Shown here: positions 1 to 64,000 of the stretch, piece after piece
Numbering within the stretch: the first letter of the stretch is position 1
Layout of the letters: every line of letters begins with the position of its first letter
Source of the DNA: a virus
Lineage: Duplodnaviria; Heunggongvirae; Uroviricota; Caudoviricetes
Strand: one strand, 5' to 3'
IMG/VR virus record: IMGVR_UViG_3300001765_000297
DNA length: 64,000 nucleotides
Notes under the pieces: model-generated
What the model was told of the DNA's origin: nothing
Databases searched by the model: none
The model's input: the letters and a program-made list of their open reading frames with translations, nothing else
Program-made: the position numbers and the translations under genes

Positions 1-5
1 GTTAT

Positions 6-61
6 ACTGAATAAGTGATTAAAATGTTACGTTTTGAGTAAAGAAAATAAAATTATTTTTG
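6..61. repeat. direct repeat copy A (~55 bp); partner at 496..551; together they flank gene 53..466
   Basis: by-eye alignment ACTGAATAA..GTTTTGAGTAAAGAAAATAAAATTATTTTTG vs AACTGAATAA..GTTTTTAGTAAAGAAAATGAAAATTATTTTTC. Confidence 0.45.
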
Positions 62-466
62 ATATTTCTTTGCATAGCCTATAAACAGTGACTCTGCGAG
101 GCTATCTGTTAGGTCACTCTGTAAATGGGTATGCATTAATTTGCATTTCAAATTGTGTTCTACTCCCCATATTGCATGGCATAGCTCATGTAAAACAATC
201 TGATACAAATATGATTTGCCTAGGCTTGTGTCGGGTATCCAAATATAATTGCCTTTCATTTGTGCGACACCAATAGCGGAAACATCCATATCCTTAGTAG
301 TTATGCGGATATCAATTCTAGGCATTTCAAAGCCATTTGCTCTGAGCAAATTCTTTGCCTTATAGATAAGGTCAATTACTTGTCTACGTTCAGCATAAAC
401 GCTATTATCCATTCTCTTATTAGTGTGTCCCTTTGGTGCTGATGTTCTAATTTTTGTTGCTCTCAT
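53..466 (-). CDS. zincin-like (SprT/DUF45-like) metallopeptidase-domain protein
   Basis: 137-aa ORF; LHELCHAIWGVEH = HExxH...H zinc-binding motif. Confidence 0.45.
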   Translation of the reverse strand: MRATKIRTSAPKGHTNKRMDNSVYAERRQVIDLIYKAKNLLRANGFEMPRIDIRITTKDMDVSAIGVAQMKGNYIWIPDTSLGKSYLYQIVLHELCHAIWGVEHNLKCKLMHTHLQSDLTDSLAESLFIGYAKKYQK

Positions 467-495
467 GTTCTTTGTTTTGGTTTATGTCTACTTTA

Positions 496-551
496 ACTGA
501 ATAATGCCTATCAGGGTTTCGTTTTTAGTAAAGAAAATGAAAATTATTTTT
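496..551. repeat. direct repeat copy B (partner of 6..61)
   Basis: see copy A. Confidence 0.45.
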
Positions 552-825
552 CTTCCGGCTGATTATCAGCTAGTTACAATGCACATTATTTTCCTATATA
601 TATGGTATGTTATTCCTTATATATAAGGTGTTAGAATTTCACCGGTATGTCCGGGAATGCCCATGAATAGTGTGTTTCCGGAGTAATGGCGCTGCAATGC
701 CCACAGAATCAGTATTTCCCAGGGTAGCAGCAGCTAAAGACCAGTGTATTTGGACATTGTAGAAGCAATGCTTCGGAAACCCTGATTCAGCCTGGCTTTC
801 CGGAGGATTGAAAATAAATTAAATT

Positions 826-870
826 ATTTTGATATTAAATGTAACCTTTATATCTTTGTACCGTTAAAGA
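826..870 (+). promoter_or_regulatory. composite promoter of sigma gene: host-type TTTG(828-831)-N19-TATCTTTG(851-858) overlapping phage-type GTAACC(841-846)..CGTTAAA(862-868)
   Basis: matches Bacteroidetes sigmaA consensus TTTG/TAnnTTTG; overlaps a variant of the phage motif. Confidence 0.5.
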
Positions 871-894
871 GTACATAAACCAAATTTATACATC

Positions 895-1548
895 ATGAAA
901 AAATATAATTTATCTCGAATAATGAAAACTGCATGGCAGATATACAGGGCAGTTGGTATGGACAATATTACATTTGGCGAAGCCTTAAAACAAAGTTGGG
1001 CAAAGTGTAAAGAGTTACCAAGTTTTGAGCAGATATACAAAGATAACTATAAAGCAGTATTAAACTATATTAGGTTCAAATCCTCTAATTTAGGCACAGA
1101 GAATGCAGAAGAATTGTGTAACGACATATTTTTAAGGTTCAAAGACAATATGTATAAATACGATGGCAGAGCCTCTGCAAGGACATTGCTATTCACTTAT
1201 GCTAACAATGGAATTATTGACCATTTCAGAGGGAAAAACGTAGGTAAGACTAGTTGTATGTCTGATTTTGCAGATGATAATGGCAAAGACTTTTTTCAGA
1301 TTGCCGATAGTAATTTTGCCAATGCACTAGTTGAAAATAACGAATTGTCGGAAAAGATTACTAAGAGTTTCAATGTACTGAAACCAAAGTACAAAGAGGT
1401 AGCTAGATTGTTCTTTGTAGAGGAATTGCAGTACACAGAGATTGCAGAAATTCTAGAGATACCTTTGGGAAGTGTTAAGGGTATGATATTCAGAGTTAGA
1501 GAAATGCTACAAGGCGAATTGAAACCAATGTATAATGCAATGTACTAA
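895..1548 (+). CDS. sigma-70 family (ECF-like, regions 2 and 4 only) RNA polymerase sigma factor
   Basis: region 2 (AEELCNDIFLRF...ARTLLFTYANNGIIDHFR) and region 4 HTH (EVARLFFVEELQYTEIAEILEIPLGSVKGMIFRVREML). Confidence 0.8.
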   Translation: MKKYNLSRIMKTAWQIYRAVGMDNITFGEALKQSWAKCKELPSFEQIYKDNYKAVLNYIRFKSSNLGTENAEELCNDIFLRFKDNMYKYDGRASARTLLFTYANNGIIDHFRGKNVGKTSCMSDFADDNGKDFFQIADSNFANALVENNELSEKITKSFNVLKPKYKEVARLFFVEELQYTEIAEILEIPLGSVKGMIFRVREMLQGELKPMYNAMY

Positions 1549-1621
1549 GATACATTGCATAAAACGAAACCCTAATGTACTATTAAGAGTATAAGAGTTA
1601 TAACCACTAAAATATATAAGC

Positions 1622-1750
1622 ATGAAAACATTAACAGTTACTCCGGAAACCTTTGGTACAATGTTACTAAGTATAATTGAGTCAGGTGTTACATTTGAAG
1701 CAATTGAGAAAGACGGTAAAATAATTGTTGAATTTACAGGTGGTTTTTGA
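1622..1750 (+). CDS. small hypothetical protein (42 aa)
   Basis: ORF behind degenerate promoter AAACCC..AGTATAAG (shares CCCTAATGTACTATT with the 3035 promoter). Confidence 0.2.
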   Translation: MKTLTVTPETFGTMLLSIIESGVTFEAIEKDGKIIVEFTGGF

Positions 1751-1776
1751 AACCTTTGTTCAATGTCCACGTATAA
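1748..1776 (+). promoter_or_regulatory. phage promoter TGAAAC-N16-CGTATAA
   Basis: motif instance; identical to B. subtilis sigmaW-type consensus TGAAAC-N16-CGTATA. Confidence 0.55.
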
Positions 1777-1804
1777 GAATTATAAACACTAAAAAACCAT
1801 AATC

Positions 1805-2074
1805 ATGACAACAAAAAACGCAGTTCGCCCATTGTTCACAATTGCAAACGAAATCAGAAAAGATTGGAGAGCCACAGCCAAAGATGGTAAGATTTACTTT
1901 GGTGCTGTTCCTTACCTTGATGCAATGTCAAGCCTTGACAAAATTACTGATGCCTATGGATTAGACTCAGGTAAAATGATTGTAGCATACTTTTTAGGTA
2001 ATGCAAGTCAGTGGAAAGGTGAGAAGGCAAGAGAGATTAAAAAAGAGTTAAATGCTATGTTAAAATCGAAATAG
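1805..2074 (+). CDS. hypothetical early protein
   Basis: ORF downstream of promoter. Confidence 0.5.
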   Translation: MTTKNAVRPLFTIANEIRKDWRATAKDGKIYFGAVPYLDAMSSLDKITDAYGLDSGKMIVAYFLGNASQWKGEKAREIKKELNAMLKSK

Positions 2075-2156
2075 CACAATGTTCATTGTGAGGGGCAAAT
2101 GTCCCTCACATATTTCCAGTAATAACCGGTATTTTAATAATCAAAACTATAAAGCA

Positions 2157-2450
2157 ATGGAATTAAAAATGAAAGTTGTAACGTATAATGAAATTGATTA
2201 CTATGATTTTAACAAATTTGTGCAAAGCATTTATGGTGGTAACTTCGAATTTGTTGCAAACGAAGAAGCTAATAATTACAGTCGATACAAATTCGATGCA
2301 CCTAATGTGCATATGGATTTTGATGGCGAAGAAGAAGCTGCAATAAGGTCGGGCAAATATCCAATGCAATGTACTCATGCATTGTTCAATGTATTGCACA
2401 AAGATGGTCATATTCAAGCCGGAGATTATATTATAAAGGTTTCTTGGTAA
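2157..2450 (+). CDS. hypothetical protein (start trimmed from 2079 to Met after hairpin 2088-2109)
   Basis: ORF; upstream in-frame extension crosses a GTGAGGG/CCCTCAC hairpin. Confidence 0.45.
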   Translation: MELKMKVVTYNEIDYYDFNKFVQSIYGGNFEFVANEEANNYSRYKFDAPNVHMDFDGEEEAAIRSGKYPMQCTHALFNVLHKDGHIQAGDYIIKVSW

Positions 2451-2480
2451 TGTAACCTTTCACTTTGTTTTTACGTATAA
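2451..2480 (+). promoter_or_regulatory. phage promoter TGTAAC(2451-2456)-N17-CGTATAA(2474-2480)
   Basis: motif; followed by conserved leader CATCATAACCAAAACATTCAGAC-ATG. Confidence 0.6.
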
Positions 2481-2504
2481 TCATCATAACCAAAACATTC
2501 AGAC

Positions 2505-2672
2505 ATGGCAACAATAACAACAAAAACGACAATCGAGTTAGACCAAAGAGAAATCACAAATATTTTGGTTTCTCACTTTCAAGATAAGGGTATATTAAAA
2601 GATAATGTTCATACTTCCAATATTCATATTCGTGAAGAGGGTGGACAAATCAAATGTACAATTAAAGAATAA
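2505..2672 (+). CDS. small hypothetical protein (55 aa)
   Basis: ATG at canonical 24-nt distance from -10; not in ORF track (<60 aa). Confidence 0.4.
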   Translation: MATITTKTTIELDQREITNILVSHFQDKGILKDNVHTSNIHIREEGGQIKCTIKE

Positions 2673-2689
2673 TATAAAACCTCTCAGAC

Positions 2690-2965
2690 ATGGACAAATT
2701 AAATTTCACCACAAAACTTTCAGGTTTAACCAAGCCAAGATTTAAACATGATTGTACTGAATGTACATATTTGGGCAGACACAATGGTAAAGACCTTTAT
2801 CATTGTACACAGGTTGGAAATCCTACAATTATAGTAAGGCATTCAAATCATCCCGCAGAATATGTTTCAGGTATGGTATTTGCTCGTAAAGCAGTTGAGG
2901 ATTGTGATTTTAACAATAGCTTTGCTCAGGCATACATGAGAGCCAAAGCATTAAATTTAATATAA
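2690..2965 (+). CDS. hypothetical protein
   Basis: ORF; likely co-transcribed with 2505..2672. Confidence 0.5.
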   Translation: MDKLNFTTKLSGLTKPRFKHDCTECTYLGRHNGKDLYHCTQVGNPTIIVRHSNHPAEYVSGMVFARKAVEDCDFNNSFAQAYMRAKALNLI

Positions 2966-2985
2966 AAATATAATTTTGGTTTATA

Positions 2986-3024
2986 GGGATGTTCCGTTTA
3001 ATCAGAACGGCATCCCTTTTTTTA
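2986..3024 (+). terminator. intrinsic terminator GGGATGTTCCG..CGGCATCCC + T7
   Basis: GC hairpin followed by TTTTTTT. Confidence 0.6.
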
Positions 3025-3034
3025 TTGCCGGAAA

Positions 3035-3064
3035 TGTAACCCTAATGTACTATTGTCCGTATAA
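3035..3064 (+). promoter_or_regulatory. phage promoter TGTAAC-N17-CGTATAA
   Basis: motif + conserved leader. Confidence 0.6.
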
Positions 3065-3087
3065 CCATCATAACCAAAACAAATATT

Positions 3088-3348
3088 ATGGCAACTCAAA
3101 AATCCATCGACAAAAAGTACAACTTCAAGACAGGTTTTAATGTTGGCTATGTAGAACTAGATAACATTATTACGGGCAAAACTCAACCATATTTGAAAGT
3201 AAGTAAACTCAGAGGCACATATCCTAACTATGAAAGAAATTCATTTAAGGGTATTATAATGGATAACTTTAAAACATTCAAGGCAATCAGTATTAATGCC
3301 AAAGGTGAATATGTTTACAAAGAATGTAAGAATCCCTATCAGAAATGA
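3088..3348 (+). CDS. hypothetical protein
   Basis: ORF with promoter/leader. Confidence 0.5.
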   Translation: MATQKSIDKKYNFKTGFNVGYVELDNIITGKTQPYLKVSKLRGTYPNYERNSFKGIIMDNFKTFKAISINAKGEYVYKECKNPYQK

Positions 3349-3375
3349 AACCCTACGGGGTTTCTTTCCGTATAA
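3347..3375 (+). promoter_or_regulatory. terminator hairpin GAAACCC-tacg-GGGTTTC whose 5' arm is the -35 (GAAACC) of promoter ..CGTATAA(3369-3375)
   Basis: hairpin + motif spacing 16. Confidence 0.5.
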
Positions 3376-3399
3376 TCGACATAACCAAAACATAAAGAC

Positions 3400-3828
3400 A
3401 TGAGCAAATTAATTATCGGATTAAAATTTTCACCCGCAACACTTTTATCTGCAACCGCAATTGGTGTTACAAAAGTATTAGTTACTTATGGTGGTGGAAT
3501 GGGTGGTTCACATAAAACTTACTATTGCACAGATTTTCAATTGAAAAAGTCTAATGGAATGTATGTTGCTAAACTCACCAATGGTGAAGTAATTGAAATC
3601 AATCCTCGTTATGTGGTTGAAATCAAAACAAGGACATTAGTTAAGGTCATTACTGATAAGACTGCTCACGCAAATTATCATAACCCTACTGTTAAGACTT
3701 CATTACTTGTTGAGTATATTGAATTGGAACACAATGAAACCTTTGAAGCCACCAATGAAAATCGTAACACTTCAAAATTTGATGACAAACGTATTGTTAT
3801 CAGCTATGAAGAGAACGTGCCAAAATAG
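3400..3828 (+). CDS. hypothetical protein
   Basis: ORF with promoter/leader. Confidence 0.55.
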   Translation: MSKLIIGLKFSPATLLSATAIGVTKVLVTYGGGMGGSHKTYYCTDFQLKKSNGMYVAKLTNGEVIEINPRYVVEIKTRTLVKVITDKTAHANYHNPTVKTSLLVEYIELEHNETFEATNENRNTSKFDDKRIVISYEENVPK

Positions 3829-3927
3829 AAACCTTTTCTGTATTTTCGATATGCCCTTGCGTTGTGATAACGCAGGGGTTTCTTCATTTAAAGCTGCAGC
3901 TTTTTCCAGGATTTCACCGGTGAAAAC

Positions 3928-3955
3928 GTAACTTTTTTCCGGCAATTACGTATAA
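3928..3955 (+). promoter_or_regulatory. phage promoter GTAAC-N16-CGTATAA driving ORF-free transcript
   Basis: motif; no ORF downstream until next promoter at 4060. Confidence 0.5.
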
Positions 3956-3961
3956 GAATTG

Positions 3962-4045
3962 TCAGGGTGAAACTTGGGTGAAGTAATCCAACCCTACCTT
4001 ATGTTCTAATCATAGAATGATTCTAAATACTATATGCAAGTAAAT
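3962..4045 (+). ncRNA. candidate small RNA, family copy 1 (motif GTAATCCAACCCTACC 3983-3998, hairpin TTCTA-atca-TAGAA)
   Basis: promoter-driven, non-coding; shares motif with copies at 9925 and 16976. Confidence 0.3.
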
Positions 4046-4059
4046 ATAATTAATGCAAA

Positions 4060-4089
4060 TGAAACCTTTTTATATCATTCTGCGTATAA
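4060..4089 (+). promoter_or_regulatory. phage promoter TGAAAC-N17-CGTATAA
   Basis: motif. Confidence 0.55.
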
Positions 4090-4105
4090 AAAATAAAAAG
4101 AAATT

Positions 4106-4375
4106 ATGGCTAACTGTGGTTATAGTGCTGATAAAAAATTAATTGCCGATGCAATTAAGTCAGGCAAAACATTAGATATTAAAGAGAAAGATAATAGTAT
4201 AATCATTCTCTTTAAGAATAAAATAAATGCACTTCTTTTGGAGGACACAGTTTCAAATCATGAGTATAATGGTCATAAATATGAGTTTCATTCAGCATGG
4301 AATAAATTATCAAGACTATTAATTAAACTGAATCAGATTAGACAAAAGAATATGTACTACAAATCAATTGAATAA
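4106..4375 (+). CDS. hypothetical protein
   Basis: ORF with promoter. Confidence 0.5.
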   Translation: MANCGYSADKKLIADAIKSGKTLDIKEKDNSIIILFKNKINALLLEDTVSNHEYNGHKYEFHSAWNKLSRLLIKLNQIRQKNMYYKSIE

Positions 4376-4430
4376 ACGTAACCTTTCATAGTCATTTTGC
4401 GTATAATCAGCATAACCAAAACATAAAGAC

Positions 4431-5036
4431 ATGGCACTTATTTTAGTTAGTTGTGAAGAAAGTCAGGCAGTAACAAAAGCATTCAGAGCATTAGGGCATG
4501 AAGCATATTCAAATGACCTTAAACCTTGTAGTGGTGGACATCCTGAATGGCATTTGCAAATGGATTGCTTTGAAGCAATTGCATTAAAGTCTTGGGATTT
4601 ACTTATTGCTTTCCCTACTTGTACTTATCTTACAGTTAGTGCAAACAAATGGTATAAAGACCAACCTAAGAGAAAAAGTGGTGCTTTGGTAGGTGCGGAG
4701 AGAAGACAAGCAAGACTTGACGCAATTGATTTCTTCATGGCATTCGTTAATGCTGATGTACCGAGGATTGCAATTGAAAACCCTATTGGAGTTATGTCGA
4801 CAGTATATCGCAAACCCAATCAGGTTATACAACCTTGGATGTTTGGACATGGCGAAACCAAAGCAACTTGCTTATGGCTTAAGAACTTACCTAACTTGAA
4901 ACCAACAGATGTTGTTGAAGGCAGAGTTGGTGCAATGCATTTACTTCCTAAAACTGACAACAGAGCAGAATTAAGGTCAAAGACTTATCAAGGTGTTGCA
5001 GATGCAATGGCAAAACAATGGTCAGAGTGCTTATAG
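4431..5036 (+). CDS. truncated C5-cytosine-methyltransferase-like protein (motif IV PTC and motif VI ENP present; SAM glycine loop degenerate)
   Basis: LILVSCEESQAVTKAFRALGHEAYSNDLKP aligns to C5-MTase motif I region but lacks FxGxGG; FPTCTYLTVSANK ~ PCQxFSxAGK; IENPIG ~ ENV. Confidence 0.4.
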   Translation: MALILVSCEESQAVTKAFRALGHEAYSNDLKPCSGGHPEWHLQMDCFEAIALKSWDLLIAFPTCTYLTVSANKWYKDQPKRKSGALVGAERRQARLDAIDFFMAFVNADVPRIAIENPIGVMSTVYRKPNQVIQPWMFGHGETKATCLWLKNLPNLKPTDVVEGRVGAMHLLPKTDNRAELRSKTYQGVADAMAKQWSECL

Positions 5037-5100
5037 CACTTTGACTTTTTGTAACAACCGAATGTCCATTTTCGTATAATCATAACCAAAACAAGATAAC

Positions 5101-5469
5101 ATGAAACTCAATAACAAAACAATTCTCGTAGTAAGTGACAATGGTGAAATGGATATTTTCTTACTTGATGGTGGTGTTGCCACTATTCACCACAATGGCG
5201 AGAGATTCTTAACAACTTACATTCAGAATCGTGCAACACCTGACGACCTGAGAAATCCTGATTTTTGGACTTCTGATGTCATGAGTGATAGCAAACAGTA
5301 TATTAAAGACTGGAAACCTACACAGAAGTACATTAGTTCAAAAATGATTTTGGATGCAGCTCGTTGGCTTCTCGCAGGTTTTGGAAATGGTACTATCTTA
5401 TTCCTAAATAATTACAATGAAGTTGCTGACCTCATGGAGGAAGCTGGAATTTGGAATACTGCTGAGTAA
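5101..5469 (+). CDS. hypothetical protein
   Basis: ORF with promoter/leader. Confidence 0.5.
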   Translation: MKLNNKTILVVSDNGEMDIFLLDGGVATIHHNGERFLTTYIQNRATPDDLRNPDFWTSDVMSDSKQYIKDWKPTQKYISSKMILDAARWLLAGFGNGTILFLNNYNEVADLMEEAGIWNTAE

Positions 5470-5524
5470 TGTAACAAATTATTGTCCAATTACGTATAAT
5501 CAATGTACACTAAAACATAAAGAC

Positions 5525-5860
5525 ATGACAAAAAAAGAATGTGCAGAATTAAGCGAAAAGGCAACAGAGATTTCCGAAGGTGTTCAAAGAGCAATCAAAG
5601 AAGTCACCAAGGACAAACCACTAGTATTCTTTGGTGATGAACCTGAACAGGAAGACCTTGATGAAGCACCTTTTGGATACGCAGTTAGCCGACATGGAAA
5701 TTTCCTTGATGGCAATGTACAGAGGGTTTGCGGTGATGATGTCACACTCTTTTTAAGAGGCGATGATTGGGGCGACACAGTTGAACAAAACTTATCTGAC
5801 CTACCTTTCGAGGCACTGATTATGATTCTTGACAAACTTGAAGAAATATTGGAGGACTAA
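5525..5860 (+). CDS. hypothetical acidic protein (start moved to ATG at leader distance from promoter 5471-5499)
   Basis: -10 CGTATAA 5493-5499, 25-nt leader, ATG 5525. Confidence 0.5.
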   Translation: MTKKECAELSEKATEISEGVQRAIKEVTKDKPLVFFGDEPEQEDLDEAPFGYAVSRHGNFLDGNVQRVCGDDVTLFLRGDDWGDTVEQNLSDLPFEALIMILDKLEEILED

Positions 5861-5863
5861 ATT

Positions 5864-6208
5864 ATGGAACTCACATTAGTAAAAACCCGCACATTTAAAC
5901 TTGAACCCTATGGTAAGTTTAGAATTTCAATGGCGAGAAAAGCAAAAGGTTATCTACCAAATATTATTCCTCTACATGAATTGGATATTGACCACGATAC
6001 TTCGATGCCGTTCACAGAGCAACAGGAGAAAGATATTATAAAGTTAATGAAAGCCAATAAAACAGATATTCTAACTGATGGCTCATACTTTGGATTCTAC
6101 ACAAGAGCAGGAGGAGGCGAATTTGCAAGTCTGTGCCATATAAGACACCCAAAGCTAATAAAATATAGGGAAGATGAAAGTTTTAAGGAACTAGTAGACG
6201 GAGAATAA
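5864..6208 (+). CDS. hypothetical protein
   Basis: ORF translationally coupled to upstream gene. Confidence 0.5.
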   Translation: MELTLVKTRTFKLEPYGKFRISMARKAKGYLPNIIPLHELDIDHDTSMPFTEQQEKDIIKLMKANKTDILTDGSYFGFYTRAGGGEFASLCHIRHPKLIKYREDESFKELVDGE

Positions 6209-6260
6209 ACCGGTGAAATCCGGCACAAAAAATTGATTGTCCATGTTTTGGTTATATTAA

Positions 6261-6297
6261 GGGTGTAGTTGTTAACCAGACAACCACCCTTTTTTTA
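6261..6297 (+). terminator. intrinsic terminator GGGTGTAGTTG..CAACCACCC + T7
   Basis: hairpin + T-tract. Confidence 0.6.
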
Positions 6298-6365
6298 TTT
6301 AAGTAAAACGTAACCTTTTAATTGTTAATGTCGTATAACCATCATAACCACTAATAAATAGCACT

Positions 6366-7259
6366 ATGGACACAACAATCAAAAGTACTTACCCAATGGT
6401 AAGTTCACCCGAAGAAGTAAATGATAACGGTAAATTTTCAACACTTAATTTTGGTATGTTTACTACCCTAAAATATAATAGGGGTGAAGACAGTGGAATT
6501 GATAATAACCGTTTATCTAGGTTTAAGAAACTTTGGAATGATAATGAATATTTTAAAGATGATTTACATCTTTATGTTAATAGAGCATTAGAAACTATTG
6601 ACGGTCATCATCATTTACATCTTCATATATTTCTCAAAAGCATTGGTATCGACCTACCAATTAATTTTACAGTATTGACACAGGCAGAATATAATGAAGG
6701 TACATTACTTCAGAAAATTGGTGCGATTGCAAGGCGAAATGCAGTAACTTCAAAATGGGATAGTAAGGCTCATTTCAACGTAGCATTAAAATTACGTTTA
6801 CCTTTGGCAATTGCAATTCAGAATCTTAAAGCAGAGTATATGAGAAAGTATAGTACTGATGGTAGAATGATAACTCCATCACGTATTTTTGCCATTCTTA
6901 CATCGGATAGTAAATGGTTAAATAGTGATTTAGTAACTGTTGAAGATTATGGTAAGGAGGAATTAATACCGGTAATGTCTACCGAAAAATTTAAAAAAGA
7001 GTTTGAATTTGTTTGTAAGGTTATTAACTATCTTACCGAATGGAATTGTGTTTATGAAGAAACTGCAAAAATCACCCAATTTAATATGATACGTGCAACA
7101 ATGCCTATGATTTGGGATAATATGTTAAATATGGATAAATTTCTTGCAGAGATTGAATCAAAAGAATTGAAAGAGAGATTTAAGGGTGTGGCAAATACTG
7201 TCAAGGGTTGTGTAATGTACACTAAAAGATTTCAGAAGAAAATGTTAAACGAATATTAA
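6366..7259 (+). CDS. hypothetical protein (297 aa)
   Basis: ORF with promoter (6311-6345) and leader. Confidence 0.6.
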   Translation: MDTTIKSTYPMVSSPEEVNDNGKFSTLNFGMFTTLKYNRGEDSGIDNNRLSRFKKLWNDNEYFKDDLHLYVNRALETIDGHHHLHLHIFLKSIGIDLPINFTVLTQAEYNEGTLLQKIGAIARRNAVTSKWDSKAHFNVALKLRLPLAIAIQNLKAEYMRKYSTDGRMITPSRIFAILTSDSKWLNSDLVTVEDYGKEELIPVMSTEKFKKEFEFVCKVINYLTEWNCVYEETAKITQFNMIRATMPMIWDNMLNMDKFLAEIESKELKERFKGVANTVKGCVMYTKRFQKKMLNEY

Positions 7260-7272
7260 TAAATATAATAAT

Positions 7273-7313
7273 GGGGTTGCAATTTGTAACCCCATTTATT
7301 TTAACTCGTATAA
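7273..7313 (+). promoter_or_regulatory. terminator GGGGTT..AACCCC with -35 TGTAAC (7285-7290) in the hairpin, -10 CGTATAA 7307-7313
   Basis: hairpin/T-rich + motif. Confidence 0.55.
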
Positions 7314-7318
7314 TATCT

Positions 7319-7777
7319 ATGAATATATTTGAACTACAAACAGAAACCGTACTTAACAACCACGGGAATGTCCAATTAATTTATATTGGTGAAAGTGTTG
7401 TTGCAACCAAAATCTTAAAAGAATCAACAAATAAAAACAAGTTATTTAAAAATGCTTGTTCGCCATATTTAACACCAACTGGAAGACAAAAAAAAACTGA
7501 GTTTGTTTATCATTCACCATCAAATAATATAGATATAAGAATTGAATGTAAGTCTAGAAAAACCCTGGGTTTAATTGGTGAGATAACAGACGAATTAAAT
7601 TTTATTACTAACATACCTGAGAAACAATATTGTTTGGTTTTAAGCGAAATATTACTCAGTAATTATATTTTAGATAGAATAAATACCATTGTAGTAGAAA
7701 AGGAATTGCAAGATAAGATTTGGGTTGGTAGTTTAGAACAGTTTAAAAGTTTCTTAAAGGAACATATTAAATTGTAA
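7319..7777 (+). CDS. hypothetical protein; apparently leaderless (ATG 5 nt after -10)
   Basis: first ATG after promoter; ORF-track start 7271 lies inside terminator. Confidence 0.5.
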   Translation: MNIFELQTETVLNNHGNVQLIYIGESVVATKILKESTNKNKLFKNACSPYLTPTGRQKKTEFVYHSPSNNIDIRIECKSRKTLGLIGEITDELNFITNIPEKQYCLVLSEILLSNYILDRINTIVVEKELQDKIWVGSLEQFKSFLKEHIKL

Positions 7778-7802
7778 CCTTATCAATGTACATAACGTAT
7801 AA
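7773..7802 (+). promoter_or_regulatory. phage promoter TGTAAC-N17-CGTATAA
   Basis: motif. Confidence 0.6.
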
Positions 7803-7807
7803 TACTC

Positions 7808-8002
7808 ATGATACTTTTAACAACCATAACAACTAAGATTCAGAAAGTCATTAAACCCGAAGATGATATAAGGTTTCTTGATGTACGCTACTTGGATAAG
7901 TGGATAAGAAATTATCCACAGTGTTTTCCAAAGTTCGTATTGAATAATGAGCATAAGATATTGTTCAACCCTAATAAACTAAGATATGAATTTCACAAAT
8001 GA
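7808..8002 (+). CDS. hypothetical protein; leaderless-type start
   Basis: ATG 5 nt after -10. Confidence 0.4.
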   Translation: MILLTTITTKIQKVIKPEDDIRFLDVRYLDKWIRNYPQCFPKFVLNNEHKILFNPNKLRYEFHK

Positions 8003-8420
8003 ATTAGATTTTCTTGGCAGCTTTTGGAAAGAAGCACAGAGAATCACAGGTAACATATCAACAGAATTGCCAAAGATTAATCCGAAGGCAAAAATGATTG
8101 GTAAGCACCTTGCAGTTGTTCAATATAAAGACCTTGAAAATTGGAGTGTTGAGGGCTTGTTCGGCAAGTCTGAAAATCTTGATGCACTTGCAAGAAAGAT
8201 TTCATTTATGGTAAATAAAGGTGATGCACAGAATGTCAAACCTCTTATTGAAAGAATATTAACTAAGGGTGTTAAGGCACAAACAAAACCAAAATTAGTA
8301 CGCACTGGCTATACTTGTGATGCAGAATTCTATGGCTTTGGTCATTTCCGTTGGGATTACAAAGCATACATATTAAAGGCAGATGAATTGAAAAGAGTAA
8401 GAGAGTATTTTAATATGTAA
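7986..8420 (+). CDS. hypothetical protein
   Basis: ORF overlapping upstream gene end. Confidence 0.5.
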   Translation: MNFTNELDFLGSFWKEAQRITGNISTELPKINPKAKMIGKHLAVVQYKDLENWSVEGLFGKSENLDALARKISFMVNKGDAQNVKPLIERILTKGVKAQTKPKLVRTGYTCDAEFYGFGHFRWDYKAYILKADELKRVREYFNM

Positions 8421-8469
8421 CATTTCAATGTTGATTTGCGTATAAGCTGCATAACCAATACATAGAGAC

Positions 8470-8814
8470 ATGAGCGAAATTAAATTTGTTAAGTTAACCG
8501 AAGAAGAATTTGAAAGCCGTTTTAATATGGTAATGAATCACTTCTATGCAGACCCTTGTGATTGCCCGTTTGGTGGTGGAATGTTTGAAACCTATGGACA
8601 GGAAGTTGAGTACATCAACAACATCATGAAAGGTACTGATGAAAACCTGAAACGCAGAATTTGGACTATTTTGGATTCCGATGGAGTAATGTGTTTTGTA
8701 AGTGGCTATCACTTTGTAAATCGTTTTGGCTATCTTATTACCGAGGAAGAAGTTGAAGAAGGAACTGAATACACCTTAGAACTCATGGGAACTGAGGATG
8801 AAGAAGAAGAATAA
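8470..8814 (+). CDS. hypothetical protein with acidic C-terminal tail
   Basis: ORF with promoter 8419-8450 and leader. Confidence 0.55.
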   Translation: MSEIKFVKLTEEEFESRFNMVMNHFYADPCDCPFGGGMFETYGQEVEYINNIMKGTDENLKRRIWTILDSDGVMCFVSGYHFVNRFGYLITEEEVEEGTEYTLELMGTEDEEEE

Positions 8815-8832
8815 ACAAATCTACTAAAATTA

Positions 8833-8876
8833 AAACCCTCTTGGTGTAACCCTAGAGGGTTTTTTTACGTATAACC
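8833..8876 (+). repeat. 44-bp terminator/promoter cassette, exact duplicate of 9448..9491
   Basis: AAACCCTCTTGGTGTAACCCTAGAGGGTTTTTTTACGTATAACC identical at both loci; hairpin AAACCCTCT/AGAGGGTTT with GTAACC in loop. Confidence 0.8.
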
Positions 8877-8898
8877 TGCATAACCAATACATAAAGAC

Positions 8899-9114
8899 AT
8901 GGAAAAGAAATACTTTTTATTCGGAAGTGAAATTTGTGATGCAATGGAAGAAGATGGCATTGAAGCTGCGCTTAAAGTTGCTGAGGAAGGTGGTTTTGCA
9001 ACCTACTATTGGGATGAACACAGTACTCCAAGTGAACTACTTGCAGAGTACGATGGTTGGAACTCCTATATGGAAATCACCGAGGCAGACTACATCAGAT
9101 TTCAAAACTTATAA
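8899..9114 (+). CDS. hypothetical protein
   Basis: ORF with promoter/leader. Confidence 0.5.
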   Translation: MEKKYFLFGSEICDAMEEDGIEAALKVAEEGGFATYYWDEHSTPSELLAEYDGWNSYMEITEADYIRFQNL

Positions 9115-9201
9115 TCACCGGTAATTTAATTAAAAACCCTGGAAAACGTAACCTTTTCCGGGGTTTTTGCGTATAACCATCATAACCAATACATACACAA
9201 A

Positions 9202-9435
9202 ATGGGAATACTAAGAATTAGTGCTAAATGTTCTGACTTATGTTGGACTGAGTACACAGATGCTAAAGGTAATAAAACCGAGAGTGATGGCTATGTGCCA
9301 GAAGGAATTGGAATATCTTCTGATGGTGATTGTGGTGACTATGTTAGCCTTGATATCGACATGCAGACTGGTCAAATTCAGAATTGGAAACCTGTTAGCG
9401 ATGCTCGTGTAATCAAAGCACAGAAATCTGCATAA
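9202..9435 (+). CDS. hypothetical protein
   Basis: ORF with promoter (9151-9180) whose -35 sits in hairpin CCCTGGAAAA..TTTTCCGGGG. Confidence 0.5.
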   Translation: MGILRISAKCSDLCWTEYTDAKGNKTESDGYVPEGIGISSDGDCGDYVSLDIDMQTGQIQNWKPVSDARVIKAQKSA

Positions 9436-9447
9436 CTTTTAAAATAT

Positions 9448-9491
9448 AAACCCTCTTGGTGTAACCCTAGAGGGTTTTTTTACGTATAACC
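9448..9491 (+). repeat. 44-bp terminator/promoter cassette, exact duplicate of 8833..8876
   Basis: see 8833. Confidence 0.8.
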
Positions 9492-9513
9492 ACTATAACT
9501 AATACATAAAGAC

Positions 9514-9726
9514 ATGAATTACAAAGTAGTATTTGAAATCGAAGTGGAAGCCGAATCACCACTTGATGCAGCAAAAGAAGTTCAAGAAATGTTGAACGAG
9601 CATAATAACTGGCAGTATTACATTCAATCCTCTGAGGGGTCAGAAGATGTGTTTAGTGTTGACCTACAAGAGGAAGACGAAGATGCGGTACTTAAAGTGG
9701 ATAAATATATTCCAATGATTAAATAA
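9514..9726 (+). CDS. hypothetical acidic protein
   Basis: ORF with promoter/leader. Confidence 0.5.
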   Translation: MNYKVVFEIEVEAESPLDAAKEVQEMLNEHNNWQYYIQSSEGSEDVFSVDLQEEDEDAVLKVDKYIPMIK

Positions 9727-9866
9727 TGGCAGTAAATCTCCACTGTCCTAATTGCGGAGAAAGTCTCGGCAAGGACAAAGAAAATCCAAAGGTAGCTAGT
9801 TGTGGTAATTGTGGTGAAAACGACATCAGAAACCCAAATGGTTATGATGATGAAGAAGATAATTAA
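9726..9866 (+). CDS. small zinc-ribbon protein (46 aa; CPNCG..CGNCG)
   Basis: TAATG overlap with upstream gene; two CxxC pairs. Confidence 0.35.
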   Translation: MAVNLHCPNCGESLGKDKENPKVASCGNCGENDIRNPNGYDDEEDN

Positions 9867-9889
9867 ACCGGAAATTCTCCGGTTTTTTT
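9867..9889 (+). terminator. intrinsic terminator ACCGGA..TCCGGT + T7
   Basis: hairpin + T-tract. Confidence 0.6.
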
Positions 9890-9918
9890 GTAACATATTT
9901 CCAGGCTTTTGCGTATAA
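9889..9918 (+). promoter_or_regulatory. phage promoter TGTAAC-N17-CGTATAA driving ORF-free transcript
   Basis: motif. Confidence 0.55.
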
Positions 9919-9924
9919 ATCATA

Positions 9925-10008
9925 TCACCGGTTGGCAATCAAAAATTGCCGAGAGAGTAGACTCCACCCTACCTTATATTCTGATATGGGTAGTAATACT
10001 ATCCACTT
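9925..10008 (+). ncRNA. candidate small RNA, family copy 2 (hairpin TTGGCAAT..ATTGCC, motif GTAGACTCCACCCTACC 9957-9973)
   Basis: promoter-driven, no ORF. Confidence 0.3.
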
Positions 10009-10037
10009 TGTAACCTTTTTAATGTAGTTACGTATAA
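10009..10037 (+). promoter_or_regulatory. phage promoter TGTAAC-N16-CGTATAA
   Basis: motif. Confidence 0.55.
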
Positions 10038-10042
10038 TACCT

Positions 10043-10183
10043 ATGAAAGAATTTAAAACCATACATTCAGGTGTTAATAAATCAGACGCAAATAAACTCG
10101 TTGGATGGTGGAATGCAAATACACCTAATTATTACTTCAAAAAGAAAGTAGGAAAACTCTATAATATAATAAAACAACTATAA
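10043..10183 (+). CDS. small hypothetical protein (46 aa), leaderless-type
   Basis: ATG 5 nt after -10; stop abuts next ATG. Confidence 0.3.
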   Translation: MKEFKTIHSGVNKSDANKLVGWWNANTPNYYFKKKVGKLYNIIKQL

Positions 10184-10184
10184 T

Positions 10185-10376
10185 ATGGAAACCAAAGCAA
10201 GTATGGTAGTTATGTCACACCTTAGTGATGCACAGGAATGCATAGGAATATGTATGTCTCAGGAAAACGCACATAAGAATATTAACTTCGCAAAGTTCGT
10301 TATATTGGAAACCGATGGCGACCTTAACATGATGATTGATGCTGATTCTCTGTGGGAAAAGTTTAATAAAAGATAG
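10185..10376 (+). CDS. hypothetical protein
   Basis: ORF. Confidence 0.45.
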   Translation: METKASMVVMSHLSDAQECIGICMSQENAHKNINFAKFVILETDGDLNMMIDADSLWEKFNKR

Positions 10377-10435
10377 TAAAAACGTAACCTTTCCTAACTA
10401 CTTATCGTATAACCACTATAACCAATACATATAAT

Positions 10436-11245
10436 ATGAAAGACATTAAATTTTCGACAATTGCAAAGGCTTGTAAAACAGTTGGTGTATCTTACCTTGG
10501 TGGTGTTAGTCTTAGTGCCAAAATGGTAAAGAATGAAAAAGTAGGTGTAATGACTTATAGCATTAATCTCAGTCCTGCCGAGACGAGCGGATATGATGTT
10601 TGCAGTCACAGTACTGCTGAATGTAGGTCGGGTTGTTTGGCTACAAGTGGTCACGCCAAAATGGATATCCAAAGTGGTAAGACTATTATTAGCGATGCAA
10701 GGATTAAAAAGACAAGGTTGTTTTTTGAGAACCAAGAATTTTTCATGGAATGGCTTATTGCTGAATTACTGAAATATCGTAAACAAGCCATTAAGAAAGG
10801 TATGGTTTTTTCTGCAAGGCTTAACACGATTTCAGATATCGATTGGGCAAACGTAAGAACTTTGGGAGGTTCAAATATCTTCGAATTGTTTTCTACAGTA
10901 CAGTTTTATGATTACACCAAAAACCCAAACAAGTTTGTTGGGAAACCTGAAAACTATCACCTGACTTTCAGTTTCACAGGTCGCAATTGGATTGCTTGTA
11001 ACACCTTATTGAAACGTGGAGAGAATATTGCTATGGTATTCAATGTTAACAAGGTTGAAGATTTACCAAAGACCTACAAAGGTTTTAAGGTTATCAATGG
11101 AGACGAAACCGATTACAGACCTAATGACGAGAAAGGTGTTATTGTAGGGTTGAAATGGAAACGTATTGCAGATAAGGTTGCCGAGGCACAAGTAAGACAG
11201 TCAATGTTCGTGGTGCAACCACTTGATGTTAACTGTGGATATTAA
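10436..11245 (+). CDS. hypothetical protein (269 aa, Cys/His cluster CSHSTAECRSGC)
   Basis: ORF with promoter 10382-10415 and leader. Confidence 0.6.
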   Translation: MKDIKFSTIAKACKTVGVSYLGGVSLSAKMVKNEKVGVMTYSINLSPAETSGYDVCSHSTAECRSGCLATSGHAKMDIQSGKTIISDARIKKTRLFFENQEFFMEWLIAELLKYRKQAIKKGMVFSARLNTISDIDWANVRTLGGSNIFELFSTVQFYDYTKNPNKFVGKPENYHLTFSFTGRNWIACNTLLKRGENIAMVFNVNKVEDLPKTYKGFKVINGDETDYRPNDEKGVIVGLKWKRIADKVAEAQVRQSMFVVQPLDVNCGY

Positions 11246-11266
11246 AAACTAATGTACATAAAAAGA

Positions 11267-11305
11267 CCTTGCAAGTGTAACCCTGCAAGGTCTTTCTTCG
11301 TATAA
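11267..11305 (+). promoter_or_regulatory. terminator CCTTGCA..TGCAAGG with -35 TGTAAC (11276-11281) in loop; -10 CGTATAA 11299-11305
   Basis: hairpin + motif spacing 17. Confidence 0.55.
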
Positions 11306-11329
11306 TGTCCATAACCAAACTCATATAAC

Positions 11330-11542
11330 ATGGTAAAATTTTATTACACAGTAGAAAAAGAAGTTGAAGATGAAAATCTCACTGGAAACAAAACAATAAC
11401 TGTTTATAGTATTGTTGATAATGAACCTGTAAAGCTAACAGATATTGAGTCTGTAATTGAAGACAACTCCAAAGAGAAGATTGTTGATTATTTTGATGAA
11501 AATGGTTTTGGCGATGCAGAATATGAATTAATATTACTGTAA
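11330..11542 (+). CDS. hypothetical acidic protein
   Basis: ORF. Confidence 0.5.
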   Translation: MVKFYYTVEKEVEDENLTGNKTITVYSIVDNEPVKLTDIESVIEDNSKEKIVDYFDENGFGDAEYELILL

Positions 11543-11591
11543 CCTTTTGATGTTATTCTTCGTATAATCAGCATAACTTAAAACAGACAAA

Positions 11592-12107
11592 ATGAAAATC
11601 GAATTAAAACGTATCAGTTTCAACGAACGAATGTCCGAAGAAACAAATTGCTTTTCTGCTGACCTCTATATTGATGGTAAGAAAGTTGGTAGTTGTAAGA
11701 ATGATGGTCGTGGCGGTTGTACTAATTATGGTGGGAACTCAACGGCTGACTATGATATTATCAAAGAAGCCGAAGCATATTGCAAGACATTGCCCAAAGT
11801 GAAATCAAGTTTTGACAATTTCGAATTTGAGCAAAGTCTTGAAAGTGTTATTGATGAATTGCTTGAAGAATATCTGAAAGCCAAAGAAAAAAGTAAAGTA
11901 CAAAAACTTATGGAGAAAGCAATTCTTTGGGGTGTTCCTGATAGTGGTAGATATACTATGATAAAATATAATATACCATTATCACACGTGGCTAATGTTC
12001 GACTTAAGAAATTACAGGAAACCGTTGATGCAATTAAAATAAAACATTGTGCAGGAAATGTACAAATCTTGAACACCAACCTTGAGGCTCTTGGAATAGT
12101 ATTATAA
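11592..12107 (+). CDS. hypothetical protein
   Basis: ORF with promoter 11541-11575. Confidence 0.55.
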   Translation: MKIELKRISFNERMSEETNCFSADLYIDGKKVGSCKNDGRGGCTNYGGNSTADYDIIKEAEAYCKTLPKVKSSFDNFEFEQSLESVIDELLEEYLKAKEKSKVQKLMEKAILWGVPDSGRYTMIKYNIPLSHVANVRLKKLQETVDAIKIKHCAGNVQILNTNLEALGIVL

Positions 12108-12125
12108 ACCCAACTATCAATTAAA

Positions 12126-12167
12126 ATCCTCTCAGAATGTAACTATCTGAGGGGATTTTTCGTATAA
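12126..12167 (+). promoter_or_regulatory. terminator ATCCTCTCAGA..TCTGAGGGGAT + T5 with -35 TGTAAC (12138-12143) in loop; -10 CGTATAA 12161-12167
   Basis: hairpin + motif. Confidence 0.55.
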
Positions 12168-12191
12168 CTAATGTACACTAAAACATATGAT

Positions 12192-12380
12192 ATGAAAGCA
12201 AAAAGATTTTTCGAGATTTACATTAAGTTTCTCAGTGGAGAAGGAATTGATTTTAAAGCCGATGGAATAAAGAAAGGTGAAATCTTGGAATTGATTAGCT
12301 TTGCTCAGGCACATCTGAGTACTTCGGCTTCCAATTCATTTGTATATTCTCTTGTTGCAGAAGTATTAGAAAAACCGTAA
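12192..12380 (+). CDS. hypothetical protein (start moved to ATG 24 nt after -10)
   Basis: ORF-track ATG 12171 lies 3 nt after -10; 12192 matches standard leader length. Confidence 0.45.
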   Translation: MKAKRFFEIYIKFLSGEGIDFKADGIKKGEILELISFAQAHLSTSASNSFVYSLVAEVLEKP

Positions 12381-12430
12381 CAATTAATGTCCGGCATTCG
12401 TATAATGTACATAACTAATACATAAATATT

Positions 12431-12634
12431 ATGGAAGACTTAACGTATGACAATGATATCCGAGGCGATTATGCCTTATTCATTGATGCAAAACATTTTC
12501 TTGACGAATGGGAACTAGATGATGAAACCAAAAAACTGGTAGGTTCTAAACTCACATTCTTCCGGGTTATCCAAGATGGTGAACAAGGTAATCACGGTTG
12601 GATTGAGAATGGTGAAATAATTCAATGGGGATAA
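12431..12634 (+). CDS. hypothetical protein
   Basis: ORF with promoter 12378-12410. Confidence 0.5.
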   Translation: MEDLTYDNDIRGDYALFIDAKHFLDEWELDDETKKLVGSKLTFFRVIQDGEQGNHGWIENGEIIQWG

Positions 12635-12656
12635 TACTAACATAATAATTATATCA

Positions 12657-12860
12657 ATGTTAAAACCAGTAAGAAAAAACGTAAGTGCTGAAACATTAAA
12701 GTATAATATCTTTATATGTCAAAAGGAAATTGATGATGCTCGGCAAATTGTTAAGGATGCCTATAAGGAAATCCGTAAAACTATAAAAGAGACTGAAAAA
12801 ATAATTACCAAACAACGCCATTATAAAGAATTGTTAAAGCAATGTAACAATCACCGGTGA
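12657..12860 (+). CDS. hypothetical basic protein
   Basis: ORF, no own promoter seen. Confidence 0.4.
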   Translation: MLKPVRKNVSAETLKYNIFICQKEIDDARQIVKDAYKEIRKTIKETEKIITKQRHYKELLKQCNNHR

Positions 12861-12899
12861 TTTTGCGTATAATAAGTATTAACCACAAATACATATATT

Positions 12900-13592
12900 A
12901 TGAAAACTAGAGAAGAATTAATCGATGCAGTTATTGCTGAACTTAAAGCAGACATCCTTTCAGGTGACGTAACAGTACTGGAAGAAATCCTAGGTTTTGT
13001 TGAGAAAGACAAACTCGTTGAGTCATTACCAGAAGAACGCTGGTCAGAATTCCGGACCTCTTCAGATTACTTCAGCATCAAAGCAACTGGTTTCAATGAA
13101 GTTATTCAGAGGGAAGAAATTCAAATCCATTGTGGAGAGAATGGAAACCTGATGATTTATAAAACCCCGGAAGGATTTGTTGTTGATGCTTATGATGCTA
13201 ATGGCGAGAACATAGACACTATGGCAATCTGGGAAGACGGTATCAATCCACTTGTTGAGGGTGAAGATTGTATAAAGGATGATGAAGGCAACTGTGCTTT
13301 CTGTGGTCAGAAATGTTGGGAAGGCGAAATGTGTGACGAACAACAGGGTGATGGTTTCCAAGAACCCACTTGTTTCAGTCCTGCTGAACTCCGGGAATTT
13401 ATTGAAGAATGGGGGCAAACTCATCATGAAATCTGTGCCGAACTCGAATATTGGGAAAACGGTAATGACACACAAGACCTACTAATGGTCGACTACTTCT
13501 GGCTTGAACCTATGAATGTATGGCTGCCAAAGCTATCATCAATGTACACAGAAAGACAGGAAGCAATTGCGAAATTCCTGAGATTAGGATAA
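12900..13592 (+). CDS. hypothetical acidic protein (230 aa)
   Basis: ORF with promoter 12844-12880. Confidence 0.6.
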   Translation: MKTREELIDAVIAELKADILSGDVTVLEEILGFVEKDKLVESLPEERWSEFRTSSDYFSIKATGFNEVIQREEIQIHCGENGNLMIYKTPEGFVVDAYDANGENIDTMAIWEDGINPLVEGEDCIKDDEGNCAFCGQKCWEGEMCDEQQGDGFQEPTCFSPAELREFIEEWGQTHHEICAELEYWENGNDTQDLLMVDYFWLEPMNVWLPKLSSMYTERQEAIAKFLRLG

Positions 13593-13680
13593 TCAATGTC
13601 CGATATTAAATCCCTCTGTAACATTACAGGGGGATTTTTCGTATAAGCAATGTACATAATAATAACCAATATATAAAGAT

Positions 13681-13962
13681 ATGAAAACATCATTAGTAAT
13701 ACCAATGCCTAACGAGGTTAATACCTTGGATGATGTACGGAAATTCTTTACAGACCTGAAAGCTGCGGACTATATCTTTCATCCCGATGATGATTTCACC
13801 GAGTACAGCAATACCAATATTAATGATGGTAAGCTGCTGAATGTTATAATGCAAAGATGTTGGGTAATATGTGAAGACCAATGTACAGGTACTGATGATA
13901 TTTATACAATTGCTATAAATATTCAGTATCCAGAAAACACACCAATAGGATATTTACTGTAA
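13681..13962 (+). CDS. hypothetical protein
   Basis: ORF with promoter in hairpin 13605-13650. Confidence 0.5.
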   Translation: MKTSLVIPMPNEVNTLDDVRKFFTDLKAADYIFHPDDDFTEYSNTNINDGKLLNVIMQRCWVICEDQCTGTDDIYTIAINIQYPENTPIGYLL

Positions 13963-14009
13963 CATTTACAGGGGAATTTTCGTACAACACTCATAAAAAA
14001 ATAAATATT

Positions 14010-14300
14010 ATGGCAGCTAAAAAATCTCAGAGTCTAAGAGAAAAACTCACAGACTCAATAATGAAAAACAAGTATGGTGATGATGACCCAAAGTACGACC
14101 AGGATAACAGGAATTTCCTGAACACTCTTTCAATCCTTGAATTGGAGCGTATGTGTGAAGAGGAATTCGATGTTGATGGTGAGGACGATGAAGATGAAGA
14201 CGATGAAAGTGATTTTGGTGATGAACTTAATGGTGAATTCTTTGACCCACTTGATGATGAATATAATGCACATGAAAGTAATTTCGATGACGAACTGTAA
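14010..14300 (+). CDS. highly acidic small protein (candidate DNA-mimic/anti-restriction type)
   Basis: 96 aa, long D/E runs (GEDDEDEDDESDFGDE..). Confidence 0.5.
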   Translation: MAAKKSQSLREKLTDSIMKNKYGDDDPKYDQDNRNFLNTLSILELERMCEEEFDVDGEDDEDEDDESDFGDELNGEFFDPLDDEYNAHESNFDDEL

Positions 14301-14358
14301 CCTTTGTTGCAGTTCTTCGTATAATTGTTATAATTAATATTCACTAATACATATCACG

Positions 14359-14649
14359 ATGGAAGATTTTAAAGTAAAGCACACGATAACTGATAGGCAA
14401 GCAATTGTCAAAGCATTATGCTTACCTTCGTCAATACCTGATGGGTTCAAACTTAAGCCGCTTAAACCAATTGGGGTGTCGAAATTCAAAGGCGATAATA
14501 TGCCTTCCAATTGGAGTGTTAATACCAAATTTACAATTGGTTCAGAATATCCACTTTATGACGATGAAAACGGTTTAATATCGGTGGGTAATGATGGAGT
14601 TGGTTACAAGGTTATTGGTACTGCTTGGACTAAAATAAAATGGATTTAA
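14359..14649 (+). CDS. hypothetical protein
   Basis: ORF with promoter 14298-14340. Confidence 0.5.
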   Translation: MEDFKVKHTITDRQAIVKALCLPSSIPDGFKLKPLKPIGVSKFKGDNMPSNWSVNTKFTIGSEYPLYDDENGLISVGNDGVGYKVIGTAWTKIKWI

Positions 14650-14705
14650 TTCCGTAACCCTTTTTATCTATTCATCATATAACCATCATAACTAATACAT
14701 ATAAC

Positions 14706-15461
14706 ATGAAAGACTTTAATTTTAATAGTATTGACTGGTCAGAGTTGAGAAACCAGAAGAGAATGTTACTTGAAACCATTAATAATGATGCTGTTGACCC
14801 TGAGCATAAGGAAGGTCTGGAAGGTATCTTGAACCTTATTGACAGCCTACAAGACCATGCTGTGGATGAATTGGGAATTCCCGAAATGAATGTATATGAT
14901 TTCGAAGCCGAGGATGAACGTGAGAAAGAAACTCCCGAAGAAACCTTTGCCCGTGAGAATGCCCAGATTATTTTCCAAATGCGTATTGAAGGCGAAGGTC
15001 TTTATGTGGATGATGAAATGTCAAAGGAATTCATTGAAGGCATTGTTGATGATGAACAACACCGGTCAGCGATTAAGAATGCTATTAGGTTAAGAATTCT
15101 GGAAGAAGTTCAGGATTTCCCAAATGATTTCCAAAGGGATGCAGATGGTAAGCTAACCTATGATTACACCATGTATGATTATGGTTATGAAATTGAAAGC
15201 TATTGCAGGGAAATATTCTACAATGGAAAAACAAAAGAAGTATGGGTGTGCCGTGAATGTGGAAGTGACAGCGTTGAAAGTCATGCACTGGTTAATCCGA
15301 ATTGCCCAACCGATAATCCTACGGTAATTAACCTTGATGATTGTGAAAGTAATTATTGTTTCGATTGCCAGAAGAAAGTTGTTGTGGAAAAAAGAATAAT
15401 CCCAGTTCTTGCAATAAATGCCGAAATCGGAACAACTGATGGACACATCACAAAGAGATAA
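14706..15461 (+). CDS. hypothetical acidic protein with C-terminal Cys cluster (zinc-binding?)
   Basis: ORF with variant promoter (CATATAAC) 14653-14690. Confidence 0.6.
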   Translation: MKDFNFNSIDWSELRNQKRMLLETINNDAVDPEHKEGLEGILNLIDSLQDHAVDELGIPEMNVYDFEAEDEREKETPEETFARENAQIIFQMRIEGEGLYVDDEMSKEFIEGIVDDEQHRSAIKNAIRLRILEEVQDFPNDFQRDADGKLTYDYTMYDYGYEIESYCREIFYNGKTKEVWVCRECGSDSVESHALVNPNCPTDNPTVINLDDCESNYCFDCQKKVVVEKRIIPVLAINAEIGTTDGHITKR

Positions 15462-15502
15462 TAATATTGGATAGCAATGTCCGATTGGAGGGGAGCACTT
15501 AA

Positions 15503-15543
15503 AAACCCTGTTTCTGAGTATTTATCGGAAACAGGGTTTTTTT
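15503..15543 (+). terminator. intrinsic terminator AAACCCTGTTTC..GAAACAGGGTTT + T7 abutting ATG 15544
   Basis: 12-bp stem + T-tract. Confidence 0.7.
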
Positions 15544-15906
15544 ATGAAACGAATTAGCCAAGACATACTAAACGAATTAGTATATAATATCAAACGAATT
15601 AAATTTAAAAACATCATTCAAGACCTGAAACTAGAATATTGCGAAGACATTGATGGCGACTATATCTACCTGGTTTTGATTAACATAAAGAAATCCCAAA
15701 GACGTAATGGATATGGAGCTGCAGTACTCTCCGAAATTATTAAAGCTGCAGACAATCATGGTGTCAGAATTAGATTGTGGGCAACAAATGTATATGGTTC
15801 AGATTTAAAGCAGCTCTATGGTTTCTACAGGAAACATGGATTTGTTTTCGTGGATAATGATAGTGAGGGGCACATGGTTTACTATCCGGATAAAACTAAA
15901 AATTAA
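15544..15906 (+). CDS. GNAT-family N-acetyltransferase (minimal, 120 aa)
   Basis: motif A RRNGYGAAVLSEIIKAA..G, LYGFYRKHGF. Confidence 0.6.
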   Translation: MKRISQDILNELVYNIKRIKFKNIIQDLKLEYCEDIDGDYIYLVLINIKKSQRRNGYGAAVLSEIIKAADNHGVRIRLWATNVYGSDLKQLYGFYRKHGFVFVDNDSEGHMVYYPDKTKN

Positions 15907-15928
15907 ATTAAAAATACTTTGTTTATTT

Positions 15929-15958
15929 TGTAACATTTACTAGCTTTGCTTCGTATAA
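15929..15958 (+). promoter_or_regulatory. phage promoter TGTAAC-N17-CGTATAA driving ORF-free GC-rich transcript
   Basis: motif. Confidence 0.6.
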
Positions 15959-15965
15959 CATTCAT

Positions 15966-16470
15966 AAAACATCTGGGGCGAAACACAAAGTAGTGAGGTA
16001 GTCACGGAACAAGTCCTAGGTTTGTAACCTAGGCGAACTTGAAACAAACGTTCTTTAAGATATTGAAAGAGGTACGTCACAGGTGACGTTTATAATTGGC
16101 TGGTTCAATGCCCGTGTCCTCTTTCTTCGATGCAAATAGCCAACCGTTAATGGGGTCTCCGAAAGGAGCAGGAGCAAACGCAGTTATATTAGGATAGAGT
16201 AATTCCCTTTTACGAGGTGAGCCAGCTTAACGAACTGGATACAGCGTTGAAACTCTGACGGCAATGGTTGCACAGAGGCGTAAGCCTTGCGCCTACAAGG
16301 ACTGTGTAAGATTAATTTCCCCTGGGTTTCCGGAAACTCACATCGTGCAGAATCGCAAGGATGTCTGGGGGAAATTTTCCAAGCATGCTATAGGTCTCCT
16401 AGAGAGACATAAAATATTTCCTTATTGTCTAGTTTTCATTTTATTTGTATTATGTGTGTTCATAGTGATT
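15966..16470 (+). ncRNA. candidate large structured ncRNA (identity unknown)
   Basis: promoter at 5' end, terminator 16475-16507 at 3' end, locally high GC, perfect hairpins (CCTAGGTT-tgta-AACCTAGG; CGTCAC-ag-GTGACG; CTCC-GAAA-GGAG), no credible ORF. Confidence 0.4.
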
Positions 16471-16474
16471 AGTT

Positions 16475-16536
16475 CCCCCGGATTGTGGTTAGTCCGGGGG
16501 TTTTTTTGTAACCATTTCTCAAGCAGCTTCGTATAA
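16475..16536 (+). promoter_or_regulatory. terminator CCCCCGGA..TCCGGGGG + T7 followed immediately by promoter TGTAAC(16507-16512)-N17-CGTATAA(16530-16536)
   Basis: hairpin + T-tract + motif. Confidence 0.65.
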
Positions 16537-16557
16537 TACTAAACAAATTTAAATCTT

Positions 16558-16923
16558 ATGAGAGATAGCTGGTTAACTCCAAATGGAGAAGTAATTGAGG
16601 TTGGAAATTTTCAACACAATAGATATGCACAGAATCTTCTGGAAGAAGAATTGGGGTTTATGGGAATGATGGAATATATGGATAAAGAAAATATATCCTC
16701 TCCTTACGAAGTTCTACATAAACGAGGATGGGTACGTATTAAATATAATACCTCATATTTGCCTAGAATTGAAATACTTGGTGGCTGTATCGATTTAACA
16801 AAACAAGCTAAAAATACGATAGACCCGGCAATGAATGAAAAACAATTGAAGGTAGCTAAAAAGCTATGCGAAGATTGTAATACAGAATTTCATGTAGCTA
16901 TTAATGATAAGCGTTTCTGGTAA
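16558..16923 (+). CDS. hypothetical protein
   Basis: ORF with promoter. Confidence 0.5.
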   Translation: MRDSWLTPNGEVIEVGNFQHNRYAQNLLEEELGFMGMMEYMDKENISSPYEVLHKRGWVRIKYNTSYLPRIEILGGCIDLTKQAKNTIDPAMNEKQLKVAKKLCEDCNTEFHVAINDKRFW

Positions 16924-16939
16924 ATTAAATCAAATTAAT

Positions 16940-16969
16940 TGTAACCCTACCACCGGTAATTCCGTATAA
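16940..16969 (+). promoter_or_regulatory. phage promoter TGTAAC-N17-CGTATAA driving ORF-free transcript
   Basis: motif. Confidence 0.55.
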
Positions 16970-16975
16970 CATACA

Positions 16976-17075
16976 TACGAACCACCTAAACGTAACTGGA
17001 ACTTACCAGAGACCGAGTAGACTCCACCCTACGCAATATTCTGCTTATTCAGAATCTTTCTAAATAGCAATATTT
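16976..17075 (+). ncRNA. candidate small RNA, family copy 3 (hairpin CTGG-aactta-CCAG, motif GAGTAGACTCCACCCTACG 17015-17033, hairpin ATTCTG-cttatt-CAGAAT)
   Basis: promoter-driven, no ORF. Confidence 0.3.
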
Positions 17076-17104
17076 TGTAACCTTGTTTCCCGGAATTCGT
17101 ATCA
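17076..17104 (+). promoter_or_regulatory. phage promoter TGTAAC-N16-CGTATCA (tandem with 17189)
   Basis: motif. Confidence 0.45.
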
Positions 17105-17188
17105 TGGGTAAATTTAACAGGCTCGGTAATACACCTTATTATATATACAACATTCGTTTTTGGCAATTCAAAAATAGTTAAGTATATT

Positions 17189-17217
17189 TGTAACAAACCC
17201 TGAAACATTTCGTATAA
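17189..17217 (+). promoter_or_regulatory. phage promoter TGTAAC-N16-CGTATAA for rIIA
   Basis: motif. Confidence 0.55.
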
Positions 17218-17251
17218 GCATCATAATTTAACCACATAAAAATTCAAGACT

Positions 17252-19543
17252 ATGGAAATCAATTTAAAGAAATTAAGTGACCAAGCAATTGAAGGCACAA
17301 CTGGCTCAAACAAAATGAGACTATCAGAGGACAGCGCATCAATGGTATTCCAGATGTTCACTAAGAGCATTTACAGTAATCCAATTGGTACGGTTGTAAG
17401 AGAAATAACCTCTAACTGCTTTGACAGCCACATTGAGGCAAAGGTGAATTCACCGGTAATAATTCGTAAGAACATCGACAAAGACACTGGAAACCTTTCC
17501 ATTTCATTTATTGACTTTGGTGTCGGTATGTCTCCTGACAGGGTAAACAATATCTATGGCGTTTACTTCGCAAGTACTAAACGAGTAGACAATACTCAAA
17601 TTGGTGGCTTTGGTATTGGCGGCAAAACTCCATTGGCTTATAAAAGGTCAACAGGTCATGGACAAGGCGAATACGATAACAGCTTCAACCTTATTACAAA
17701 CCATGATGGTATGAAATACTTCTACCTGATATATGAAGGTCCTGAAAGTCCTGTTATCTCCCTGTTACATAGTGAACCTACTACTGACCGTAATGGAACA
17801 GAAGTACGCATCCCTGTATTACCAAATGATGTTTCGAAATTCGAGAACGAAATGGTAAGACAATTGTATTACTTCGAGAATGTTATCTTTGATGGCTTCG
17901 ACAAAGAAAGTCTTACCAACAATTACCAAATCATCAGAGCAAAGTCTTTCTTGTTCAGAGGAAACGAGTACAGCAGCTATGCTCACGTATGCTTAGGCAG
18001 GGTTGCATATCCAATTGATTACAGCGTATTGGGATTGTCCAGTGGCGATTACAGCTTCCCTATTGCCCTGCGTTTGGAAATCGGAGACATTAATGTAACT
18101 GCAAACCGTGAAGCACTGGATTACAGCGAGAACACTATCAAAGTACTTAAAAAACAACTCGAAGCTGCTAAGAAAGAGATTACAGAACGTCTTGTAAAAC
18201 AGTACGATAACATTGTTACCTTGGAGGATTACTTTAAGGCTAAGAATAAATTCGGTACACTATTCTTTGAGAATGGCAAGACTATTAACTGCAAAGACAT
18301 CATCAAAATGAAAGATGTTGACTTTTCAAACTTCAAATTCAGTTTCACAAAGATGCCGGATGATGTTCAATTGTTTAACTTCTTCTTCAATGTACGTCTT
18401 GTAGGTAAGAAGTTTGGAAAATACAACCGCAGATATGGTAGTAGTAGTGGACAGTTTAAAGGCGGGTATGATGAATTGCTTGGTGCAAAGAACCTTTACT
18501 TTCACGAAGGATTGTTTGAACGTAAGATTGTAAAACAGGCATGGTTGAAAACCAAACATGAAAGGTATTATGTTATCAGTCGCAAGAATTTACTCGGTAA
18601 TAATGTACAGACTATGGTAGATGTTGCAGAACTGTTCAATGTACACGATACTATTAGTGCCGTAGATGCCAATGGTAATGTACAGCCAACCAAGTATATG
18701 CAGAGTCTTTTAGAAATGCAGGATGAATATTTTGGATTGGTTGAAGATAATTGTATTGACTATAACAGTCTTGAAGTACCTGCTGACTTTATTGAAAGTC
18801 GTAGGGTTGAGAAACTAAGTACTGAAATCCGTAACACTACAATCCCTGCAAAGGTAATGGGTAGCTATCGCACAAGGATTAAACTTGATACAATGTTCAA
18901 ACTCAATATACCTATCTTCTACGGAACAAAGGAAGATGAAGCTAAATTGGAAACCGGATATACTGTTTACCGTATGCTCTTTGGTGATGCTCTAACAGTT
19001 AGAAGCTATGATGAATACCGTCATGAATTCAAATTGAATGATAAGAAAGGTGTGGTATTCATTTTGATTGCACAGAACAACATTAAGTACATGGAGTACT
19101 GCAAGAATGCAAATCATATCAGCACCCTGTATTGGAAGATGTTGCACAGGAAAGCCAAGAAGGTTATGAATTACTATCAGGCACAAAGCCTTGTAACGAA
19201 ATTCAACGAGATAAATTCATTGTACAGGGCATCTGAATTTAAAAACATCTGTCCTACATGGGCAAAGAAAATCCAGACACTCAACATCTTGATGACAGGT
19301 TATGCCAAATCGCCTTTCGAATATAATGGTGGAAGCAATTCAAAATACTATTGTTCATTGTACTTTCCAGTTAATAATGTTGAATTGACAGGTGAACAGC
19401 AAAAAATGAACGTGCTAATTGATGAAGTAAAAGAAATGGAAGTACTGAATGCAGAGGTAATGCAACACATTCAACATCCAAGTTATTTCAGTCTTGCAAA
19501 ACCAAGTTACTGGAACCTGCTTAGAAGCATAATGGTCTACTAA
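17252..19543 (+). CDS. rIIA: rIIA-like protein with N-terminal GHKL (HATPase_c) ATPase domain
   Basis: VVREITSNCFDSH / FIDFGVGMS / GGFGIGGKTP parallel T4 rIIA VVRELITNMIDAH / FGPGMS / GGFGLGSKSP; size 763 aa. Confidence 0.75.
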   Translation: MEINLKKLSDQAIEGTTGSNKMRLSEDSASMVFQMFTKSIYSNPIGTVVREITSNCFDSHIEAKVNSPVIIRKNIDKDTGNLSISFIDFGVGMSPDRVNNIYGVYFASTKRVDNTQIGGFGIGGKTPLAYKRSTGHGQGEYDNSFNLITNHDGMKYFYLIYEGPESPVISLLHSEPTTDRNGTEVRIPVLPNDVSKFENEMVRQLYYFENVIFDGFDKESLTNNYQIIRAKSFLFRGNEYSSYAHVCLGRVAYPIDYSVLGLSSGDYSFPIALRLEIGDINVTANREALDYSENTIKVLKKQLEAAKKEITERLVKQYDNIVTLEDYFKAKNKFGTLFFENGKTINCKDIIKMKDVDFSNFKFSFTKMPDDVQLFNFFFNVRLVGKKFGKYNRRYGSSSGQFKGGYDELLGAKNLYFHEGLFERKIVKQAWLKTKHERYYVISRKNLLGNNVQTMVDVAELFNVHDTISAVDANGNVQPTKYMQSLLEMQDEYFGLVEDNCIDYNSLEVPADFIESRRVEKLSTEIRNTTIPAKVMGSYRTRIKLDTMFKLNIPIFYGTKEDEAKLETGYTVYRMLFGDALTVRSYDEYRHEFKLNDKKGVVFILIAQNNIKYMEYCKNANHISTLYWKMLHRKAKKVMNYYQAQSLVTKFNEINSLYRASEFKNICPTWAKKIQTLNILMTGYAKSPFEYNGGSNSKYYCSLYFPVNNVELTGEQQKMNVLIDEVKEMEVLNAEVMQHIQHPSYFSLAKPSYWNLLRSIMVY

Positions 19544-19554
19544 AACTAATGTAA

Positions 19555-19612
19555 TGCGGGGATTAATTTCCCTGCATTATTTTGTAACATAAACATTAAA
19601 TTATTCGTATCA
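19555..19612 (+). promoter_or_regulatory. terminator TGCGGGGA..TCCCTGCA then promoter TGTAAC(19583-19588)-N17-CGTATCA
   Basis: hairpin + motif. Confidence 0.5.
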
Positions 19613-19646
19613 TTGTAGTACATAAAACTTAATTAAATCAATCATT

Positions 19647-20810
19647 ATGAAAAACATTCAGACAATTAAAATCGGAAACACCGTTAATATAAGTATTGAT
19701 GGTAAATTACATCAGAAGAATTGTGGCAGTCCAGAAGAAGCACGAGAACTTTATGGTATCGTTCTCCGGGCAAAATCTGACCCAAGTGATGCCAATTTGA
19801 AAGCTATTCGAATGTATCTCAACGAGAAAATCAGGGTAGCATTCCTGACCGGTCTTGAAAGTGATGTTGAAACCGGAGAAGTATTCATTGCCGGATTTAA
19901 CACTCCAATTCCCACAACCCTTGTTGAGGTTCTGAAAGAATACCATGAGAACCAATACCCTGTCGATGCAGTTATTAACTTCTGGAAGCTGCTTATGCTA
20001 AACCCTGATAAGAGGGTAAGAACTTCGGCTTTCGACTTCATTCATACCCATGACTTCGTTCTGACTGATACAGGGTATATGGTAGTCTACAAGGCAGTTG
20101 CATATAAAGAACAGGTAGATAATGACCTTTTGGAATTCGTTACCAATCAGTATCTTCACGTGAAGAAAGACTGGAAATGCAGTGCCAACAAGTATGTTGT
20201 TTATCGTGATGAAGATGGTAATTTAGCTTTAACAAAAGCAGTTACAGCAGATGGCTGGGATGATGATAAAGATGTTGAAATCCTTGGCAAACTCGGAGAC
20301 CTGAATGCAAGTCTTGATAAACTTGCTGAAACATCATCAACTGTTTATACCGACAAACACAGCCATACTATGGAAATTCGTCTTGGTGTGCCTGTTGTAA
20401 TGCCTCGCAAAGATTGCGATAGCGACCCTGCAATTGATTGCTCATACGGACTTCATGTTGGTGCAACCAATTACGTGAAACGCTTCGGTTCAAATGGTGA
20501 TGCTGTATTGGTTTGCCTTGTTAACCCTGCTCACATTGTTGCTGTACCGGATTACGACCATAGCAAAATGAGGGTTGCAGAATACTTCCCGATTGCTAAG
20601 GCAACCTATACCAATGGCGAAATCGACATCATTGAACAGGCGTACTTCGAATCTGATTACAGAACCTACGAAGATAAGGACTTGGAGAAGATGTTGGCTA
20701 AAATCAAAAAACAGGAAAAGCCAATTGAGAAAGCAATCAATGCCGAGGAAGAAGAACGACCAATGTCCGAACTCCTAAAGATTATTGAAAGTAGAATGAT
20801 TGATATCTAA
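19647..20810 (+). CDS. rIIB: rIIB-like protein
   Basis: CSYGLHVGATNYVKRFGSNGDAVLVCLVNPAHIVAVPDYDHSKMRVAEY parallels T4 rIIB CSRGLHVCSKSYIRHFGSSTDRVVKVKVHPRDVVSIPIDYNDAKMRTCQY; follows rIIA. Confidence 0.75.
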   Translation: MKNIQTIKIGNTVNISIDGKLHQKNCGSPEEARELYGIVLRAKSDPSDANLKAIRMYLNEKIRVAFLTGLESDVETGEVFIAGFNTPIPTTLVEVLKEYHENQYPVDAVINFWKLLMLNPDKRVRTSAFDFIHTHDFVLTDTGYMVVYKAVAYKEQVDNDLLEFVTNQYLHVKKDWKCSANKYVVYRDEDGNLALTKAVTADGWDDDKDVEILGKLGDLNASLDKLAETSSTVYTDKHSHTMEIRLGVPVVMPRKDCDSDPAIDCSYGLHVGATNYVKRFGSNGDAVLVCLVNPAHIVAVPDYDHSKMRVAEYFPIAKATYTNGEIDIIEQAYFESDYRTYEDKDLEKMLAKIKKQEKPIEKAINAEEEERPMSELLKIIESRMIDI

Positions 20811-20821
20811 TGTACATCAAT

Positions 20822-20852
20822 GCCCTGCATAGAAATATGCAGGGTTTATTCT
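20822..20852 (+). terminator. hairpin CCCTGCATA-gaaa-TATGCAGGG + T-rich
   Basis: 9-bp stem. Confidence 0.5.
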
Positions 20853-20884
20853 TAACATCAAATACTAAACCTAAATTTAAAGCA

Positions 20885-21232
20885 ATGAAAAGAATGTATG
20901 CTAGTGATTATCGCAGAGAATACAAAGACCAAGTTAACAAATTGGAGAAACTCGATACCCAGATAAGAGAAAGACTGTTGCAGCTCAGTACTGAATACCC
21001 GGAAGCACCAATCGCTAAACAGGCATTCACAACCAGGAATTCAACTGATGACCGTATTGATATCAAAGCCAGTAGCCTTAATAAATCATATGTTAGTGAT
21101 TGTACTATCGAAGTATGTCTCGTCTATATCCAAGCAATTGAAGCTTACGTAGCGGGACAACATCCTCACAAACAATTGGATTTATTCGATAAGACACGTG
21201 AAGATAGTCAACTTAGAAATAACAGATTGTAA
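20885..21232 (+). CDS. hypothetical protein (start trimmed out of terminator)
   Basis: ORF; first ATG after hairpin. Confidence 0.4.
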   Translation: MKRMYASDYRREYKDQVNKLEKLDTQIRERLLQLSTEYPEAPIAKQAFTTRNSTDDRIDIKASSLNKSYVSDCTIEVCLVYIQAIEAYVAGQHPHKQLDLFDKTREDSQLRNNRL

Positions 21233-21242
21233 ATCATAAGCA

Positions 21243-21440
21243 ATGTACAAGATATCCCAGAATAATAGAAAGTATACCACTACGCCAATCGTAGAAGAAA
21301 TATTATTACCTAACGGCAAGACAGAAGAACGTTTCATCTGTGTCGTCAGTCTTCCTAAGAAGGAAGGTGACAAACTCTCACAGGCAATCGTAGCATTGCT
21401 TAATCAATACCCAGAAGTAGTTAACCTAATAACAAAATAA
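21243..21440 (+). CDS. hypothetical protein
   Basis: ORF in promoter-less operon. Confidence 0.45.
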   Translation: MYKISQNNRKYTTTPIVEEILLPNGKTEERFICVVSLPKKEGDKLSQAIVALLNQYPEVVNLITK

Positions 21441-21442
21441 CC

Positions 21443-21937
21443 ATGAACTTCATAGCAAAAAGATTTAATAAAAAAATGTCCAAGCTATTCATAAGACTTG
21501 CCTGGACTTGCGTTATTGCGTTCTTTATCTTTGTGATAGGTATCGCCACCGGTATCATTGATAGAAGTATCTTCATCAATAACCGTGTACTAGTGGGTGT
21601 TATGTTTATTTTCCCATTTCTATTTGGATGTATATTCGCAATACTCTCCTTAAGTTTTGGTCAGAACAGAAGCATCTATCTGGCACGCATTAAAGAATAT
21701 CGACAGCTTAAAGCATTTAGAGATATTATGGATAAAATCTATTTTAAAGACTTTGAAGCTGCGGTGAATATCTATAATAATCGTTTGAAGAAAGGTTACC
21801 GAAAAGACTTTATGTTTGGTTATTTACTTGGCACAACCTTATCATCTACTAACCCAGAAAGAGTTGAGAAAGCATCTACACGCCTCAAGGCAATTTATGA
21901 CTCGGCTAACCCAGCTAATATCGATATGAACAAATAA
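21443..21937 (+). CDS. membrane protein (2 predicted TM helices)
   Basis: hydrophobic stretches LAWTCVIAFFIFVIGIATGII / VLVGVMFIFPFLFGCIFAIL. Confidence 0.5.
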   Translation: MNFIAKRFNKKMSKLFIRLAWTCVIAFFIFVIGIATGIIDRSIFINNRVLVGVMFIFPFLFGCIFAILSLSFGQNRSIYLARIKEYRQLKAFRDIMDKIYFKDFEAAVNIYNNRLKKGYRKDFMFGYLLGTTLSSTNPERVEKASTRLKAIYDSANPANIDMNK

Positions 21938-21974
21938 GAATATTAATTCCCGCTAATTTAAATCTATAATATAT

Positions 21975-22292
21975 ATGGAAACCCTTAAAAAGTTATTCAA
22001 AGTACTTGCCTGGTTCATTGTAATCATTTTCTTAATGACGCTAGCATTCAGTAGTGCAGCTTATTTCATGAGTGGCAATGATAAAGAAGTCTTCATCAAT
22101 ATCCTGCAGAGAATACCTGTAGATAGGTTCTGGATATTCCCCCTTGTATTGTTATGCCTTTCTTTATACCTAATAGCATTTGCATTAAAGAAAATGTACG
22201 CTGCGGGTTACGGTGAAGATAAAGTAGTTGACCATAAGAAGGTCGAGGAAATTAAGAAGCTGGTAATGCAGGGATATCTCAATAAAAAATAA
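21975..22292 (+). CDS. membrane protein (2 TM)
   Basis: hydrophobic stretches. Confidence 0.5.
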   Translation: METLKKLFKVLAWFIVIIFLMTLAFSSAAYFMSGNDKEVFINILQRIPVDRFWIFPLVLLCLSLYLIAFALKKMYAAGYGEDKVVDHKKVEEIKKLVMQGYLNKK

Positions 22293-22327
22293 ATTTGGAA
22301 ATCTAAACCAATTATAATACATTTGTT

Positions 22328-22792
22328 ATGATGGAAACTAAATCTAATATTAATTATATCAAAGGAGACGCTACGTCCCCTGTAGGACCTGGTACTAAAA
22401 TCATTGTACATGTTTGCAATAATGTTGGAGCATGGGGTGCAGGTTTTACCGGAGCATTGTCCAAGAAATGGAAAGACCCTGAAGCAGTATACCGTTCTAT
22501 CAATGTACAGGATTTAAAACTAGGAAGTTCCACTCTAGTGGGCGTTGAAGACGACATATGGGTTGCTAACATGATTGGACAGGAAGGAACTATAGGAATG
22601 TCCGAGCGTCCACCAATAAGATATACTGCAGTACGCCAGGCATTACTAAATATTAATACTGTTGCCCATAGAACTAATGCAAGCATTCATATGCCTAGAA
22701 TAGGCTGTGGATTAGCTGGCGGGAAGTGGGAAGAGATTCAAAAAATAATTGAGGACGTAGTGTCCGTGGATGTTTATGTATACGACTTATGA
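22328..22792 (+). CDS. macrodomain (ADP-ribose binding/hydrolase) protein
   Basis: IVHVCNNVGAWGAGFTGAL ~ IVNAANxxLxGGGGVdgAI; IHMPRIGCGLAGG ~ IAFPaIStGiyGyP. Confidence 0.6.
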   Translation: MMETKSNINYIKGDATSPVGPGTKIIVHVCNNVGAWGAGFTGALSKKWKDPEAVYRSINVQDLKLGSSTLVGVEDDIWVANMIGQEGTIGMSERPPIRYTAVRQALLNINTVAHRTNASIHMPRIGCGLAGGKWEEIQKIIEDVVSVDVYVYDL

Positions 22793-23046
22793 GCAGAAAA
22801 ACAATTTACCAAGACTCTAGACTTACCTATGTATCAGGTGTCGACCATATGCTGGGACCATTCATGCAACTCTATGATAAAGACCTAGAAAAAGAAACCA
22901 CAGAAGGTGAAGGTCTGATAATGGATTGGTCATTGCAATGGGGTTATGAAATCAATTTCACCGGTGAATCCTCGGAACTACCACCCGCTAAGATTGCAAG
23001 GAATTACATAAAAGAACATGGTGAAAAAGACATAGATAAGCAATGA
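22789..23046 (+). CDS. hypothetical protein
   Basis: ORF, ATGA overlap both sides. Confidence 0.45.
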   Translation: MSRKTIYQDSRLTYVSGVDHMLGPFMQLYDKDLEKETTEGEGLIMDWSLQWGYEINFTGESSELPPAKIARNYIKEHGEKDIDKQ

Positions 23047-23936
23047 ATGTACTGAGTTTATTTGATGGTATCTCTACCGGAAGACTGGCTTTAGATAAAG
23101 CTGGAATACATGTTGATAATTACTATGCATCGGAAGTCGATAAATATTGTACGGGAGTTTCTAAATATAACTACCCAACCATTGTACAACTTGGTGGCGT
23201 TGAGAATGTCCGAGCAGCTGAACTACCCAAAATAGATTTACTAATAGGTGGAAGTCCCTGCACAGGATTCTCTAGTTCCGGCAAAGGACTTAACTTCAAT
23301 GACCCCCAAAGTAAATTGTTCTTCGAGTTCGTTAGAATATTAAATGAATGCAAACCCACTTATTTTCTTTTCGAGAATGTCCGCATGAAAAAAGAATGGC
23401 AGGACATCATAAGCAGCTACCTCAATGTACAACCTATTGAAATAGATTCTCAACTATTGTCCGCTCAACGCAGAAGACGAATGTACTGGACAAATATAAA
23501 TAATATTGTACAACCTATTGATAAAAATATTACCTTTGGGAATGTACGTGAGCATAATGTCCAGAAACATTATTATACTCCCAAGGCACTGCAGTGGTTT
23601 AGTAAACAACATGTAATCACCGGTAAGCCTTTGAGAATCTGGATAGATAATTTTAAAACTCAGACCATCGAATCAAATATGTATAGAAAATATGGTAGAC
23701 AAAATTTCTTCGGCATTCAAGATACTCAGGGACTTAGATTCGTTACACCCAGAGAATGTGAAAGACTGCAAACCCTGCCGGATGATTATACATTATTTAT
23801 GAATGATGCTAATAAAGAAAATATTAGAATAAGTGATACCCAACGCTATAAAATGATTGGAAACGCCTGGACGCTAGATGTGATAATACATATACTGAAA
23901 CATCTGCCAAGCATAAAAATAATTCAGTGCCCCTAA
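23043..23936 (+). CDS. DNA (cytosine-5)-methyltransferase
   Basis: motifs I LSLFDGISTG, IV GGSPCTGFS, VI FLFENV, VIII QRRRRMYW, X MIGNAWTLDVI. Confidence 0.85.
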   Translation: MNVLSLFDGISTGRLALDKAGIHVDNYYASEVDKYCTGVSKYNYPTIVQLGGVENVRAAELPKIDLLIGGSPCTGFSSSGKGLNFNDPQSKLFFEFVRILNECKPTYFLFENVRMKKEWQDIISSYLNVQPIEIDSQLLSAQRRRRMYWTNINNIVQPIDKNITFGNVREHNVQKHYYTPKALQWFSKQHVITGKPLRIWIDNFKTQTIESNMYRKYGRQNFFGIQDTQGLRFVTPRECERLQTLPDDYTLFMNDANKENIRISDTQRYKMIGNAWTLDVIIHILKHLPSIKIIQCP

Positions 23937-23952
23937 AAACCCTTTAACTACC

Positions 23953-24360
23953 ATGAATGAATTTATTAAAGTTGAGTTTAATCTCCCTGATTATACCGAT
24001 GAACTTAAACGTGCTGAAAATGCAATCGATAACGTTAAATCAGTATATGAAAAATTAGTCAAGCGTAAAAATATAAACGCTGAAGTTCACGAAAAACTCT
24101 ATGAGAGATTAGTTAGAATCCTAGACCTACTAGGAAAAATAAGTACACCTACCTTTGAAATAGAAGACCAATTAGAAGAACTATATTTTAAACATTATTT
24201 CCACCAACCCAACTTAGCTAAACAACTGTGGCTAGAACATTATGAAAGTCTCCACCGTCCCTATAGCCAACTGAAAAATAAATGCTTTCGATTGCTAGAC
24301 CTACTCGATGAAGAATACATAACCATTCATAAAACCTTTCCACCTAACTGGAATTATTAA
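23953..24360 (+). CDS. hypothetical protein
   Basis: ORF, last gene of plus block. Confidence 0.5.
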   Translation: MNEFIKVEFNLPDYTDELKRAENAIDNVKSVYEKLVKRKNINAEVHEKLYERLVRILDLLGKISTPTFEIEDQLEELYFKHYFHQPNLAKQLWLEHYESLHRPYSQLKNKCFRLLDLLDEEYITIHKTFPPNWNY

Positions 24361-24387
24361 AACTTTTTATTGGCGACTCTAAACTGT

Positions 24388-24431
24388 CCCTCCACTAGAA
24401 ACCCTCTGACATTTGCCGGAGGGTTTTTTTA
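24388..24431 (+). terminator. intrinsic terminator AAACCCTC..GAGGGTTT (outer CCCTCC/GGAGGG) + T7
   Basis: hairpin + TTTTTTT at end of plus-strand block. Confidence 0.65.
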
Positions 24432-24522
24432 TGCCCAATAATTTATAATTTTTTATAAAATAACTTTTCTAGAAATTTTTTGAGGGCAGAACCTCTATGT
24501 GTCGGACATACAAAATTGATTA

Positions 24523-24564
24523 ATTTCCCCCATTTTCCCCCACGATGTCCCATTTATCCCCACC
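24523..24564. repeat. C-rich short tandem motifs TTTCCCCCA x2, TCCCATTT, TCCCCACC in convergent intergenic zone
   Basis: seen directly; unusual for AT-rich genome. Confidence 0.5.
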
Positions 24565-24727
24565 AATTTATGTACACATTTATTTATCAGCGTGTAACAT
24601 ATTGATAATCAGGCATCCCTGGGAATTATAAAATATAGTAATAAACAGTATAAAATACTAAAGCAGGTACAGTAAAACCGAGTTATGGTACATATAAAAC
24701 TGAGAATATGTTGTAAGTCTTTGAGTA

Positions 24728-25039
24728 TTAGAAAGTAATAGGGTTTTTTAATTCACCAACATAGGAACAAAATCTACCAAATAAGAAAAATAAATGATTA
24801 TTCCATACATGGTGATAAGCAATTTCTAATCCACCAACCTCGAAAGGTTTCCATGACTTTTCAATATCAAGTAAAATCCACCCTAATACAATACTACCCA
24901 CTTCTTTATTGGCAATCATATAATCAAATGCTTCTTCTGCACTATCAAATTCATTCCATTGATTAAGGTCTGCCGATTTATTTAATTCTGAAACCTGTAC
25001 TTCTTTTCCCGAATAAAAATCAATTACTTTGTGTGCCAT
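24728..25039 (-). CDS. hypothetical protein
   Basis: ORF. Confidence 0.5.
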   Translation of the reverse strand: MAHKVIDFYSGKEVQVSELNKSADLNQWNEFDSAEEAFDYMIANKEVGSIVLGWILLDIEKSWKPFEVGGLEIAYHHVWNNHLFFLFGRFCSYVGELKNPITF

Positions 25040-25049
25040 TTTTTATATA

Positions 25050-25313
25050 TTAGAGTTTCTCACGTTTCTTATACATATTCTCGGCTTTGTCAATCATCTG
25101 TATTAACTGAACCAAATTATCCCGGCTTAAAGTCAGATATGAATAACTATGGGTATTGAGTTCAACACAATTGTCGTTGTTAAACTTACAGGCAATACCA
25201 TCGGTTTCTGCATCAATTATAGTAGTACATATCGTACCTTCTTCATCCGTTACCAATTTACCATTGGAAGGATAAATCTTCTCTAGAAACTTATCTATTG
25301 CATTCTTTGCCAT
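25050..25313 (-). CDS. hypothetical protein
   Basis: ORF with minus-strand promoter 25338-25366. Confidence 0.5.
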   Translation of the reverse strand: MAKNAIDKFLEKIYPSNGKLVTDEEGTICTTIIDAETDGIACKFNNDNCVELNTHSYSYLTLSRDNLVQLIQMIDKAENMYKKREKL

Positions 25314-25337
25314 CGTGTTTATTCTTTAGTGTAATGA

Positions 25338-25366
25338 TTATACGAAGAATAACTATAAAGGTTACA
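25338..25366 (-). promoter_or_regulatory. phage promoter (minus strand; seen as TTATACG-N16-GTTACA on plus)
   Basis: motif. Confidence 0.5.
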
Positions 25367-25367
25367 A

Positions 25368-25781
25368 TTACAACATACTTTTGCATTTAGTTTTAATTTC
25401 ATCCCAATTAGTTTCTCTTCCTTCTCTTTCTGCAATTAGAAGAAATGTCTTGATAAGTTCCTGCATTTTCGGCATTGTCTTTCTATATGGATTATCATGG
25501 TCTTTATTGGCACGTTTAACAACTTCATCAATTTTCTTTTTATCAATTGATTCCAAACATGGATTATGTTCTATGGGTATATTAAATTCATATTTTAGCA
25601 ATTTAAGGCTTTCGTTAATTTTTTCAATTGCTCCGTCAGGAACGACATCATTTTCAACACCATGTATTTTTGCGTATTGCTTGAAGTAGATAATACTTGT
25701 TCCGATTGAATGCAAGTTAAATCCCAATGTTGTAATACTTGAATTTAATTCGGGTTCTTGAAATGTTATAAAATGTTTCAT
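25368..25781 (-). CDS. hypothetical protein
   Basis: ORF. Confidence 0.5.
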   Translation of the reverse strand: MKHFITFQEPELNSSITTLGFNLHSIGTSIIYFKQYAKIHGVENDVVPDGAIEKINESLKLLKYEFNIPIEHNPCLESIDKKKIDEVVKRANKDHDNPYRKTMPKMQELIKTFLLIAEREGRETNWDEIKTKCKSML

Positions 25782-25830
25782 TTTGTTTTTAGTTTTATGG
25801 TTATTATACGATTATTAAATAAAAATACAA

Positions 25831-26112
25831 TTAACGCTTTGTTTCTGCTATTAAATCTCCATTATGATAAATCTTTCTGTCTGTTTTTGTTGTTATAAGT
25901 ATTAACCCATTAAAATTAAATGTATATCCTTCACATAACTTATCCGAAAATGAGATAATATCACATCCCTTTTCAATAGGAGGACAGGCAATCATGTTGA
26001 TTAATTTACCATCTTTAAATATCTGTATGGTATTAGGATTCTTTTTATCGAATCTTATATTATTTTCCACATCTACATTTTTAATTAAACCGACCATTTC
26101 ACACGGTCCCAT
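25831..26112 (-). CDS. hypothetical protein
   Basis: ORF. Confidence 0.45.
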   Translation of the reverse strand: MGPCEMVGLIKNVDVENNIRFDKKNPNTIQIFKDGKLINMIACPPIEKGCDIISFSDKLCEGYTFNFNGLILITTKTDRKIYHNGDLIAETKR

Positions 26113-26438
26113 AATGTTTGTGTTGCGTTTATCATTCTATTTAATTTCTCTATATGTGCTGGTTGTTTTTTCTTAATTTTTTCCAAATGAATAATAAATC
26201 CATTTGGGGTTAGATTTTTCTTTTCATCGTTACAATTTTTACAACAAACGACTTTTAATCTTCCATTCATTGATTTGGGAAAGAAATGGTCTGCAGTTCT
26301 TCTATATGAGCCAACGGGAATACTTACACCGCAATACCAACATCTATCGCCACCTAGTTTCTTTCCTATGTAAACGCTTAGTTGTCCATAAGTCTCACTA
26401 TTTGTAGTTTGGGGTCCGGTAATTGTAGTTTCTTCCAT
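26085..26438 (-). CDS. HNH endonuclease
   Basis: CWYCG..DHFFPKSMNG..CCKNCNDEKKN. Confidence 0.6.
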   Translation of the reverse strand: MEETTITGPQTTNSETYGQLSVYIGKKLGGDRCWYCGVSIPVGSYRRTADHFFPKSMNGRLKVVCCKNCNDEKKNLTPNGFIIHLEKIKKKQPAHIEKLNRMINATQTLWDRVKWSV

Positions 26439-26496
26439 TTTATATATGTTTATGTAATAGTTATTATTTTAGTGGTATAAGATAGTTATAAACCAT

Positions 26497-26829
26497 TTAA
26501 TAGTCGCCACTTTGATATTCTACTACCGAGGGTTTATCCATAGGTATTTCTTCAACAGTAAAAACAGCAGTGTTCTCTATTGTCTTACTTGCAATTCTAT
26601 TTGCCTCTGCTTCATCGTAAGCAAGTATTATTAAACATCCACCTACTGGATATATTGGTTCAGAAACTACATTCCATAATTTCAGCGTATCGTTTTTATA
26701 CTTTTCGAATATCCTCTCAACAACGCTAAGTCTTGCATCGCTATAACTTAATTTAGTTCTTTTGTCATCAGTCATTTGGTTTTCCCAATTTGCAGCTTCT
26801 AATAAAGCCGATTTTAATTTTTCTTCCAT
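26497..26829 (-). CDS. hypothetical protein
   Basis: ORF. Confidence 0.5.
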   Translation of the reverse strand: MEEKLKSALLEAANWENQMTDDKRTKLSYSDARLSVVERIFEKYKNDTLKLWNVVSEPIYPVGGCLIILAYDEAEANRIASKTIENTAVFTVEEIPMDKPSVVEYQSGDY

Positions 26830-26868
26830 AGTATTCCTTTATATTATTTTATCAGTCTTTAGAATTAT

Positions 26869-27312
26869 CTAGCATAGGCATTGACCTTCGTCATAACCTT
26901 TGCATCTATCGCAGTAGAACCATTTGTTTTTAAAGTCTTCCCATTTAATTGAACTATAATCTTCTTGCCAGTCATAGAGTTTTTGTAAGTCGTATTCCTG
27001 ACGTTCATCGGTATCAAGGAGTGCCAGGTTTTCTTCCCGTATGTTTGAAATCAGTGTTTCGATTTTATTTTCTTCAAGTGTTTCAGATACTAGTGTTTCG
27101 ACTCTGCTTCTATTTATAAACACATCTACGAGTTCGTTGGGTTTATATTGAATAAAGTATGGTGCAACTTCTTTAATTTCGTTAATGAATTTAGTTAGGA
27201 GTTCCTTTTGGTTGCCTGCACTATATAATTCCAATAGAGTTTTATCTGCATCTTCTTTTGTTAGCTTGTTATCTAACAATAATTGCGTTACTTCTTCGAT
27301 TTTGTTTTTCAT
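26869..27312 (-). CDS. hypothetical protein
   Basis: ORF. Confidence 0.5.
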   Translation of the reverse strand: MKNKIEEVTQLLLDNKLTKEDADKTLLELYSAGNQKELLTKFINEIKEVAPYFIQYKPNELVDVFINRSRVETLVSETLEENKIETLISNIREENLALLDTDERQEYDLQKLYDWQEDYSSIKWEDFKNKWFYCDRCKGYDEGQCLC

Positions 27313-27320
27313 AGCATTTT

Positions 27321-27515
27321 TTAATATATAGCAACAATATCGCCTCTTTTATAATCACCGGAATCATCGATATATTCCACGTCTTTTATTTCCACACATT
27401 TTTCAAATGTTGAATAAAATGGTTTATCGTCTTCCATTTCGAGATTACAAACCACCGCATTGGGATTCATTTGTTTTAAGATTTCTATCAGTTCTATTAC
27501 TGTTGTGTTTTTCAT
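27321..27515 (-). CDS. hypothetical protein
   Basis: ORF. Confidence 0.45.
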   Translation of the reverse strand: MKNTTVIELIEILKQMNPNAVVCNLEMEDDKPFYSTFEKCVEIKDVEYIDDSGDYKRGDIVAIY

Positions 27516-27634
27516 AGTTTCTTATTTTTATTACTTAAAAAATCAAAAAGGTCTTCATCAATCCATCCTAAATCCTTCAAAAATGATGAAATTACCATAA
27601 TGCAAAAAAATGCAAATAATAAACACCAAATCAT
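27512..27634 (-). CDS. small hydrophobic peptide (40 aa, single TM)
   Basis: ATGA overlap with downstream gene; MIWCLLFAFFCIMVISSFL. Confidence 0.25.
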   Translation of the reverse strand: MIWCLLFAFFCIMVISSFLKDLGWIDEDLFDFLSNKNKKL

Positions 27635-27645
27635 TACATATACTT

Positions 27646-27849
27646 TCATAGTTTTTCATTTTGTTTTGTTCGATTTTCAGCCAATTTATTTACAATATGT
27701 TTTGCTATTGGTATTTGAACGCTTCTATCATATCTTCCGGCAACATGTGCTATATAATTCAATTGTTTAATCACAAACTCAATCTCATCATTGTATTTTT
27801 TATCGGGATTGACTGAAGATTCGGGTATTTCAAATTCGTTGTAGTCCAT
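27646..27849 (-). CDS. hypothetical protein
   Basis: ORF. Confidence 0.45.
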   Translation of the reverse strand: MDYNEFEIPESSVNPDKKYNDEIEFVIKQLNYIAHVAGRYDRSVQIPIAKHIVNKLAENRTKQNEKL

Positions 27850-28754
27850 TACTTCAGGTTATTTAATCGTTTTAGTTCTTTTTCGTAGTAGTCGAAGCCT
27901 TGCATCCATATATTCCAAAAATCATGTGTAGGAGTTTCTCTTGACTTCAATTTTGCCTTATCCTTATCCGGCAGCTTAACTTCTCGAAGTGATGATTGAA
28001 TAGCTTCTGCTTTAATATCAATAAACTGAGCAAGGATATAATCTTTAGCAACTGCATCTAATGAAATTCTTGATGATAACCATGCAAGTCTTTGTTCCGG
28101 AGTCTTACTCTGTTCGGGTTGCTCATACACCAACTTAGCCTTAATAGTTTTCTGCTCTGGGAACTTTGCGACTATATCCATGTCGGATTGAGAGGGTTGC
28201 TCAAATAAAGAATCGAATCTATCGCTTGCTAATTTAATAAGCTGTGCTAATTCTTCTTTTGATGTTTCCGCTATAAAAGCATCAGCTATTTCTAAAGATG
28301 TTTTCCTTTCCTCTTTCTTCCCCTCTGATACATCCATGTGTTCGGATATGTAAGCCTCTTTTAATTCAGGTTTAAATTCTACTCTTACATACAAATGCAT
28401 AATTTCTGCGTCAGTATTCCGTTTAGTAGCTTTATGAATATCATTAAACCATTCATTTGTAAAATAATCATAATATTCAAATCCTGAATCACATTTCCTC
28501 TCAATCACCCAATAAGGCTTTCCATCTTCCACAGGTCGGGGCAATGGGGATTCAAGTTGTTTTATTTTTGAGCATAATTGACTATACCCTACACTAATAT
28601 CTGACCCATTAGAATAGTAATCGAATAATGATTTTACTTCTTTGAGTATTTCGAGTTCAGTTTTTGGTTTACTAACTTTTCCTTTTAGTAAATCATCAAT
28701 ACTTTTATCCCTTCCATAGTTGTTATTTCCGGGACCGTATTTAATATCTTTCAT
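27849..28754 (-). CDS. hypothetical protein (301 aa)
   Basis: ORF. Confidence 0.55.
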   Translation of the reverse strand: MKDIKYGPGNNNYGRDKSIDDLLKGKVSKPKTELEILKEVKSLFDYYSNGSDISVGYSQLCSKIKQLESPLPRPVEDGKPYWVIERKCDSGFEYYDYFTNEWFNDIHKATKRNTDAEIMHLYVRVEFKPELKEAYISEHMDVSEGKKEERKTSLEIADAFIAETSKEELAQLIKLASDRFDSLFEQPSQSDMDIVAKFPEQKTIKAKLVYEQPEQSKTPEQRLAWLSSRISLDAVAKDYILAQFIDIKAEAIQSSLREVKLPDKDKAKLKSRETPTHDFWNIWMQGFDYYEKELKRLNNLK

Positions 28755-28765
28755 AGGATTATTAT

Positions 28766-28993
28766 TTACTGTTTAACCACATCAAAGGTAGCGATTCCGT
28801 CTTGAACTTCAACAGCTACTTTTATGTTAATACCCTTTACACCATCTTCGGTTAATAATAGATAGTTTCTTTCGCCTAATTCTATATCAATAACATAGCC
28901 ACCCCAAACTCCAATATAGATACCATCAGGTAATTTACTTGGTGTTTGTATTTTTTCTGTGATTGACTTAATTTTATTTTTCATTTTTATCAA
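28766..28993 (-). CDS. hypothetical protein
   Basis: ORF. Confidence 0.45.
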   Translation of the reverse strand: MIKMKNKIKSITEKIQTPSKLPDGIYIGVWGGYVIDIELGERNYLLLTEDGVKGINIKVAVEVQDGIATFDVVKQ

Positions 28994-29165
28994 GTATTTG
29001 AATCATTTTTTCTGTTGCACTAATAGCGTTATCCATGCGAGTATGGAAAGCGCTTTTAACAAAGCATTCATCGACATTTTCCTTACCATAATTAGAATTA
29101 TCTAATTTACACCCAAATTCATGGGACTTATGGTTTTCACAATTGATACATCTTTCGTATTTCAT
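28974..29165 (-). CDS. small Cys-rich protein
   Basis: ORF with promoter 29207-29236. Confidence 0.4.
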   Translation of the reverse strand: MKYERCINCENHKSHEFGCKLDNSNYGKENVDECFVKSAFHTRMDNAISATEKMIQILDKNEK

Positions 29166-29206
29166 ATTACAAGAATTAAGTTTTCTTCATGATTTTTTTA
29201 TAATCA

Positions 29207-29236
29207 TTATACGATAACCTGTGAGCAAATGTTACA
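29207..29236 (-). promoter_or_regulatory. phage promoter (minus) TTATACG-N17-GTTACA
   Basis: motif. Confidence 0.5.
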
Positions 29237-29247
29237 ATGTTTAGCAA

Positions 29248-29565
29248 TTAGTTTAGTTTAATATGTTTTTTCAACCATTTGATTCTTGGTCTAGTTCTGC
29301 CCTTTTTCCAATAGTAGTTATCTTTACCGATTAGCGTATGTGGGTTTATTGGTTTATTATTGGTAATATAGGCTTGGACTTCACAATATTCATCTAATGT
29401 AAAAATATTCATATGAAGTAATTCATTGGCTACATAGCATAGACCTACACCACCATATAATTGAAGACCATTTATAATTTCAACATTTCTCAATATGATT
29501 TTCAATAATTCTTTTATATTCCTGGTTTTCATAGGTTTAATTATATAATTTGTCAATGTAATCAA
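29248..29565 (-). CDS. hypothetical protein
   Basis: ORF. Confidence 0.45.
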   Translation of the reverse strand: MITLTNYIIKPMKTRNIKELLKIILRNVEIINGLQLYGGVGLCYVANELLHMNIFTLDEYCEVQAYITNNKPINPHTLIGKDNYYWKKGRTRPRIKWLKKHIKLN

Positions 29566-29743
29566 TCATTGATTGCTTTGCAGCTTCGATGTCTATAAAA
29601 TATTCTTGCATTTCTAAGACCAAATGTGTTGAGTCTTGCACGTCTGCATCAAAGAAGTTGAGACTAATTCTGGCAATTGAGATTCTATGGTTTTTATACT
29701 TACCAATGAATCGGTCTTCGGTATCGATAATAACATCTGTCAT
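29537..29743 (-). CDS. hypothetical protein
   Basis: ORF with promoter 29764-29791. Confidence 0.4.
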   Translation of the reverse strand: MTDVIIDTEDRFIGKYKNHRISIARISLNFFDADVQDSTHLVLEMQEYFIDIEAAKQSMIDYIDKLYN

Positions 29744-29763
29744 AATTTCTATTTAATTATCAT

Positions 29764-29791
29764 TATATAATACTTTAGTCGAAATGTTACA
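29764..29791 (-). promoter_or_regulatory. phage promoter variant (minus) TTATATA-N15-GTTACA
   Basis: motif variant. Confidence 0.4.
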
Positions 29792-29792
29792 A

Positions 29793-29987
29793 TTAATCGT
29801 AGAAACTATATCCGGTTTCCCAATCTTCTGTGGTTCTCCACTTCCAATATTCTTCCGGAGAACATTTCACACCATCTTCAAGACAGATTTGCCCGTCTTT
29901 CATGGTCATGAATTCGTTATTATCGAAATACTCGTGAGTAATTCTACGACCATTTTGCATTTCCTGGATTGCTTCCGATTTTAACAT
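29793..29987 (-). CDS. hypothetical protein
   Basis: ORF. Confidence 0.4.
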   Translation of the reverse strand: MLKSEAIQEMQNGRRITHEYFDNNEFMTMKDGQICLEDGVKCSPEEYWKWRTTEDWETGYSFYD

Positions 29988-29990
29988 GGC

Positions 29991-30641
29991 TTATTTTTTA
30001 CTATTTTTCTCTATTTCTTCGACTAATTCAGTTAATTCAGCTATTAGTTGTCTTGCCATACTAGCATTTGTATCTACATGGTAGGGTGTAAACATTCCCC
30101 ATGATAGTCTTATGAGGGATTCATCGCCATTTTTTCTTGGAGAAATTGATGGCTCGATATTCCAAATGATTTCTTCATCATTGATTTTAACAATATTATT
30201 TTCACGAAGTTCTTCATCGGACATCTGGCTGTAAGATTTTTCCTCGACTTGCTCAGGACTGTCATTCCAATTTGGGTCTTCCTTCATGTCTTCCTTTATG
30301 TTTTTCACGATAGCAAGTCCTTTTTTTAATAGGGCAGTTAGTTCATCGTCCGATAATTCATCTAATGATTCGGTATTATTTTTTTTCTGATGAAATTTCA
30401 TTGCAAACCTCACGCTTTCCATTATGGAATCATATTGGAGATTTTCTCTCGCAGTATCGAGTTCAATGACTTCATCAACCACATATCCTTTTACGTGATA
30501 TGGGAGATATATACATAGATATAGTGTATCGTCTAGAACGAATTTAGCCTGAGCGTGGCTATTTTTTACTTCACCAAACGTTTCGGTTTTCCATAAAAGA
30601 AAACTGAATATGTCTTTTGATACTACTGCGATTGTTTTCAT
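29991..30641 (-). CDS. hypothetical acidic protein (216 aa)
   Basis: ORF. Confidence 0.55.
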   Translation of the reverse strand: MKTIAVVSKDIFSFLLWKTETFGEVKNSHAQAKFVLDDTLYLCIYLPYHVKGYVVDEVIELDTARENLQYDSIMESVRFAMKFHQKKNNTESLDELSDDELTALLKKGLAIVKNIKEDMKEDPNWNDSPEQVEEKSYSQMSDEELRENNIVKINDEEIIWNIEPSISPRKNGDESLIRLSWGMFTPYHVDTNASMARQLIAELTELVEEIEKNSKK

Positions 30642-30649
30642 ATTACTAG

Positions 30650-30901
30650 TTATTTAGTGAAAATTCTGTGTTGTCCCGCTACATTTCCAACTTGTTTCAC
30701 TTCACGGATTTCGCCAAGTTCAACAAGTCTGTCGACCATTGCCATACGCACCCAAGATTCGCCAGCACCTGCCATTGCATGTCCCATATTAATACAACCC
30801 GCAATTCTGATTATTTCATTCACCTTATCTCTGATTTCCAGAAATTCTTTTTGGTTTTCAGGTTTGAAAACTTCCGGTCTTAATTCGTAGTAATTATACA
30901 T
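30650..30901 (-). CDS. hypothetical protein
   Basis: ORF. Confidence 0.45.
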   Translation of the reverse strand: MYNYYELRPEVFKPENQKEFLEIRDKVNEIIRIAGCINMGHAMAGAGESWVRMAMVDRLVELGEIREVKQVGNVAGQHRIFTK

Positions 30902-30902
30902 A

Positions 30903-31718
30903 TTATTTTTTTATTTGTTTCAACAAATCTTTAACCTTATCAAGGTGTTTGCTATCCATTGGTTTACCACAGGTATTCATTTTGATAAAGGTACTGTAGA
31001 TGGCTTCCAAGCTAGGATTTTCAAGATATCCATAGGTTATGCTATGGTTGAAAAACCTATGTCTATCACTACCACTGAGTTCTGAGAAGAACTTACCTTT
31101 GTATTTATACCGGTCTTCGTAGAATTCGCAGAGTGCAGTTAATCTTTGTTTACCATCAATAATTTCATAATAACGTCCGGGAGTACTTTCATTTCTCTGA
31201 ACAAATACAAATTTACCGATTTCGATATTATTAAAAATTGAGTCAATGAGTGCTACCTTATCTTTGAGTTCCCATACGTGCTCTCTCTGATACTCAACAT
31301 TAAAATCAACTCCACCCCAAGGACTATATACCATATGGATTAGGCTATCTATTCCGGAGTTAAGTTGTCTGATATAAAATCTTTCTTCAATGGCAAAACT
31401 AGTGTCTCTTTTACCTTTATATTTATTAAGGTCTAACCATGTCATAGCAGTCCAAGTGCTATCTCCATTAAGGTTTCCTTCTTTATCATACCTAAGACTT
31501 TCAACTGTATAGTATAAGCCATTCTCATGTACTTCACGCACATAAACTTCTTTGTGTGAACCCCACAATACTCTTTCATTAAGACTGAAAGACCTTGTAG
31601 GATTTAATGGCATTATACCATAATCAATCATTCTCCGGATTTCATTTATTGCGGAATTAACTGCTTTCAGTCGTATTTCTTCGCTGCTGAGTACTTTATC
31701 TTTTATTTTCTTTGCCAT
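30903..31718 (-). CDS. DUF262 (ParB-like nuclease / GmrSD N-terminal domain) protein
   Basis: YQREHVWELKDKVALIDSIFNNIEIGKFVFV ... IIDGKQRLTAL = DUF262 signature incl. DGQQR-type motif. Confidence 0.55.
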   Translation of the reverse strand: MAKKIKDKVLSSEEIRLKAVNSAINEIRRMIDYGIMPLNPTRSFSLNERVLWGSHKEVYVREVHENGLYYTVESLRYDKEGNLNGDSTWTAMTWLDLNKYKGKRDTSFAIEERFYIRQLNSGIDSLIHMVYSPWGGVDFNVEYQREHVWELKDKVALIDSIFNNIEIGKFVFVQRNESTPGRYYEIIDGKQRLTALCEFYEDRYKYKGKFFSELSGSDRHRFFNHSITYGYLENPSLEAIYSTFIKMNTCGKPMDSKHLDKVKDLLKQIKK

Positions 31719-31750
31719 TATACGGAATATTTATATACCATTATACGGAA

Positions 31751-31780
31751 AGGAATTCGTAAATGTTACAAAAATTATTT
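31751..31780 (-). promoter_or_regulatory. phage promoter (minus) TTATACG-N17-GTTACA; extra orphan TTATACG copy at 31728-31734
   Basis: motif. Confidence 0.5.
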
Positions 31781-31799
31781 CTTTTATGTGGAGTATTAT

Positions 31800-32030
31800 T
31801 TACCAGCTTCTGCGGAAGTTATCTATTGCCTTAGCAATATCGCTACCATTTCCAAGTTCTTTTCCGGTTCTGTCAATATAAATGCGTCCACCGAACATAC
31901 ATTTATACTGTTCATCGAGTTTATATTCATTTACTTCGGTTTTTTTGCCCCAAAACTTTTCCCATGAAGTTGGTTCGAGTGTAACGGTATAAATGCTTCG
32001 GTCTTCAGTCTCAATTTTTGTTATTTTCAT
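31800..32030 (-). CDS. hypothetical protein
   Basis: ORF. Confidence 0.45.
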   Translation of the reverse strand: MKITKIETEDRSIYTVTLEPTSWEKFWGKKTEVNEYKLDEQYKCMFGGRIYIDRTGKELGNGSDIAKAIDNFRRSW

Positions 32031-32254
32031 TGTAGTATAGTAAATAATAATACGATAAAGCTAAATGCTAAGAAATATGTTCCCCATAGTTTTTCAACAA
32101 CACCATATATGATGTTGATTGCAAGTAATGCTAATGCACCGATTCCAAAATTTATGTTATTATCACCACAGTAATATAACAATAGCAAGATAATTCCAGA
32201 TAGTCCTGCTAAGAATGCTACAGCATCGAAGAAATCCACTTCTTTAGTTTTCAT
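32027..32254 (-). CDS. small membrane protein
   Basis: 2 hydrophobic segments. Confidence 0.45.
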   Translation of the reverse strand: MKTKEVDFFDAVAFLAGLSGIILLLLYYCGDNNINFGIGALALLAINIIYGVVEKLWGTYFLAFSFIVLLFTILQ

Positions 32255-32258
32255 ATGA

Positions 32259-32663
32259 TTAGATTGAAATAGGTGTTGCCGGTAATGCGAATGTTATGTT
32301 ATAACATTTCTCACAAAGTTTTGGTACTGGAAAGCCATTTTCACACCAATAGGTATCACCACATTTATCGCAAACCAAATGATATTTCACTAGTGTTTCT
32401 TTTTGTTCTTCCGGAAGTATTCCCAAATGTATCATTCTTTCGTCAACACTCATGGCATCCCAAACTTCAAGGTCTATGTTTTGAGGAATGGTTCTGTATC
32501 TTCTACCTGATTTAGCTATATACATATTTTTTTTGTTTATTTTTTCGTATAATTCCTGGATTTGCTTATTTTTTCTCAGAATTATTTCAATTAAGAATTC
32601 ACGGGCAAATAAGTTATATGCTTGCTTCTCCTCTCTTTCGAACATATATGCTTTGTAATCCAT
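32259..32663 (-). CDS. zinc-finger protein (CDKCG..C..CEKC)
   Basis: ORF; Cys4 cluster. Confidence 0.5.
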   Translation of the reverse strand: MDYKAYMFEREEKQAYNLFAREFLIEIILRKNKQIQELYEKINKKNMYIAKSGRRYRTIPQNIDLEVWDAMSVDERMIHLGILPEEQKETLVKYHLVCDKCGDTYWCENGFPVPKLCEKCYNITFALPATPISI

Positions 32664-32665
32664 GA

Positions 32666-32857
32666 CTATAGTTCTTCAAAGACTTTAAATAAAAAACCAA
32701 CACCCACAACTCCCAATAGAAATCGGCTGAATCCATTCCATTCACCTATATTTAGATTCCAATTAACTAGGGATAAAAATCCAAATACTACAACGGTAAT
32801 GACTACAAATAATATAATTACTGACATTACCCTACTGAATCTTGTTTCATTTTCCAT
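32666..32857 (-). CDS. small membrane protein
   Basis: hydrophobic. Confidence 0.4.
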   Translation of the reverse strand: MENETRFSRVMSVIILFVVITVVVFGFLSLVNWNLNIGEWNGFSRFLLGVVGVGFLFKVFEEL

Positions 32858-32858
32858 A

Positions 32859-33092
32859 TTATTCGATTTTATATCTAGTTATAACTTGTTCTGCTACAGG
32901 AAAAACAATAGTACCTTTAATTATAAGTGTTTGACCACCCCAATAGTTGGTATCGTTTTCTGATGGTAATTTATTTAATATACCCTCACTATAACTACCT
33001 TCCTCAAGTTCTTTGAGTAGTTGTTCTTTTGTCAGTTGCTCTACGATTGTATCGCCATCTGAATTTCTGATTGTAATATAATTATCTTTCAT
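32859..33092 (-). CDS. hypothetical protein
   Basis: ORF. Confidence 0.45.
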   Translation of the reverse strand: MKDNYITIRNSDGDTIVEQLTKEQLLKELEEGSYSEGILNKLPSENDTNYWGGQTLIIKGTIVFPVAEQVITRYKIE

Positions 33093-33142
33093 GTTATATA
33101 GTTTTAATCTTTTATGTTATATAGTTTAGCTACTCCCATTAA

Positions 33143-33496
33143 TTATTCCAATCCACATTCTACCCAAGAAGACTTGGCTTGGTAGATATATTTAACATCA
33201 AATCCTTGTGCAATGCACCATTTATCAATATCCTTATGGATGACGTGCCTTACATTTGGTTCTTTAATTAGACTAACGAGTATGTTTAGCTTATCAATAT
33301 AATTATCTTCATCGTATTCCAAGAATGGTATAATTTTTCTTGGGTCAACTACCTTTGGTATAAGGGATTCCAAAACGATATATGCAGCTTGGTTACTGGC
33401 AAAACTTTCAGTATTGCTATTCCGGATTTCGAAAGGTCCCTCACATTCGATTTCCCAACCATTTGCTTCTAAAATTGCTCGATGTTTAATATCCAT
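33143..33496 (-). CDS. hypothetical protein
   Basis: ORF. Confidence 0.5.
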   Translation of the reverse strand: MDIKHRAILEANGWEIECEGPFEIRNSNTESFASNQAAYIVLESLIPKVVDPRKIIPFLEYDEDNYIDKLNILVSLIKEPNVRHVIHKDIDKWCIAQGFDVKYIYQAKSSWVECGLE

Positions 33497-33705
33497 TAGT
33501 TCTTCGTTTTTACATATGATAGCAAGTAAGCTAAAAAAAGCACTATCATTCCAATAATGGAGTGGGGTAATGCCTCATGTACTGCAAGTTTTCTGATTTC
33601 TCTAAATCCTGGGTAGTCCATCATAATTTGATTTGCCCAAATTATTACTATAAGTCCAATAATCATTAGGATTATGATTAAAGCATTTCTTAATATTCTA
33701 TTCAT
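33496..33705 (-). CDS. small membrane protein
   Basis: 2 TM-like segments. Confidence 0.45.
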   Translation of the reverse strand: MNRILRNALIIILMIIGLIVIIWANQIMMDYPGFREIRKLAVHEALPHSIIGMIVLFLAYLLSYVKTKN

Positions 33706-33718
33706 AGCTTTTATTATT

Positions 33719-34279
33719 TTACTGATTCAATATTAAACTTTTGTGCATTTCGGCATTTGCTTTATTTCTTGCTTCAAGAAAGTCAAGAAAATGTTTATCA
33801 AAACTAACGCTATTTATTTTAAATTCCAAAAGTTTTATATTATTTTTTACATATTCACTAGCATCAAGACTTTGGGCATAATTATGAAGAAGTATTGAAT
33901 CAGTAGACATGCAATAAATTTCTAGAACCGGATGCTTAATGGTGAACATCATTAAATCTGCGGTTACGTTTATTTTTATAAAGTCTTTTTCATTCTCCTT
34001 CACATCATTCACATATTTATTTAATTTTGTGGTATCGTTGAAATGATATACAAAATTTCTATAATCTTGTTTTTCAACGCTGTATTTGGCATACCATTCA
34101 TATGTAACCATTACACCATCTTGGGAACGAGTGGTTGTAGTAAAGGTTAATTCCCTTGTTGTTGGGGAATTATCCAGTATTAGTTGGGGTTTTTCTTTGT
34201 CAGATTGAAATACTATCAATATTTTAGCCATCGATAATCCAATTACGATTCCAAATAGAATTGAAGTTAAAATTTTCAT
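33719..34279 (-). CDS. secreted/membrane-anchored protein (N-terminal signal/TM)
   Basis: MKILTSILFGIVIGLSMAKILIVF. Confidence 0.5.
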   Translation of the reverse strand: MKILTSILFGIVIGLSMAKILIVFQSDKEKPQLILDNSPTTRELTFTTTTRSQDGVMVTYEWYAKYSVEKQDYRNFVYHFNDTTKLNKYVNDVKENEKDFIKINVTADLMMFTIKHPVLEIYCMSTDSILLHNYAQSLDASEYVKNNIKLLEFKINSVSFDKHFLDFLEARNKANAEMHKSLILNQ

Positions 34280-34469
34280 ATTTTTTGTTTTTAGATTTAA
34301 TGAGAATTAAGATACGCATAAACTTCTTTATATGCGGAAAATTTTCCACCCTTATTTATTTTTCGGTGTAACTTTACTTCGTTGTCGGCAACAATTATGT
34401 CTTTTTCATTCTGTAGGGTCAACATTCTTTCAGTAACCCATTTGAGTAATTCTTTATTTTCCATAGTTT

Positions 34470-35138
34470 CTAGTATTCTTCTTCAAGCATTTTCTCAATT
34501 TCTGCTTTAGGAGTTAAGTGATACATAAATTCGTATTGGTCTTCACCAATGATATCCATGAACTTAATGATGGTTGCTTTTTGTTCAACAGTTAGTTTTG
34601 TTTCATAGAGAAAATGAATACGTGTTGAAGATACTCTTACCCAACCCATGTTATCGAGACAATCTTCATTATCCCTATTCTTCATAGCTTCTGGCTTTTC
34701 AATTGTCTTGGTAAGAAATAGTTCTTTTGCTAACCAACGGTGTGCTTCGAATCCACAGGCATAGAATTTGCCCTGACGATTAATATAACCGTGTTCAAGG
34801 TCTTTGGTTATTTTAGATGCTTTTACCTTAACGACAGGTTGTGTTGCTTCGTCTTGGTTATAAACCAATTCGTTGGTTTCTTTATCATAGTACGAGTAGT
34901 TATAACAACCTCTTGCATCGACTTCATCGTTTTCCCTGCCGATATAAATCTTATGTTCTTTGACATCAAAAATGGTAGTGAGCATAGAATTATAGTGTTC
35001 ATCAAAGTCCTTAATGGCTTCAACGATGTTGTTACCACCCATATGAGTTACAAACACGTTATTCTCGTAGAGTCCAATGAATCGATAACCTTTTGCTATT
35101 AGTTCATCAACTTGCTCCCTTTTAGATTTCTTTGCCAT
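34470..35138 (-). CDS. hypothetical protein (222 aa)
   Basis: ORF with promoter 35163-35191. Confidence 0.55.
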   Translation of the reverse strand: MAKKSKREQVDELIAKGYRFIGLYENNVFVTHMGGNNIVEAIKDFDEHYNSMLTTIFDVKEHKIYIGRENDEVDARGCYNYSYYDKETNELVYNQDEATQPVVKVKASKITKDLEHGYINRQGKFYACGFEAHRWLAKELFLTKTIEKPEAMKNRDNEDCLDNMGWVRVSSTRIHFLYETKLTVEQKATIIKFMDIIGEDQYEFMYHLTPKAEIEKMLEEEY

Positions 35139-35162
35139 AATAATTGGGTTTAATTACGGTGG

Positions 35163-35191
35163 TTATACGTAAAGTAATTCTAAATGTTACA
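35163..35191 (-). promoter_or_regulatory. phage promoter (minus) TTATACG-N16-GTTACA
   Basis: motif. Confidence 0.5.
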
Positions 35192-35195
35192 AAAG

Positions 35196-35462
35196 TTATG
35201 GTAAATTTTCGAAATATTCCCGGATTAGCTTATTATAGGGTATTATCTTTTTAAGAAAGACTTCAAGATTCTCTGGCTCTTCTTCCCATAGTTCCTCTTC
35301 TTCATCATACCCCCAAGGAGTAATGGTATGCTCCTTCAATGGTTGATATTTGAGTAGGTCTGCGTAGTCCGGTAATCTGCACATCAAGTGTCTACTGAAG
35401 TTTCCCACTTCTTTATCACCCTTTTCTATCCGGAATTCAATTACGTTTGCAGAAGTTGTCAT
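35196..35462 (-). CDS. hypothetical protein
   Basis: ORF. Confidence 0.45.
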   Translation of the reverse strand: MTTSANVIEFRIEKGDKEVGNFSRHLMCRLPDYADLLKYQPLKEHTITPWGYDEEEELWEEEPENLEVFLKKIIPYNKLIREYFENLP

Positions 35463-35659
35463 ATTAGTGTTACTTTAACTATTCTTTGAGTTTCGGCAGT
35501 AATTGGATTAATGGTAATTAACCTTTCAGTCCTGACTTTCTTTTTGTAGTAGCCAGATATTGCTGTAATATCTTTATCTTGCTTATGTGTGTAAAAGCTA
35601 CCACCTATAGGCAGACTATTTAATGCAAGACTTTCAACCGATACTATTTTTCTTCCCAT
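35459..35659 (-). CDS. hypothetical protein
   Basis: ORF. Confidence 0.4.
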   Translation of the reverse strand: MGRKIVSVESLALNSLPIGGSFYTHKQDKDITAISGYYKKKVRTERLITINPITAETQRIVKVTLI

Positions 35660-36038
35660 GATTAAATTTTTTATGATTCATCAACTCAATCCATTTCTCG
35701 GTAGTATAGATATTGCTTAAATCCTTACCACCATCACGAAGCATGTCATTATAGGCATCCTGAGTGAATCTACTTAGTAGTATGAAGTCCTTGGATGGGT
35801 TTTCCTCTGCGATACTGTATAGATGCCTGATGAAGTGTTCTAGCATTGAATTACCTATTGACATACCACCCCAATCGAACATCAGTATTCCATAAGTCTG
35901 CTCAAATGCTTTGGGACTATCAAACACTTGAAGATTGCTGAACTCTATCGCAGCTTGGTCGAAGTCAGGTTTGAAGTATCGTAGCCAATCTTCTTCGCCT
36001 TCGTCACAAAAAACAATTGTTTTAGTTTTTATTATCAT
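35634..36038 (-). CDS. hypothetical protein
   Basis: ORF. Confidence 0.5.
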   Translation of the reverse strand: MIIKTKTIVFCDEGEEDWLRYFKPDFDQAAIEFSNLQVFDSPKAFEQTYGILMFDWGGMSIGNSMLEHFIRHLYSIAEENPSKDFILLSRFTQDAYNDMLRDGGKDLSNIYTTEKWIELMNHKKFNHGKKNSIG

Positions 36039-36208
36039 GATTCTAGTGTTTGTATTGCTTGATATATTTTTCCAATTTCTTTTTCAAGTAATGCCTTATC
36101 TTCATTAGATGCGCTACTACTATATTTTAGAATTGCTTCAAATTCAGTTGCTCTTTTTTGCAAATCGGCAACCATACATGTTTTCATAAATTCAATTCTT
36201 TCTCTCAT
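36035..36208 (-). CDS. small hypothetical protein (trimmed to Met giving ATGA overlap)
   Basis: ORF-track version overlapped upstream gene in another frame. Confidence 0.35.
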   Translation of the reverse strand: MRERIEFMKTCMVADLQKRATEFEAILKYSSSASNEDKALLEKEIGKIYQAIQTLES

Positions 36209-36540
36209 TTTTTTACCGGTGTTACGATTAATCGATATGCTTTGCCCTGACCTACTCGTTCTGCACCACTGATTCCTCCTGGAAAACACATGTCGAGTAA
36301 GAAATGCTTGGGATAAATCATGTGTGAAAACTCATTGTTATCAGCATCTTTCCAACCCCAATAATCAGGAACAGGATTTCTATTATCATCTGCAGGTGGG
36401 TTGGTTTGGTCTTCGGCAATTTCTAGTTCGACCTCAATTATGTCTTCGGGTTTATCACCATAGAGGCAACAAGTTACCTCATGAATACCAAAGTGTCGAT
36501 AATGAGTACCATCTAGAACCGCAGTCATTATTTGTTTCAT
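36205..36540 (-). CDS. hypothetical protein
   Basis: ORF. Confidence 0.5.
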   Translation of the reverse strand: MKQIMTAVLDGTHYRHFGIHEVTCCLYGDKPEDIIEVELEIAEDQTNPPADDNRNPVPDYWGWKDADNNEFSHMIYPKHFLLDMCFPGGISGAERVGQGKAYRLIVTPVKK

Positions 36541-36542
36541 AA

Positions 36543-37073
36543 TTATTCTTTTAATTTTTCCAATTTCAATTGCAGAGATAGTATCTGTCTTTCGATTTCC
36601 AGTATTTCTCTATCTTTATCCAAGTTATTGGTTTCCGGTACTTCGGTAACAACGGGTGATGTTGGTTCGGGACTTAGTTTAGGAATATAGACTAGGTTAT
36701 CTCTATCGACTTTAAAGAAACGGTCTTTACGAATAAAGTTAAAGTGTAGATTATCTCCAATTTGTTTATTATACCATAGTTCATCGGTAATATAAAAATC
36801 GCTGTTAGCACACCCACAATCTTTTCCAGAACTTATAATTTCGCCAACATATACGCTATCATAAGGACTTTTAACCCTATGGAGTTTCCATACTCTAATA
36901 TTAATGGATTCGTTACTGTTGTTATCATAGCTAACTTCTTCTTTTCTGTCAACTAGTGTAAAATCTTCATCGAGAAAATAAACCTTTTCTTTTTCTGTGC
37001 GAACCTGCTCGTCAGTTTGAACACTACAAGCATACAACAATCCTATAAGGAGGAATAAAATAATTTTTTTCAT
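36543..37073 (-). CDS. lipoprotein with C-terminal coiled coil
   Basis: MKKIILFLLIGLLYAC signal + lipobox. Confidence 0.55.
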   Translation of the reverse strand: MKKIILFLLIGLLYACSVQTDEQVRTEKEKVYFLDEDFTLVDRKEEVSYDNNSNESINIRVWKLHRVKSPYDSVYVGEIISSGKDCGCANSDFYITDELWYNKQIGDNLHFNFIRKDRFFKVDRDNLVYIPKLSPEPTSPVVTEVPETNNLDKDREILEIERQILSLQLKLEKLKE

Positions 37074-37104
37074 AGCTTTATTTATTTATTATTTAATAAT
37101 ATTA

Positions 37105-37347
37105 TCACCAATAACTTAGTCCTAGTACTTGTCTTCTAGCTAATTCACTGTCTTCGGGGTCTGATTTCAATTTCAAGCTAATGCTTTCACCCTGACAAAT
37201 ACAGTCCGGATTACCATCATTACCAATGCAGAAAAAAATAAACCCAGCAGAAACGGGTTCAAATTTTTTAAAATCTGAGTGCTGAAAATATTCGGAAAAT
37301 ACAATGATTTGCTTATCCTTAGTTTTAACGTATTTTACTTTTGACAT
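37105..37347 (-). CDS. hypothetical protein
   Basis: ORF. Confidence 0.4.
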   Translation of the reverse strand: MSKVKYVKTKDKQIIVFSEYFQHSDFKKFEPVSAGFIFFCIGNDGNPDCICQGESISLKLKSDPEDSELARRQVLGLSYW

Positions 37348-37364
37348 ATATATTGTTTTAGAGT

Positions 37365-37553
37365 TTATAATTCAAATTTTTCACAAGTATCATCGGCATT
37401 AACTTCATCTGCAAACTTAGGTGAGTTAATATTGGAGCATTCTCTTTCATGAAAGGGAAAACTGTGAAATGGGAAACCTAAGATAGATAAACCCATAATA
37501 GAATTATATAGGTTATTATCATTACAATGCCTACAATTGCTGCATATTTTCAT
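37365..37553 (-). CDS. small Cys-rich protein
   Basis: ORF. Confidence 0.35.
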   Translation of the reverse strand: MKICSNCRHCNDNNLYNSIMGLSILGFPFHSFPFHERECSNINSPKFADEVNADDTCEKFEL

Positions 37554-37834
37554 AATATTTCAATTACTTTACCATATACTTGTTTAGTCCAACCATTAAT
37601 TCCACCCTTGTTGTTTCCAATAAGCAAACCTCTAACACCCTTTCCTTTAACCAAGTGTGTATAATAATGCCCTTTAACTTTACAGAAAACAATATCATCA
37701 ACATTACAATCTTTCAATTCGACAGGTGCAAGTTTATGGTCTTGCCCCGATTTAATTATCGGTGTCATGGAGTTTCCTTTCTCACTCGTGATAAAGGTTT
37801 CCTTATTTTTTAATTTTTCTTCTTTCCAGTTCAT
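37550..37834 (-). CDS. S24 (LexA/UmuD-like) peptidase-domain protein, possible
   Basis: GNSMTPIIKSG resembles GDSMxP Ser-protease motif; downstream Lys in VKGKG. Confidence 0.35.
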   Translation of the reverse strand: MNWKEEKLKNKETFITSEKGNSMTPIIKSGQDHKLAPVELKDCNVDDIVFCKVKGHYYTHLVKGKGVRGLLIGNNKGGINGWTKQVYGKVIEIL

Positions 37835-38004
37835 CTTAAATCAGACCTACATTCAGGACATATAGGCGTATCAGCGAAATCGCCTTTGCTATACCATTTA
37901 TCACAACTAGTGCAATGAAAGTTATTCATAACAAAATGAATATCCCAAGCAATTGCGTGTGCACGTGCTTTATCTCTTTCTACTTCTATTAATTCGTCTT
38001 CCAT
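37831..38004 (-). CDS. small zinc-ribbon protein (57 aa; CTSC..CPEC)
   Basis: TAATG/ATGA overlaps with both neighbours; fills ORF-free gap. Confidence 0.3.
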   Translation of the reverse strand: MEDELIEVERDKARAHAIAWDIHFVMNNFHCTSCDKWYSKGDFADTPICPECRSDLR

Positions 38005-38618
38005 TATACTGGATTTTTATTTTCTTCAACAGTCTCCACCACCTTACACCTACGGCATTCAACAATGCTATCATCTTCAACGAAAGTATATGCAGGTATT
38101 TCAAGAAATGGATGTATTGTTAATCCCTTAACAGTATTGATTTTCTCTCCGGATTGGAATGGTTTACCATTTTCTTCTTCACGAGAAATGCTACACTTAG
38201 CTACCTTCTTTCCGATATTCGGAATGAATTCTTTATAGGTTTGGTAGTTTGCATAGTGCAAGCTAAGTATGAAGTAGGGTATTTCGGAAATCTGAATGAA
38301 GTTCCAGAATAGCATATCAAGGTGTCCACCGATGCTTTCATAATCAGTAGTTCTCTTACCTGCTTCATTCCTACCATAGACGTGCTTGTAATGGTCACTG
38401 TAAAAATCACATTGACGCATGGATTTATGGAAGTAATAGAAGCATTCGTCAAATGTATCAAAATTATCGATGAAATACGATTCGAATCTATTGTTAAAAT
38501 CGTGTTCACCCAACAGTTCAAGGAAATGCTTAAACATATTTGAGTGTGCGCCTTGTTCAATTGAGGCAGAACTTTCTTTACCTTTAATTATTTTGAGTAC
38601 TTCTTCGTAGTGGTTCAT
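38004..38618 (-). CDS. hypothetical protein (204 aa)
   Basis: ORF. Confidence 0.55.
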   Translation of the reverse strand: MNHYEEVLKIIKGKESSASIEQGAHSNMFKHFLELLGEHDFNNRFESYFIDNFDTFDECFYYFHKSMRQCDFYSDHYKHVYGRNEAGKRTTDYESIGGHLDMLFWNFIQISEIPYFILSLHYANYQTYKEFIPNIGKKVAKCSISREEENGKPFQSGEKINTVKGLTIHPFLEIPAYTFVEDDSIVECRRCKVVETVEENKNPV

Positions 38619-38634
38619 ATCTTTATTTTTTTTG

Positions 38635-39048
38635 TTAATCCATTTCAGATATTTCTTCTGCAGTGACTTCAGTACAATTTATTGACTCACGGGCATCACC
38701 GAGAATGATGTGAATAAATGGCGTGTTAAGTCTTGGTTTTAAACCCCTAACAATCGTATTGCCATATTCATCAAGATGCTTCCAAACCGGAACATTAAAC
38801 TTATTATATTCTCCCCAATCTGAAAGATTATTGAAAATATATGGTTGCATATCTTTATATTCACCAAGTCGATTAAATCCTTTTGGTAGTCCCAAAAATA
38901 TTTTACCAATGTTTGATACCATCGTACCTGAAAAATGTTTACCACAGCCTAAACCTGTTTCGTTGGGTTCAAAACATTTAGTATTATGACCCGATATACA
39001 ACCACTGCATTGATATCTTTCAATTGCTTTTTTGAGTTTTGCTTCCAT
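38635..39048 (-). CDS. hypothetical Cys-rich protein
   Basis: ORF. Confidence 0.5.
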   Translation of the reverse strand: MEAKLKKAIERYQCSGCISGHNTKCFEPNETGLGCGKHFSGTMVSNIGKIFLGLPKGFNRLGEYKDMQPYIFNNLSDWGEYNKFNVPVWKHLDEYGNTIVRGLKPRLNTPFIHIILGDARESINCTEVTAEEISEMD

Positions 39049-39059
39049 GATATTTTTTA

Positions 39060-39230
39060 TTAATAATTTGTGTCAATCCATTTACCAATTGCTAAGAGTA
39101 TTGCAGCACCCCTGACATTCGCCTGATGTTCGAGCAGGTCGAAACTAAACTTACTGTCCCTGATAAGGTATCTCAATGTTGGGTCGCTATCAACTATGCA
39201 GTCAAAAGGTATTTTGTTATCGTATTCCAT
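39060..39230 (-). CDS. small hypothetical protein (56 aa)
   Basis: first ORF after promoter 39247-39276. Confidence 0.3.
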   Translation of the reverse strand: MEYDNKIPFDCIVDSDPTLRYLIRDSKFSFDLLEHQANVRGAAILLAIGKWIDTNY

Positions 39231-39246
39231 ATGTAGAATTTCTAGG

Positions 39247-39276
39247 TTATACGGAAACCAAATGCGTAATGTTACA
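39247..39276 (-). promoter_or_regulatory. phage promoter (minus) TTATACG-N17-GTTACA
   Basis: motif. Confidence 0.5.
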
Positions 39277-39300
39277 AAATTATGAAAAATTAGTAAAAAA

Positions 39301-39678
39301 TTAGAAACTCATACTTAACATCCAATAGTATTTGAATGCATCAACTGCAGCTTCACGAGTTAAGTACACGTGATGCCAACCTTCGGCACTACCGAAGTGC
39401 GAGTGTTCAAATGACGGTATGTCGTTCTTATGACGAAATCCAATACCGGTTAATTCGCCTTCATAGAGAAATTCTTTACATAAATAGCTTTCCTGATAAC
39501 AAACTACCCAACCATTCTGCCACCATTTTATCATATAGCTTTCACCATTATTTTGAAATAGCCAGTATTCGGTTGCACTATCTTTATTACCAAAACAATC
39601 GTTTTGAATAAAGTTATCATTACCAAAATATCCTAATATTGGTACGGGTGCTGTTTTAAGTGTGAGCATATCTAACAT
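39301..39678 (-). CDS. hypothetical protein
   Basis: ORF. Confidence 0.5.
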   Translation of the reverse strand: MLDMLTLKTAPVPILGYFGNDNFIQNDCFGNKDSATEYWLFQNNGESYMIKWWQNGWVVCYQESYLCKEFLYEGELTGIGFRHKNDIPSFEHSHFGSAEGWHHVYLTREAAVDAFKYYWMLSMSF

Positions 39679-39680
39679 AA

Positions 39681-40139
39681 TTATTTTGCGTAAATTTCTA
39701 CTGCTCTTTTCGCAGTATATTTGTTATATCCATTCGAACTGCAATGGTATAAGAATCGAATTCTACGTGGCAGGTCCCTACCATCGATAATTTTTTGTAG
39801 TGCTTCGATTGTCTGAGGATGTTGTGGTGCTAACTTAGTTTGCTGACATGCCATTTTTATCATGCGGTGATACCACTTAGTTAATGCGTCACGTTTGGCT
39901 TTCTCACCTTCTTTTTGAGCCTCTGAAAGCATCTTTCTGTACTTCTTATCTTGACGTATTTCTTCCTCTGAGAGTCCGGTAGAAGCCATTATTTTGCGTA
40001 ATTCCTGTGCTTCATCCTTGTTAGGATAATGCTTGGTAGGGTCTGCAAGAATTTTCTTAGTTTTTCTACTATTGATTGATGGTTGTGGATTATAATATTC
40101 GATACCATCATCCATAAATTTTTCGGTATAGATACTCAT
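39681..40139 (-). CDS. hypothetical basic protein
   Basis: ORF with promoter 40169-40198. Confidence 0.5.
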   Translation of the reverse strand: MSIYTEKFMDDGIEYYNPQPSINSRKTKKILADPTKHYPNKDEAQELRKIMASTGLSEEEIRQDKKYRKMLSEAQKEGEKAKRDALTKWYHRMIKMACQQTKLAPQHPQTIEALQKIIDGRDLPRRIRFLYHCSSNGYNKYTAKRAVEIYAK

Positions 40140-40168
40140 AATGATTCTATTTTAATTATTACAAGCAA

Positions 40169-40198
40169 ATATACGTAATGTATTTAAATATTGTTACA
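40169..40198 (-). promoter_or_regulatory. phage promoter (minus) ATATACG-N17-GTTACA
   Basis: motif. Confidence 0.45.
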
Positions 40199-41077
40199 AA
40201 AAAAATGAATAATTTTCAGTATTTATATGAAAATCTGTGTATGAAATCGAATAATACCAAACAAATGCTTTTCGAAATGATGAGCAAAATCGATAAAACA
40301 TTTAGGTATCAAATAAATGAATCTGAGAGTAATATATTACCTATTGTCTTTATAAAAAGGGGAAAGATAAAAGTTGGAATGGATAAAGTAATGGGTGAAA
40401 GAGAATATGTGAAACCAAACATTAGCATTGAAAATTCTATTATCGATTCAAAATCAATAGACAGTAAAAACTTTACGTATAGATGGAGAGTGACTTTTAT
40501 CGATACCGATAATAATGAATTAAAATATAGCGACTATATTAGGATGGTTGGTAATGGTAATTATGTTGCTAACATAAGCTATAATTCAAAACAAAAAAGT
40601 AGTTTTAATAAACTGAAACTTAGGGATATATCGGTAGATATTATAACTTTCAATAAAGGGGATGAAAAAAATCCGGTAGATGTAACCAATATTAATACAT
40701 ATCAATTTAATAATCATGATGATAGTGGTTATATAAAATTAGATGATAATGTTTCTAGGGTTTATAAAAATAATGTGAGCAAAACGGATGATGATGCTTC
40801 ATATAATAGGGGGGATAAGAAAGTTTTTAGGAGGGGTGGTAAAGATTTAAATAAAATTGATGATAATTATTTTAATGATTGGGAAAAGAAATTTATTCAG
40901 GTTGGTAAATATAAAGGGAAATCATATGGTGAGATAATGAATACTGATAAGCAATATTTTGGCTGGTATTTGCAAAACGTTACTTATTATGAAATGTCAT
41001 CAGAAACCAAATATGATATTCCCACAAAATTTAATTATAACCTATACGAATACTTAAAAAGTAAAGGACTTTTTTAA
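40178..41077 (+). CDS. N/K-rich low-complexity protein with C-terminal ExoX-C/DUF3820-like motif (alt start 40205)
   Basis: only plus-strand gene inside minus block; FIQVGKYKGKSYGEIMNTDKQYFGWYLQN resembles FGKHKGKTLxEV..YLxWL. Confidence 0.45.
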   Translation: MYLNIVTKKMNNFQYLYENLCMKSNNTKQMLFEMMSKIDKTFRYQINESESNILPIVFIKRGKIKVGMDKVMGEREYVKPNISIENSIIDSKSIDSKNFTYRWRVTFIDTDNNELKYSDYIRMVGNGNYVANISYNSKQKSSFNKLKLRDISVDIITFNKGDEKNPVDVTNINTYQFNNHDDSGYIKLDDNVSRVYKNNVSKTDDDASYNRGDKKVFRRGGKDLNKIDDNYFNDWEKKFIQVGKYKGKSYGEIMNTDKQYFGWYLQNVTYYEMSSETKYDIPTKFNYNLYEYLKSKGLF

Positions 41078-43569
41078 AGAGCACTAATCTTATTGAAGAT
41101 TTTCGTCTGAGGATTAACCTGTTTAATTCCCTTCATGATTGGTTCGTAAACTTCCTCATACATATATTTTACTTCCTCTTCTTTTTCAATTCCAATTCTT
41201 ACTTTAAAGTCTTCCTTTTCCGGTTTAAAGAAAGCATTGTAACTAACGCTATATGAATAGTTCTTATTTGTCCAAGGACTTTTGAATCTTAAATCTTCGA
41301 CCTCAATATAAATATAAATATAGCCACCGGAATAACTATCGGCTTTAATGTTATTGCTTATTCTTACTTCAGAAATTCTGTATTCATTTCCACCCTGTCC
41401 TACCATCCATTGTAAATCCGCTTCATCTATTTCAGGTTTTTGTGGAACACTAGCTGCATTATCTTTAACAGTAGCATTACGTGGATATGGTTTTTTATCA
41501 TGCGAAGTATTATTAAAACGTATGATTAGATTAAGCAAATCCAATTCTTTTTGTGTTAGTATTGCTTCATTTGGTGGAACAGGTCTATCTAGATACTGTG
41601 TTAAATATATGCTATCGTCTTTTCCCAAATATTTATAGTATTTAAATTCCGGTGAACTTCCGGTATAATATTCAAACTCACCTTCGTCATCAAGATAAAT
41701 TCTAAATGTTTTCCACTCACCATCCTCCGACATTCCTGGCAAGATAATACTATTTATAGTACTTCCTAAGAAAGGTCTGCCGATAAATTTTTGATATGTA
41801 GTATCGTATTTATTTTTCTTTCTATCATCAAGTATTTGTTGAGCCATGCCAATTTTATTCATCAATAAATCTTCTTTTGCTTGGTTATTTTCCCATCGCA
41901 TAACTCTTTTATATTCTTCATAAATTTCGTCCTTTTTGGCTTCAAGTTGTTTATCATCTAAAGCATTAAGTTCTGCAAATTCATTTGGGAATTTTTTCTC
42001 ATAATAGTCAGTACCCTCATTCAAATTATTTATGCCATTATTATTACTATTATCACCTTTAATTAGACTAGCTAATTCTTGACTAGCATTCATATCAACA
42101 ACAATATTTGAAATATTTAGGTCTTTAGTATATGGTAGTATCTGTAATTTCTTTTCAGGATGTAAGTAAAATTCTTTACTTCTAAAGTTTCTTAACCAAT
42201 CACGTTGTTCGCCATCACAATCAATATAGATATTATTTGGGGTTTTAACTCCGAAGTGTTCGACCTGACCATCGGTGCTATTATATATTACAAAAACTGG
42301 ATAACCGTGAACAATATTTAATGCATAGGCAAGAATTGCACATCCACCTGCACACCAAGTGTTACCATTGGCATCAGAACTATCGAGAATTGCATATGCC
42401 GCATCGGAGTTAAGTATTTGTTTTAAAGAATTATCAGATTTTCCCTCATTTAATTCATTCTTGGGTTTTTTTATGCTCTTAGTATTGAAAACTATGAAAT
42501 CATTATATTCATTGCCATGCGGTAGTATGACTCCATCATAACCCATGCCCCTAAGTTGACCTAAGCCATACTTTTCATATTCATCCCAACCTGCAGGATT
42601 ATTTAAGACAATATCCCTAGTCATGATATACTTATTACCATTACCACCATGCTCACCTGACTTAATGCTATCAATGCTATCGGTGAACCAAATAATTCCT
42701 TGTGTGGCTTTCTTTAAATCAAAGTTATTGAATTCCTGGTTTGTGCCATGATAAACACGGTACGTAGTTTCGTTAAGAACATCTTCATTAATAAAATTAG
42801 CGGTTCGCTTATCATATTTACTTCCAATTAAACTTTGTAAGTCTTCACGTGCAGTGTTTAAATCATATTCTCCATTTAAAATGTCAACCAAATATGATTT
42901 ACTGTATTGCCAACAATTATCTAAATCTTCCTCAGTAAAATTATATTCAGTGTTTTCGTTGAGTCTTTTTAAAATATTCTTTTTCACAACATTTTCATCG
43001 GTATATTCCGGATATGGGTCATAACCATTTTTAATTATAAAAATAATATCTGGATTGTATTCCATAGAATATCCACTTGGAAGATTCTTCTTTATATATT
43101 CATTATATAATTTGGCTCTTCTTTCATCATCCTCATAATCTTCATCAGCTTTAACTGGTTCGATAAGTACCATATCGGGATTTTGTCTCTGTGTAAAATC
43201 TTGAAGTATTGCAACAACAGTAGCCATTACTTTAAACATTCTACCTTTATTTATTGCGTCATCAATATCACGACCATCAACATGAAATCCGGCATGCCAT
43301 TCATTATGGTCAGCATTTTCAACATCAACTTTTTCATTTTTATCCATTTCTACCCTATAATCATCATTATCTTCGGTAAAGAATTGGTAAATATAAAATG
43401 GGGTAGCTTGTAATAATTTAAATGGATACTGCTTTTGATTAGCTTCTCCAATTTCGTTAAGATTTGGTTTGGGAGTTCTTATACCTAAGAACTTATCGAA
43501 TTTTTCATCGGTTTCTCGGATTAATTCTTTTAATCCCTGTTCGATTTCATTTAAGATTTTCGTACTCAT
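41074..43569 (-). CDS. large multidomain (polyvalent-type) protein with H-Y-E ADP-ribosyltransferase-like signature
   Basis: 831 aa; YHGT (H), GYDGVIL (Y), GNEYNDFIVF (E; cf. PARP YNEYIVY). Confidence 0.6.
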   Translation of the reverse strand: MSTKILNEIEQGLKELIRETDEKFDKFLGIRTPKPNLNEIGEANQKQYPFKLLQATPFYIYQFFTEDNDDYRVEMDKNEKVDVENADHNEWHAGFHVDGRDIDDAINKGRMFKVMATVVAILQDFTQRQNPDMVLIEPVKADEDYEDDERRAKLYNEYIKKNLPSGYSMEYNPDIIFIIKNGYDPYPEYTDENVVKKNILKRLNENTEYNFTEEDLDNCWQYSKSYLVDILNGEYDLNTAREDLQSLIGSKYDKRTANFINEDVLNETTYRVYHGTNQEFNNFDLKKATQGIIWFTDSIDSIKSGEHGGNGNKYIMTRDIVLNNPAGWDEYEKYGLGQLRGMGYDGVILPHGNEYNDFIVFNTKSIKKPKNELNEGKSDNSLKQILNSDAAYAILDSSDANGNTWCAGGCAILAYALNIVHGYPVFVIYNSTDGQVEHFGVKTPNNIYIDCDGEQRDWLRNFRSKEFYLHPEKKLQILPYTKDLNISNIVVDMNASQELASLIKGDNSNNNGINNLNEGTDYYEKKFPNEFAELNALDDKQLEAKKDEIYEEYKRVMRWENNQAKEDLLMNKIGMAQQILDDRKKNKYDTTYQKFIGRPFLGSTINSIILPGMSEDGEWKTFRIYLDDEGEFEYYTGSSPEFKYYKYLGKDDSIYLTQYLDRPVPPNEAILTQKELDLLNLIIRFNNTSHDKKPYPRNATVKDNAASVPQKPEIDEADLQWMVGQGGNEYRISEVRISNNIKADSYSGGYIYIYIEVEDLRFKSPWTNKNYSYSVSYNAFFKPEKEDFKVRIGIEKEEEVKYMYEEVYEPIMKGIKQVNPQTKIFNKISAL

Positions 43570-43728
43570 GAAGATATTTTATCATAAATACTTATTTATG
43601 CATATATTTCATTTATGTAGTCAATAATTTCATCTACATCAGCTACATCGAGATTTAAATGCATGGCAATATTATTCAAAGGTAGACCTTCGAGATATAG
43701 TCTATATACCTTTTTCTGTATAGATTTT

Positions 43729-43974
43729 TTAAAAAACATCACTTGGAGGAAACAAATTTACATCCTCTCTTAATAAAAAATCAGTTAATTCGACTGAAGG
43801 AAAGAAATCATCGGTTGATATCATAACGTCTCTCAATATAGAAATATTAATTTCTTTATCAATTTGTTCTTGAAGATAAGTATTATAATCTTCTTCTTCC
43901 TGACGTTTACGTTCCGCTTCGAGTGCGAATGCTTCCATTTCTTGTTGTTCTTCTTCGCTGTAATAGTGTTCCAT
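43729..43974 (-). CDS. hypothetical acidic protein
   Basis: ORF. Confidence 0.45.
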   Translation of the reverse strand: MEHYYSEEEQQEMEAFALEAERKRQEEEDYNTYLQEQIDKEINISILRDVMISTDDFFPSVELTDFLLREDVNLFPPSDVF

Positions 43975-43980
43975 AGTAGT

Positions 43981-44202
43981 TTAATTAAAACCGTTAATAA
44001 ATTTTCTCATTGCTTCGACATCACCTAGTTGTCCACCAAATAACATCATTATACCCAATTCAATTGCTGAATGGTTGCGTGTATCATCATGCTTATTCAT
44101 ATCACTTCCAAATGAAGCATATGCTCCGGCAACATCACCGCTATTATCGAGTATCTCGATTGCACGGTCTTTGCACCACTGTAAATGTTCTGCTCTTGTC
44201 AT
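43981..44202 (-). CDS. hypothetical protein (trimmed; ORF-track N-term overlapped lipoprotein gene)
   Basis: Met at 44202 gives 4-nt gap to upstream stop. Confidence 0.4.
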   Translation of the reverse strand: MTRAEHLQWCKDRAIEILDNSGDVAGAYASFGSDMNKHDDTRNHSAIELGIMMLFGGQLGDVEAMRKFINGFN

Positions 44203-44206
44203 AAAT

Positions 44207-44656
44207 TTATTTATTATGATAAATGGTTTTAAATGTAAAGAAGCTATCGTATGATTCTTTGCTGATTTGCAACATATAATTGAAATATACCTTTCCCTTA
44301 ACTTCTGTAGGCATGGCTTCCATAGCTTCCATAAAATCAAAATACGGTACATCAAGTTTAATTGCCCAATGCCAGTCACCGAGATAGTCAGTACCATCAA
44401 GACTGACTTCATCGAACCCAATATACCAATAAGTAGGTACTGTTGTTAATTGGGTATATGTTGTTGCAGGTTCATAATATGGTACGGGTGCAGGTGCTAC
44501 GGGTGCAGCAACAGGCGTATCGGTTACAGTTGCTACGGGTTCTTCAACCTTAACATCTTTCCTTTCTCTCGCAGCTTTCTTTTCTCTCTGACTTATACTT
44601 TGCTCACAAGAAGTAAACATTAATGCAATGGCAATAAATAAAATTAGCTTTTTCAT
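44207..44656 (-). CDS. lipoprotein
   Basis: MKKLILFIAIALMFTSC lipobox. Confidence 0.55.
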   Translation of the reverse strand: MKKLILFIAIALMFTSCEQSISQREKKAARERKDVKVEEPVATVTDTPVAAPVAPAPVPYYEPATTYTQLTTVPTYWYIGFDEVSLDGTDYLGDWHWAIKLDVPYFDFMEAMEAMPTEVKGKVYFNYMLQISKESYDSFFTFKTIYHNK

Positions 44657-45693
44657 ATCAATTCATTTTTAATTATTTTCTGAGTGCTCCAGTGTCCATG
44701 ATTATTCTGTACGTGATTTTTCCGTACATATTTACCACACACATTCCTAAATTCCGAGTAATGATACTCACGGGATAATCTTATCACATAACCTTCAATA
44801 GTGCCGGGATTGGCTTCCATACGCTTATTGAGGTCTGTTATCACATCAATATCCCATATACCTTTATAGAATACCGGAACTAAGGTCAAACCTAAAAGTT
44901 CTGCCCATTCTTCGGTTAGTTCCCAACTCAAGCACATATTCCTTTCATCCCATATGCTGAACATATAGAAATAAGTACTGAGTGCATTTCCAAGTTCTTT
45001 GGTATAATGAATAGCGTGTTTAGCATACATGTTTTCACCACACACACGCCAACCTTCCGGAATATCATAACCATGTTGTGCCCAAAGGTTCTTAACCCAA
45101 GTACGAGAAGGATGTGCATCGCTATCTAATGAACGTGCATGTACGTAATCTCTGTACCACGTAGTGTTTTCACCATCGAGTTTTTCACAAATCATTACTT
45201 GCTGACCAACAAATATATTGGTATCAGTCATCATTCTGTCGTCTCGGTTCATGCCTGGACTCCACGGTAGATGAAAGGTTCGAGGATATTTAACCCTATC
45301 AGCAAAGAGAGATAAAACATTTCCCTGCTTTAATATTTTTTGTACGGATGGGTCTTCAAATAGTTCGCCCTTAATACGTGTACCATTATTCAGGATTTCA
45401 TTGCCCCACTTATCGTATTCGACATCTTGGTAAAAATGTTCCGGTAATACGATGACTTTAATTCCTGCAGCACTTCGGATTTCATCGCAGGTTAGTGTTG
45501 TTTGCTCGGCTTCAATGTGGTGCTTCTCACATAAACTAGCACCGTTATCGATAAAGTAACCACCATTTGCAAATAATCTGCGTTCCAATATATGGTGAGC
45601 ATCTTTTGCTGGGTCTTGGCACATAACGCATTTAAATCCGTCTCTTTGGAAGACGGATTCACGAAATGTATCTCTATCAAGTATTATATTCAT
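44653..45693 (-). CDS. ATP-dependent RNA ligase (nucleotidyltransferase motifs I KLDGEN, IV EGYVIR, V KYVRK) with N-terminal HNH-like Cys/His module
   Basis: ICEKLDGENT, EGYVIRL, CGKYVRK; N-term CVMC..DAHHILERR..LCEKHH. Confidence 0.65.
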   Translation of the reverse strand: MNIILDRDTFRESVFQRDGFKCVMCQDPAKDAHHILERRLFANGGYFIDNGASLCEKHHIEAEQTTLTCDEIRSAAGIKVIVLPEHFYQDVEYDKWGNEILNNGTRIKGELFEDPSVQKILKQGNVLSLFADRVKYPRTFHLPWSPGMNRDDRMMTDTNIFVGQQVMICEKLDGENTTWYRDYVHARSLDSDAHPSRTWVKNLWAQHGYDIPEGWRVCGENMYAKHAIHYTKELGNALSTYFYMFSIWDERNMCLSWELTEEWAELLGLTLVPVFYKGIWDIDVITDLNKRMEANPGTIEGYVIRLSREYHYSEFRNVCGKYVRKNHVQNNHGHWSTQKIIKNELI

Positions 45694-45700
45694 AATGCAA

Positions 45701-45730
45701 TTATACGAATATTATTTTGAATTTGTTACA
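45701..45730 (-). promoter_or_regulatory. phage promoter (minus) TTATACG-N17-GTTACA
   Basis: motif. Confidence 0.55.
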
Positions 45731-46067
45731 AAGAAAGTAGCTTATTTCTTTTTCTCTGTTTTATTAATGAAGTACCAAAAGAACTTCTGATAACTATTGA
45801 AAAATATGAAAATGCTCTATCAGACTTTTCAATATTAAATGTTGGGGCAAATCTCATGCATGCATCATAAGCAAATACAACACACATGGTTCTACTATCT
45901 TCGTCAATGAATTCATATCTTTCTTTACTCTTGCTGATATCATTAGCGAGTTCGAAAAATAAAAATTTTAGGTCTTCAGTTATTTCTCCCTTAGCTTGGG
46001 TATATCTGAGTTCTAGTAAAATTCTTTCGTTATATTCTTCTCTACTGTATTTCATTTGCGTAGCCAT
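45726..46067 (-). CDS. hypothetical protein
   Basis: ORF. Confidence 0.45.
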   Translation of the reverse strand: MATQMKYSREEYNERILLELRYTQAKGEITEDLKFLFFELANDISKSKERYEFIDEDSRTMCVVFAYDACMRFAPTFNIEKSDRAFSYFSIVIRSSFGTSLIKQRKRNKLLSL

Positions 46068-46291
46068 TCATTAAAGGAATTACTCAATTTTGTATATAAC
46101 TCACCAAACTTGCCCCAATTAACATTATTTAAAAGCCTTTTAAATTCTTTTCTGTCAAGAATTATCCAAATGATTGTCATTATCGATAATCCAATCAACT
46201 CAATAGTCCACCATAAAGGTGTTCTATCAACGATAACCCCCATAAAAAGCATCATAGCTAAATAACCTAACGCTAAACCCTCATTTTTCAT
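46052..46291 (-). CDS. small membrane protein
   Basis: hydrophobic. Confidence 0.4.
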   Translation of the reverse strand: MKNEGLALGYLAMMLFMGVIVDRTPLWWTIELIGLSIMTIIWIILDRKEFKRLLNNVNWGKFGELYTKLSNSFNEWLRK

Positions 46292-46303
46292 ATTCTTCTC
46301 TGG

Positions 46304-46708
46304 TTATGAATTAAAGATTTCATACAATTTATCATATTCTTCATCTGTACCAATAAATCCTAACCACCCACCATTTGCATCTGCTAATGTGAAATCACTC
46401 ACGTCATACTCTTTCCATCCCTTCTCACGGATTAAAATTGATAATGCTCTTCTTTGTTCCAAATATTTCAATTTAGATTCTTCAAATTTAATGGTTTGTT
46501 TACAAATTGCTATTGACCAATCGTATGGATTATTTTTATCATAATTTGGTATAAGTCCAGTTTCCTTAATATTTAACATATTTAATTCTTTTTGATATAT
46601 GTCGTATATTGCAATTGAAAAATAATCTCTAATTTCCTTTTCAGATAAACCGTTATGAAGTTCACTACCTTTTAAAATTTTTTTCATATGTTTATTTTTT
46701 AAAATCAC
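46304..46708 (-). CDS. hypothetical protein
   Basis: ORF. Confidence 0.5.
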   Translation of the reverse strand: MILKNKHMKKILKGSELHNGLSEKEIRDYFSIAIYDIYQKELNMLNIKETGLIPNYDKNNPYDWSIAICKQTIKFEESKLKYLEQRRALSILIREKGWKEYDVSDFTLADANGGWLGFIGTDEEYDKLYEIFNS

Positions 46709-46877
46709 TTTCTCTATCCCAATAAGATTTTGGATATTGTTTTTCGACTGACCATTTAAGTACTGCGATGATATGACTTTTTTCTAATGAAAATTCCGGC
46801 ATGTGTTTTTCAAGTGCCTGAATATCTTCATCAATTAGTTGCTGATATGCTTTTTTATTAAGTGTTACTTCTGACAT
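46692..46877 (-). CDS. hypothetical protein
   Basis: ORF. Confidence 0.4.
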   Translation of the reverse strand: MSEVTLNKKAYQQLIDEDIQALEKHMPEFSLEKSHIIAVLKWSVEKQYPKSYWDRESDFKK

Positions 46878-46957
46878 TAGATGATTTCTTTGGCTTCCAT
46901 TAATTTTCGCAACTTTTCAAGGTCTACGAAACGAGCATTGATTAGATTTCCCATAGC

Positions 46958-47554
46958 TTATGTTAAAAGTAAACAGCATTGTTTATATTTCTTACCCGAA
47001 CCACAGGGGCACTTATCGTTTCTTCCCACTTCCGGAGATTTAGGTGGTTGATATTCATATTCTTCAATACGTTCTGCAATACCATTAAGGTGATTGATTT
47101 CGTGTTGCCAAACCTGTGCATCAAACCCCTTATGGGTTTCTGTATGTAGTTGACCTTCTTCGTCATAATATTCTACTCGAACTGCACGACTACGTTCTGC
47201 AACAACTTTCTTACCAACCCAAGTCAGGCAACCCTCTACCATAATTTCCTTCATGCCTTGATATTCAACGATTTTCGGGTCGATAACTACTTTCCAAGTC
47301 TTATCTGCATCATAACCTTTGGTATTAGCTGCACTATAATAATTATTTAAATCCTTTAATGCGAATGCTCTGACCATAAATCTCAGACCATCCATTGAAC
47401 ATTGATTGGCAGCGAGTCCGGCAGCATTATGACGGGTTTTGGCGAAGTCTAGAAATGCAAATAACTTCTCACGATTATCATCAAGATATTCGTAGATGTT
47501 TTGTATTTCATCAACCTTTGGGGTTTGTTCGTTGGGTATTACTTCGAATGTCAT
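46958..47554 (-). CDS. def: peptide deformylase with C-terminal SEC-C zinc motif
   Basis: [16 protein letters not shown] (motif I), EGCLTW (II), QHEINHLNG (III); tail [13 protein letters not shown]. Confidence 0.8.
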
Positions 47555-47880
47555 GGTACAAGATTTAAAGCGTAAAATAATCCAAATTCCATAGCATCTT
47601 CATAGGTTTGGAATTCTTCATCACGAGCATCATTTATTGCCAAGTTATTGGCGTATACAACATAATCACGATACTTACCATCACCATTTAATGTGGTGGA
47701 TTTAGCCATGACTTGAATGTTATGAACTTCTCTCAACCATCTTTGCAATATTGCCTGAGTTGTAGATAAGTTAGTACAAATACATTCAGGATAACCACCA
47801 CATTTACAATGAGGTTGATTAAATCCTTTTTCATTTGCTAATTTAGTTGTGTTTGCTGAAATGAATTGTTCTACTATCAT
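47551..47880 (-). CDS. hypothetical protein
   Basis: ORF. Confidence 0.5.
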
Positions 47881-47889
47881 GATGTATTT

Positions 47890-48369
47890 TTAATAATTAT
47901 ATATAATAACATTGTTGTAGCAGTCAACCATCGTTTTATTTGGTTTAATGCCGTGACAAACTAAAAAACCATTCTTAATCATTTGCGTATCGTCACGATT
48001 ATTAGATAATGATTCAAATATGCTAACCATTCCCATTGCAACACTATTTCCATCATAATCGCCATCATTGTTTTTCTGAATGGCAATTCCATTGGCATGA
48101 TTTTTCTTTTTTATGTATTTGAAATTGCTATTAAATAGCGAATAAAGTTCTTGTAAAAAGGTTGTTGCCGATAATATTTTAATATCGGCTACCATTTTCA
48201 CATAATTATTTGCGGCTCTTTTTCCATACTGATTTTCAATACCAATATAGATTTTCTGCAAGATTTCACCATTTAAGTCACAAAGAATTGCCCCTCTACC
48301 TGAATAAAATTCGGGTCTAGTGGACATGTTTGAATTGCGGATAATGTTTTTGAGTGTTTCCATATACAA
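47890..48369 (-). CDS. hypothetical protein
   Basis: ORF with promoter 48381-48409. Confidence 0.5.
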   Translation of the reverse strand: MYMETLKNIIRNSNMSTRPEFYSGRGAILCDLNGEILQKIYIGIENQYGKRAANNYVKMVADIKILSATTFLQELYSLFNSNFKYIKKKNHANGIAIQKNNDGDYDGNSVAMGMVSIFESLSNNRDDTQMIKNGFLVCHGIKPNKTMVDCYNNVIIYNY

Positions 48370-48380
48370 AATTTTATTTG

Positions 48381-48409
48381 TTATACGAAATTCATCTGGA
48401 AATGTTACA
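48381..48409 (-). promoter_or_regulatory. phage promoter (minus) TTATACG-N16-GTTACA
   Basis: motif. Confidence 0.55.
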
Positions 48410-48419
48410 AAATTTAGTG

Positions 48420-48765
48420 AAAAAAAGAGTCTCCTAGCAGTAGCGTGATGTAGTCTAAAATAAAGTCTCGGTCAATGGCAAAGACCCTTCTCTGCAACAA
48501 TGGCAAAGGCGAAAACTAAGTCTGTTTTTCGTAGTCCAATTTTTTCCTCGAAAGGTAACCTGTACTACTAGTGTGGTGTTTTTTGAAACCCACAAAAACA
48601 TTTAGATTCGCAGAGAAGGCGGTATATTTTCCATGATGGGTAATCCAATCCCGAAGGATGTGGATAACTCGTAAGATTGCTTATCTTTTAGTATTTAAAG
48701 AACGCTACTGCTAAGAGCAAAGAGGAACTAAATCGGCTTGTGCTTCGTTAGTTCCCCAACTCAAA
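48420..48765. ncRNA. candidate structured ncRNA (strand uncertain, probably minus)
   Basis: ~345 bp ORF-free, GC-rich; long-range complementarity AGCAGTAGCG(48440s)/CGCTACTGCT(48700s), CCCTTCTCTGC/GCAGAGAAGG, hairpin GGAACTAA..TTAGTTCC. Confidence 0.3.
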
Positions 48766-48766
48766 A

Positions 48767-49702
48767 TTATTCTTCCTCAGTTACTTTGGTGAGGAAAGTG
48801 TCAACGACTTTCTGGAATCTTGCATCCACTCCGATACGCATAGAAGCGATTTCTTTGATTTTTGCCTGACGAGTCTTTTCGAATTCAGCATTCAGACTCT
48901 TAACTGCTTCACTATATGCTTTATAAGCAGTTTCATATGCAGCTTGCAACTGATTGTTGGTGTTCTGAGCATCATTTTGAGCATCGGCATTGTGTTTTGC
49001 AATGCGGGCATTTTCAAGTGTAGTTATATTTTTGACCTTACTTTTGAAATAATTTACACGTTGCTCGAAATCACGGTGGAGTTTTGCCAACACCTCATGG
49101 GTTGACATGAGTTGTTCTGGAGAATGGTGTTTTTTAATGGTTACAGGAGTTTTCTCACCTGTTTTTATTTCCATCCATTCGATAGCTGGTAATTTCACCA
49201 ATTCAGTTCTAAGCACATCTAATGGCATACCTGAATGAATGAACTGTCCAATATGAGCAGCGTATGCTTCAGCTTCAAGGAATTCGTTGCTCTCAACGAT
49301 ACTAAGTTGTGACCAACCCCAATCTTCACCAACTTCGGGTAACATATTTACTGACGGATTAACGAATTTTGGCTTTTCAGGCATTTCAATAACTGAATCG
49401 TCAGCACGTTCGTTTTTTGCTGTTTTAAGCATGAAGTCCTTTGCCTTAATGTTTTCCATAAGGAAAGCCTGGCAAGCGTGAAGTTCTGCCTTCTCGATAA
49501 GAAGGCTTACAATATTTGTAGGAAGGGGTTTACCAGCTAAAATGATGTGGGTCTTTGAGGAAATTTCAACTGTTTTCTCACAGTTATTTACACCACTAAT
49601 ATTGGCATCAATTTCTCTGGCTCTCTGATTACAAAGATTGGAGATTGATTGTGCTTGTGATAAGCTAAGACCTTGATTTGGATTTAAAGAATTCTTTTTC
49701 AT
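48767..49702 (-). CDS. hypothetical coiled-coil protein (311 aa)
   Basis: ORF downstream of ABC ATPase gene. Confidence 0.55.
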   Translation of the reverse strand: MKKNSLNPNQGLSLSQAQSISNLCNQRAREIDANISGVNNCEKTVEISSKTHIILAGKPLPTNIVSLLIEKAELHACQAFLMENIKAKDFMLKTAKNERADDSVIEMPEKPKFVNPSVNMLPEVGEDWGWSQLSIVESNEFLEAEAYAAHIGQFIHSGMPLDVLRTELVKLPAIEWMEIKTGEKTPVTIKKHHSPEQLMSTHEVLAKLHRDFEQRVNYFKSKVKNITTLENARIAKHNADAQNDAQNTNNQLQAAYETAYKAYSEAVKSLNAEFEKTRQAKIKEIASMRIGVDARFQKVVDTFLTKVTEEE

Positions 49703-49786
49703 AGTTAATGAGTTTTAAGGTTACAATAATTATTATTTCAGTTTGAGAGTACAAATGTAATAAACTTTTTTAATCTGCAAATATTT

Positions 49787-50593
49787 TTATGATTTTTTAC
49801 GATTTTTTTTTATTTCGTATGTTGGTTTACCAAAAGTGGTTATTTCATCAACATATTTTACTCTGTCCACCAATTGACGGGTTTCCATATCAAATAGAGT
49901 ATTAAACTCATTGATAACTGCAAGACTATGTGTGCAAACTATTAACTGATTTCCATATTCTGCAGATTTTTTTAGTTTTGTTGCTAACCGGATTTGATTG
50001 CCAAGGCTCAATGCCGTTTCTGGTTCATCCATGAAAATAACATAACCACCCTTGGCAGTATCGAGTATATAATCCAATGCAGGTAACATAGATTCTCCAT
50101 GACTTTCTTCATTAGCAAAAAATAATTGTGCAGTTAAAGATACATAATCACTACTATTGGGATTAATCATTTTGGGAATTGCAATAATTGGATTATCTTT
50201 TTCTCCATTAAAGAAAATTGCATTCTTGTAGGTAACATTCCCATCTACCCTAATATAACCTTTATAATCATTCTGATAACCTGCGATATACTCTTCTTCG
50301 GTTTTGAAATTGCTGAATGATAATTGTAATTCGGATGGTGAATCACCTACATACCCTTTAATTAAAGATATTAGTGTTGACTTACCACTACCGTTTTCAC
50401 CTACAATAATATTAACCCCTGAGTTGAATTCAATAACTAAATCCTTGGGAAACAAGTCAAACATCACATATGGATGTTTCTCCCTACTATACTCTGACTT
50501 TGAGGGTTTAATAGTTCGATATTTGAATCTTTTCTGAGATTCTTTCTCTAATGGCAAATCATATGCCTCCGGAAATCTAACTGAGTTAATCAT
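49787..50593 (-). CDS. ABC-type (AAA_21/SMC-like) ATPase
   Basis: Walker A GENGSGKST, signature-like SHGESM, Walker B VIFMDEPE, H-loop CTHS. Confidence 0.65.
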   Translation of the reverse strand: MINSVRFPEAYDLPLEKESQKRFKYRTIKPSKSEYSREKHPYVMFDLFPKDLVIEFNSGVNIIVGENGSGKSTLISLIKGYVGDSPSELQLSFSNFKTEEEYIAGYQNDYKGYIRVDGNVTYKNAIFFNGEKDNPIIAIPKMINPNSSDYVSLTAQLFFANEESHGESMLPALDYILDTAKGGYVIFMDEPETALSLGNQIRLATKLKKSAEYGNQLIVCTHSLAVINEFNTLFDMETRQLVDRVKYVDEITTFGKPTYEIKKNRKKS

Positions 50594-50605
50594 TTCTTAT
50601 TACAT

Positions 50606-50758
50606 TTAGCAGTTGTCATAATACCATTGTTTATCATGATATTCAAGTAATTCTGGATTACTTAGAATAAACATGTCAATAACTCGAATAGCTTCACTAT
50701 CATCCATATGAAATGTAGCCATTCTAATATTTTCTATAATTTCTTCAAGATGTTCCAT
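50606..50758 (-). CDS. small hypothetical protein (50 aa)
   Basis: fills gap; stop/start adjacency. Confidence 0.25.
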   Translation of the reverse strand: MEHLEEIIENIRMATFHMDDSEAIRVIDMFILSNPELLEYHDKQWYYDNC

Positions 50759-50760
50759 AA

Positions 50761-51090
50761 TTACTTCGTTTGAAATTTAAAGTATGGTTCGAAGTCCGAA
50801 TCGCCATATGATGGTTTGCAGTACTCAACGTTCCAACCTTCTCTGCGATACGCATCTTCAAAATCCATTTGATGATTATCATATATTTCTTCACGTGCTC
50901 CACGGTCATCATCTATTTTACTTATTCTGAAGTATTCTTCGAGTAATTCGTCTTTTCTGATAATAGCTTTACTGCCGTTCCATTTTCTTGCAATTAATTT
51001 ATTAACTGCTTCAAACATTGCGTCAGGGATAGTCTTAATTTTCATATCAAGAACTTCTTCTGGCGTTATTGGTTTAGTTATATTTCCCAT
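50761..51090 (-). CDS. hypothetical protein
   Basis: ORF. Confidence 0.45.
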   Translation of the reverse strand: MGNITKPITPEEVLDMKIKTIPDAMFEAVNKLIARKWNGSKAIIRKDELLEEYFRISKIDDDRGAREEIYDNHQMDFEDAYRREGWNVEYCKPSYGDSDFEPYFKFQTK

Positions 51091-51380
51091 TATTCCTTTA
51101 TTTTATAAACAACTTTAGTGCCACCACCAAGCGAACTACTAACTCCCAAAAGGAAGCCAAAGTTATACCATGCACCATTATTATTAACTCCATATACAGC
51201 AATATCGTGATTGAATAAGCTGCCAATAAGTGATATTCCGGAAATTATTCCATGCCATAAGCCACTCCAAAAGCCATAAACCACGCCATTTAAACAACTA
51301 GTGTCACGTTGAACATAAGTACAACTTGTGAAGAGGATTGCTACAAGTGCAAAAAGTAGAATTATTTTAACGTGTTTCAT
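51090..51380 (-). CDS. small membrane/lipoprotein
   Basis: signal + lipobox-like FTSC. Confidence 0.45.
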   Translation of the reverse strand: MKHVKIILLFALVAILFTSCTYVQRDTSCLNGVVYGFWSGLWHGIISGISLIGSLFNHDIAVYGVNNNGAWYNFGFLLGVSSSLGGGTKVVYKIKE

Positions 51381-51765
51381 TATATTTAATTTTTACAAGA
51401 TTACGAATTTCAACTGGAATTGACAAATTTATGCTATATTTTTCTTGCATTGCAAGTAATTTAACAATCATCGATGCCTTTAGAAATCCCAATGCTTTCT
51501 GTGTTTGAATACCATTAAGAAATGCATGGTCTGCTTCTGAAAGAAACTTTTGTTCATCATTTCTTTTAATAGTTTCTTCACATGAACCAAGAATTACATT
51601 AATATGTAATGGCTTAGATACTCGATAAAATACATCAGCATCATACAGAGTTTTATTCTTAAGAGTTCTAGTCTTGGCATGTGATATTTCAACCTTAACA
51701 ATCTCTGGATTGTCAATCCACGAACTGAGTTCGTCTTTCTTTATGAGTTGTCTTATACGTATCAT
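51367..51765 (-). CDS. hypothetical protein
   Basis: ORF. Confidence 0.5.
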   Translation of the reverse strand: MIRIRQLIKKDELSSWIDNPEIVKVEISHAKTRTLKNKTLYDADVFYRVSKPLHINVILGSCEETIKRNDEQKFLSEADHAFLNGIQTQKALGFLKASMIVKLLAMQEKYSINLSIPVEIRNLVKIKYNETR

Positions 51766-52241
51766 TAGTTCTTATTCCAAGCAAAAAAGTTTGAAAACAT
51801 TCCACGCATACCTTCTGCACCCTCACTAAAATCTTCGCCAACGCTTTTATTGTCAACATCAACGCAATAAGAAATTAATTCATCACCAGCAGGTGTACTG
51901 AATAACATTACAATGATGTCCTGTTTGCATTCCAATTCGGAAATTTTAATTTCACCACTAATTAATTCGGGGGCAATCTCGGAATCCTCATCAACTTTTG
52001 CACCATATGCTTCCATAATAATTCCGGCAGCAAGCGCTTTATGTTGTATGCAAATGCCTTTAATTAAATTGGAAAGTATTTCTTTTCCTGATGGACTATT
52101 AAATAATTGTCCAGGAATTTCCATAACGTTAGCCTTACCATTAATATAAAAAAACATCAGGGGAACTAAAAATCCATCATTCTTAAAATTCTGAATCATC
52201 CCCAAACGCATGGTTTCCTTAAAGGTTTCAATATTATTCAT
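51765..52241 (-). CDS. hypothetical protein
   Basis: ORF with promoter 52268-52296. Confidence 0.5.
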   Translation of the reverse strand: MNNIETFKETMRLGMIQNFKNDGFLVPLMFFYINGKANVMEIPGQLFNSPSGKEILSNLIKGICIQHKALAAGIIMEAYGAKVDEDSEIAPELISGEIKISELECKQDIIVMLFSTPAGDELISYCVDVDNKSVGEDFSEGAEGMRGMFSNFFAWNKN

Positions 52242-52267
52242 AGTAAAATGTTTTATGTTACATTGGA

Positions 52268-52296
52268 TTATACGAAGACCAAATGAAAAGGTTACA
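52268..52296 (-). promoter_or_regulatory. phage promoter (minus) TTATACG-N16-GTTACA
   Basis: motif. Confidence 0.5.
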
Positions 52297-52302
52297 AAAA
52301 TC

Positions 52303-52491
52303 TTAAACTATTTTCGATTCTTCGATAATTTTTTTCACATCTTTCACTTTATTCCAGAATTCTACAGATAATTCTTCATCATCCGGAATACTACAAAGCG
52401 GTAGTGGATATTTATCCCTTACCGCTTTAAGATTAGAAAATCCGCAGTCACCATTATGTTGTTCCCATATACACTGACCACTATAACACAT
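52303..52491 (-). CDS. hypothetical protein
   Basis: ORF. Confidence 0.35.
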   Translation of the reverse strand: MCYSGQCIWEQHNGDCGFSNLKAVRDKYPLPLCSIPDDEELSVEFWNKVKDVKKIIEESKIV

Positions 52492-52715
52492 TAGTTTACA
52501 AGTCTTTTAACGTTTGTTAACTGAAGAGGACGAAGACCATTGAATTTAATGCTGTATTGAAACACTACACGATTACTCTTGAAAACCTCTGTTAAATCTT
52601 CCTCATGGTAGGCTTCCTTCCAAATTGCTGAACCATTGAGGTTCTTTGAAATTTCTTTGTCTTCGACAGGTGAATATACTTTTACATTTTCCATTGTTAT
52701 GATTTTAGATAACAA
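52491..52715 (-). CDS. hypothetical protein
   Basis: ORF. Confidence 0.4.
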   Translation of the reverse strand: MLSKIITMENVKVYSPVEDKEISKNLNGSAIWKEAYHEEDLTEVFKSNRVVFQYSIKFNGLRPLQLTNVKRLVN

Positions 52716-52751
52716 ATATAATTATAATATATTTAAATGCAAATACCTTTA

Positions 52752-53087
52752 TTAATTATTCAGCCAATAAATAAACTTTTCCCAAATACTTTGAAAACCG
52801 GAAGAAATCTTCTTAGATACTTCAACCTTTTGTTTTTTCACAAACTTCTCAGGGGATGCAGTATTAAACGAATCTTTTTTAATTTTTCTTTTAAATTTAC
52901 TGATAAACCATCTATCATATGCCCTGTCATTACGCCACAATAATCCGATTATCCATGTAGTCATTACCATAAGAAAGGCAATGAATCCGCCAAAGGGACG
53001 ATTAGTATCAATTGCGTTGAGCAATAAAAAGAAGCTACAAGAATAAATCAGAATCTTGTATGCTATTATTTGTCGTTTTTTTCTCAT
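52752..53087 (-). CDS. membrane protein
   Basis: 2 TM segments. Confidence 0.45.
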   Translation of the reverse strand: MRKKRQIIAYKILIYSCSFFLLLNAIDTNRPFGGFIAFLMVMTTWIIGLLWRNDRAYDRWFISKFKRKIKKDSFNTASPEKFVKKQKVEVSKKISSGFQSIWEKFIYWLNN

Positions 53088-53092
53088 GTCTA

Positions 53093-53145
53093 TTATACGA
53101 AAATGCTTAATGTATGTTACAAAAAAAGGGAGAATTTCTTCTCCC
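53093..53145 (-). promoter_or_regulatory. minus-strand terminator (GGGAGAA/TTCTCCC hairpin 53128-53145 + U-tract 53121-53127) directly followed by promoter TTATACG(53093-53099)-N16-GTTACA(53116-53121)
   Basis: same terminator-then-promoter architecture as on plus strand. Confidence 0.55.
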
Positions 53146-53176
53146 CCTTAATTTTGTTATCCCAAAGGTCCGTTCA

Positions 53177-54349
53177 TTACTTCTTGTCAAGTTTACTCTG
53201 AATATCAAGAAGCATATTTACTCCAATGGCATCCATCGGACTTACACCACCTTTAGCACCACCGTCACCGTTGATGAAAATTGAGGGCACGTTAACTTTA
53301 GCTAATTCAGCAGCTACACCAACGGCAGTTTTATACTTCCATTCAGCAGCTTCTTGAGGACTAAGACCTGCGGATACTTTCAAACGGTTTGATTCGGCTT
53401 CTGCCTGACCTTTGAAGATAGTAGCTTTCTTATTTTCTTCTTCCTTCTTAGCCATAAGCGCAGCAACTTCATATTCTTTCTGAGCAACGGTTACTGCCTG
53501 AATTTTAACAACTTCCTGTTCGTATTTTGCTTTAGCTACGTTAGCAAGTCCCTGTTGTTCTGAAGTTAATGCGTCCTGTTTTGCACGGATAGCAGACTGT
53601 TTAGCAAGTTCGGTCTTCATAGCCTCGTCTTTACGAGCAGCAATCATTTCATTAACTTTTTCATCAAATGCCGGAACGTCAATAACACATTCCAATACCT
53701 GACAACCTAATTCTTGTAAACGGTTTGGTTTTCTTAATGGTTGACCATCTTCGCCATATACTAAGACTGTCACACGCATTTCTTCAATTTCGCCAGTGCT
53801 TGTAGTTTTTTCAATTTTGTCGGATTTTGTAACATAAATACCATTCTTTAATTGGTCTTCAACAGCTTGCTGAAATAATGCCAAGGTAGTATATGCATCC
53901 TGTGCACTACGAAGGTTAGCACCTAATTTAATAGCATTTTGTACAATTGGAACAATACCTGAACGAATAAAGTGGTCGAAACCCTGAGCGTATTCTATCT
54001 TTAATTCTTTAGCACCTTCAGGAGTAGTAGGTAATTTCACCCTGATAAGGGCAGAAATCTGTGCTTTAGAACCATCGTTAAAAATAACATCAACTGCTTC
54101 AATATCAGCACTACCTTCACCTTTGTGAGTACCTACACCTACAGTCGCTACGTTCTTGTACTCACTAATAGTACCGAACCACTGTCCGTAAGTTCCGGGT
54201 TCAGTTCTAACTGTCATAGTTCCAGAATAGAACGCCTGTTTAACTTGGAAATAACCTGCTTCGTTGGTTTGGAAAATTCCTTTAGCCAACACTAAAAATA
54301 AGACGGCAAGTAAAATAATTACCACCCCAAAAATTTTTGCTTTCTTCAT
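53177..54349 (-). CDS. SPFH/band-7 (stomatin/HflC-like) membrane protein
   Basis: N-terminal TM, SPFH-like core, Ala/Glu/Lys-rich coiled coil. Confidence 0.6.
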   Translation of the reverse strand: MKKAKIFGVVIILLAVLFLVLAKGIFQTNEAGYFQVKQAFYSGTMTVRTEPGTYGQWFGTISEYKNVATVGVGTHKGEGSADIEAVDVIFNDGSKAQISALIRVKLPTTPEGAKELKIEYAQGFDHFIRSGIVPIVQNAIKLGANLRSAQDAYTTLALFQQAVEDQLKNGIYVTKSDKIEKTTSTGEIEEMRVTVLVYGEDGQPLRKPNRLQELGCQVLECVIDVPAFDEKVNEMIAARKDEAMKTELAKQSAIRAKQDALTSEQQGLANVAKAKYEQEVVKIQAVTVAQKEYEVAALMAKKEEENKKATIFKGQAEAESNRLKVSAGLSPQEAAEWKYKTAVGVAAELAKVNVPSIFINGDGGAKGGVSPMDAIGVNMLLDIQSKLDKK

Positions 54350-54402
54350 TTGATTTAAATTTAAATTGTTAATAGAACTTGTTTATAAATTATTGTTAAT
54401 AA

Positions 54403-54567
54403 TTACACATTGAGATTACCATTTCCCCAATAGTAGAAAGGTATGAGAGCATGCCAGAATTTAACCTCTGTTTTCTTAAACATCGGATAACCCATTAGAT
54501 GAATAACTACAGTTATGTAGTAGATAAAAAGTATTAAAATAATAATACTGATAATAAATTGAAACAT
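54403..54567 (-). CDS. small TM peptide (54 aa) immediately upstream of SPFH gene
   Basis: MFQFIISIIILILFIYYITVVIHL; fills ORF-free gap. Confidence 0.3.
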   Translation of the reverse strand: MFQFIISIIILILFIYYITVVIHLMGYPMFKKTEVKFWHALIPFYYWGNGNLNV

Positions 54568-54585
54568 AATTTTAAAATTTAATTG

Positions 54586-54798
54586 TTAATGTTTATTTTG
54601 ACACAAATTTAATTTATTTTCTTCCAATTCAAAATCCTTTTCGAAAAAATCTACAATTTGATTAGTTTCGTTAAAACCATTTGATTTTCTGATTCTAACC
54701 AACCAACGACTTCCCCATAATAAATCTTGGAATTTTACGAGAGTTCCGGTTTCATTAAATGGTAGTTTTACTCTATCACCCCTTTTAAATTCGTTCAT
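54586..54798 (-). CDS. hypothetical protein
   Basis: ORF. Confidence 0.4.
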   Translation of the reverse strand: MNEFKRGDRVKLPFNETGTLVKFQDLLWGSRWLVRIRKSNGFNETNQIVDFFEKDFELEENKLNLCQNKH

Positions 54799-55133
54799 AA
54801 TTTAATTGCTTTAGCATTTTTTAAACTAAATTGACAATCATATAATTGATTTTTCAATATCTTAATTCTTCGTTCGGTACGCAAGATATAATTCTGCAAT
54901 GCTTCTTCTTTAGTCGGATAAGCATATCGTTTTCTCGAAGTTTTTGACACCCATCTTGAATAACTTCTAAGATTTTGGTAACTTTTGCCATAACCAATCC
55001 AATATCCTTTAGGTGTTTCTTTATGCAAGTTGAATTCCATGAGTTCGAGTTCAGGAATACTTATTTTTGGTGAAACATATTCATCATCACTCAAAACAGC
55101 GTATGTTCGTGCTTCGTATCTATAGAATTTCAT
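54795..55133 (-). CDS. hypothetical protein
   Basis: ORF. Confidence 0.45.
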   Translation of the reverse strand: MKFYRYEARTYAVLSDDEYVSPKISIPELELMEFNLHKETPKGYWIGYGKSYQNLRSYSRWVSKTSRKRYAYPTKEEALQNYILRTERRIKILKNQLYDCQFSLKNAKAIKL

Positions 55134-55435
55134 TAGTATTTTTTTATAAAGTAATAGTGAAACGTTCCTACGAACCCATATTTCTCTTCAATCGTTTTAG
55201 CTATTGTGATTTCATCAATCTCAGCTAATTCCGGAACAATATGCGGTTCACAGTTATTCACATCAATTGTTTTCAATACTTTACCAACAATTATGAAATC
55301 ACCACTACGTCCCGTAAAAATCCCTTGAAAGTCATCATCTTCCTTCAATACATCATCAATATTATTAATTGTGTTATCTTCTAAGTAATCCGCATATGAC
55401 AATAAAATGCCATACATAAAATATTGATTTTTCAT
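55133..55435 (-). CDS. hypothetical protein
   Basis: ORF. Confidence 0.45.
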   Translation of the reverse strand: MKNQYFMYGILLSYADYLEDNTINNIDDVLKEDDDFQGIFTGRSGDFIIVGKVLKTIDVNNCEPHIVPELAEIDEITIAKTIEEKYGFVGTFHYYFIKKY

Positions 55436-55466
55436 TTCTTTTACTTTAAAATTTCCGAAATATAGC

Positions 55467-55919
55467 TTAATATATTAATTGATATGCACCCCACATTAAT
55501 ATAATGTGTAATGAGTTATCGGTTACTGTATAAACAATAGATGTAAACCCACCTTCAAGCACATCATAACGATTAAGGGGTGCTCTTGCATCCATATCTT
55601 TTTTTGTTGGCATTGATTTCATTGACGGAACAATATCTTTATTGACATAATCTTTCATACCCTTACCTTTAACATATTGCATGTACTTTTCAGCCAGTGC
55701 AAATTTATCAATTGGAAAATGTGTGAAAAACACCACAACAAACCATATTAGGTCGAAGTTCCACATAAACAGACAGATTGCCCAAGTATAAATTAAACAA
55801 TGAAGTACAGCTGCACTCCAACCAATCCAAGTATTTTTGGATTTATTCATTGCCATCCATTCATTCTGTAGAAGATAGTCACCGAGTAAGTGACCTAATA
55901 TTAGTCTTTCGAATATCAT
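55467..55919 (-). CDS. membrane protein (DUF3307-like HLLGDYLLQ motif)
   Basis: multiple TM; motif recollection only. Confidence 0.45.
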   Translation of the reverse strand: MIFERLILGHLLGDYLLQNEWMAMNKSKNTWIGWSAAVLHCLIYTWAICLFMWNFDLIWFVVVFFTHFPIDKFALAEKYMQYVKGKGMKDYVNKDIVPSMKSMPTKKDMDARAPLNRYDVLEGGFTSIVYTVTDNSLHIILMWGAYQLIY

Positions 55920-56314
55920 TTGTATAATTCTTTAAGTTCTTCAAAAGTGGGTTGAGTGTTTTCAGGTACGAATATTTCAAAACCCTCATAAATTTCACGC
56001 TGAGTAAAGAGATAATTCGGGTCGCTAGTATCTACATATTTAAGTACAGGTTTTCCATCATCAGTTGTGTGAAGATATGCACTATCATATGGTGCACCAT
56101 CCATTATAAAATGGTCTACGCTTGATGATTGACTAAAAAACATTTCGCTATCAAGCAGAGTCTGAATGATGAATTTAGTTCTGTTCCACCAATCCTTTAC
56201 AAAATCACCGGTATCAAAGAATTTTTTCTCATTATTACCATAATGAAGTTCAACAGATTCATAGCCAAGGTTTTCATCATTACCTTCATCATAATTAATT
56301 GTTGTATATGCCAT
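55916..56314 (-). CDS. hypothetical protein
   Basis: ORF. Confidence 0.5.
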   Translation of the reverse strand: MAYTTINYDEGNDENLGYESVELHYGNNEKKFFDTGDFVKDWWNRTKFIIQTLLDSEMFFSQSSSVDHFIMDGAPYDSAYLHTTDDGKPVLKYVDTSDPNYLFTQREIYEGFEIFVPENTQPTFEELKELYK

Positions 56315-56326
56315 AACTTTATTTTT

Positions 56327-56791
56327 CTAAGTTTCTAAGTTATCAATCAAATTTTTACTACCATCTTTTTGCCCTGCCCAAATAGCATTTAGCTGCTCAG
56401 GACTGAATGTTCCCCAAGGAAATAATTCTCTGGCAAACACATCAATGGTAATTAGGGTATGGGGTTGAAGTTTATAATTGAGGTAGTATGCATACATTAC
56501 TGCATTACCTGCGGATTCCAATTGCATAGCAATCATTATTAAAGCACCTAATGATATGCGTAAACTTGTCAGTACTTCAAGTCTTTTAAGAAAAACCTGA
56601 ACCTGAAATGCTTCGAAAACTGGTTTAAAATGTTTATAGATTTCGGAGTCTTTACCAATAAAATTAAAGTCCGTATTATAAACAGGGTCTTTTGACAATA
56701 TCATTCCCATAAAGAATTTAGATTCATCTTCACTCATAGGAGTATTAGGCTGATTATCGTCAAATAACTTATGTAGTATTTCTTTGCTCAT
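56327..56791 (-). CDS. hypothetical protein
   Basis: ORF with promoter 56808-56837. Confidence 0.5.
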   Translation of the reverse strand: MSKEILHKLFDDNQPNTPMSEDESKFFMGMILSKDPVYNTDFNFIGKDSEIYKHFKPVFEAFQVQVFLKRLEVLTSLRISLGALIMIAMQLESAGNAVMYAYYLNYKLQPHTLITIDVFARELFPWGTFSPEQLNAIWAGQKDGSKNLIDNLET

Positions 56792-56807
56792 GATTATTAT
56801 TTTCGGA

Positions 56808-56837
56808 TTATACGAATATAAATTATATAATGTTACA
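56808..56837 (-). promoter_or_regulatory. phage promoter (minus) TTATACG-N17-GTTACA
   Basis: motif. Confidence 0.55.
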
Positions 56838-56857
56838 AAAATCCGGATAATTATTAA

Positions 56858-57406
56858 TTATCTTATTAAATTTATAAACCATTCATAATTCTCTTGTTCT
56901 TTATCACCCGTTGCATTATCGCAACGATAGAATTTTACATATAAGTCTAGAATACCCTCAATCAGTAATCCCTGAATGAGTAGATTTGCACGTGCATTAG
57001 CTTTATACCAATCACCACGCCTACCACCTGCCGACCAAGCATTATAAGCATCATCGTGACGTTCAATTACTTGAAGTACATCTGGACTTATTGGAAATTT
57101 TTCTGCAAATTTTCTGGCAATCCAACCATGATGGTTTTGACCTGTCTTCGGGAGATTCTGATTTACCTTATACTTAAAGGTGTCATGAAGTATTGCAATA
57201 ATTCTAAGGTCTTTGCGGTCTTCGTCATCACCATAGAACTTATCGATATTCTCTAGTACCTCTTTAATATGGTATATTACCTGACCTTCCGGATGACCAC
57301 TGCGTGGTTTACCGTGCATAGCACCACTAACAAAATCGGCATTGCCGACTATTGCCGTTTCAATGCCGTTTTCTGGTTTGATTATTGATTTGATTAAGTC
57401 TGTCAT
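56858..57406 (-). CDS. HD-domain phosphohydrolase
   Basis: H..H (SGHPEGQVIYH) and ILHD motifs; 4-nt overlap with kinase gene. Confidence 0.5.
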   Translation of the reverse strand: MTDLIKSIIKPENGIETAIVGNADFVSGAMHGKPRSGHPEGQVIYHIKEVLENIDKFYGDDEDRKDLRIIAILHDTFKYKVNQNLPKTGQNHHGWIARKFAEKFPISPDVLQVIERHDDAYNAWSAGGRRGDWYKANARANLLIQGLLIEGILDLYVKFYRCDNATGDKEQENYEWFINLIR

Positions 57407-57798
57407 AATTTTACGTCAAAACGTTCTCTCATTTTGTCAAGAGTAGGTGATGGGACACTATGAACATTTGAATTACCGTGACGGTTTTCAACAATTACGG
57501 AGAATACCTTATAACCAAACTGACGTGCTAAGTCCATGTATGGCTGTAATTCTCTTTCAGTCGTACTTGTGTTGGCAATAACGATACGTTCAGCTTGCTT
57601 CTTCATAAACCTTCTGCACTTACGCTGACACCAATCGTGTGCCTTACCAACCTTTTCGGCTTTCCAAACATATATGCCCTTGTGTGTGAAATAGTCATCA
57701 GCACAACAAATAGCTTTGCTTCCAAGTAATTCGGCAAACGAACTTTTGCCCGACCCTGGAATTCCACGTACTATAATAATTAATTTTTCCATACACAA
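57403..57798 (-). CDS. pnk: polynucleotide 5'-kinase (T4 Pnk kinase-domain homologue, no HAD phosphatase domain)
   Basis: IIVRGIPGSGKSSFAELL ~ T4 Pnk ILTIGCPGSGKSTWAREF; IVIANTSTTERELQPYMDLARQFGYKV ~ [27 protein letters not shown]. Confidence 0.7.
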   Translation of the reverse strand: MCMEKLIIIVRGIPGSGKSSFAELLGSKAICCADDYFTHKGIYVWKAEKVGKAHDWCQRKCRRFMKKQAERIVIANTSTTERELQPYMDLARQFGYKVFSVIVENRHGNSNVHSVPSPTLDKMRERFDVKL

Positions 57799-57827
57799 TT
57801 ATACGAAGAAAATTTAAATATGTTACA
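57799..57827 (-). promoter_or_regulatory. phage promoter (minus) TTATACG-N16-GTTACA
   Basis: motif. Confidence 0.55.
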
Positions 57828-57841
57828 AAAAAATAAACAAA

Positions 57842-58090
57842 TTAATTTTCCGGCAAATCAAATGAGTCGTTATACATTTCGACAATTTCTTGTGATGCCA
57901 TAAGTACTTGTATTTTATCGGCAATATCAACCAATCCAAATTCGGGGTCGGTTTTTATTTCTTCTTCAAAATCTAGAAACGCTTCTTCGGTTGGTGCTTG
58001 CCATAATCCGATAAAATGTAGAATTCGTACTGTATCATTTTCATCCGGAATTGGATTAATTGCAATAATCCCATGTGTGAATCTTCTCAT
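57842..58090 (-). CDS. hypothetical protein
   Basis: ORF. Confidence 0.4.
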   Translation of the reverse strand: MRRFTHGIIAINPIPDENDTVRILHFIGLWQAPTEEAFLDFEEEIKTDPEFGLVDIADKIQVLMASQEIVEMYNDSFDLPEN

Positions 58091-58117
58091 TTTAATCCAA
58101 TTTAGTTGTTATGTTAT

Positions 58118-58540
58118 TTATCGTATGACTCCGGATATTTTAACTGGTTTCCAATCAACACCCTTACTTGTAATGACAGTCATATTATCAACCGTAACAC
58201 CATGTATACCATCATACACACGTGAAAGATATGCTTTCTCGTTAGGTATAAATTTGGCATGTGCATTGGTTTCAAGTTCCTCATACCCACGTTTTCCTGA
58301 GCCAAGCATTTCGAAAACAACTATCATTTCCTCTTGCAGCTCATTACAGATTTCTTGTAGTGCCGGAGCATCTAAGGTTATATCCAAGTCACCATACCAG
58401 ACATTCTCACCGCTTGGAATGAAGATTTTTGCGTTAAACGATATATCATTATCGGGATTACGTCTACGGTAACCAGACTTAGAACCACTAATCATTCTAC
58501 CGTTGTGGAAACCTTTCTTTTCGAATGCATTTTTTTCCAT
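58118..58540 (-). CDS. hypothetical protein
   Basis: ORF. Confidence 0.5.
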   Translation of the reverse strand: MEKNAFEKKGFHNGRMISGSKSGYRRRNPDNDISFNAKIFIPSGENVWYGDLDITLDAPALQEICNELQEEMIVVFEMLGSGKRGYEELETNAHAKFIPNEKAYLSRVYDGIHGVTVDNMTVITSKGVDWKPVKISGVIR

Positions 58541-58541
58541 A

Positions 58542-60077
58542 CTATATGTTAATTTTTGTTGTTAATACCGTTGCACTTATCGAGGGTCTAGTTAATGCAA
58601 CATATTTTATTTGATTGCGTTCCTTTAATGACCAATTATCATTTATGTCGTTTTCCATTACAAAGACATGTGAATATGTGCTACCTTGTGATTTGTGACC
58701 GGTGATAGCGTAACCATAATCTAAGTCTTTGATAATAACATCCGCACTTATCTTATATGTACCGTTTCTGTTCTTATCAATGGTACGCATTAATATATTA
58801 TTACGTCTGAATCCATAATACTTATTCCACATCTTTTTATTGGACTTACCCATATCACGAAAGAAGTCATGAAGTTGTGCATATAGATGAAGATTTTCAT
58901 GGTCATTAACATTCACAATAAAAACATCTTGGAATTTAAATCTACCTTTTGCCAGGTTTTCCCTTAGTTTTACGTTATATCCGCTAATTCCAAATGTATT
59001 AACTTCCAATGGTGATTTCTCCATTACTTTATAGTCGGCAGAATTTTCAATAATATTATATCTTTGGTTCTCAGAACTAACACTTCGATAACCCATGAGT
59101 ACATCACCAACTTCAACAATATCGGTATTAGTTCCAAATAAGGCACTTCTAATCACCTGATTAGACATTATTACAGTATCATTACGCCATGCAATTACCT
59201 TTGCAAAATCCGTATCTTTTTTGAAATCCTCGGACATGAATTTATCGAGAATTGCTTTACGAAATTCCGGTTTACTAACAGTAAAGATAACGCCTTCCCC
59301 TAACTCGTTCATATTTGTCACACGTTCAAATCCACCATCAAGTCGAGTTAAATTATTTCTTAGTGCATCATAAATAAATGCAAGAGGATTGGTATCGTTC
59401 TGTCTTTCGATTTTAGTTAATTGATGAAATTCATTTGTTTCATTACTAAAAACAATACTTTCCTTTTCACCTACCGGTGGAATTTGGGCAGGGTCGCCCA
59501 TAAACAGTACTTTAGTTCTACTACCCTTAGTCTTTTCTAATATCATTTCATATAATTCCCTATTTATCATCGATGCTTCATCAATAATGACAAAATTATA
59601 ATCATTAATCTTAGCAATAGCAATTGGATTGAACTTAGGGTCATTAGGATTGAAATTATCGAGGTCTACATCGGGTCTTAGTCCTAATAATCCATGTAAG
59701 GTCTGACCTTCTTGACCCGTAGTATTCATTACCACCTTCTTAGCTTTGTGTGTTGGTGCACTAACAACAACTCCACCACGATAATTATCAAGAATCTTTT
59801 TAACAATTGTAGATTTTCCAGTTCCGGCATACCCAGCAAGCGTGAATATTGTGACTTTACTTTCTTTAAGCCAAGTCTTTATTTTAAGCAAACCATCTAA
59901 TTGTTCCTGATTAAATGTAATTATCTTACCACTTGGGAGTAATAGCTGATTATCTTCAACCATAACCTTTGGTTTTACATCAAACAAATCATCAAAACCC
60001 GAAACACTGTGATTATCACTCATAGATTTTTTCAGATTATCCTTAAGCATTTTCTTGAAATCTAATCCTTCACTCAT
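58542..60077 (-). CDS. dda: Dda-like SF1B DNA helicase
   Basis: GYAGTGKST (I), APTHKAKKV (Ia), IIDEASMI (II), GDPAQIPPV (III), C-term GHKSQGST..YVALTR. Confidence 0.85.
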   Translation of the reverse strand: MSEGLDFKKMLKDNLKKSMSDNHSVSGFDDLFDVKPKVMVEDNQLLLPSGKIITFNQEQLDGLLKIKTWLKESKVTIFTLAGYAGTGKSTIVKKILDNYRGGVVVSAPTHKAKKVVMNTTGQEGQTLHGLLGLRPDVDLDNFNPNDPKFNPIAIAKINDYNFVIIDEASMINRELYEMILEKTKGSRTKVLFMGDPAQIPPVGEKESIVFSNETNEFHQLTKIERQNDTNPLAFIYDALRNNLTRLDGGFERVTNMNELGEGVIFTVSKPEFRKAILDKFMSEDFKKDTDFAKVIAWRNDTVIMSNQVIRSALFGTNTDIVEVGDVLMGYRSVSSENQRYNIIENSADYKVMEKSPLEVNTFGISGYNVKLRENLAKGRFKFQDVFIVNVNDHENLHLYAQLHDFFRDMGKSNKKMWNKYYGFRRNNILMRTIDKNRNGTYKISADVIIKDLDYGYAITGHKSQGSTYSHVFVMENDINDNWSLKERNQIKYVALTRPSISATVLTTKINI

Positions 60078-60343
60078 TTCTTGTTATCATTAAGTAATTT
60101 GACCAAGGTTTCCAATACAGTTAAGTCTGTGAAGATAACAGAATCGGTGTAGTCAAAAAATTCTATGGTATAACTATCATCAACACATTCATCATTGGCA
60201 CAACTGATAAGGCATAGACTACCAATATCAAATATGAAGTAGTGAAATGCTTTATCACCACTTTCTTCAGCACTTACATTTTCTCTAACAAAACCCAGTT
60301 TTATCAGACTTTTTTCCGTTATTTTTTCTAAATGTTCTTTCAT
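60074..60343 (-). CDS. hypothetical protein
   Basis: ORF. Confidence 0.45.
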   Translation of the reverse strand: MKEHLEKITEKSLIKLGFVRENVSAEESGDKAFHYFIFDIGSLCLISCANDECVDDSYTIEFFDYTDSVIFTDLTVLETLVKLLNDNKK

Positions 60344-60927
60344 ATGTTATCAGTATATTTTTCATTAAAGTAATGCACAGCAGAAGCAATGGCAAATTCA
60401 TGATTAAATGCCCAATCACGTTCGATGTTATAGATGTTATAAAAATCAATTAATGGTAGCCATTTCACCAATGCAGTTTCCCTACAAGTAAATTTTTCAA
60501 TTTCTACTGGAAAATCTCCCATATTTCCTCTGAAGTCAAGCACTGTAAGATAAATATTTGAAATATTTTGTCTAACATTATCTTTAGGACTATCTTTAAC
60601 TATAAACGGCTGTTTGCTGTTGTCAAAGATATTATACTTACTGTAATTAGGAAGATATAAAGACGTTTCTTCATAGACTTCTCTAATCATTGCCTCATAA
60701 CGAGTTTCTTCCCAATCCAAATAGCCGCATGGTACACAGAACTTGTTAGGGGAATCATACATAGTATTTGACCTTTTAGTAATAAGTACCCTAATACCAT
60801 CATCTGCAATAGCCAATACAATACCATCAACAGAATTTGCTCGACTTACCCACACTCCAATTTGTTTATCACCATAATCGACAAGTACATGTTCGTTTGG
60901 TCTGTTTTTAAACTTTGGTATTTTCAT
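60340..60927 (-). CDS. NUDIX hydrolase
   Basis: Nudix box GYLDWEETRYEAMIREVYEETSL. Confidence 0.65.
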   Translation of the reverse strand: MKIPKFKNRPNEHVLVDYGDKQIGVWVSRANSVDGIVLAIADDGIRVLITKRSNTMYDSPNKFCVPCGYLDWEETRYEAMIREVYEETSLYLPNYSKYNIFDNSKQPFIVKDSPKDNVRQNISNIYLTVLDFRGNMGDFPVEIEKFTCRETALVKWLPLIDFYNIYNIERDWAFNHEFAIASAVHYFNEKYTDNI

Positions 60928-61444
60928 CGATTTTCTTTTGTAATGTTAATATTTTGTCTTTGCCCGACCATATGCGAAGGCAGCCTAATCTTGCTATCAT
61001 AAGCTGCTCAATAGTATTTAAACTTCTACTACCTTTAATTCGTTTAGCCTTGCGTTCAATTCTTGCATATGATTTATATATATTTTTTACGTCTTTATGA
61101 CAAGTTATAATACCTGCACCTTCAGGGACTAAAGGTAAACATTTTTCCAATAATTCAATTGGAAATGCATAATAAAATTCAGTAATTCTATTTTGTCTGT
61201 CACCATGAGTATGTCCCTTTTTAAAATCTGCCTTAAAATCAGAGAAACTACGTTTAATTTCAATTTCTTTTAAACATCCAGATTTGGTGATAACTACTAG
61301 GTCTGCTTCATGTGAAAGAAATCCCCAAGATATATTTGGTACTATTATGTGTTGTCTGATTCCAAACATTTTGGAAATAGCCAACTCCATTTCAATTAAA
61401 CTAATTGTTTTCTGCTTGGGTTTTGTCGTTTTTCGTAATGTCAA
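60908..61444 (-). CDS. PD-(D/E)XK nuclease-fold protein (MmcB-like?)
   Basis: HEADLVVI..EIKRS arrangement. Confidence 0.4.
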   Translation of the reverse strand: MTLRKTTKPKQKTISLIEMELAISKMFGIRQHIIVPNISWGFLSHEADLVVITKSGCLKEIEIKRSFSDFKADFKKGHTHGDRQNRITEFYYAFPIELLEKCLPLVPEGAGIITCHKDVKNIYKSYARIERKAKRIKGSRSLNTIEQLMIARLGCLRIWSGKDKILTLQKKIDENTKV

Positions 61445-61685
61445 TGTGCAATTGTTTTGTCTCTAAAGTTATTTTTACACTATTAACTAGTGCTATTTCA
61501 CGTTCAAAATAATTTTGATAAAAATTACTATACATATTAGCACGACTTCCATAATCAAGAAGTTCATTTTCTAATTGTAGTTCAACATTAAAACCCTTTT
61601 CCTTTAGAAATTGCTCAATCATCAACATAATTGGAGTTTTTCCCGTTCCTGCTTGTCCTGAGATAGTAATGTGTACGTCTTTCAT
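61401..61685 (-). CDS. small P-loop NTPase (GQAGTGKT)
   Basis: Walker A. Confidence 0.45.
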   Translation of the reverse strand: MKDVHITISGQAGTGKTPIMLMIEQFLKEKGFNVELQLENELLDYGSRANMYSNFYQNYFEREIALVNSVKITLETKQLHIDITKNDKTQAENN

Positions 61686-62191
61686 TTTCTCTTATATTTA
61701 ATTATTTTATACGAATCACCTAATATGCTTTTCTTCCAATCGCTGTCATTGGTAGCTTCAAAGTTAGTAAATAATTTGACAATCGGAAATCTTTTATTGC
61801 CATCCGGATAAGTTTTATCAACCCAAGTAATAATTGCTTCATCACAACTATCAATTAATAAGTCGTATATACTCGAACCACCAGCAACATAAACTTTTTC
61901 TAAATCGCAATTCACATTATATATTAACGACAATATTGTGTCAATACTACTAAATTGATATTTATGAATATTATGGTCATTGATATATTTACTACCACTT
62001 AATACAATATATTCTCTACCTAGAAGTGCTTTAGGTGGCAAACCCAAATATGTTGCTCTTCCCACAATTAGTATGTGACCCATTGTGGTATTCTTGAAAT
62101 GCGTAAAATCTTCGGGTATATACCAAGGTATTTTATCGTCAATGCCTATAACACCGTCAACACTTACTGCCGAAATTGCAATTAATTTCAT
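61682..62191 (-). CDS. frd: dihydrofolate reductase
   Basis: aligns along length to FolA: IPW, FK..T, GR.TY, LP.R...VLS, VAGGSSIY. Confidence 0.85.
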   Translation of the reverse strand: MKLIAISAVSVDGVIGIDDKIPWYIPEDFTHFKNTTMGHILIVGRATYLGLPPKALLGREYIVLSGSKYINDHNIHKYQFSSIDTILSLIYNVNCDLEKVYVAGGSSIYDLLIDSCDEAIITWVDKTYPDGNKRFPIVKLFTNFEATNDSDWKKSILGDSYKIIKYKRK

Positions 62192-62198
62192 AATTTCT

Positions 62199-62531
62199 CT
62201 AAATTTTTCTTATTTCTAGTGTATCTATTGCTAGTTTAATTATAATGTCAATTTCACTATTGAAAAAATATATATAATATTTATCGTAAATCCATTTTTC
62301 TTTTTCACTTCCAATTTTAATTTTTTCCTTTGGATAACCAATTATATTTATCGTTTCTTTAGGTGTTAAACCACTTTTAATTATTTTTGGTTCATAAATT
62401 ATATTGGCTTTAAATTCTGACGTGTCATTCGGTGAAATAATATTAACACCTGCAGTGCTTTGAATTGAATTATGTTGACACATAGCATCTAATAGAAATA
62501 TATTTAATATTAATAAAAGAAATATTTTCAC
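62199..62531 (-). CDS. secreted/lipoprotein-like small protein
   Basis: signal peptide MKIFLLLILNIFLLDAMC. Confidence 0.45.
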   Translation of the reverse strand: MKIFLLLILNIFLLDAMCQHNSIQSTAGVNIISPNDTSEFKANIIYEPKIIKSGLTPKETINIIGYPKEKIKIGSEKEKWIYDKYYIYFFNSEIDIIIKLAIDTLEIRKI

Positions 62532-62545
62532 AGTTTTTCTTATTT

Positions 62546-63154
62546 TTATGCCAGTTTCTTATCTTTAATTAATTCCCTTAAGAATACATTTTTAACACCA
62601 CCAATGAATCTTACCCATTCTTTATAGTATTCAGGAAAGTTTTCTTGATGCCATTCCTTAGTCTGCATTTTAAGCATTACATAATTTGCTTCGGGAACAT
62701 CTTTCCGTACATCAGGATACATTTTCACATCAAAAATGTAATCAATAAAGTCTGGATAATCTTTTCTTTTAAATACACGTTCGTCACAAATGAAACACAA
62801 TGCAGTTAATGCATTATTCAAATCGGGTTCGTGAAAATAAGCAAATTCAATATCATTTTCTTGTAATTGGTCACCAATTTGATTTAAACTGCCTACGGGA
62901 ATCGTTTCAAAATTGCGTTCATCATTGGTAGTGCCGCCATTGAGTATTACCCACGTTTCCCATTGTTCTAGAAAATCCCAGATTATATGTTGGGGGTCAT
63001 GTCTTCCATATCCTAAACAATAACGACCCAAAGCATGTCCTGCCTGGATTCCTTGTTGAATTGGTGAAATGTTGTATGGAACAAAGAAAAACATTCTGAG
63101 TTCTAATGGCTCTGTATTGCCTTGGTCTGTCATTTTAATCTCTCCATCTATCAT
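62546..63154 (-). CDS. hypothetical protein; N-terminal third weakly PTH2-like (peptidyl-tRNA hydrolase)
   Basis: FFFVPYNISPIQQGIQAGHAL vs PTH2 VVRxDLxMxxGKxAAQxxHAA; low confidence. Confidence 0.45.
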   Translation of the reverse strand: MIDGEIKMTDQGNTEPLELRMFFFVPYNISPIQQGIQAGHALGRYCLGYGRHDPQHIIWDFLEQWETWVILNGGTTNDERNFETIPVGSLNQIGDQLQENDIEFAYFHEPDLNNALTALCFICDERVFKRKDYPDFIDYIFDVKMYPDVRKDVPEANYVMLKMQTKEWHQENFPEYYKEWVRFIGGVKNVFLRELIKDKKLA

Positions 63155-63441
63155 AATCTTCTAAATAATTTAATTTTATTTGTTTTAGTTCTGTAAGAAT
63201 TTTGATACAGTATCACACCTATTTCACACTGGAAAATCTCAGCATTACCATATCGTTTCTCATAATACTTCTTCAATGCACGTGCAGAACTAAGTCTTTC
63301 ACAACACCAAATGCCTCCACTATCCTGTTTTCCAGTATCAGGGTCAGGTTCATATGCCCATTCACCGATACTGAATTGCATGATATTGGGATTCCTTCTG
63401 AGTCCCAAGGACTTTAGGTCTTGTGTTACTACCTTATACAT
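63151..63441 (-). CDS. hypothetical protein
   Basis: ORF. Confidence 0.45.
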   Translation of the reverse strand: MYKVVTQDLKSLGLRRNPNIMQFSIGEWAYEPDPDTGKQDSGGIWCCERLSSARALKKYYEKRYGNAEIFQCEIGVILYQNSYRTKTNKIKLFRRL

Positions 63442-64000
63442 TAGGCTTTTCTGATTTCAGTTAATTTTTTCTTACCAGTAAGCCACTTCTTAATTTCTTC
63501 AACAGTATACCAGCCAGCATTATTATCATCATCACTATAATTTATCCAGTACATGATATCGTATTTGGTATTGTGTTTCTTTTTCTGTTCTTCTCTGGCT
63601 TCCTTATCTTCATAATTAATCCACTTGGGACTGCAAGCCATAAAATAATGAAGACCATTATAACCGTTCTTATTACCATGCTTTGCAATGATTTTCTTCA
63701 TCCCAATTTTTTCTTCATAGTCTTCACGGTCAAAATACTCTTTATCTCCCATGTACATAGCATCAAGAGTTTCCTGTGGAATCCTATCAGTTATCATAAG
63801 ACAAAGACTTGAACCAGCAAATGGATTTTTTGCTCTGAGATTTGCGACTGCAATGGTAAGACGTTTTTCTTCAATGGCAGTCTTAAGTTCTTTAAGCCAT
63901 TCAACTTCTTTTTCACCCATGACTGCAACACCAAAACTTCCACCATCCCATGCGGTGATAATATTGTCTTTATCGCCTCTGGTATCGGGATGCTCGGCAT
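63441..64000 (-). CDS. hypothetical protein, 5' end beyond window (frame stays open upstream of Met 63920)
   Basis: reading frame of 63441..63920 has no stop between 63921 and 64000 (..AEHPDTRGDKDNIITAWDGGSFGVAVMGEK..). Confidence 0.45.
   Translation of the reverse strand, partial: AEHPDTRGDKDNIITAWDGGSFGVAVMGEKEVEWLKELKTAIEEKRLTIAVANLRAKNPFAGSSLCLMITDRIPQETLDAMYMGDKEYFDREDYEEKIGMKKIIAKHGNKNGYNGLHYFMACSPKWINYEDKEAREEQKKKHNTKYDIMYWINYSDDDNNAGWYTVEEIKKWLTGKKKLTEIRKA

Follow-up and report, generated by a model that had tools for sequence, protein, structure and literature searches.

Composite regulatory elements that combine a promoter and a terminator were described in T4-like phages as PeSL (promoter-early stem-loop) motifs (Arbiol et al. 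2010, PMC2839356; Comeau et al. 2014, PMC4122927). [quoted passage not shown] Bacterial RNA polymerase that has reached an intrinsic terminator can remain bound to the template and start again from the closest promoter, a process called recycling termination (Song et al. 2024, PMC11347151). Promoters overlapped by a hairpin are mentioned for phages LUZ7 and N4 (10.1101/2022.03.18.484859). Promoters of ECF sigma factors are defined by AAC in the -35, CGT in the -10 and a spacer of about 16-17 nt (PMC5758882, PMC9723704), and those of SigW take the form tGAAACnTTTt...CGTA with stimulatory T-tracts in the spacer (Gaballa et al. 2018, PMC5758882).

In the present work, a stretch of 64,000 nucleotides from a tailed phage, here called the window, was analyzed. 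Its short intergenic cassettes are best read as a functional analogue of PeSL elements, and it is likely, with a probability of roughly 0.7, that they are composites of an ECF-type promoter and an intrinsic terminator in a phage that runs most of its transcription via its own ECF-type sigma factor. [quoted passage not shown] The PeSL promoter, however, is of the host sigma70 type (TTGACA/TATAAT, with an AT-rich upstream region and a Shine-Dalgarno sequence), whereas the promoter here is of the ECF type, comes with a phage-encoded sigma factor and is used without Shine-Dalgarno sequences. PeSL stem-loops lie mostly between the boxes or over the -10 and sometimes downstream, whereas hairpins from -10 to +28 were found here at only 1 of 249 promoters, below the shuffle rate; moreover, PeSL activities were established by experiment, while the present cassettes are predicted from sequence. 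The phage is no recognised T4-like virus, though rIIA-, rIIB- and Dda-like genes are present. In T4 itself, the phage sigma factor gp55 redirects the host core polymerase after host-sigma-dependent early transcription. A host sigmaA-dependent early phase, after which a phage sigma factor redirects the host core, would be shared with T4 and with the SPO1 cascade (gp28, gp33/34; summarised in PMC13401047), but here the factor is a canonical two-domain ECF sigma whose promoters span small-gene and replication-type blocks rather than one late class.

The promoter shares with the SigW type the AAC of the -35 (tGAAAC/GTAAC), the CGTA of the -10, the 16-17 nt spacer and T-rich sequence next to the -35. 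It differs in an additional T-rich run by the -10 and a -10 lengthened to CGTATAA, and a phage sigma factor with about 46 viral promoters stands against a bacterial stress regulon. Intrinsic terminators near the next promoter are also the subject of Song et al., but at distances of tens to hundreds of base pairs and with sigma70; superposition of terminator and promoter in less than 50 bp was not addressed there. The DNA hairpin of N4 is the recognition element of a single-subunit polymerase and occurs at every early promoter; an N4-type hairpin promoter was rejected here, because a hairpin was absent from 77% of promoters and the motif has the two boxes of a sigma promoter. No paper was found in the literature on a phage ECF sigma factor with the GTAAC/CGTATAA motif, or on terminators overlapping an ECF -35. 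Composite promoter/terminator cassettes are known in principle from T4-like phages; in the present case the sigma factor differs, and the conservation extends over a metagenomic phage family.

The motif GTAAC-N(16/17)-CGTATAA was found 38 times in the window without mismatch (0.06 expected) and 46 times with at most one mismatch (1.0 expected). Of the exact copies, 27 were on the plus strand (2.4-17.2 kb) and 11 on the minus strand (25-58 kb), and all copies, with or without a mismatch, had the orientation of the ORFs. In the extended consensus a T precedes GTAAC, and the sequences after GTAAC and before CGT are T-rich, which gives the form TTGTAAC(C/A)TTT-N-T-rich-CGTATAA. The preliminary description had taken the two boxes for a generic -35/-10 pair. 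They form instead an ECF-type promoter, with AAC in the -35, CGT in the -10 and a spacer of 16-17 nt, and a SigW-like sigma factor is encoded in the same window. A generic sigma70 promoter was rejected, as a sigma70 scan gave 100 matches against 85 expected, without enrichment. The sigma gene and the promoter-bearing regions were as follows.

895 to 1548, plus strand: gene for an ECF-type sigma factor of 217 aa (Pfam Sigma70_r2 and Sigma70_r4_2)
841 to 868, plus strand: variant promoter of the sigma gene, GTAAC-N16-CGTTAAA
2452 to 17217, plus strand: early region of small ORFs with 27 exact and 6 one-mismatch promoters (a seventh one-mismatch promoter lies at 19584)
25338 to 57826, minus strand: leftward gene block with 11 exact promoters and 1 one-mismatch promoter

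The sigma ORF scored 76.6 bits against the NCBIfam model TIGR02937 for sigma70-ECF (cut-off 42.9) and matched PHROG 1740 (RNA polymerase sigma factor), and its closest solved structure was SigW of B. subtilis (5wuq, E 7.6e-27). Because this ORF encodes a SigW-like ECF sigma factor, the phage very probably reads its GTAAC...CGTATAA promoters with a sigma factor of its own, and transcription is likely to start about 6 nt past the CGTATAA motif. No anti-sigma factor was identified for it, and tblastn with the phage sigma gave just matches of 24-34% identity in crAss-like and unannotated gut phages. A Bacteroidota sigmaA-type -7 box, TAtcTTTG at 851-858 (TAnnTTTG as defined in PMC9723704), overlaps the variant promoter of the sigma gene. 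The CGTTAAAG variant was also found upstream of the sigma gene in relative L007, and TAnnTTTG lies close to the sigma gene in relatives L005 and L007. [quoted passage not shown]

The 33 promoters at 2.4-17.2 kb separate ORFs of 40-300 aa, mostly without a Pfam match, and most are followed by a conserved 24-nt leader, CATAACCAAtACATAAAGAC, and then ATG (repeat families D1-D5 and D9). In the leftward block a terminator was adjacent to one promoter only (53120). The T fraction at the spacer end was 0.53 even without a hairpin and 0.76 in the cassettes described below, compared with 0.33 for the genome.

A cassette was called embedded if a hairpin of -10 kcal/mol or lower enclosed the -35 and its T-rich tail ran into CGTATAA. 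Nine of the 44 promoters scored in the window were of this kind, with energies from -10.9 to -19.0 kcal/mol and, in an independent folding tool, z-scores from -2.8 to -6.3. When the upstream 25 nt and the spacer were shuffled separately and the same cut-off was applied, the chance rate of such hairpins was 0.8%. A swapped-partner control was contaminated by upstream-only hairpins and near-identical cassettes, and the enclosing-hairpin and shuffle test was used instead. The nine cassettes are given with folding energy and z-score.

3342 to 3375, plus strand: hairpin 3342-3368 (GAAACCC/GGGTTTC) with the -35, a GAAAC variant, in the 5' arm, then TTTC and CGTATAA; -10.9 kcal/mol, z -2.8
7270 to 7313, plus strand: hairpin 7270-7296 whose 3' arm is the -35 GTAACC, with a T-rich, -35-proximal tail; -16.3 kcal/mol, z -4.3; the gene behind it is of leaderless type, with ATG 5 nt past CGTATAA
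8833 to 8876, plus strand: copy 1 of a 44-bp duplicate, stem AAACCCTCT/AGAGGGTTT, -35 in a 12-nt loop, T7, CGTATAA; -15.3 kcal/mol, z -3.2; the upstream stop codon lies 34 nt ahead of the -35
9131 to 9176, plus strand: stem CCCTGGAAAA/TTTTCCGGGG with a U·G pair, -35 in the loop CGTAACC, T5, CGTATAA; -19.0 kcal/mol on the sense strand and -16.6 on the antisense strand, z -3.1
9448 to 9491, plus strand: copy 2 of the 44-bp duplicate, identical to 8833-8876
11262 to 11305, plus strand: stem GACCTTGCA/TGCAAGGTC, -35 in the loop, tail TTTCTT, CGTATAA; -16.3 kcal/mol, z -6.3
12123 to 12167, plus strand: stem TCCTCTCAGA/TCTGAGGGGA with a U·G pair, -35 in a 9-nt loop, T5, CGTATAA; -17.6 kcal/mol sense and -14.6 antisense, z -5.0
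13608 to 13646, plus strand: stem TCCCTCTGTA/TACAGGGGGA with a U·G pair, -35 partly in the 5' arm, T5, CGTATAA; -17.6 kcal/mol sense and -13.7 antisense, z -4.5
14292 to 14324, plus strand: stem GAACTGTAAC/GTTGCAGTTC, -35 in the 5' arm, weak tail TTCTT; -11.5 kcal/mol, z -5.2; the TAA within GTAAC is the stop codon of the upstream gene

The preliminary description had placed the -35 inside the hairpin, with the T-tract as spacer, at ten sites. Eight of them, cited at 3347, 7273 (7286), 8833, 9151 (9148), 9448, 11267, 12126 and 13605, do have the -35 inside a hairpin, and the T-rich tail there is the 3' end of the spacer; neither statement held for 16475-16536 on the plus strand and 53093-53145 on the minus strand. 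Site 14297, which had not been cited, is likewise embedded. The window stems had 4-6 G-C pairs, with a C-rich 5' arm 10-17 nt upstream of the -35 and a G-rich 3' arm in the spacer, and the -35 itself fell in the loop, the 5' arm or the 3' arm. Loops were 3-4 nt long with the -35 in an arm and 7-12 nt long with the -35 in the loop, reaching 9-12 nt at 8846, 9461 and 12139; the usual loop of efficient intrinsic terminators has about 3-8 nt. Tails of T5-T7 were present at 8833, 9136, 9448, 12125 and 13609, and weaker ones at 11264 (TTTCTT), 3347 (TTTC) and 14297 (TTCTT). The upstream stop codon lay 28-36 nt before the -35 in seven of the nine embedded hairpins and at the -35 in the other two. Because of the long loops (9-12 nt) and the short or interrupted T-tracts at several sites, termination at the embedded hairpins is suggested to be partial rather than complete.

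A second geometry, in which the hairpin abuts the promoter, was found at 5051, 9890, 16475 and 19584 on the plus strand and at 53093 on the minus strand. In the two cited sites of this type, 16475-16536 and 53093-53145, the hairpin ends 8 and 4 nt, respectively, upstream of the G of GTAAC, and the T-tract continues into TTTGTAAC.

5020 to 5079, plus strand: hairpin 5020-5046 with a T-tract running into the TTGTAAC of promoter 5051-5079; -16.2 kcal/mol
9865 to 9918, plus strand: hairpin 9865-9885 and T7, followed by promoter 9890-9918 of a non-coding unit; -9.7 kcal/mol
16475 to 16536, plus strand: hairpin 16475-16500 and T7, then promoter 16508-16536; -19.7 kcal/mol; earlier cited as embedded
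19551 to 19612, plus strand: hairpin 19551-19580, followed by promoter 19584-19612 with the variant CGTATCA, in front of an rIIB-like gene; -18.0 kcal/mol
53093 to 53149, minus strand: hairpin 53149-53124 and T-tract, then promoter 53120-53093 in front of a leaderless-type gene; -13.6 kcal/mol; earlier cited as the same architecture
2985 to 3064, plus strand: hairpin 2985-3017, a terminator 19 nt upstream of promoter 3036-3064; -15.9 kcal/mol
6259 to 6291 and 6310 to 6338, plus strand: a similar pair of terminator and promoter; -14.1 kcal/mol
24402 to 24430, plus strand: stand-alone terminator that ends the rightward gene block, CCCTCTG...CGGAGGG and T7

Altogether, the 34 plus-strand promoters at 1.7-19.6 kb comprised 9 embedded and 4 abutting ones, 2 with a terminator 19 nt upstream and 19 without a terminator-like hairpin. 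The statement that the hairpin carries the -35 at many junctions applies to 9 of the 34, and the view that each small early gene is insulated was overstated: 19 of the 34 early junctions had no terminator (2452, 4378, 8417 and 11539 are examples of hairpin-less sites), and at 8 junctions the preceding ORF ends with the TAA contained in GTAAC, which makes read-through unavoidable. Within the rightward block (1-24.4 kb), 12 of the 16 sense-strand sites with a hairpin of -12 kcal/mol or lower plus a T-tract were located at a promoter. The terminator at 24402-24430 has the AAACCCTC...GAGGGTTTTTTT style of the embedded hairpins and scores on the minus strand too. A search for tRNAs and for Rfam families at gathering thresholds gave no match in the window, and sub-threshold Rfam matches to the L10, His and L20 leaders at three cassettes (E 0.4-0.8) were rejected as mere terminator-like shape.

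Relatives were found by alignment of the sigma factor, and 30 metagenomic loci with sigma homologues were used, drawn from 80 of 229 sigma-positive loci. In IMG/VR, a search with the exact cassette pattern and a separate single-protein locus search had each given nothing, and among 50,697 phage records megablast with the 8-12 kb segment gave no match. Other assemblies of the window phage, from six samples, were 100% identical over 0.5-13.7 kb, so there were no compensatory changes to score. Two features of the contigs were set aside: the first 171 nt of relative L014 are an assembly chimera, and Logan contig L019 begins 30 nt short of where the 44-bp repeat ends, which reflects a k=31 break rather than the end of an RNA. 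The motif had 199 matches in about 200 kb of loci with sigma homologues and 1 in 292 kb of bacterial ECF loci. Absence or lack of conservation of the cassettes in relatives had been named beforehand as evidence against the proposal. The comparison was run, and the architecture proved to be conserved: a hairpin of -10 kcal/mol or lower enclosing the -35 was found in 58 of 252 unique promoters (23%) from the 30 loci and the window, compared with 0.8% in shuffles. The 3' end of the stem lay at a median of +18 from the G of GTAAC (interquartile range 17-20, 58 hairpins), and the stems of different cassettes, in the window and in relatives, differed in sequence yet kept their pairing. The sense strand was the more stable in 44 of the 58 hairpins and the antisense strand in 9; the difference averaged -2.8 kcal/mol. 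The hairpins held 57 G·U pairs, which favoured the sense strand, and an RNA structure on the transcribed strand is therefore indicated. The overlap of terminator and -35 is not obligatory, because terminators in relative L007 sit about 28 nt upstream of the -35. The notion of composite elements, in which a terminator-like RNA hairpin of one gene shares a short stretch with the promoter of its downstream neighbour, found support in silico in the position after the stop codon, the sense bias, the variable but paired stems, the absence of hairpins from the -10 and the leader, the likeness to the terminator at 24402-24430 and the recurrence in distant relatives.

Two other functions of the hairpins were weighed. 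They might be mainly protective or processing structures of 3' ends, shielding the mRNA of the preceding gene from 3' exonucleases once it has been cleaved, or weak attenuators that just tune the read-through ratio while the polymerase mostly reads through. Large loops and weak or short T-tracts at several window sites agree with this, and read-through is evidently tolerated at the 19 early junctions without a hairpin. In relative L010, each of seven embedded hairpins is followed by just TTT and then AAA, and some hairpins with few T after the stem may not terminate. Against this, at least 4 T occurred in the 8 nt after the G/C stem in 44 of the 58 hairpins (fewer in 14) and at least 3 T among the first 4 nt in 39, at the strongest sites of the window T5-T7 comes immediately behind stems of -14 to -19 kcal/mol, and the same design recurs at 24402-24430, where a real stop against convergent transcription is needed; this explanation was judged unlikely. 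A role of the inverted repeats as DNA, either as operator of a dimeric repressor or as a cruciform that masks the -35 and so switches some early promoters, was considered very improbable. The repeats flank the -35 at a fixed distance, an A-tract before and a T-tract after many stems make the hairpins near-symmetric, and 9 of the 58 fold better on the antisense strand; hairpin promoters are also known for N4-like virion RNA polymerases (mentioned in 10.1101/2022.03.18.484859). Yet the arm sequences are diverse while pairing is kept, within one genome and in relatives, which points to a structure and not to the operator of one protein, and the G·U pairs and the sense bias have no meaning in duplex DNA; an operator palindrome was rejected on these grounds. 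The repeat is missing at 77% of promoters and so forms no part of promoter recognition. Loops of 7-12 nt disfavour cruciform extrusion, and domain 4 of ECF sigma factors binds the -35 as duplex DNA.

The cassettes might also be primarily PeSL-like modules of recombination or mobility, in which hairpin and promoter came to overlap through repeated copying of the cassettes and not through selection for transcription. The exact duplicate speaks for this: the 44-bp sequence AAACCCTCTTGGTGTAACCCTAGAGGGTTTTTTTACGTATAACC occurs exactly twice, as the preliminary description had reported, at 8833-8876 and 9448-9491 on the plus strand (0 expected in shuffles), within 110 nt of 81% identity (8801-8910 and 9416-9525, family D8), and the genes flanking copy 2 are not paralogous to those at copy 1. 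Relatives L037 and L038 were 99.9% identical apart from a two-ORF module of about 740 bp in L037, bounded by promoter cassettes at 3852 and 4653; L038 has a single hybrid cassette with the crossover within the shared CGTATAA/leader segment. Relative L010 carries near-identical cassettes in many copies, and PeSL elements are a precedent. On the other hand, most embedded cassettes of the window have unrelated stems, which implies independent origins or independent divergence, with pairing and position kept under constraint, and recombination needs the shared promoter and leader alone, which are present at hairpin-less junctions too. As the main explanation, mobility was therefore thought quite improbable, and it complements the transcriptional reading without excluding it. 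Since repeats of 60-110 nt flank unrelated small genes, the cassettes also appear to act as recombination sites; their service as homologous recombination sites for module gain or loss was shown for one pair of relatives, the one clean cassette-bounded indel among the relatives, while in the variable region of L023 and L024 the breakpoints fell at gene ends and not clearly inside cassettes. The same role of the 44-bp duplicate in the window is plausible.

On the preferred reading, that of composite ECF-promoter/terminator cassettes, the sigma gene at 895-1548, lying behind a sigmaA-like TAnnTTTG box, would probably be transcribed first by the host RNA polymerase, and the host core loaded with the phage sigma would then read the approximately 46 promoters. 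In the densely packed small-gene region, as the sequence shows, the terminator-like hairpin behind one gene overlaps the promoter of its downstream neighbour, and the T-rich run present in ECF spacers anyway supplies the U-tract as well. Upstream transcripts would end within CGTATAA, about 6-12 nt before the predicted start of the next one, and neighbouring RNAs would lie head to tail without overlap. Partial termination would then set expression ratios rather than provide full insulation. A coupling of termination efficiency to promoter occupancy, as raised in the preliminary description, is pure speculation. It is improbable, though suggested by recycling termination (PMC11347151), that the superposition does more than save space and that release inside the next -10 hands the core polymerase to the abundant ECF sigma in a relay that couples termination of gene n with initiation of gene n+1; if true, such a relay would keep the polymerase on the phage genome and even out the expression of early genes. 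As the geometry is fixed and the predicted release point falls within the following -10, a hand-over from terminator to promoter is open to direct test.

These results extend composite cassettes, so far described only for T4-like sigma70 promoters, to a phage-encoded ECF sigma system. A regulon map of about 46 promoters, with predicted start sites, a conserved leader and leaderless genes, was gained for a group without a cultured member, whose presumed host phylum has unusual promoters and no Shine-Dalgarno sequences. Elements of less than 50 bp could serve as orthogonal terminator-plus-promoter parts for the engineering of Bacteroidota. The family is uncultured, probably infects Bacteroidota and has members of jumbo size (contigs of 168-363 kb), and its cassette-bounded indel supports repeated regulatory cassettes as drivers of modular gene exchange in unrelated phage lineages.

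The promoter motif GTAAC-N16/17-CGTATAA was found in 38 exact copies in the window (0.06 expected), and in 46 copies (1.0 expected) when up to one mismatch was allowed. Every copy was co-oriented with the ORFs, and the exact copies were distributed as 27 on the plus strand at 2.4-17.2 kb and 11 on the minus strand at 25-58 kb. The extended consensus was T-GTAAC-(C/A)-T-T-T, then a T-rich stretch and CGTATAA, and in most plus-strand copies a conserved 24-nt leader, CATAACCAAtACATAAAGAC, separated the motif from the ATG. Judged by AAC at -35, CGT at -10 and the spacer of 16-17 nt, which are ECF hallmarks, this is an ECF-type promoter. Its closest textbook match was the B. subtilis SigW promoter, tGAAACnTTTt...CGTA, in which spacer T-tracts are stimulatory (PMC5758882), and the CGT -10 box is regarded as an ECF signature in flavobacteria (PMC9723704).

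The product of ORF 895-1548 was a 217-aa ECF sigma factor with Pfam Sigma70_r2 and r4_2, which scored 76.6 bits against NCBIfam TIGR02937 (cut-off 42.9), had SigW as its best solved structure (5wuq, E 7.6e-27) and was assigned to the sigma factor family PHROG 1740. The loci recovered through homologues of this sigma factor (32-50% identity), namely L005, L007, three IMG/VR contigs of 168-363 kb and 25 metagenome loci, had this motif at nearly all small genes. The motif matched 199 times in about 200 kb of the metagenome loci, compared with once in 292 kb of bacterial ECF loci that the same sigma scan had retrieved; the promoter motif and the ECF sigma travel together. The sigma gene's own promoter was a CGTTAAA variant overlapped by a Bacteroidota sigmaA -7 box, TAtcTTTG, an arrangement also present in relatives, and a Shine-Dalgarno-like motif preceded only 3 of 107 ORFs. 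From these features we infer a Bacteroidota-type host, in which host sigmaA would transcribe the phage sigma gene and the ECF sigma would then drive the rest of the window. In a host that lacks Shine-Dalgarno sequences, the 24-nt leader may serve as a translation signal. The variant promoter and leader, G[TA]AAC-N16/17-[CA]GTTAAAG...ACATAAACCAAA, were common to the sigma gene (841-895, plus) and the divergent gene beside it (467-560, minus), which encodes 137 aa (53-466, minus), and the CGTTAAAG variant was also located upstream of the L007 sigma gene; the variant may define an immediate-early promoter class of its own. At 26-60 and 516-550 lay a 35-nt repeat, GTTACGTTTTGAGTAAAGAAAATAAAATTATTTTT.

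An RNAfold-based scan for a hairpin with a T-tail, together with the best single hairpin enclosing the -35, revealed three geometries at these promoters:
3347, 7286, 8846, 9148, 9461, 11277, 12139, 13618 and 14297, plus strand: embedded; stem from 5-17 nt 5' of the G of GTAAC to +10 to +21, T-rich tail up to CGTATAA, -10.9 to -19.0 kcal/mol
5051, 9890, 16508 and 19584, plus strand, and 53120, minus strand: abutting; stem ending 4-8 nt before that G, T-tract merging with TTTGTAAC
3036 and 6310, plus strand: upstream; stem ending 19 nt before that G

The embedded hairpins had z-scores of -2.8 to -6.3 with an independent folding tool. The preliminary description had placed the -35 inside the terminator hairpin of the upstream gene at ten junctions, and this held at eight; at 16475 and 53093 the stem ended before the -35, in the abutting geometry. 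Its proposal that each small early gene forms an insulated unit was not borne out. No hairpin was detected at 19 of the 34 plus-strand promoters in 1.7-19.6 kb, and at eight junctions the TAA of GTAAC served as the upstream gene's stop codon, so that coding sequence overlapped the next promoter:
3928, 7774, 8417, 11539, 12377, 13959 and 14297, plus strand, and 45729, minus strand: stop codon inside the -35

The exact 44-bp duplicate that had been noticed was found on the plus strand at 8833-8876 and 9448-9491, and none was expected by chance. The two sites remained similar (81% identity) over 110 nt, beginning about 30 nt upstream of the cassette and reaching the start codon, and the genes flanking the two copies were not paralogues. 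In the 8833 cassette, a single 3' arm, AGAGGG, could pair with either of two 5' partners, CCCTCT or CCCTAG. In L005 (3255-3280, 5691-5716 and 6455-6480, minus), a complete terminator lay just before the -35 and its 3' arm, AAAGGGTTTT, was repeated in the spacer, and therefore one 5' arm could pair with either copy.

The chance occurrence of such hairpins was evaluated by shuffling the upstream 25 nt and the spacer separately (2,200 trials). An enclosing hairpin of -10 kcal/mol or below was found at 9 of 44 window promoters compared with 0.8% of shuffles; the architecture is real and non-random. Conservation in related phages, proposed earlier as a check, was also observed, with an enclosing hairpin in 58 of 252 unique promoter instances (23%) from the window and 30 related loci. 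The 3' stem end of these 58 hairpins was tightly placed (median +18, IQR 17-20), and the -35 fell within the loop of 19 hairpins, the 5' arm of 22 and the 3' arm of 11. The arms varied while pairing was kept, as in CCCTCT/AGAGGG, CCCTGGAAAA/TTTTCCGGGG and GACCTTGCA/TGCAAGGTC, and, in the related phage locus L010, CTATCA/TGATAG, CTACTA/TAGTAG and CCAGTCA/TGACTGG. The interpretation as fused terminator-promoter cassettes was supported in silico and by conservation.

A DNA palindrome would be the alternative to a transcript structure. The sense strand folded better than the antisense strand in 44 of the 58 hairpins, equally in 5 and worse in 9. G·U pairs, 57 in all, account for the difference (mean -2.8 kcal/mol), which argues for a structure of the transcript. 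The hairpins were positioned past the upstream stop codon. The 40 nt from CGT onward showed essentially no structure (-8 kcal/mol or below in 1 of 249; mean energy no lower than shuffles), and therefore the hairpin is part of the upstream RNA and absent from the downstream mRNA. Of the 16 sense-strand hairpin-plus-T-tract sites at -12 kcal/mol or below in the rightward block (1-24.4 kb), 12 sat at a promoter. The T fraction at the spacer end was 0.53 in hairpin-less promoters and 0.76 in embedded ones, with a genome value of 0.33. The terminator appears to borrow the pre-existing T-rich spacer end of the promoter, and in the 3'-arm class the -35-proximal T-tract, a known feature of ECF promoters (PMC5758882). 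A terminator of the same style at 24402-24430 (CCCTCTG...CGGAGGG plus T7) closes the rightward block against convergent transcription; the non-coding gap of about 300 bp between the convergent gene blocks (24440-24730) contained C-rich repeats, TTTCCCCCATTTTCCCCCACGATGTCCCATTTATCCCCACC, at about 24516-24566.

The nearest known counterparts are the PeSLs of T4-like phages. These small composite terminator/promoter sequences sit between ORFan genes and fall into five subclasses according to where the stem-loop lies, overlap with the -35 among them; their promoter and terminator activity has been demonstrated, and they contribute to modular shuffling (PMC2839356; PMC4122927). The cassettes, known here from sequence, would work like PeSLs. 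However, they lack a defining feature: the PeSL promoter is sigma70-like, whereas that of the cassettes is ECF-type with a phage-encoded sigma, and the cassette stem-loop never lies over or past the -10. No nucleotide match was found in 50,697 phage records, and the carrier is an uncultured lineage. Within the literature searched, neither a phage ECF-sigma regulon with GTAAC...CGTATAA nor terminators overlapping an ECF -35 were found, which leaves their absence unproven. The window also carried a T4-style accessory set:
17252-19543 and 19647-20810, plus strand: rIIA-like (PHROG 612, E 9e-68) and rIIB-like proteins
58542-60077, minus strand: Dda-like helicase
44653-45693, minus strand: RNA ligase
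23043-23936, plus strand: C5 cytosine DNA methyltransferase

An 831-aa protein (41074-43569, minus) had a weak ADP-ribosyltransferase match (ART-PolyVal, E 9e-5, below cut-off).

Two phage variants from two metagenomes, L037 and L038, were 99.9% identical except for a two-ORF module of about 740 bp in L037, bounded by promoter cassettes at 3852 and 4653. L038 had a single hybrid cassette, formed by the first cassette up to CGTATAA and the second from the leader on. Such a pattern marks homologous exchange between cassettes; the exact 44-bp duplicate, with non-paralogous genes at its flanks, is an equivalent recombination substrate. The window lies within the 91-kb contig JGI 3300002026 MIS_10000060, and its phage was also assembled at 100% identity from six other samples; no indels were seen among these assemblies. 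Two contig ends were assembly artefacts: the first 171 nt of L014 (1-171) were unrelated to the remainder, the junction being at AAAGACATGAC, and Logan contig L019 started exactly 30 nt before the end of the 44-bp repeat, a k=31 break. The main points that go beyond the preliminary description are that the promoter is ECF-type and its sigma phage-encoded, that the cassettes are conserved across the family in three sub-geometries, that the hairpins bear a sense-strand (RNA) signature, and that cassettes bound an indel.

Some promoters preceded candidate non-coding RNAs:
3956-4060, 9919-10009 and 16970-17076, plus strand: three paralogous units of about 90-100 nt with the shared core GAGTAGACTCCACCCTACCTTATATTCTG
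L009 17050-17153, L008 14388-14498 and L010 6953-7098: homologous units in three distant relatives, conserving GTAgACTCCAaCCTACC...TCTGA...TTCTAAATA

Each of the three window units had its own GTAAC...CGTATAA promoter and ended at the next promoter; no Rfam or tRNA match was found, and the units are a candidate phage small RNA family. The promoter at 15930-15958 (plus) was followed by no ORF of at least 35 aa (region 15930-16260), and a GcvB-like Rfam match at 16340-16507 (plus; 28.7 bits, E 0.005, below the gathering threshold) ended at a strong terminator, 16475-16500; this region may be another non-coding RNA.

We infer termination at the cassettes from their sequence, with the intrinsic terminator of one gene overlaid on the ECF promoter of the next as a composite element. 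Because RNA is released 7-9 nt past the stem in intrinsic termination, upstream RNAs would end inside CGTATAA. Transcription would start about 6 nt past the motif, since in one gene class ATG follows it by 5-7 nt:
7313-7320, 7802-7809 and 10037-10044, plus strand, and 53093-53086, 57799-57791 and 45701-45692, minus strand: leaderless-type genes (promoters 7286, 7774, 10010, 45729, 53120 and 57826)

Successive transcripts would then lie about 6-12 nt apart. At several sites the loops are long and the T-tracts short, which suggests that the predicted termination is partial there. Promoter-bound polymerase would cover the 3' arm of the terminator, and an oncoming polymerase would meet it before transcribing the hairpin, so that the cassette would prevent read-through transcripts rather than collisions. 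With nearly every gene in the block predicted to have its own strong promoter, the cassette probably determines relative expression and curbs cumulative read-through. The suggested coupling of termination to promoter occupancy may find a concrete form in bacterial recycling termination, in which reinitiation occurs at the nearest promoter (PMC11347151).

Follow-up and report, generated by a model that had tools for sequence, protein, structure and literature searches.

A self-contained gene for an unclassified structured non-coding RNA beside rIIA in a metagenomic phage, with a conserved pseudoknotted core and a modular 5' periphery

Introduction

Large, highly structured RNAs without a known function are rare, and OLE, GOLLD, ROOL and raiA have each opened new biology, the latest of it being RNA-only nanocages. 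GOLLD and ROOL are borne by phages and prophages, lie among or near tRNA genes and contain multiple pseudoknots. [quoted passage not shown] Species 1 and 2 of phage T4 (rnaC and rnaD) are small, stable, non-coding RNAs of 119-139 nt that are coded with tRNA genes, have tRNA-like features and are processed from a tRNA precursor. The theta ribozymes, a minimal HDV-like type, are structured pseudoknotted elements placed directly 3' of phage tRNAs or tRNA-like units (PMC10879173). A tRNA-like part is likewise combined with pseudoknots in tmRNA.

The locus analysed here lies beside rIIA in a stretch of 64,000 nt (the window) from the phage record IMGVR_UViG_3300001765_000297. It has in common with GOLLD and ROOL the phage setting, the company of tRNA genes and the multiple pseudoknots, and its family, like GOLLD, has a conserved 3' part and a variable 5' part with tRNA-like units embedded or adjacent, which is a likeness of architecture and not of homology. 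However, the GOLLD and ROOL models of Rfam do not match (none at the gathering score or at E<=10 in the window region, and none at E<=1 in 10 relatives), the core, made up of helix X, stem A, hairpin B, pseudoknot K and 3' hairpin Pc, is a different one, and the RNA is smaller, at about 250-640 nt. Our best reading of the sequences is that GOLLD and ROOL are the closest known RNAs in architecture and are probably unrelated to this family. The T4 species also resemble it, as stable non-coding phage RNAs with tRNA-like features, but the window RNA has its own promoter and terminator and contains no true tRNA; homology with rnaC and rnaD was rejected, since neither the core profile (nhmmer) nor a motif scan found anything in the T4 tRNA region (68000-76000). 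As for tmRNA, one relative lies beside a predicted tmRNA gene and the tRNA-like unit of L112 scores 31 bits with the tmRNA model, but the 5' and 3' ends of the window RNA form no tRNA-like domain. That candidate was rejected as well: no tmRNA was found in the window by ARAGORN or Rfam, the RNA lacks a tag frame, and it ends at an ordinary terminator.

Results

A structured non-coding RNA is encoded at 15928-16507 by a self-contained gene that has a phage promoter and a terminator of its own (Table 1). An earlier reading of the DNA, made from the sequence only, had proposed a canonical promoter at 15929-15958 and a strong terminator at 16475-16507 and had noted that the segment is richer in GC than its surroundings. 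All three proposals are borne out, and every element of that reading was found in the place given for it or at most 1-3 nt away. The promoter is one of 15 copies in the window (<=3 mismatches) of a phage-specific motif, TTGTAACNNTT-N10-CTTCGTATAAY with the core TGTAAC-N15-TCGTATAAY, against 0.00 expected and none in shuffled sequences. An ATG stands about 20-25 nt after 12 of the 15 copies, and the copy at 15928 is followed by GGGGCGAAAC with no ATG. At the other end the U-tail of the terminator shares nucleotides with the TGTAAC box of the promoter that follows (16506-16537) and serves the ORF at 16558..16923. We infer transcription of the gene from these promoter and terminator motifs; it would start near 15966, giving an RNA of about 540 nt, or of about 410 nt if transcription were to end at hairpin Pc. 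The homologous loci are built alike, each with a TGTAAC...CGTATAA promoter of its own in front of the RNA and a U-tailed 3' hairpin at the end.

The GC content of 15966-16379 is 0.459 against 0.34 for the window, and this is the GC-richest 400-nt segment of the 64 kb (99.9th percentile). The minimum free energy is unremarkable (z-score -1.04), and the case for structure rests on covariation, as set out below.

Table 1. Positions of the features of the RNA gene in the window
Feature	Position	Strand	Description
Promoter	15928-15959	+	TTGTAAC box, 15-nt spacer region and CGTATAAC as -10; written TTGTAAC-N-CGTATAAC
Module M1	15975-16038	+	GGGGCGAAAC...GGAACAAGUCC, then hairpin CCUAGG-UUUGUAA-CCUAGG (16015-16033)
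Leader motif	16046-16070	+	AAACGUUCUUUAA..GAUAUUGAAAGA; the RNA of minimal relatives starts here, with hairpin P0
Module M3	16065-16125	+	Three-way junction closed by GAAAGAGG/CCUCUUUC
Hairpin CGTCAC-AG-GTGACG	16075-16088	+	Inside M3
T-loop arm GGUUCAAUGCC	16102-16112	+	Inside M3; from a T-loop motif scan
Helix X, 5' strand	16140-16146	+	CCAACCG, pairs with 16259-16267
Variable domain V	16147-16258	+	Within helix X; motif CAGGAGCAAAC
GNRA hairpin CUCC-GAAA-GGAG	16157-16168	+	In domain V
Hairpin GAGCCAGC-UUAACGAA-CUGG	16219-16242	+	In domain V
Helix X, 3' strand	16259-16267	+	CGG-CAA-UGG with conserved CAA bulge; nearly invariant sequence
Pseudoknot core	16268-16309	+	
Stem A	16268-16275 with 16302-16309	+	8 bp
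Hairpin B	16276-16280 with 16290-16294	+	Inside stem A
Pseudoknot K	16285-16289 with 16296-16300	+	Loop CCUUG with CAAGG just 3' of hairpin B
3' hairpin Pc	16314-16376	+	Conserved internal loop, GGAAAC on the 5' side and AGAAUCGCAA on the 3' side
AT-rich 3' extension	16377-16474	+	98 nt, GC 0.30; GU-rich single-stranded stretch
Intrinsic terminator	16475-16507	+	11-bp stem CCCCCGGAUUGUGGUUAGUCCGGGGG and U7 (T7 in DNA)

Only short ORFs occur in the region, and the 90-aa ORF at 16264..16536, which had been taken for non-proteinaceous at the outset, has no PHROG match and crosses conserved RNA helices, the terminator and the next promoter. In the window, and equally in 10 relatives, every one of the six frames is broken by stop codons within the core, and the length changes of the variable domain among relatives are not multiples of three. 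Some relatives have an open frame on the minus strand, because that strand is pyrimidine-rich, and it is not conserved. A protein-coding gene or pseudogene was rejected, no frame being conserved in the relatives.

Comparison with known families was equally negative. Rfam 15 at the gathering score gave no family in the whole window, and a permissive scan of 15850-16600 gave only a GcvB-like match of 28.7 bits (gathering score 42), driven by the terminator, together with other noise of the same terminator-driven kind. In 19 relatives Rfam, permissive scans included, found only tRNA matches, all on the 5' units described below. ARAGORN called no tRNA in the window, the Rfam tRNA model had no match in the region even at E<=10, and blastn in distant mode found nothing in 50,697 phage genomes. 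On these results the window was judged not to contain a tRNA, defined as a cloverleaf in which the anticodon loop has 7 nt. RNase P, SRP, 6S and a group I intron were leads by eye only, with no Rfam support. A type III toxin-antitoxin RNA was set aside on the finding of no tandem repeats in 15900-16560 and of a neighbour that is a GNAT and not ToxN-like. The proposal of an unclassified phage ncRNA is correct, because no Rfam family matches, the stems are conserved and no frame is conserved. We regard it as very likely that this is a real structured-RNA gene and that its family stands outside Rfam.

The distribution of the RNA was traced through its neighbours. The same phage, with an identical RNA region, is present in four other metagenome assemblies. 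The rIIA protein beside the RNA has at most 31% identity to anything in cultured phages and hundreds of homologues at 50-63% identity in metagenomes. A scan of viral contigs with this single protein gave nothing, and an alignment-based rIIA scan of IMG/VR gave 45 loci, many on contigs of 300-370 kb; the window therefore comes from a clade of uncultivated jumbo phages. An nhmmer search with the RNA region returned two weak plus-strand matches upstream of rIIA (L032 and L005), both just downstream of a small GNAT-like gene, as in the window, where the GNAT gene occupies 15544-15906. An alignment of the GNAT was used to fetch 7 viral and 41 metagenome loci. With a profile of the 3' core the element is found in about 25 distinct loci, always on the strand of the neighbouring genes. 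Overall there are about 30 diverged homologues (nhmmer E values 1e-12 to 1e-4) on giant-phage contigs of up to 365 kb from freshwater sediment, wetland, digester and sludge metagenomes, and the rIIA proteins of the RNA-bearing relatives are only 45-63% identical.

An RNA-pattern search of viral contigs added members in other gene contexts: in L101 the RNA follows a 116-aa gene that is not a GNAT and for which Pfam and PHROGs gave no functional hint, in L105 it follows an HNH-like gene, and a predicted tmRNA gene whose acceptor has G3-U70 lies 300 nt further on, and in L117 it follows a tRNA-Phe gene. About 10 matches in each viral pattern scan were due to chance, likewise all 36 matches in a pattern scan of 185,579 bacterial and archaeal genomes, which lie in coding DNA. 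So far the family has been seen in phage contigs only. The downstream gene varies too: in the window it is a 121-aa gene, elsewhere p246, a 168-aa gene or another. Pfam and PHROGs gave no functional hints for these three, and the neighbouring GNAT gene offers none either. Several syntenic loci have no RNA, among them L083 and L065, in which p246 follows the GNAT gene, and in L083 a promoter and the next gene come directly after the GNAT stop codon. From the varied contexts and the syntenic loci without the RNA it follows that the element is an optional, self-contained cassette.

That the RNA comes immediately after the GNAT gene, both here and at most of the homologous loci, raises the idea that it is an antitoxin or regulator partner of this small protein, with the tRNA-like RNA serving as a decoy, on the model of GNAT toxins that acetylate aminoacyl-tRNA. 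The GNAT domain of the upstream gene is confirmed, weakly, and the RNA does bear tRNA-like modules. However, most loci were collected via the GNAT search, which biases the association, and an obligate link was rejected on the evidence of the RNA without GNAT in L101 and L105 and of GNAT without the RNA in L083 and L065. It also should be considered that the window GNAT has only 120 aa, when the known tRNA-acetylating GNAT toxins are larger, and that the RNA contains no tandem repeats of the type III antitoxin kind. We judge such a partnership to be quite unlikely.

All members have the same order of parts: an A-rich linker GAAAA, the 5' strand of helix X, the variable domain, the 3' strand of helix X, stem A with B and K inside, a linker GAnAA, and Pc. 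The core helices follow one another as Xa-V-Xb-Aa-Ba-Ka-Bb-Kb-Ab, which amounts to an H-type pseudoknot inside a stem, and the pseudoknotted part contains invariant unpaired nucleotides. The conserved core of X, A, B, K and Pc is compact, at about 170 nt. This part (16140-16376) had gone unnoticed in the sequence-only reading, whose hairpins lie in the variable, lineage-specific periphery. Helix X, which closes the variable domain, is almost invariant and yet has undergone three independent compensatory changes (to CCG/CGG in L006, to CUG/CAG in L031, and to CCA/UGG in L076 and L084). Domain V ranges from 30 to 148 nt in the relatives, and sub-motifs of it are common to L124, L032, L117 and L005. 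Further insertions are accommodated in the loop of B (L067, L071, L063, L087, L072 and L077) and, in L055 and L060, in the linker that leads to the 3' strand of K. For K, each loop makes on average 4.3 contiguous Watson-Crick pairs with the 3' partner from the same member, and 2.5 when matched to partners taken from the others. The connecting loops are very short, and judging by them K may not form within one molecule.

Covariation in this core was assessed in several ways. In a hand-made structural alignment of X, A, B and K from 19 homologues, 98.9% of cells are paired, a percentage biased upward by the placing of the B and K fields by best pairing, and 21 of 28 pairs have changed on both sides. 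The covariation score is 0.607 against 0.195 for shuffles, none of 500 shuffles scoring as high, and slid controls reach at most 43% paired (at most 48% across the tests). Because the placement of B and K inflates the hand-made percentage, the test was repeated on other alignments. RNAalifold on a plain MAFFT alignment of 19 sequences recovers X, A and B without any fitting, with compensatory changes in 12 of 17 pairs. An Infernal model of A and B (R1), by which 30 distinct sequences among its matches were aligned, gives 96.0% paired, 11 of 13 pairs compensatory and a score of 0.737 against 0.277; it has 33 matches at E<=0.01 in 0.83 Mb of loci, all on the strand of the neighbouring genes, and the window scores 58.4 bits (E 4e-12). 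Hairpin Pc, examined in 13 homologues, has compensatory changes in 17 of its 22 predicted pairs. The stems are thus conserved through compensatory change, and these alignments indicate a family that is maintained by purifying selection at the level of base pairs.

These data bear on two further explanations. One is that the locus is a remnant, either a decayed tRNA island or a decayed protein gene without its ORF. The tRNA-like units with defective anticodon arms would suit this, as would peripheral modules that differ between close relatives. However, the core is kept by compensatory changes across relatives as far apart as their rIIA proteins indicate, and promoter and terminator are retained everywhere, and we find a remnant extremely unlikely. 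The other is an element acting as DNA, for instance a packaging signal, or a replication origin primed by a transcript. Origins of T4 use promoter-driven non-coding transcripts, and a transcript of that description in an early region is what the window offers. Against this, the conservation is of an RNA kind, with G-U pairs tolerated, strand-specific covariation and a pseudoknot, and the conserved part holds no iterons or AT-rich unwinding repeats; a DNA element is in our estimation very unlikely.

The 3' hairpin Pc carries, in a large subset of members, an internal loop with nGAAAC on the 5' side and AGAAUCGAAC on the 3' side. A K-turn reading of this loop was dropped, the consensus not being matched. 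In the relatives Pc acts as the terminator. In the window it has no U-tract, and because only UUCC follows the hairpin, read-through into the 3' extension is likely. That extension is seen only in this phage, whose four further metagenome copies all have it unchanged; the relatives offer no equivalent.

A pseudoknot of aptamer-like appearance directly before a terminator hairpin brings to mind a cis-regulatory leader, a riboswitch or attenuator in which the pseudoknotted core senses and Pc is a regulated terminator that sets read-through into the downstream gene. The loss of the U-tract from Pc in the window, after which transcription probably continues, could be read in the same sense, as could the complementarity of the 3' strand of Pc to the 5' strand of the final terminator and the frequent presence of p246 next after the RNA in relatives. 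Nevertheless, a full promoter stands between the terminator of the RNA and the next gene in nearly every locus (in the window that at 16506-16537), the downstream gene differs among loci, L083 has the GNAT-p246 arrangement without the cassette, and no conserved alternative pairing between core and Pc was seen. The riboswitch and attenuator class was rejected when tested on these points, and a leader of this kind seems to us improbable.

In contrast to the conserved 3' part, the 5' part differs even among close relatives, and its peripheral modules are swapped. Module M1 is nearly identical in the distant relative L064, is partly common to L088 and L059, and is absent from the minimal members. 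Compensatory changes preserve the pairing of its hairpin (CCAAGG/CCTTGG in L064, CCTCGG/CCGAGG in L059). The leader motif recurs in L005, L066, L052, L064, L078, L117, L077, L063 and L071. Module M3 is common to L124, with compensatory changes from CGTCAC/GTGACG to CATCAC/GTGATG and from GAGG/CCTC to TAGG/CCTA. The hairpins reported earlier at 16013-16034, 16075-16090 and 16157-16168 are thus all present, the first two within slightly narrower limits (Table 1) and with their pairing kept by compensatory changes.

M3 occupies the place where relatives carry tRNA-like units, and neither ARAGORN nor Rfam calls a tRNA there. Such units, one or two of them with a canonical T-loop, are found in 15 of 24 members and join the core via a fixed junction, acceptor-N-C(C/G)A-GAAAA-CCAACCG. 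Under the tRNA model their scores are 25-48 bits; the anticodon loop measures 5, 10 or 17-18 nt, or the arm is absent, and their acceptor stems have no identity elements in common. They could simply be co-transcribed or decaying tRNA genes. Four minimal members (L005, L066, L072 and L084) have only a 45-nt leader hairpin, GUUCUUUAA...UUUAAGAAG, and no tRNA-like module, and because of these members tRNA mimicry cannot be the function of the core.

The fixed junction at which a tRNA-like unit abuts the core in those 15 members is also the main ground for supposing a ribozyme, self-cleaving or processing, that would mature the adjoining unit at its 3' end in the manner of the HDV-like theta ribozymes. 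The core is pseudoknotted and has invariant unpaired nucleotides, and theta ribozymes show that such a genomic context exists (PMC10879173). The sequence-only reading had left the choice between an ncRNA and a ribozyme; the former stands, and the latter gained no support. An HDV-like fold was rejected, as the nested double pseudoknot P1-P2-P3-(P1.1)-P4 was not seen and the topology is instead X followed by A enclosing B and K. Furthermore, permissive scans too gave no match to an HDV-family or other ribozyme model of Rfam, theta ribozymes are several times smaller than the element, and the minimal members occur with no tRNA to process. We hold a processing ribozyme to be unlikely.

Discussion

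The explanation that we favour overall, with a probability of roughly 0.55, is a self-contained gene of an unclassified jumbo-phage RNA family whose product is a structured RNA acting in trans. The family core is a set of helical domains in series joined by A-rich linkers, and the 5' hairpin P0 can be replaced by tRNA-like units or, in the window, by the T-loop three-way junction. We infer action in trans, probably as a stable folded scaffold, because a promoter separates the RNA from the next gene, that gene varies, the cassette is present or absent in the same neighbourhood, and the promoter is of the type that also serves the small genes in the rIIA and rIIB region. A surface for binding or assembly may be formed jointly by the Pc loop and the invariant X/A/K core. 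Since the RNA lies in a promoter-dense region of small genes beside rIIA and rIIB in a large jumbo-phage clade, it is a candidate for a host-takeover or anti-defence RNA.

The tRNA-like modules might tie the role of this trans-acting RNA to the machinery that handles tRNA, either through processing of the RNase P or RNase Z type that would free the core, or as mimics or decoys. The link is suggested by the repeated independent fusion of tRNA look-alikes at one junction and by the members beside tRNA and tmRNA genes. A scaffold mechanism tied to tRNA in this way is a doubtful proposition in our view, if one worth stating. It is possible, and we put it forward tentatively, that the family is a distinct class of modular 'ornate' phage RNA, in which an invariant core (X with its CAA bulge, the pseudoknot in A, and the Pc loop with two T-loop-like pentads) has a biochemical function of its own and lineage-specific tRNA-like cargo modules would plug into fixed insertion points. 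The core of such a class may dock the elbows of tRNAs or tRNA-like units, may self-assemble RNA-only particles via intermolecular K, or may act as a tRNA-mimic decoy against host defences that target tRNA.

To the large structured RNAs described so far the present family adds strong covariation support and insertion points that accept tRNA-like modules. Its minimal versions, at about 250-300 nt, are suited to structure determination, and with it one can ask in a concrete case what makes physical linkage to tRNAs so frequent among phage ncRNAs.

Results and discussion

Within Pc, the 3' hairpin of the RNA core, the relatives on giant-phage metagenome contigs hold a conserved internal loop that includes two T-loop-like pentads, UGAAA and UCGAA. 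Interdigitated double T-loops are the kind of motif that docks tRNA elbows, and, speculatively, the Pc internal loop could be a putative motif of this kind. The 3' strand of Pc (window 16364-16373) and the 5' arm of the final terminator (16473-16482) are also complementary, so an alternative pairing between the two is possible. The GU-rich tail and terminator (16340-16507) gave a weak GcvB-like hit in Rfam (28.7 bits; gathering score 42), and the tail, seen only in the phage of the window, resembles that of an Hfq-type sRNA.

The tRNA-like units fused 5' to the core in many relatives include those of three lineages (L078, L117 and L112) with a common 17-18-nt "anticodon loop", GAAGGGUYAACCGAAGU. 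The Rfam tmRNA model scored 31 bits on the L112 unit, below its gathering score, and the units of the three lineages may represent a distinct, non-decoding tRNA-like class. On L105, a 112-kb viral contig, a family member with a 5'-fused tRNA-like unit is followed after 300 nt by a tmRNA predicted by ARAGORN, which has G3-U70 in its acceptor and encodes the tag ...ASVFSEELELA, and together the two form an RNA-gene island.

Genomic setting

The usual gene order in relatives runs from a small acetyltransferase-like (GNAT) gene to the RNA, then to a gene for a 246-aa protein of unknown function (PHROG 32644) with an N-terminal TNWSxPKTN motif, and farther along to rIIA and rIIB. The window holds no homologue of the 246-aa gene, which is replaced there by a unique 121-aa gene with a weak HNH-like PHROG match. 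In L065, the position of the RNA cassette (~2960-3050) is taken up by a tandem array of about four 19-nt units, TTTTTGAACCAA(A/T)(A/T)GAACCA.

The phage-specific promoter family TGTAAC-N15-TCGTATAAY has 15 sites in the window. Downstream of most copies lies a short A/C-rich leader (CATAACCAAAAC...) and then an ATG, and at most copies no AGGAG-type Shine-Dalgarno sequence intervenes between promoter and ATG; this arrangement suggests both phage-directed promoter specificity and SD-poor translation initiation.

Five other ORF-poor stretches of the window have an ordinary GC content (0.29-0.37) and probably contain small genes. Between a promoter copy and rIIA (17252) lie about 280 nt of AT-rich DNA that lack a long ORF, and relatives likewise carry AT-rich gaps of 300-500 nt with no long ORFs at this place; such a gap could represent either an extended leader or a second non-coding unit. 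The source given for one rIIA homologue is a Bacteroidales MAG.

Coordinates of features in the window and in homologous loci
Feature	Location	Strand	Remark
Conserved Pc internal loop	window 16333-16338 and 16349-16358		
Synteny segment	window 15544-15906 (small GNAT gene); relatives, e.g., L005 3802-4542		
Promoter, example copies	window 2450, 5049, 11275, 11537, 12137, 12375, 13957, 16506		
Promoter, example copies	window 29206, 31740, 39246, 45700, 56807	minus	
Other ORF-poor stretches	window 8815-9623, 12108-12899, 27313-27848, 31719-32258, 52242-52751		at least 500 nt without an ORF of at least 80 aa
AT-rich gap upstream of rIIA	window 16924-17251		promoter copy inside at 16939-16970
RNA family member with 5'-fused tRNA-like unit	L105 5079-5437	minus	
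Predicted tmRNA	L105 5650-5862	minus	ARAGORN
tRNA-like unit, 17-18-nt loop	L078 ~2131-2226		
tRNA-like unit, 17-18-nt loop	L117 ~1560-1660		
tRNA-like unit, 17-18-nt loop	L112 1437-1532

Follow-up and report, generated by a model that had tools for sequence, protein, structure and literature searches.

A nuclease-free DUF262 protein with an N-terminal barrel, encoded by a large phage, belongs to a conserved and uncharacterised family

RESULTS AND DISCUSSION

A DUF262 protein without its DNA-cutting half

We analysed a stretch of 64 000 nt (hereafter the window) from the Caudoviricetes record IMGVR_UViG_3300001765_000297 and found that it encodes a genuine two-domain phage protein, in which a small beta-barrel is joined to a DUF262 domain and the DNA-cutting half is missing. 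Profile matches, sequence motifs and the ParB/Srx fold all place the protein in the DUF262/GmrSD_N family, and its relatives form a large, conserved and uncharacterised family that is already visible in public annotation. In every characterised case known to us, DUF262 is the sensing/NTPase half of an anti-phage nuclease; here, phages carry the DUF262 module stripped of the nuclease and joined to a private barrel, and the combination moves as a single gene.

30903–31718, minus strand: coding sequence of 271 aa from the ORF list, ATG start, stop codon at 30903–30905; nuclease-free two-domain DUF262 protein

The peptides quoted in the first-pass annotation map to residues 143–151, 157–173 and 186–196 of this ORF. 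The same protein is recorded, 100% identical, on contigs of several samples, and the exact sequence is found as a gene on the 91-kb metagenome contig MIS_10000060 (JGI 3300002026; NCBI WGS JFJP01). The phage origin assumed at first is supported by the rIIA-like and rIIB genes of the window and by related loci in IMG/VR (at least 367, many on contigs of 100–390 kb); the viral gene content further includes an RNA ligase, a Dda-like helicase, DHFR, NUDIX and HD genes. With rIIA and rIIB present, the window looks like that of a virulent large phage, and the gene belongs to a hypervariable arm in which this large, rII-bearing phage carries small accessory genes. A megablast search with 8 kb against 50,697 phage records gave zero matches; the phage is therefore without a close cultured relative at the DNA level.

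The DUF262 domain and its motifs

30906–31382, minus strand: compact DUF262/GmrSD_N (ParB/Srx-fold) NTPase domain, residues 113–271
31272–31292, minus strand: motif I, YQREHVW (QRxxxW), residues 143–149; aligns to BrxU QREFVW
31239–31250, minus strand: LIDS, residues 157–160, counterpart of the GmrSD RLFDS motif (nucleotide-binding/dimer-switch motif); aligns to BrxU RLFDS
31143–31157, minus strand: motif II, DGKQR (DGxQR, NTP phosphate-binding/hydrolysis motif), residues 188–192; aligns to BrxU DGQQR
30957–30989, minus strand: motif III, FIKMNTCGKPM (FxxxN), residues 244–254; aligns to BrxU FIRMNSGG

The DUF262 signature, first read from the letters alone, was recovered by three profile collections. 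Pfam GmrSD_N/DUF262 (PF03235) matches residues 142–236 (E 9.7e-18; 65.4 bits versus a cutoff of 33.2) and is the only credible family in a Pfam scan of the 271-aa protein; PHROG 1583, a family of unassigned function, covers residues 112–268 (E 2.9e-30); and among PADLOC models Menshen NsnA scores best (E 1.7e-17), the match taking in positions 41–192 of the 385 in its profile. An NCBIfam scan of the 271-aa protein gave no match. The DUF1524/HNH half is indeed missing, as had been noted: the protein and its 120 best homologues contain PF03235 only. A phage-borne weapon had also been considered at first pass; the protein contains no nuclease.

The motif definitions QRxxxW, DGxQR and FxxxN follow PMC12065111, and roles of these motifs in nucleotide binding and hydrolysis are described in PMC12065111, PMC4619093 and PMC8565348, the last of which also covers the RLFDS-like motif and BrxU S42; the alignments to BrxU were obtained by a profile search of the PDB. 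In a close alignment of 32 full-length homologues (52–74% identity) the invariant positions comprise Y143, Q144, R145, H147, V148 and W149 of motif I, L157 and S160, the whole of motif II (D188-G-K-Q-R192), and F244, K246, N248, T249, G251, P253 and M254 of motif III. Among 106 more distant members (26–43% identity) R145 and W149 are still invariant, and Y143, Q144, DGKQR, F244, N248 and G251 are conserved at 90% or more. The original assignment had been made to depend on the conservation of the DGQQR-like motif in homologues, and this motif is retained as DGKQR in both sets. The DUF262 domain is minimal yet complete, with every nucleotide-binding motif kept.

Predicted structure and the N-terminal module

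31611–31718, minus strand: residues 1–36, basic N-terminal tail (MAKK...) and long helix 12–32 (AF2, helix pLDDT 83–94)
31383–31610, minus strand: residues 37–112, small five-stranded beta-barrel (Tudor/SH3/PWWP/KOW-like) and linker, family-specific

The AF2 prediction (mean pLDDT 85.6, pTM 0.60; three of five models good, two poor) shows a helix (residues 12–32), a five-stranded barrel (49–93) and an alpha/beta domain (117–270). M1 and K3 are nearly invariant in the 32-homologue alignment, and the tail-plus-helix region is basic (median pI 8.8); we infer that it may take part in dimerisation. The barrel shows the topology of, and structural matches to, solved barrels including the UvrD1 Tudor and NusG/Spt5 KOW domains. 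With a median pI of 5.8 the barrel is slightly acidic, which does not favour its binding DNA non-specifically. Pfam gave no match for residues 1–112, which places the barrel in none of the Tudor, KOW or CarD/TRCF-RID sequence families; since this region has no Pfam match, the barrel is not yet described as a family.

Searching with a profile of residues 1–114 alone against 1.84 billion cluster representatives, we obtained at least 150 protein clusters, nearly all of proteins of 255–300 aa that match at their N-terminus. Pfam was run on 106 of these barrel proteins, and 106 out of 106 contain GmrSD_N and no second family; the profile search found no barrel in other architectures. As all of the scanned proteins carry GmrSD_N alone, the barrel occurs only in the DUF262 architecture. 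Barrel and DUF262 constitute a distinct two-domain family with the barrel as its signature. The first-pass annotation had described a novel N-terminal extension of about 120 aa; some 112–115 aa do lie outside the DUF262 match, but this gene is not alone in having the extension, which is family-wide in at least 150 clusters.

Promoter motif and duplicated start region

31740–31770, minus strand: promoter-like site, TGTAACA (31770–31764), a 16-nt gap and CGTATAAT (31747–31740); consensus scan 10/12
31715–31750, minus strand: direct repeat of TTCCGTATAATGG, exact 13-mers at 31750–31738 and 31727–31715

The upstream site can also be read as GTAACA-18-TATAAT (31769–31740, minus strand), and exact GTAACA-N-TATAAT copies number 11, against 0.24 expected. 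The DUF262 gene lies behind one copy of a phage-wide motif, TGTAAC-N16-18-CGTATAA; in the form TAAC-N16-18-CGTA[TA]A, 39 copies are present (shuffle mean 1.06, maximum 5), 27 of them on the plus strand at 2.4–17.2 kb and 12 on the minus strand at 25–58 kb, in every case in the orientation of the genes. The motif is a putative promoter. Its AAC...CGT core recalls ECF-sigma promoters; the copies may equally well be early promoters for the host sigma70 in which the -35 element is unusual. The next copy downstream stands at 29790–29762, and for this reason the DUF262 gene is probably the first of a short unit that also comprises three small ORFs. Of the downstream ORFs, those of 83 aa and 216 aa have no PHROG or Pfam match, and that of 64 aa matches PHROG 3474 only (unassigned function).

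The repeat has a 21-nt unit with a period of 23 nt (repeat family D12, 86% over 21 nt). Its first TTCCGTATAATGG copy opens a mini-ORF of seven codons (31741–31718), whose stop overlaps the start codon of the gene as TAATG, and its second copy contains the ATG start codon itself. What is duplicated is the start region; the repeat does not amount to two promoters. A second TATAAT was considered as a second promoter and rejected because of its overlap with the ATG and the lack of a -35 partner. Of the promoter with a duplicated -10 that had been proposed at first, the promoter-like motif copy and the exact 13-nt repeat thus stand, but the second copy is not a functional -10.

Distribution of the family

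More than 120 full-length homologues with 52–74% identity were found in metagenomes. Genomes of Peribacillus, Paenibacillus, Brevibacillus, Lachnospiraceae and Bacteroidota encode full-length members with 32–37% identity, and the prophage members in Firmicutes and Bacteroidota adjoin integrases. The DUF262 part is encoded in 262 phage genome records (tblastn), mostly annotated as 'hypothetical protein', and Foldseek against BFVD returned a protein of Tenacibaculum phage pT24 that matches structurally over its full length, as well as many stand-alone DUF262 proteins of phages and giant viruses. A stand-alone DUF262 protein is therefore not unusual for a phage, contrary to our first impression. 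A literature search brought up no study of stand-alone DUF262 proteins from phages or of the barrel-DUF262 architecture; papers on DUF262 and phages concern host systems (including the PARIS, sponge-cyanophage and HTH1 prophage papers), and the large survey of the ParB-CTPase fold rests on PF02195 alone and does not cover DUF262.

Genomic neighbourhood

Clustering the ORFs of 103 loci from 26 lineages revealed no conserved partner gene: only the DUF262 cluster itself spans more than three lineages. Within 12.8 kb around the window gene just two other ORFs have homologues in other loci, both in a single locus (L007), and the DUF262 protein of the window is 66–69% identical to the proteins of L007 and a further locus (L010). 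The gene behaves as a self-contained unit under strong constraint.

A Pfam census of the neighbours (142 ORFs, 25 lineages) showed recurring RlaP, SprT-like, RNA ligase, HAD_SAK_2, R2K ATP-grasp and Tpt1 families, together with integrases, methyltransferases and a second DUF262 protein. In a large temperate lineage, proteins of 720–733 aa whose N-terminus is sigma70 region 2-like and which match DUF262 weakly are encoded a few genes away, both assignments falling below the Pfam thresholds. For the phage of the window, the search for DUF1524 elsewhere that had been suggested at first pass was carried out with precomputed Pfam assignments covering ~73 kb of the 91-kb contig, and neither DUF1524 nor ParA was found there. 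A six-frame HMM search revealed no second DUF262 gene in the window, and no palindromic or repeated parS-like array is present at 28.5–34.5 kb. Three other genes of the window bear on the possible function of the protein.

26085–26438, minus strand: HNH_5 ORF, 117 aa (E 1.5e-6), 4.5 kb and about 14 genes downstream; the sole His-Me-finger ORF
23043–23936, opposite strand to the DUF262 gene: C5 DNA methyltransferase (E 5.6e-41), 7 kb away in the other transcription arm
895–1548: ECF-like sigma factor

The HNH_5 ORF has no homologue in the other loci of the family.

Comparison with known systems

Compared with GmrSD and BrxU (DUF262 plus DUF1524, type IV restriction; PDB 7p9k), about 130 of the 580 residues of BrxU are matched. 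The phage protein lacks the middle helical ParBDB domain and the DUF1524/HNH nuclease, has an extra N-terminal helix and Tudor-like barrel, and is encoded by a phage rather than a host. Likewise, in comparison with SspE (phosphorothioate-sensing DUF262-DUF1524; PDB 6jiv), it lacks the nuclease, the SspE-M DNA-binding domain and sspABCD neighbours. With nuclease and middle domain absent from the protein, it is not an enzyme of the GmrSD, BrxU or SspE type. It resembles GmrS1 of the GmrS1/GmrSD2 doublet in Escherichia coli ECOR17 and GmrS of E. coli CT596 in having DUF262 without a nuclease domain; however, these are host or prophage defence parts that stand beside a required nuclease-bearing partner, and the phage gene has no such partner, adjacent or conserved. 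The closest formal analogue is thus a nuclease-less GmrS paralogue, e.g. ECOR17 GmrS1, minus the linked partner. By analogy, the phage protein would work most like the sensor half of GmrSD/BrxU/SspE/NsnA-type systems.

Menshen NsnA (ParB-DUF262 plus ParBDB, in many cases with sensor domains at the N-terminus) shares with it a variable N-terminal module ahead of ParB-DUF262, but the match is limited to the above-mentioned part of the NsnA profile and leaves no sequence for ParBDB; NsnB and NsnC were not found among the neighbours (PHROG, Pfam), which are not conserved. The NsnA N-terminal families named in section 17 of PMC12065111 include no Tudor/SH3-like barrel. Stand-alone DUF262 proteins of cultured phages, with which we group PHROG 1583, are similar in being nuclease-free, encoded by large phages and annotated as hypothetical throughout: Krischvirus Phi1 ORF187 (172 aa), Tunturiibacter phage Tunturi_5 gp317 (276 aa) and Tenacibaculum phage pT24 A0A1B4XWJ3 (278 aa). 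Identity to these proteins is below 40%; the pT24 protein can be aligned from end to end, the barrel among the aligned parts, whereas Phi1 ORF187 lacks the N-terminal module. As none of the three is of known function, they offer no guide to mechanism. The phage orphan ParB176 is likewise a phage ParB-fold protein with no obvious DNA-binding domain that acts without ParA and parS, but it belongs to PF02195, has a C-terminal dimerisation domain and always stands beside a 5mYOX partner; the phage analysed here shows no gene of the TET/JBP type. The protein is also distinct from DndB and DpdB, as its motif is DGKQR and not DGQHR, NCBIfam gave no match and no dnd or dpd genes lie in the neighbourhood.

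Proposed mechanism and alternatives

The reading that we tentatively prefer, as a possibility and no firm assignment, is that of an NTP-driven switch, self-contained and nuclease-free, which would bind its target without cutting it. The DUF262 domain would bind and hydrolyse NTP and would cycle between self-associated and free states, for both of which BrxU, SspE and ParB offer precedents: BrxU undergoes an ATP-driven dimer-to-monomer cycle (PMC8565348), and SspE and GmrSD are NTPase sensors of modified DNA (PMC12065111). Contact with the target, either DNA (possibly modified) or a conserved protein, would be made by the N-terminal barrel, and the output would be occupancy or occlusion of the target instead of cleavage; for example, the protein might sense or mask DNA so that modification-sensing immunity of the host cannot act. 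Its role is most probably in phage-host or phage-phage conflict, because the gene is located in an accessory arm here and relatives elsewhere adjoin RNA-repair or counter-defence genes or prophage integrases. The family is highly conserved across phages whose hosts differ widely, and its catalytic residues are invariant; taken together, these features point to a universal target and argue against a passive decoy matched to one host, and the lack of a co-inherited nuclease speaks against a weapon.

A decoy or dominant-negative form of host DUF262 proteins (GmrSD/BrxU, SspE, Dazbog DzbA, Menshen NsnA), which would shield the phage genome by forming dead hetero-oligomers or by competing for the DNA ligand, seems unlikely to us. 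Fold and motifs do match the host sensors, DUF262 proteins self-associate or pair as paralogues (the BrxU dimer, PMC8565348; GmrS1 with GmrSD2), and the position in the accessory-gene arm would suit such a role. The phage also carries the C5 DNA methyltransferase at 23043–23936, so its genome is probably 5mC-methylated, and Dazbog, whose first gene contains DUF262, appears responsive to C5-methylated phage DNA. However, identity to solved host enzymes is just 17–18%, and invariant catalytic motifs are needless for a passive decoy; the family-specific barrel is without counterpart in the host enzymes. Fast-evolving, host-matched inhibitors would also not be expected to keep 52–74% identity across environments and to reach into Firmicutes and Bacteroidota prophages, or to show 66–74% identity between phages with almost no flanking genes in common.

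We are a little more doubtful still about the sensor half of a split, type IV-like exclusion system borne by the phage, in which the DUF262 protein would detect foreign or modified DNA and thereby activate a nuclease encoded elsewhere, for instance the HNH_5 protein (26085–26438, minus strand) or one of the host, to destroy DNA of competitor phages or of the host. GmrS and GmrD are separate proteins in some systems (PMC4619093), GmrS1 needs GmrSD2, temperate members lie beside an integrase, a typical spot for prophage-defence cargo, and several lineages encode a second, NsnA-like DUF262 protein within 4.5 kb. Against this, the window has no second DUF262 gene, DUF1524 is absent from the ~73 kb of contig covered, and no nuclease cluster accompanies the family from lineage to lineage; the HNH_5 ORF, 4.5 kb downstream with E 1.5e-6, is about 14 genes off, with copies of the promoter motif in between and no homologue in other loci. 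To much the same degree we doubt an accessory or activator, suggested by analogy, that would load a DNA-modifying enzyme (a methyltransferase or other) on phage DNA in the manner of the phage orphan ParB and its thymine dioxygenase. Here the precedent is ParB176, which activates 5mYOX176 on dsDNA (PMC13229309), and ParB-fold domains are often fused to methyltransferases in phages; an N6_N4 methyltransferase stands directly upstream in one locus (L008), the minimal DUF262 protein of Phi1 has an annotated DNA methyltransferase two genes upstream, and there are a C5 methyltransferase in the window and several methyltransferases in the neighbourhood census. The precedent is a PF02195 ParB and not a DUF262 protein, though, the methyltransferase of the window is 7 kb off on the other strand and in the other transcription arm, and at most a few of the 26 lineages have any one methyltransferase or dioxygenase cluster in common; methyltransferases have a high background frequency in large phages, and the census counts are without background control.

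A transcription-associated factor, whose barrel docks on RNA polymerase or a phage sigma factor with the DUF262 NTPase as a switch, is in our view improbable. It would fit the resemblance of the barrel to Tudor and KOW domains (UvrD1 Tudor, NusG/Spt5 KOW) and its acidity, unlike a DNA-binding domain, as well as the presence of an ECF-like sigma factor of the phage's own (895–1548) and of 39 copies of a promoter motif that looks matched to it. ATP-binding ParB-sigma70 fusions have been reported, KorB and DndB are ParB-fold transcription regulators, and proteins of 720–733 aa that are sigma70 region 2-like and DUF262-like lie a few genes away in one large lineage; the sigma and DUF262 calls in these fusions are, however, below the Pfam thresholds, the structural likeness is generic to small barrels, and no direct link of the protein to RNA polymerase was found. 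Finally, a ParB-type partition protein acting on parS in a phage-plasmid lifestyle, which the first-pass annotation had named as the competing assignment, is already contradicted and hardly credible. The ParB/Srx fold and the presence of some relatives in temperate elements agree with it, but the protein has no PF02195, HTH or C-terminal dimerisation domain, the ~73 kb of contig encode no ParA, the surroundings of the gene contain no parS-like array of palindromes or repeats, and the window with its rIIA/rIIB genes has the look of a virulent large phage.

Extending the preferred reading of a nuclease-free switch, it is conceivable, if unlikely in this full form, that the family represents a phage-specific class of effector-less DNA-state sensors, in which barrel and NTPase would jointly recognise either a conserved host factor or a modification of the DNA and act on it as an NTP-gated clamp. 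As portable single-gene devices of large phages and prophages they might blind host DUF262 immunity (GmrSD/BrxU, SspE, Dazbog, Menshen) or redirect transcription together with phage sigma factors. If the family does block or subvert modification-sensing immunity, it would stand for a broadly distributed principle of counter-defence and provide a probe for DUF262 systems; if its partners are DNA-modifying enzymes or RNA polymerase, the repertoire of ParB-fold switches would be extended beyond chromosome segregation. In either case the family is a well-defined and easily expressed target, with culturable representatives in Tenacibaculum phage pT24 and in prophages of Peribacillus, Paenibacillus and Brevibacillus.

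Probable promoter motif and genome organization

Scanning the window, we found 39 copies of the motif TGTAAC-N16-18-CGTATAA, against about one expected, all of them sharing the orientation of the local genes; most of the phage's promoters probably belong to this class. The copies form two arms, and in the + arm a conserved element, CATAACCAA(A/T)ACAT, comes after them. With its AAC...CGT core the motif is similar to ECF-sigma promoters, and an ECF-like sigma factor encoded by the phage itself is a candidate for its reader. At several copies the -10 element is separated from the ATG of the downstream ORF by just 5-7 nt, and because of this short distance their mRNAs are suggested to be leaderless or near-leaderless.

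Promoter-related features of the window (promoter motifs from the motif scan)
2453-17220 (+): promoter-motif arm
25364-57825 (-): promoter-motif arm
7287, 7775, 10011 (+); 45728, 53119 (-): motif copies with 5-7 nt between -10 element and ATG
895-1548 (+): ECF-like sigma factor (Sigma70_r2, E 6e-7; Sigma70_r4_2, E 5e-9)

Gene orientation flips at ~24-25 kb of the window, and the rIIA-like and rIIB genes adjoin the flip point. The phage also encodes a C5 cytosine DNA methyltransferase and therefore probably has 5mC at some sites of its DNA. In the ~73 kb covered by Pfam tables of the 91-kb metagenomic contig MIS_10000060, which carries an identical DUF262 gene, no recognisable capsid or terminase gene was found. 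Since relatives lie on contigs of 148-355 kb, this contig is probably a piece of a jumbo phage.

Other genes and repeats in the window
17252-19543 (+): rIIA-like gene for a 763-aa protein that matches HATPase_c weakly
19647-20810 (+): rIIB gene
23043-23936 (+): C5 cytosine DNA methyltransferase (E 5.6e-41)
26085-26438 (-): HNH_5 ORF, 117 aa
33719-34279 (-): SPFH/Band_7 protein
53177-54349 (-): SPFH/Band_7 protein, at threshold level
41074-43569 (-): 831-aa ORF, ART-PolyVal (E 9e-5, below cutoff)
591-633, 31707-31750, 33084-33127: duplications (repeat search)

Both SPFH/Band_7-family proteins are encoded in one arm of the phage, and the 831-aa ORF weakly resembles the ADP-ribosyltransferase of polyvalent proteins. 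The period is 23 nt in all three duplications. In two cases the duplicated stretch is the region around a start codon, that of the DUF262 gene and that of a 77-aa ORF (32859..33092); in the 77-aa ORF the upstream duplicate has ATA where the start has ATG.

Neighbourhoods of barrel-DUF262 relatives

In lineages at 50-58% identity, among them loci L008 and L009, a HAD_SAK_2 gene often follows the barrel-DUF262 gene, which is surrounded by RNA-repair-type genes (Rv2179c-like exonuclease, RlaP, R2K ATP-grasp, RNA/DNA ligase, Tpt1 and SprT-like), a setting which suggests a counter-defence/repair neighbourhood. In a large temperate lineage, the barrel-DUF262 gene lies a few genes away from those for proteins of 720-733 aa.

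Proteins of 720-733 aa (coordinates of each locus)
L094, 10264-12465
L054, 10555-12750
L050, 10240-12402

Their N-terminus is sigma70 region 2-like, their centre is DUF262-like and shows HPLQR...W and DGKQR/DGLQR, and their C-terminus is long and helical; the Pfam matches are below threshold. Some neighbours strongly match the PADLOC model of the Menshen defence protein NsnA (best E 1.9e-40).
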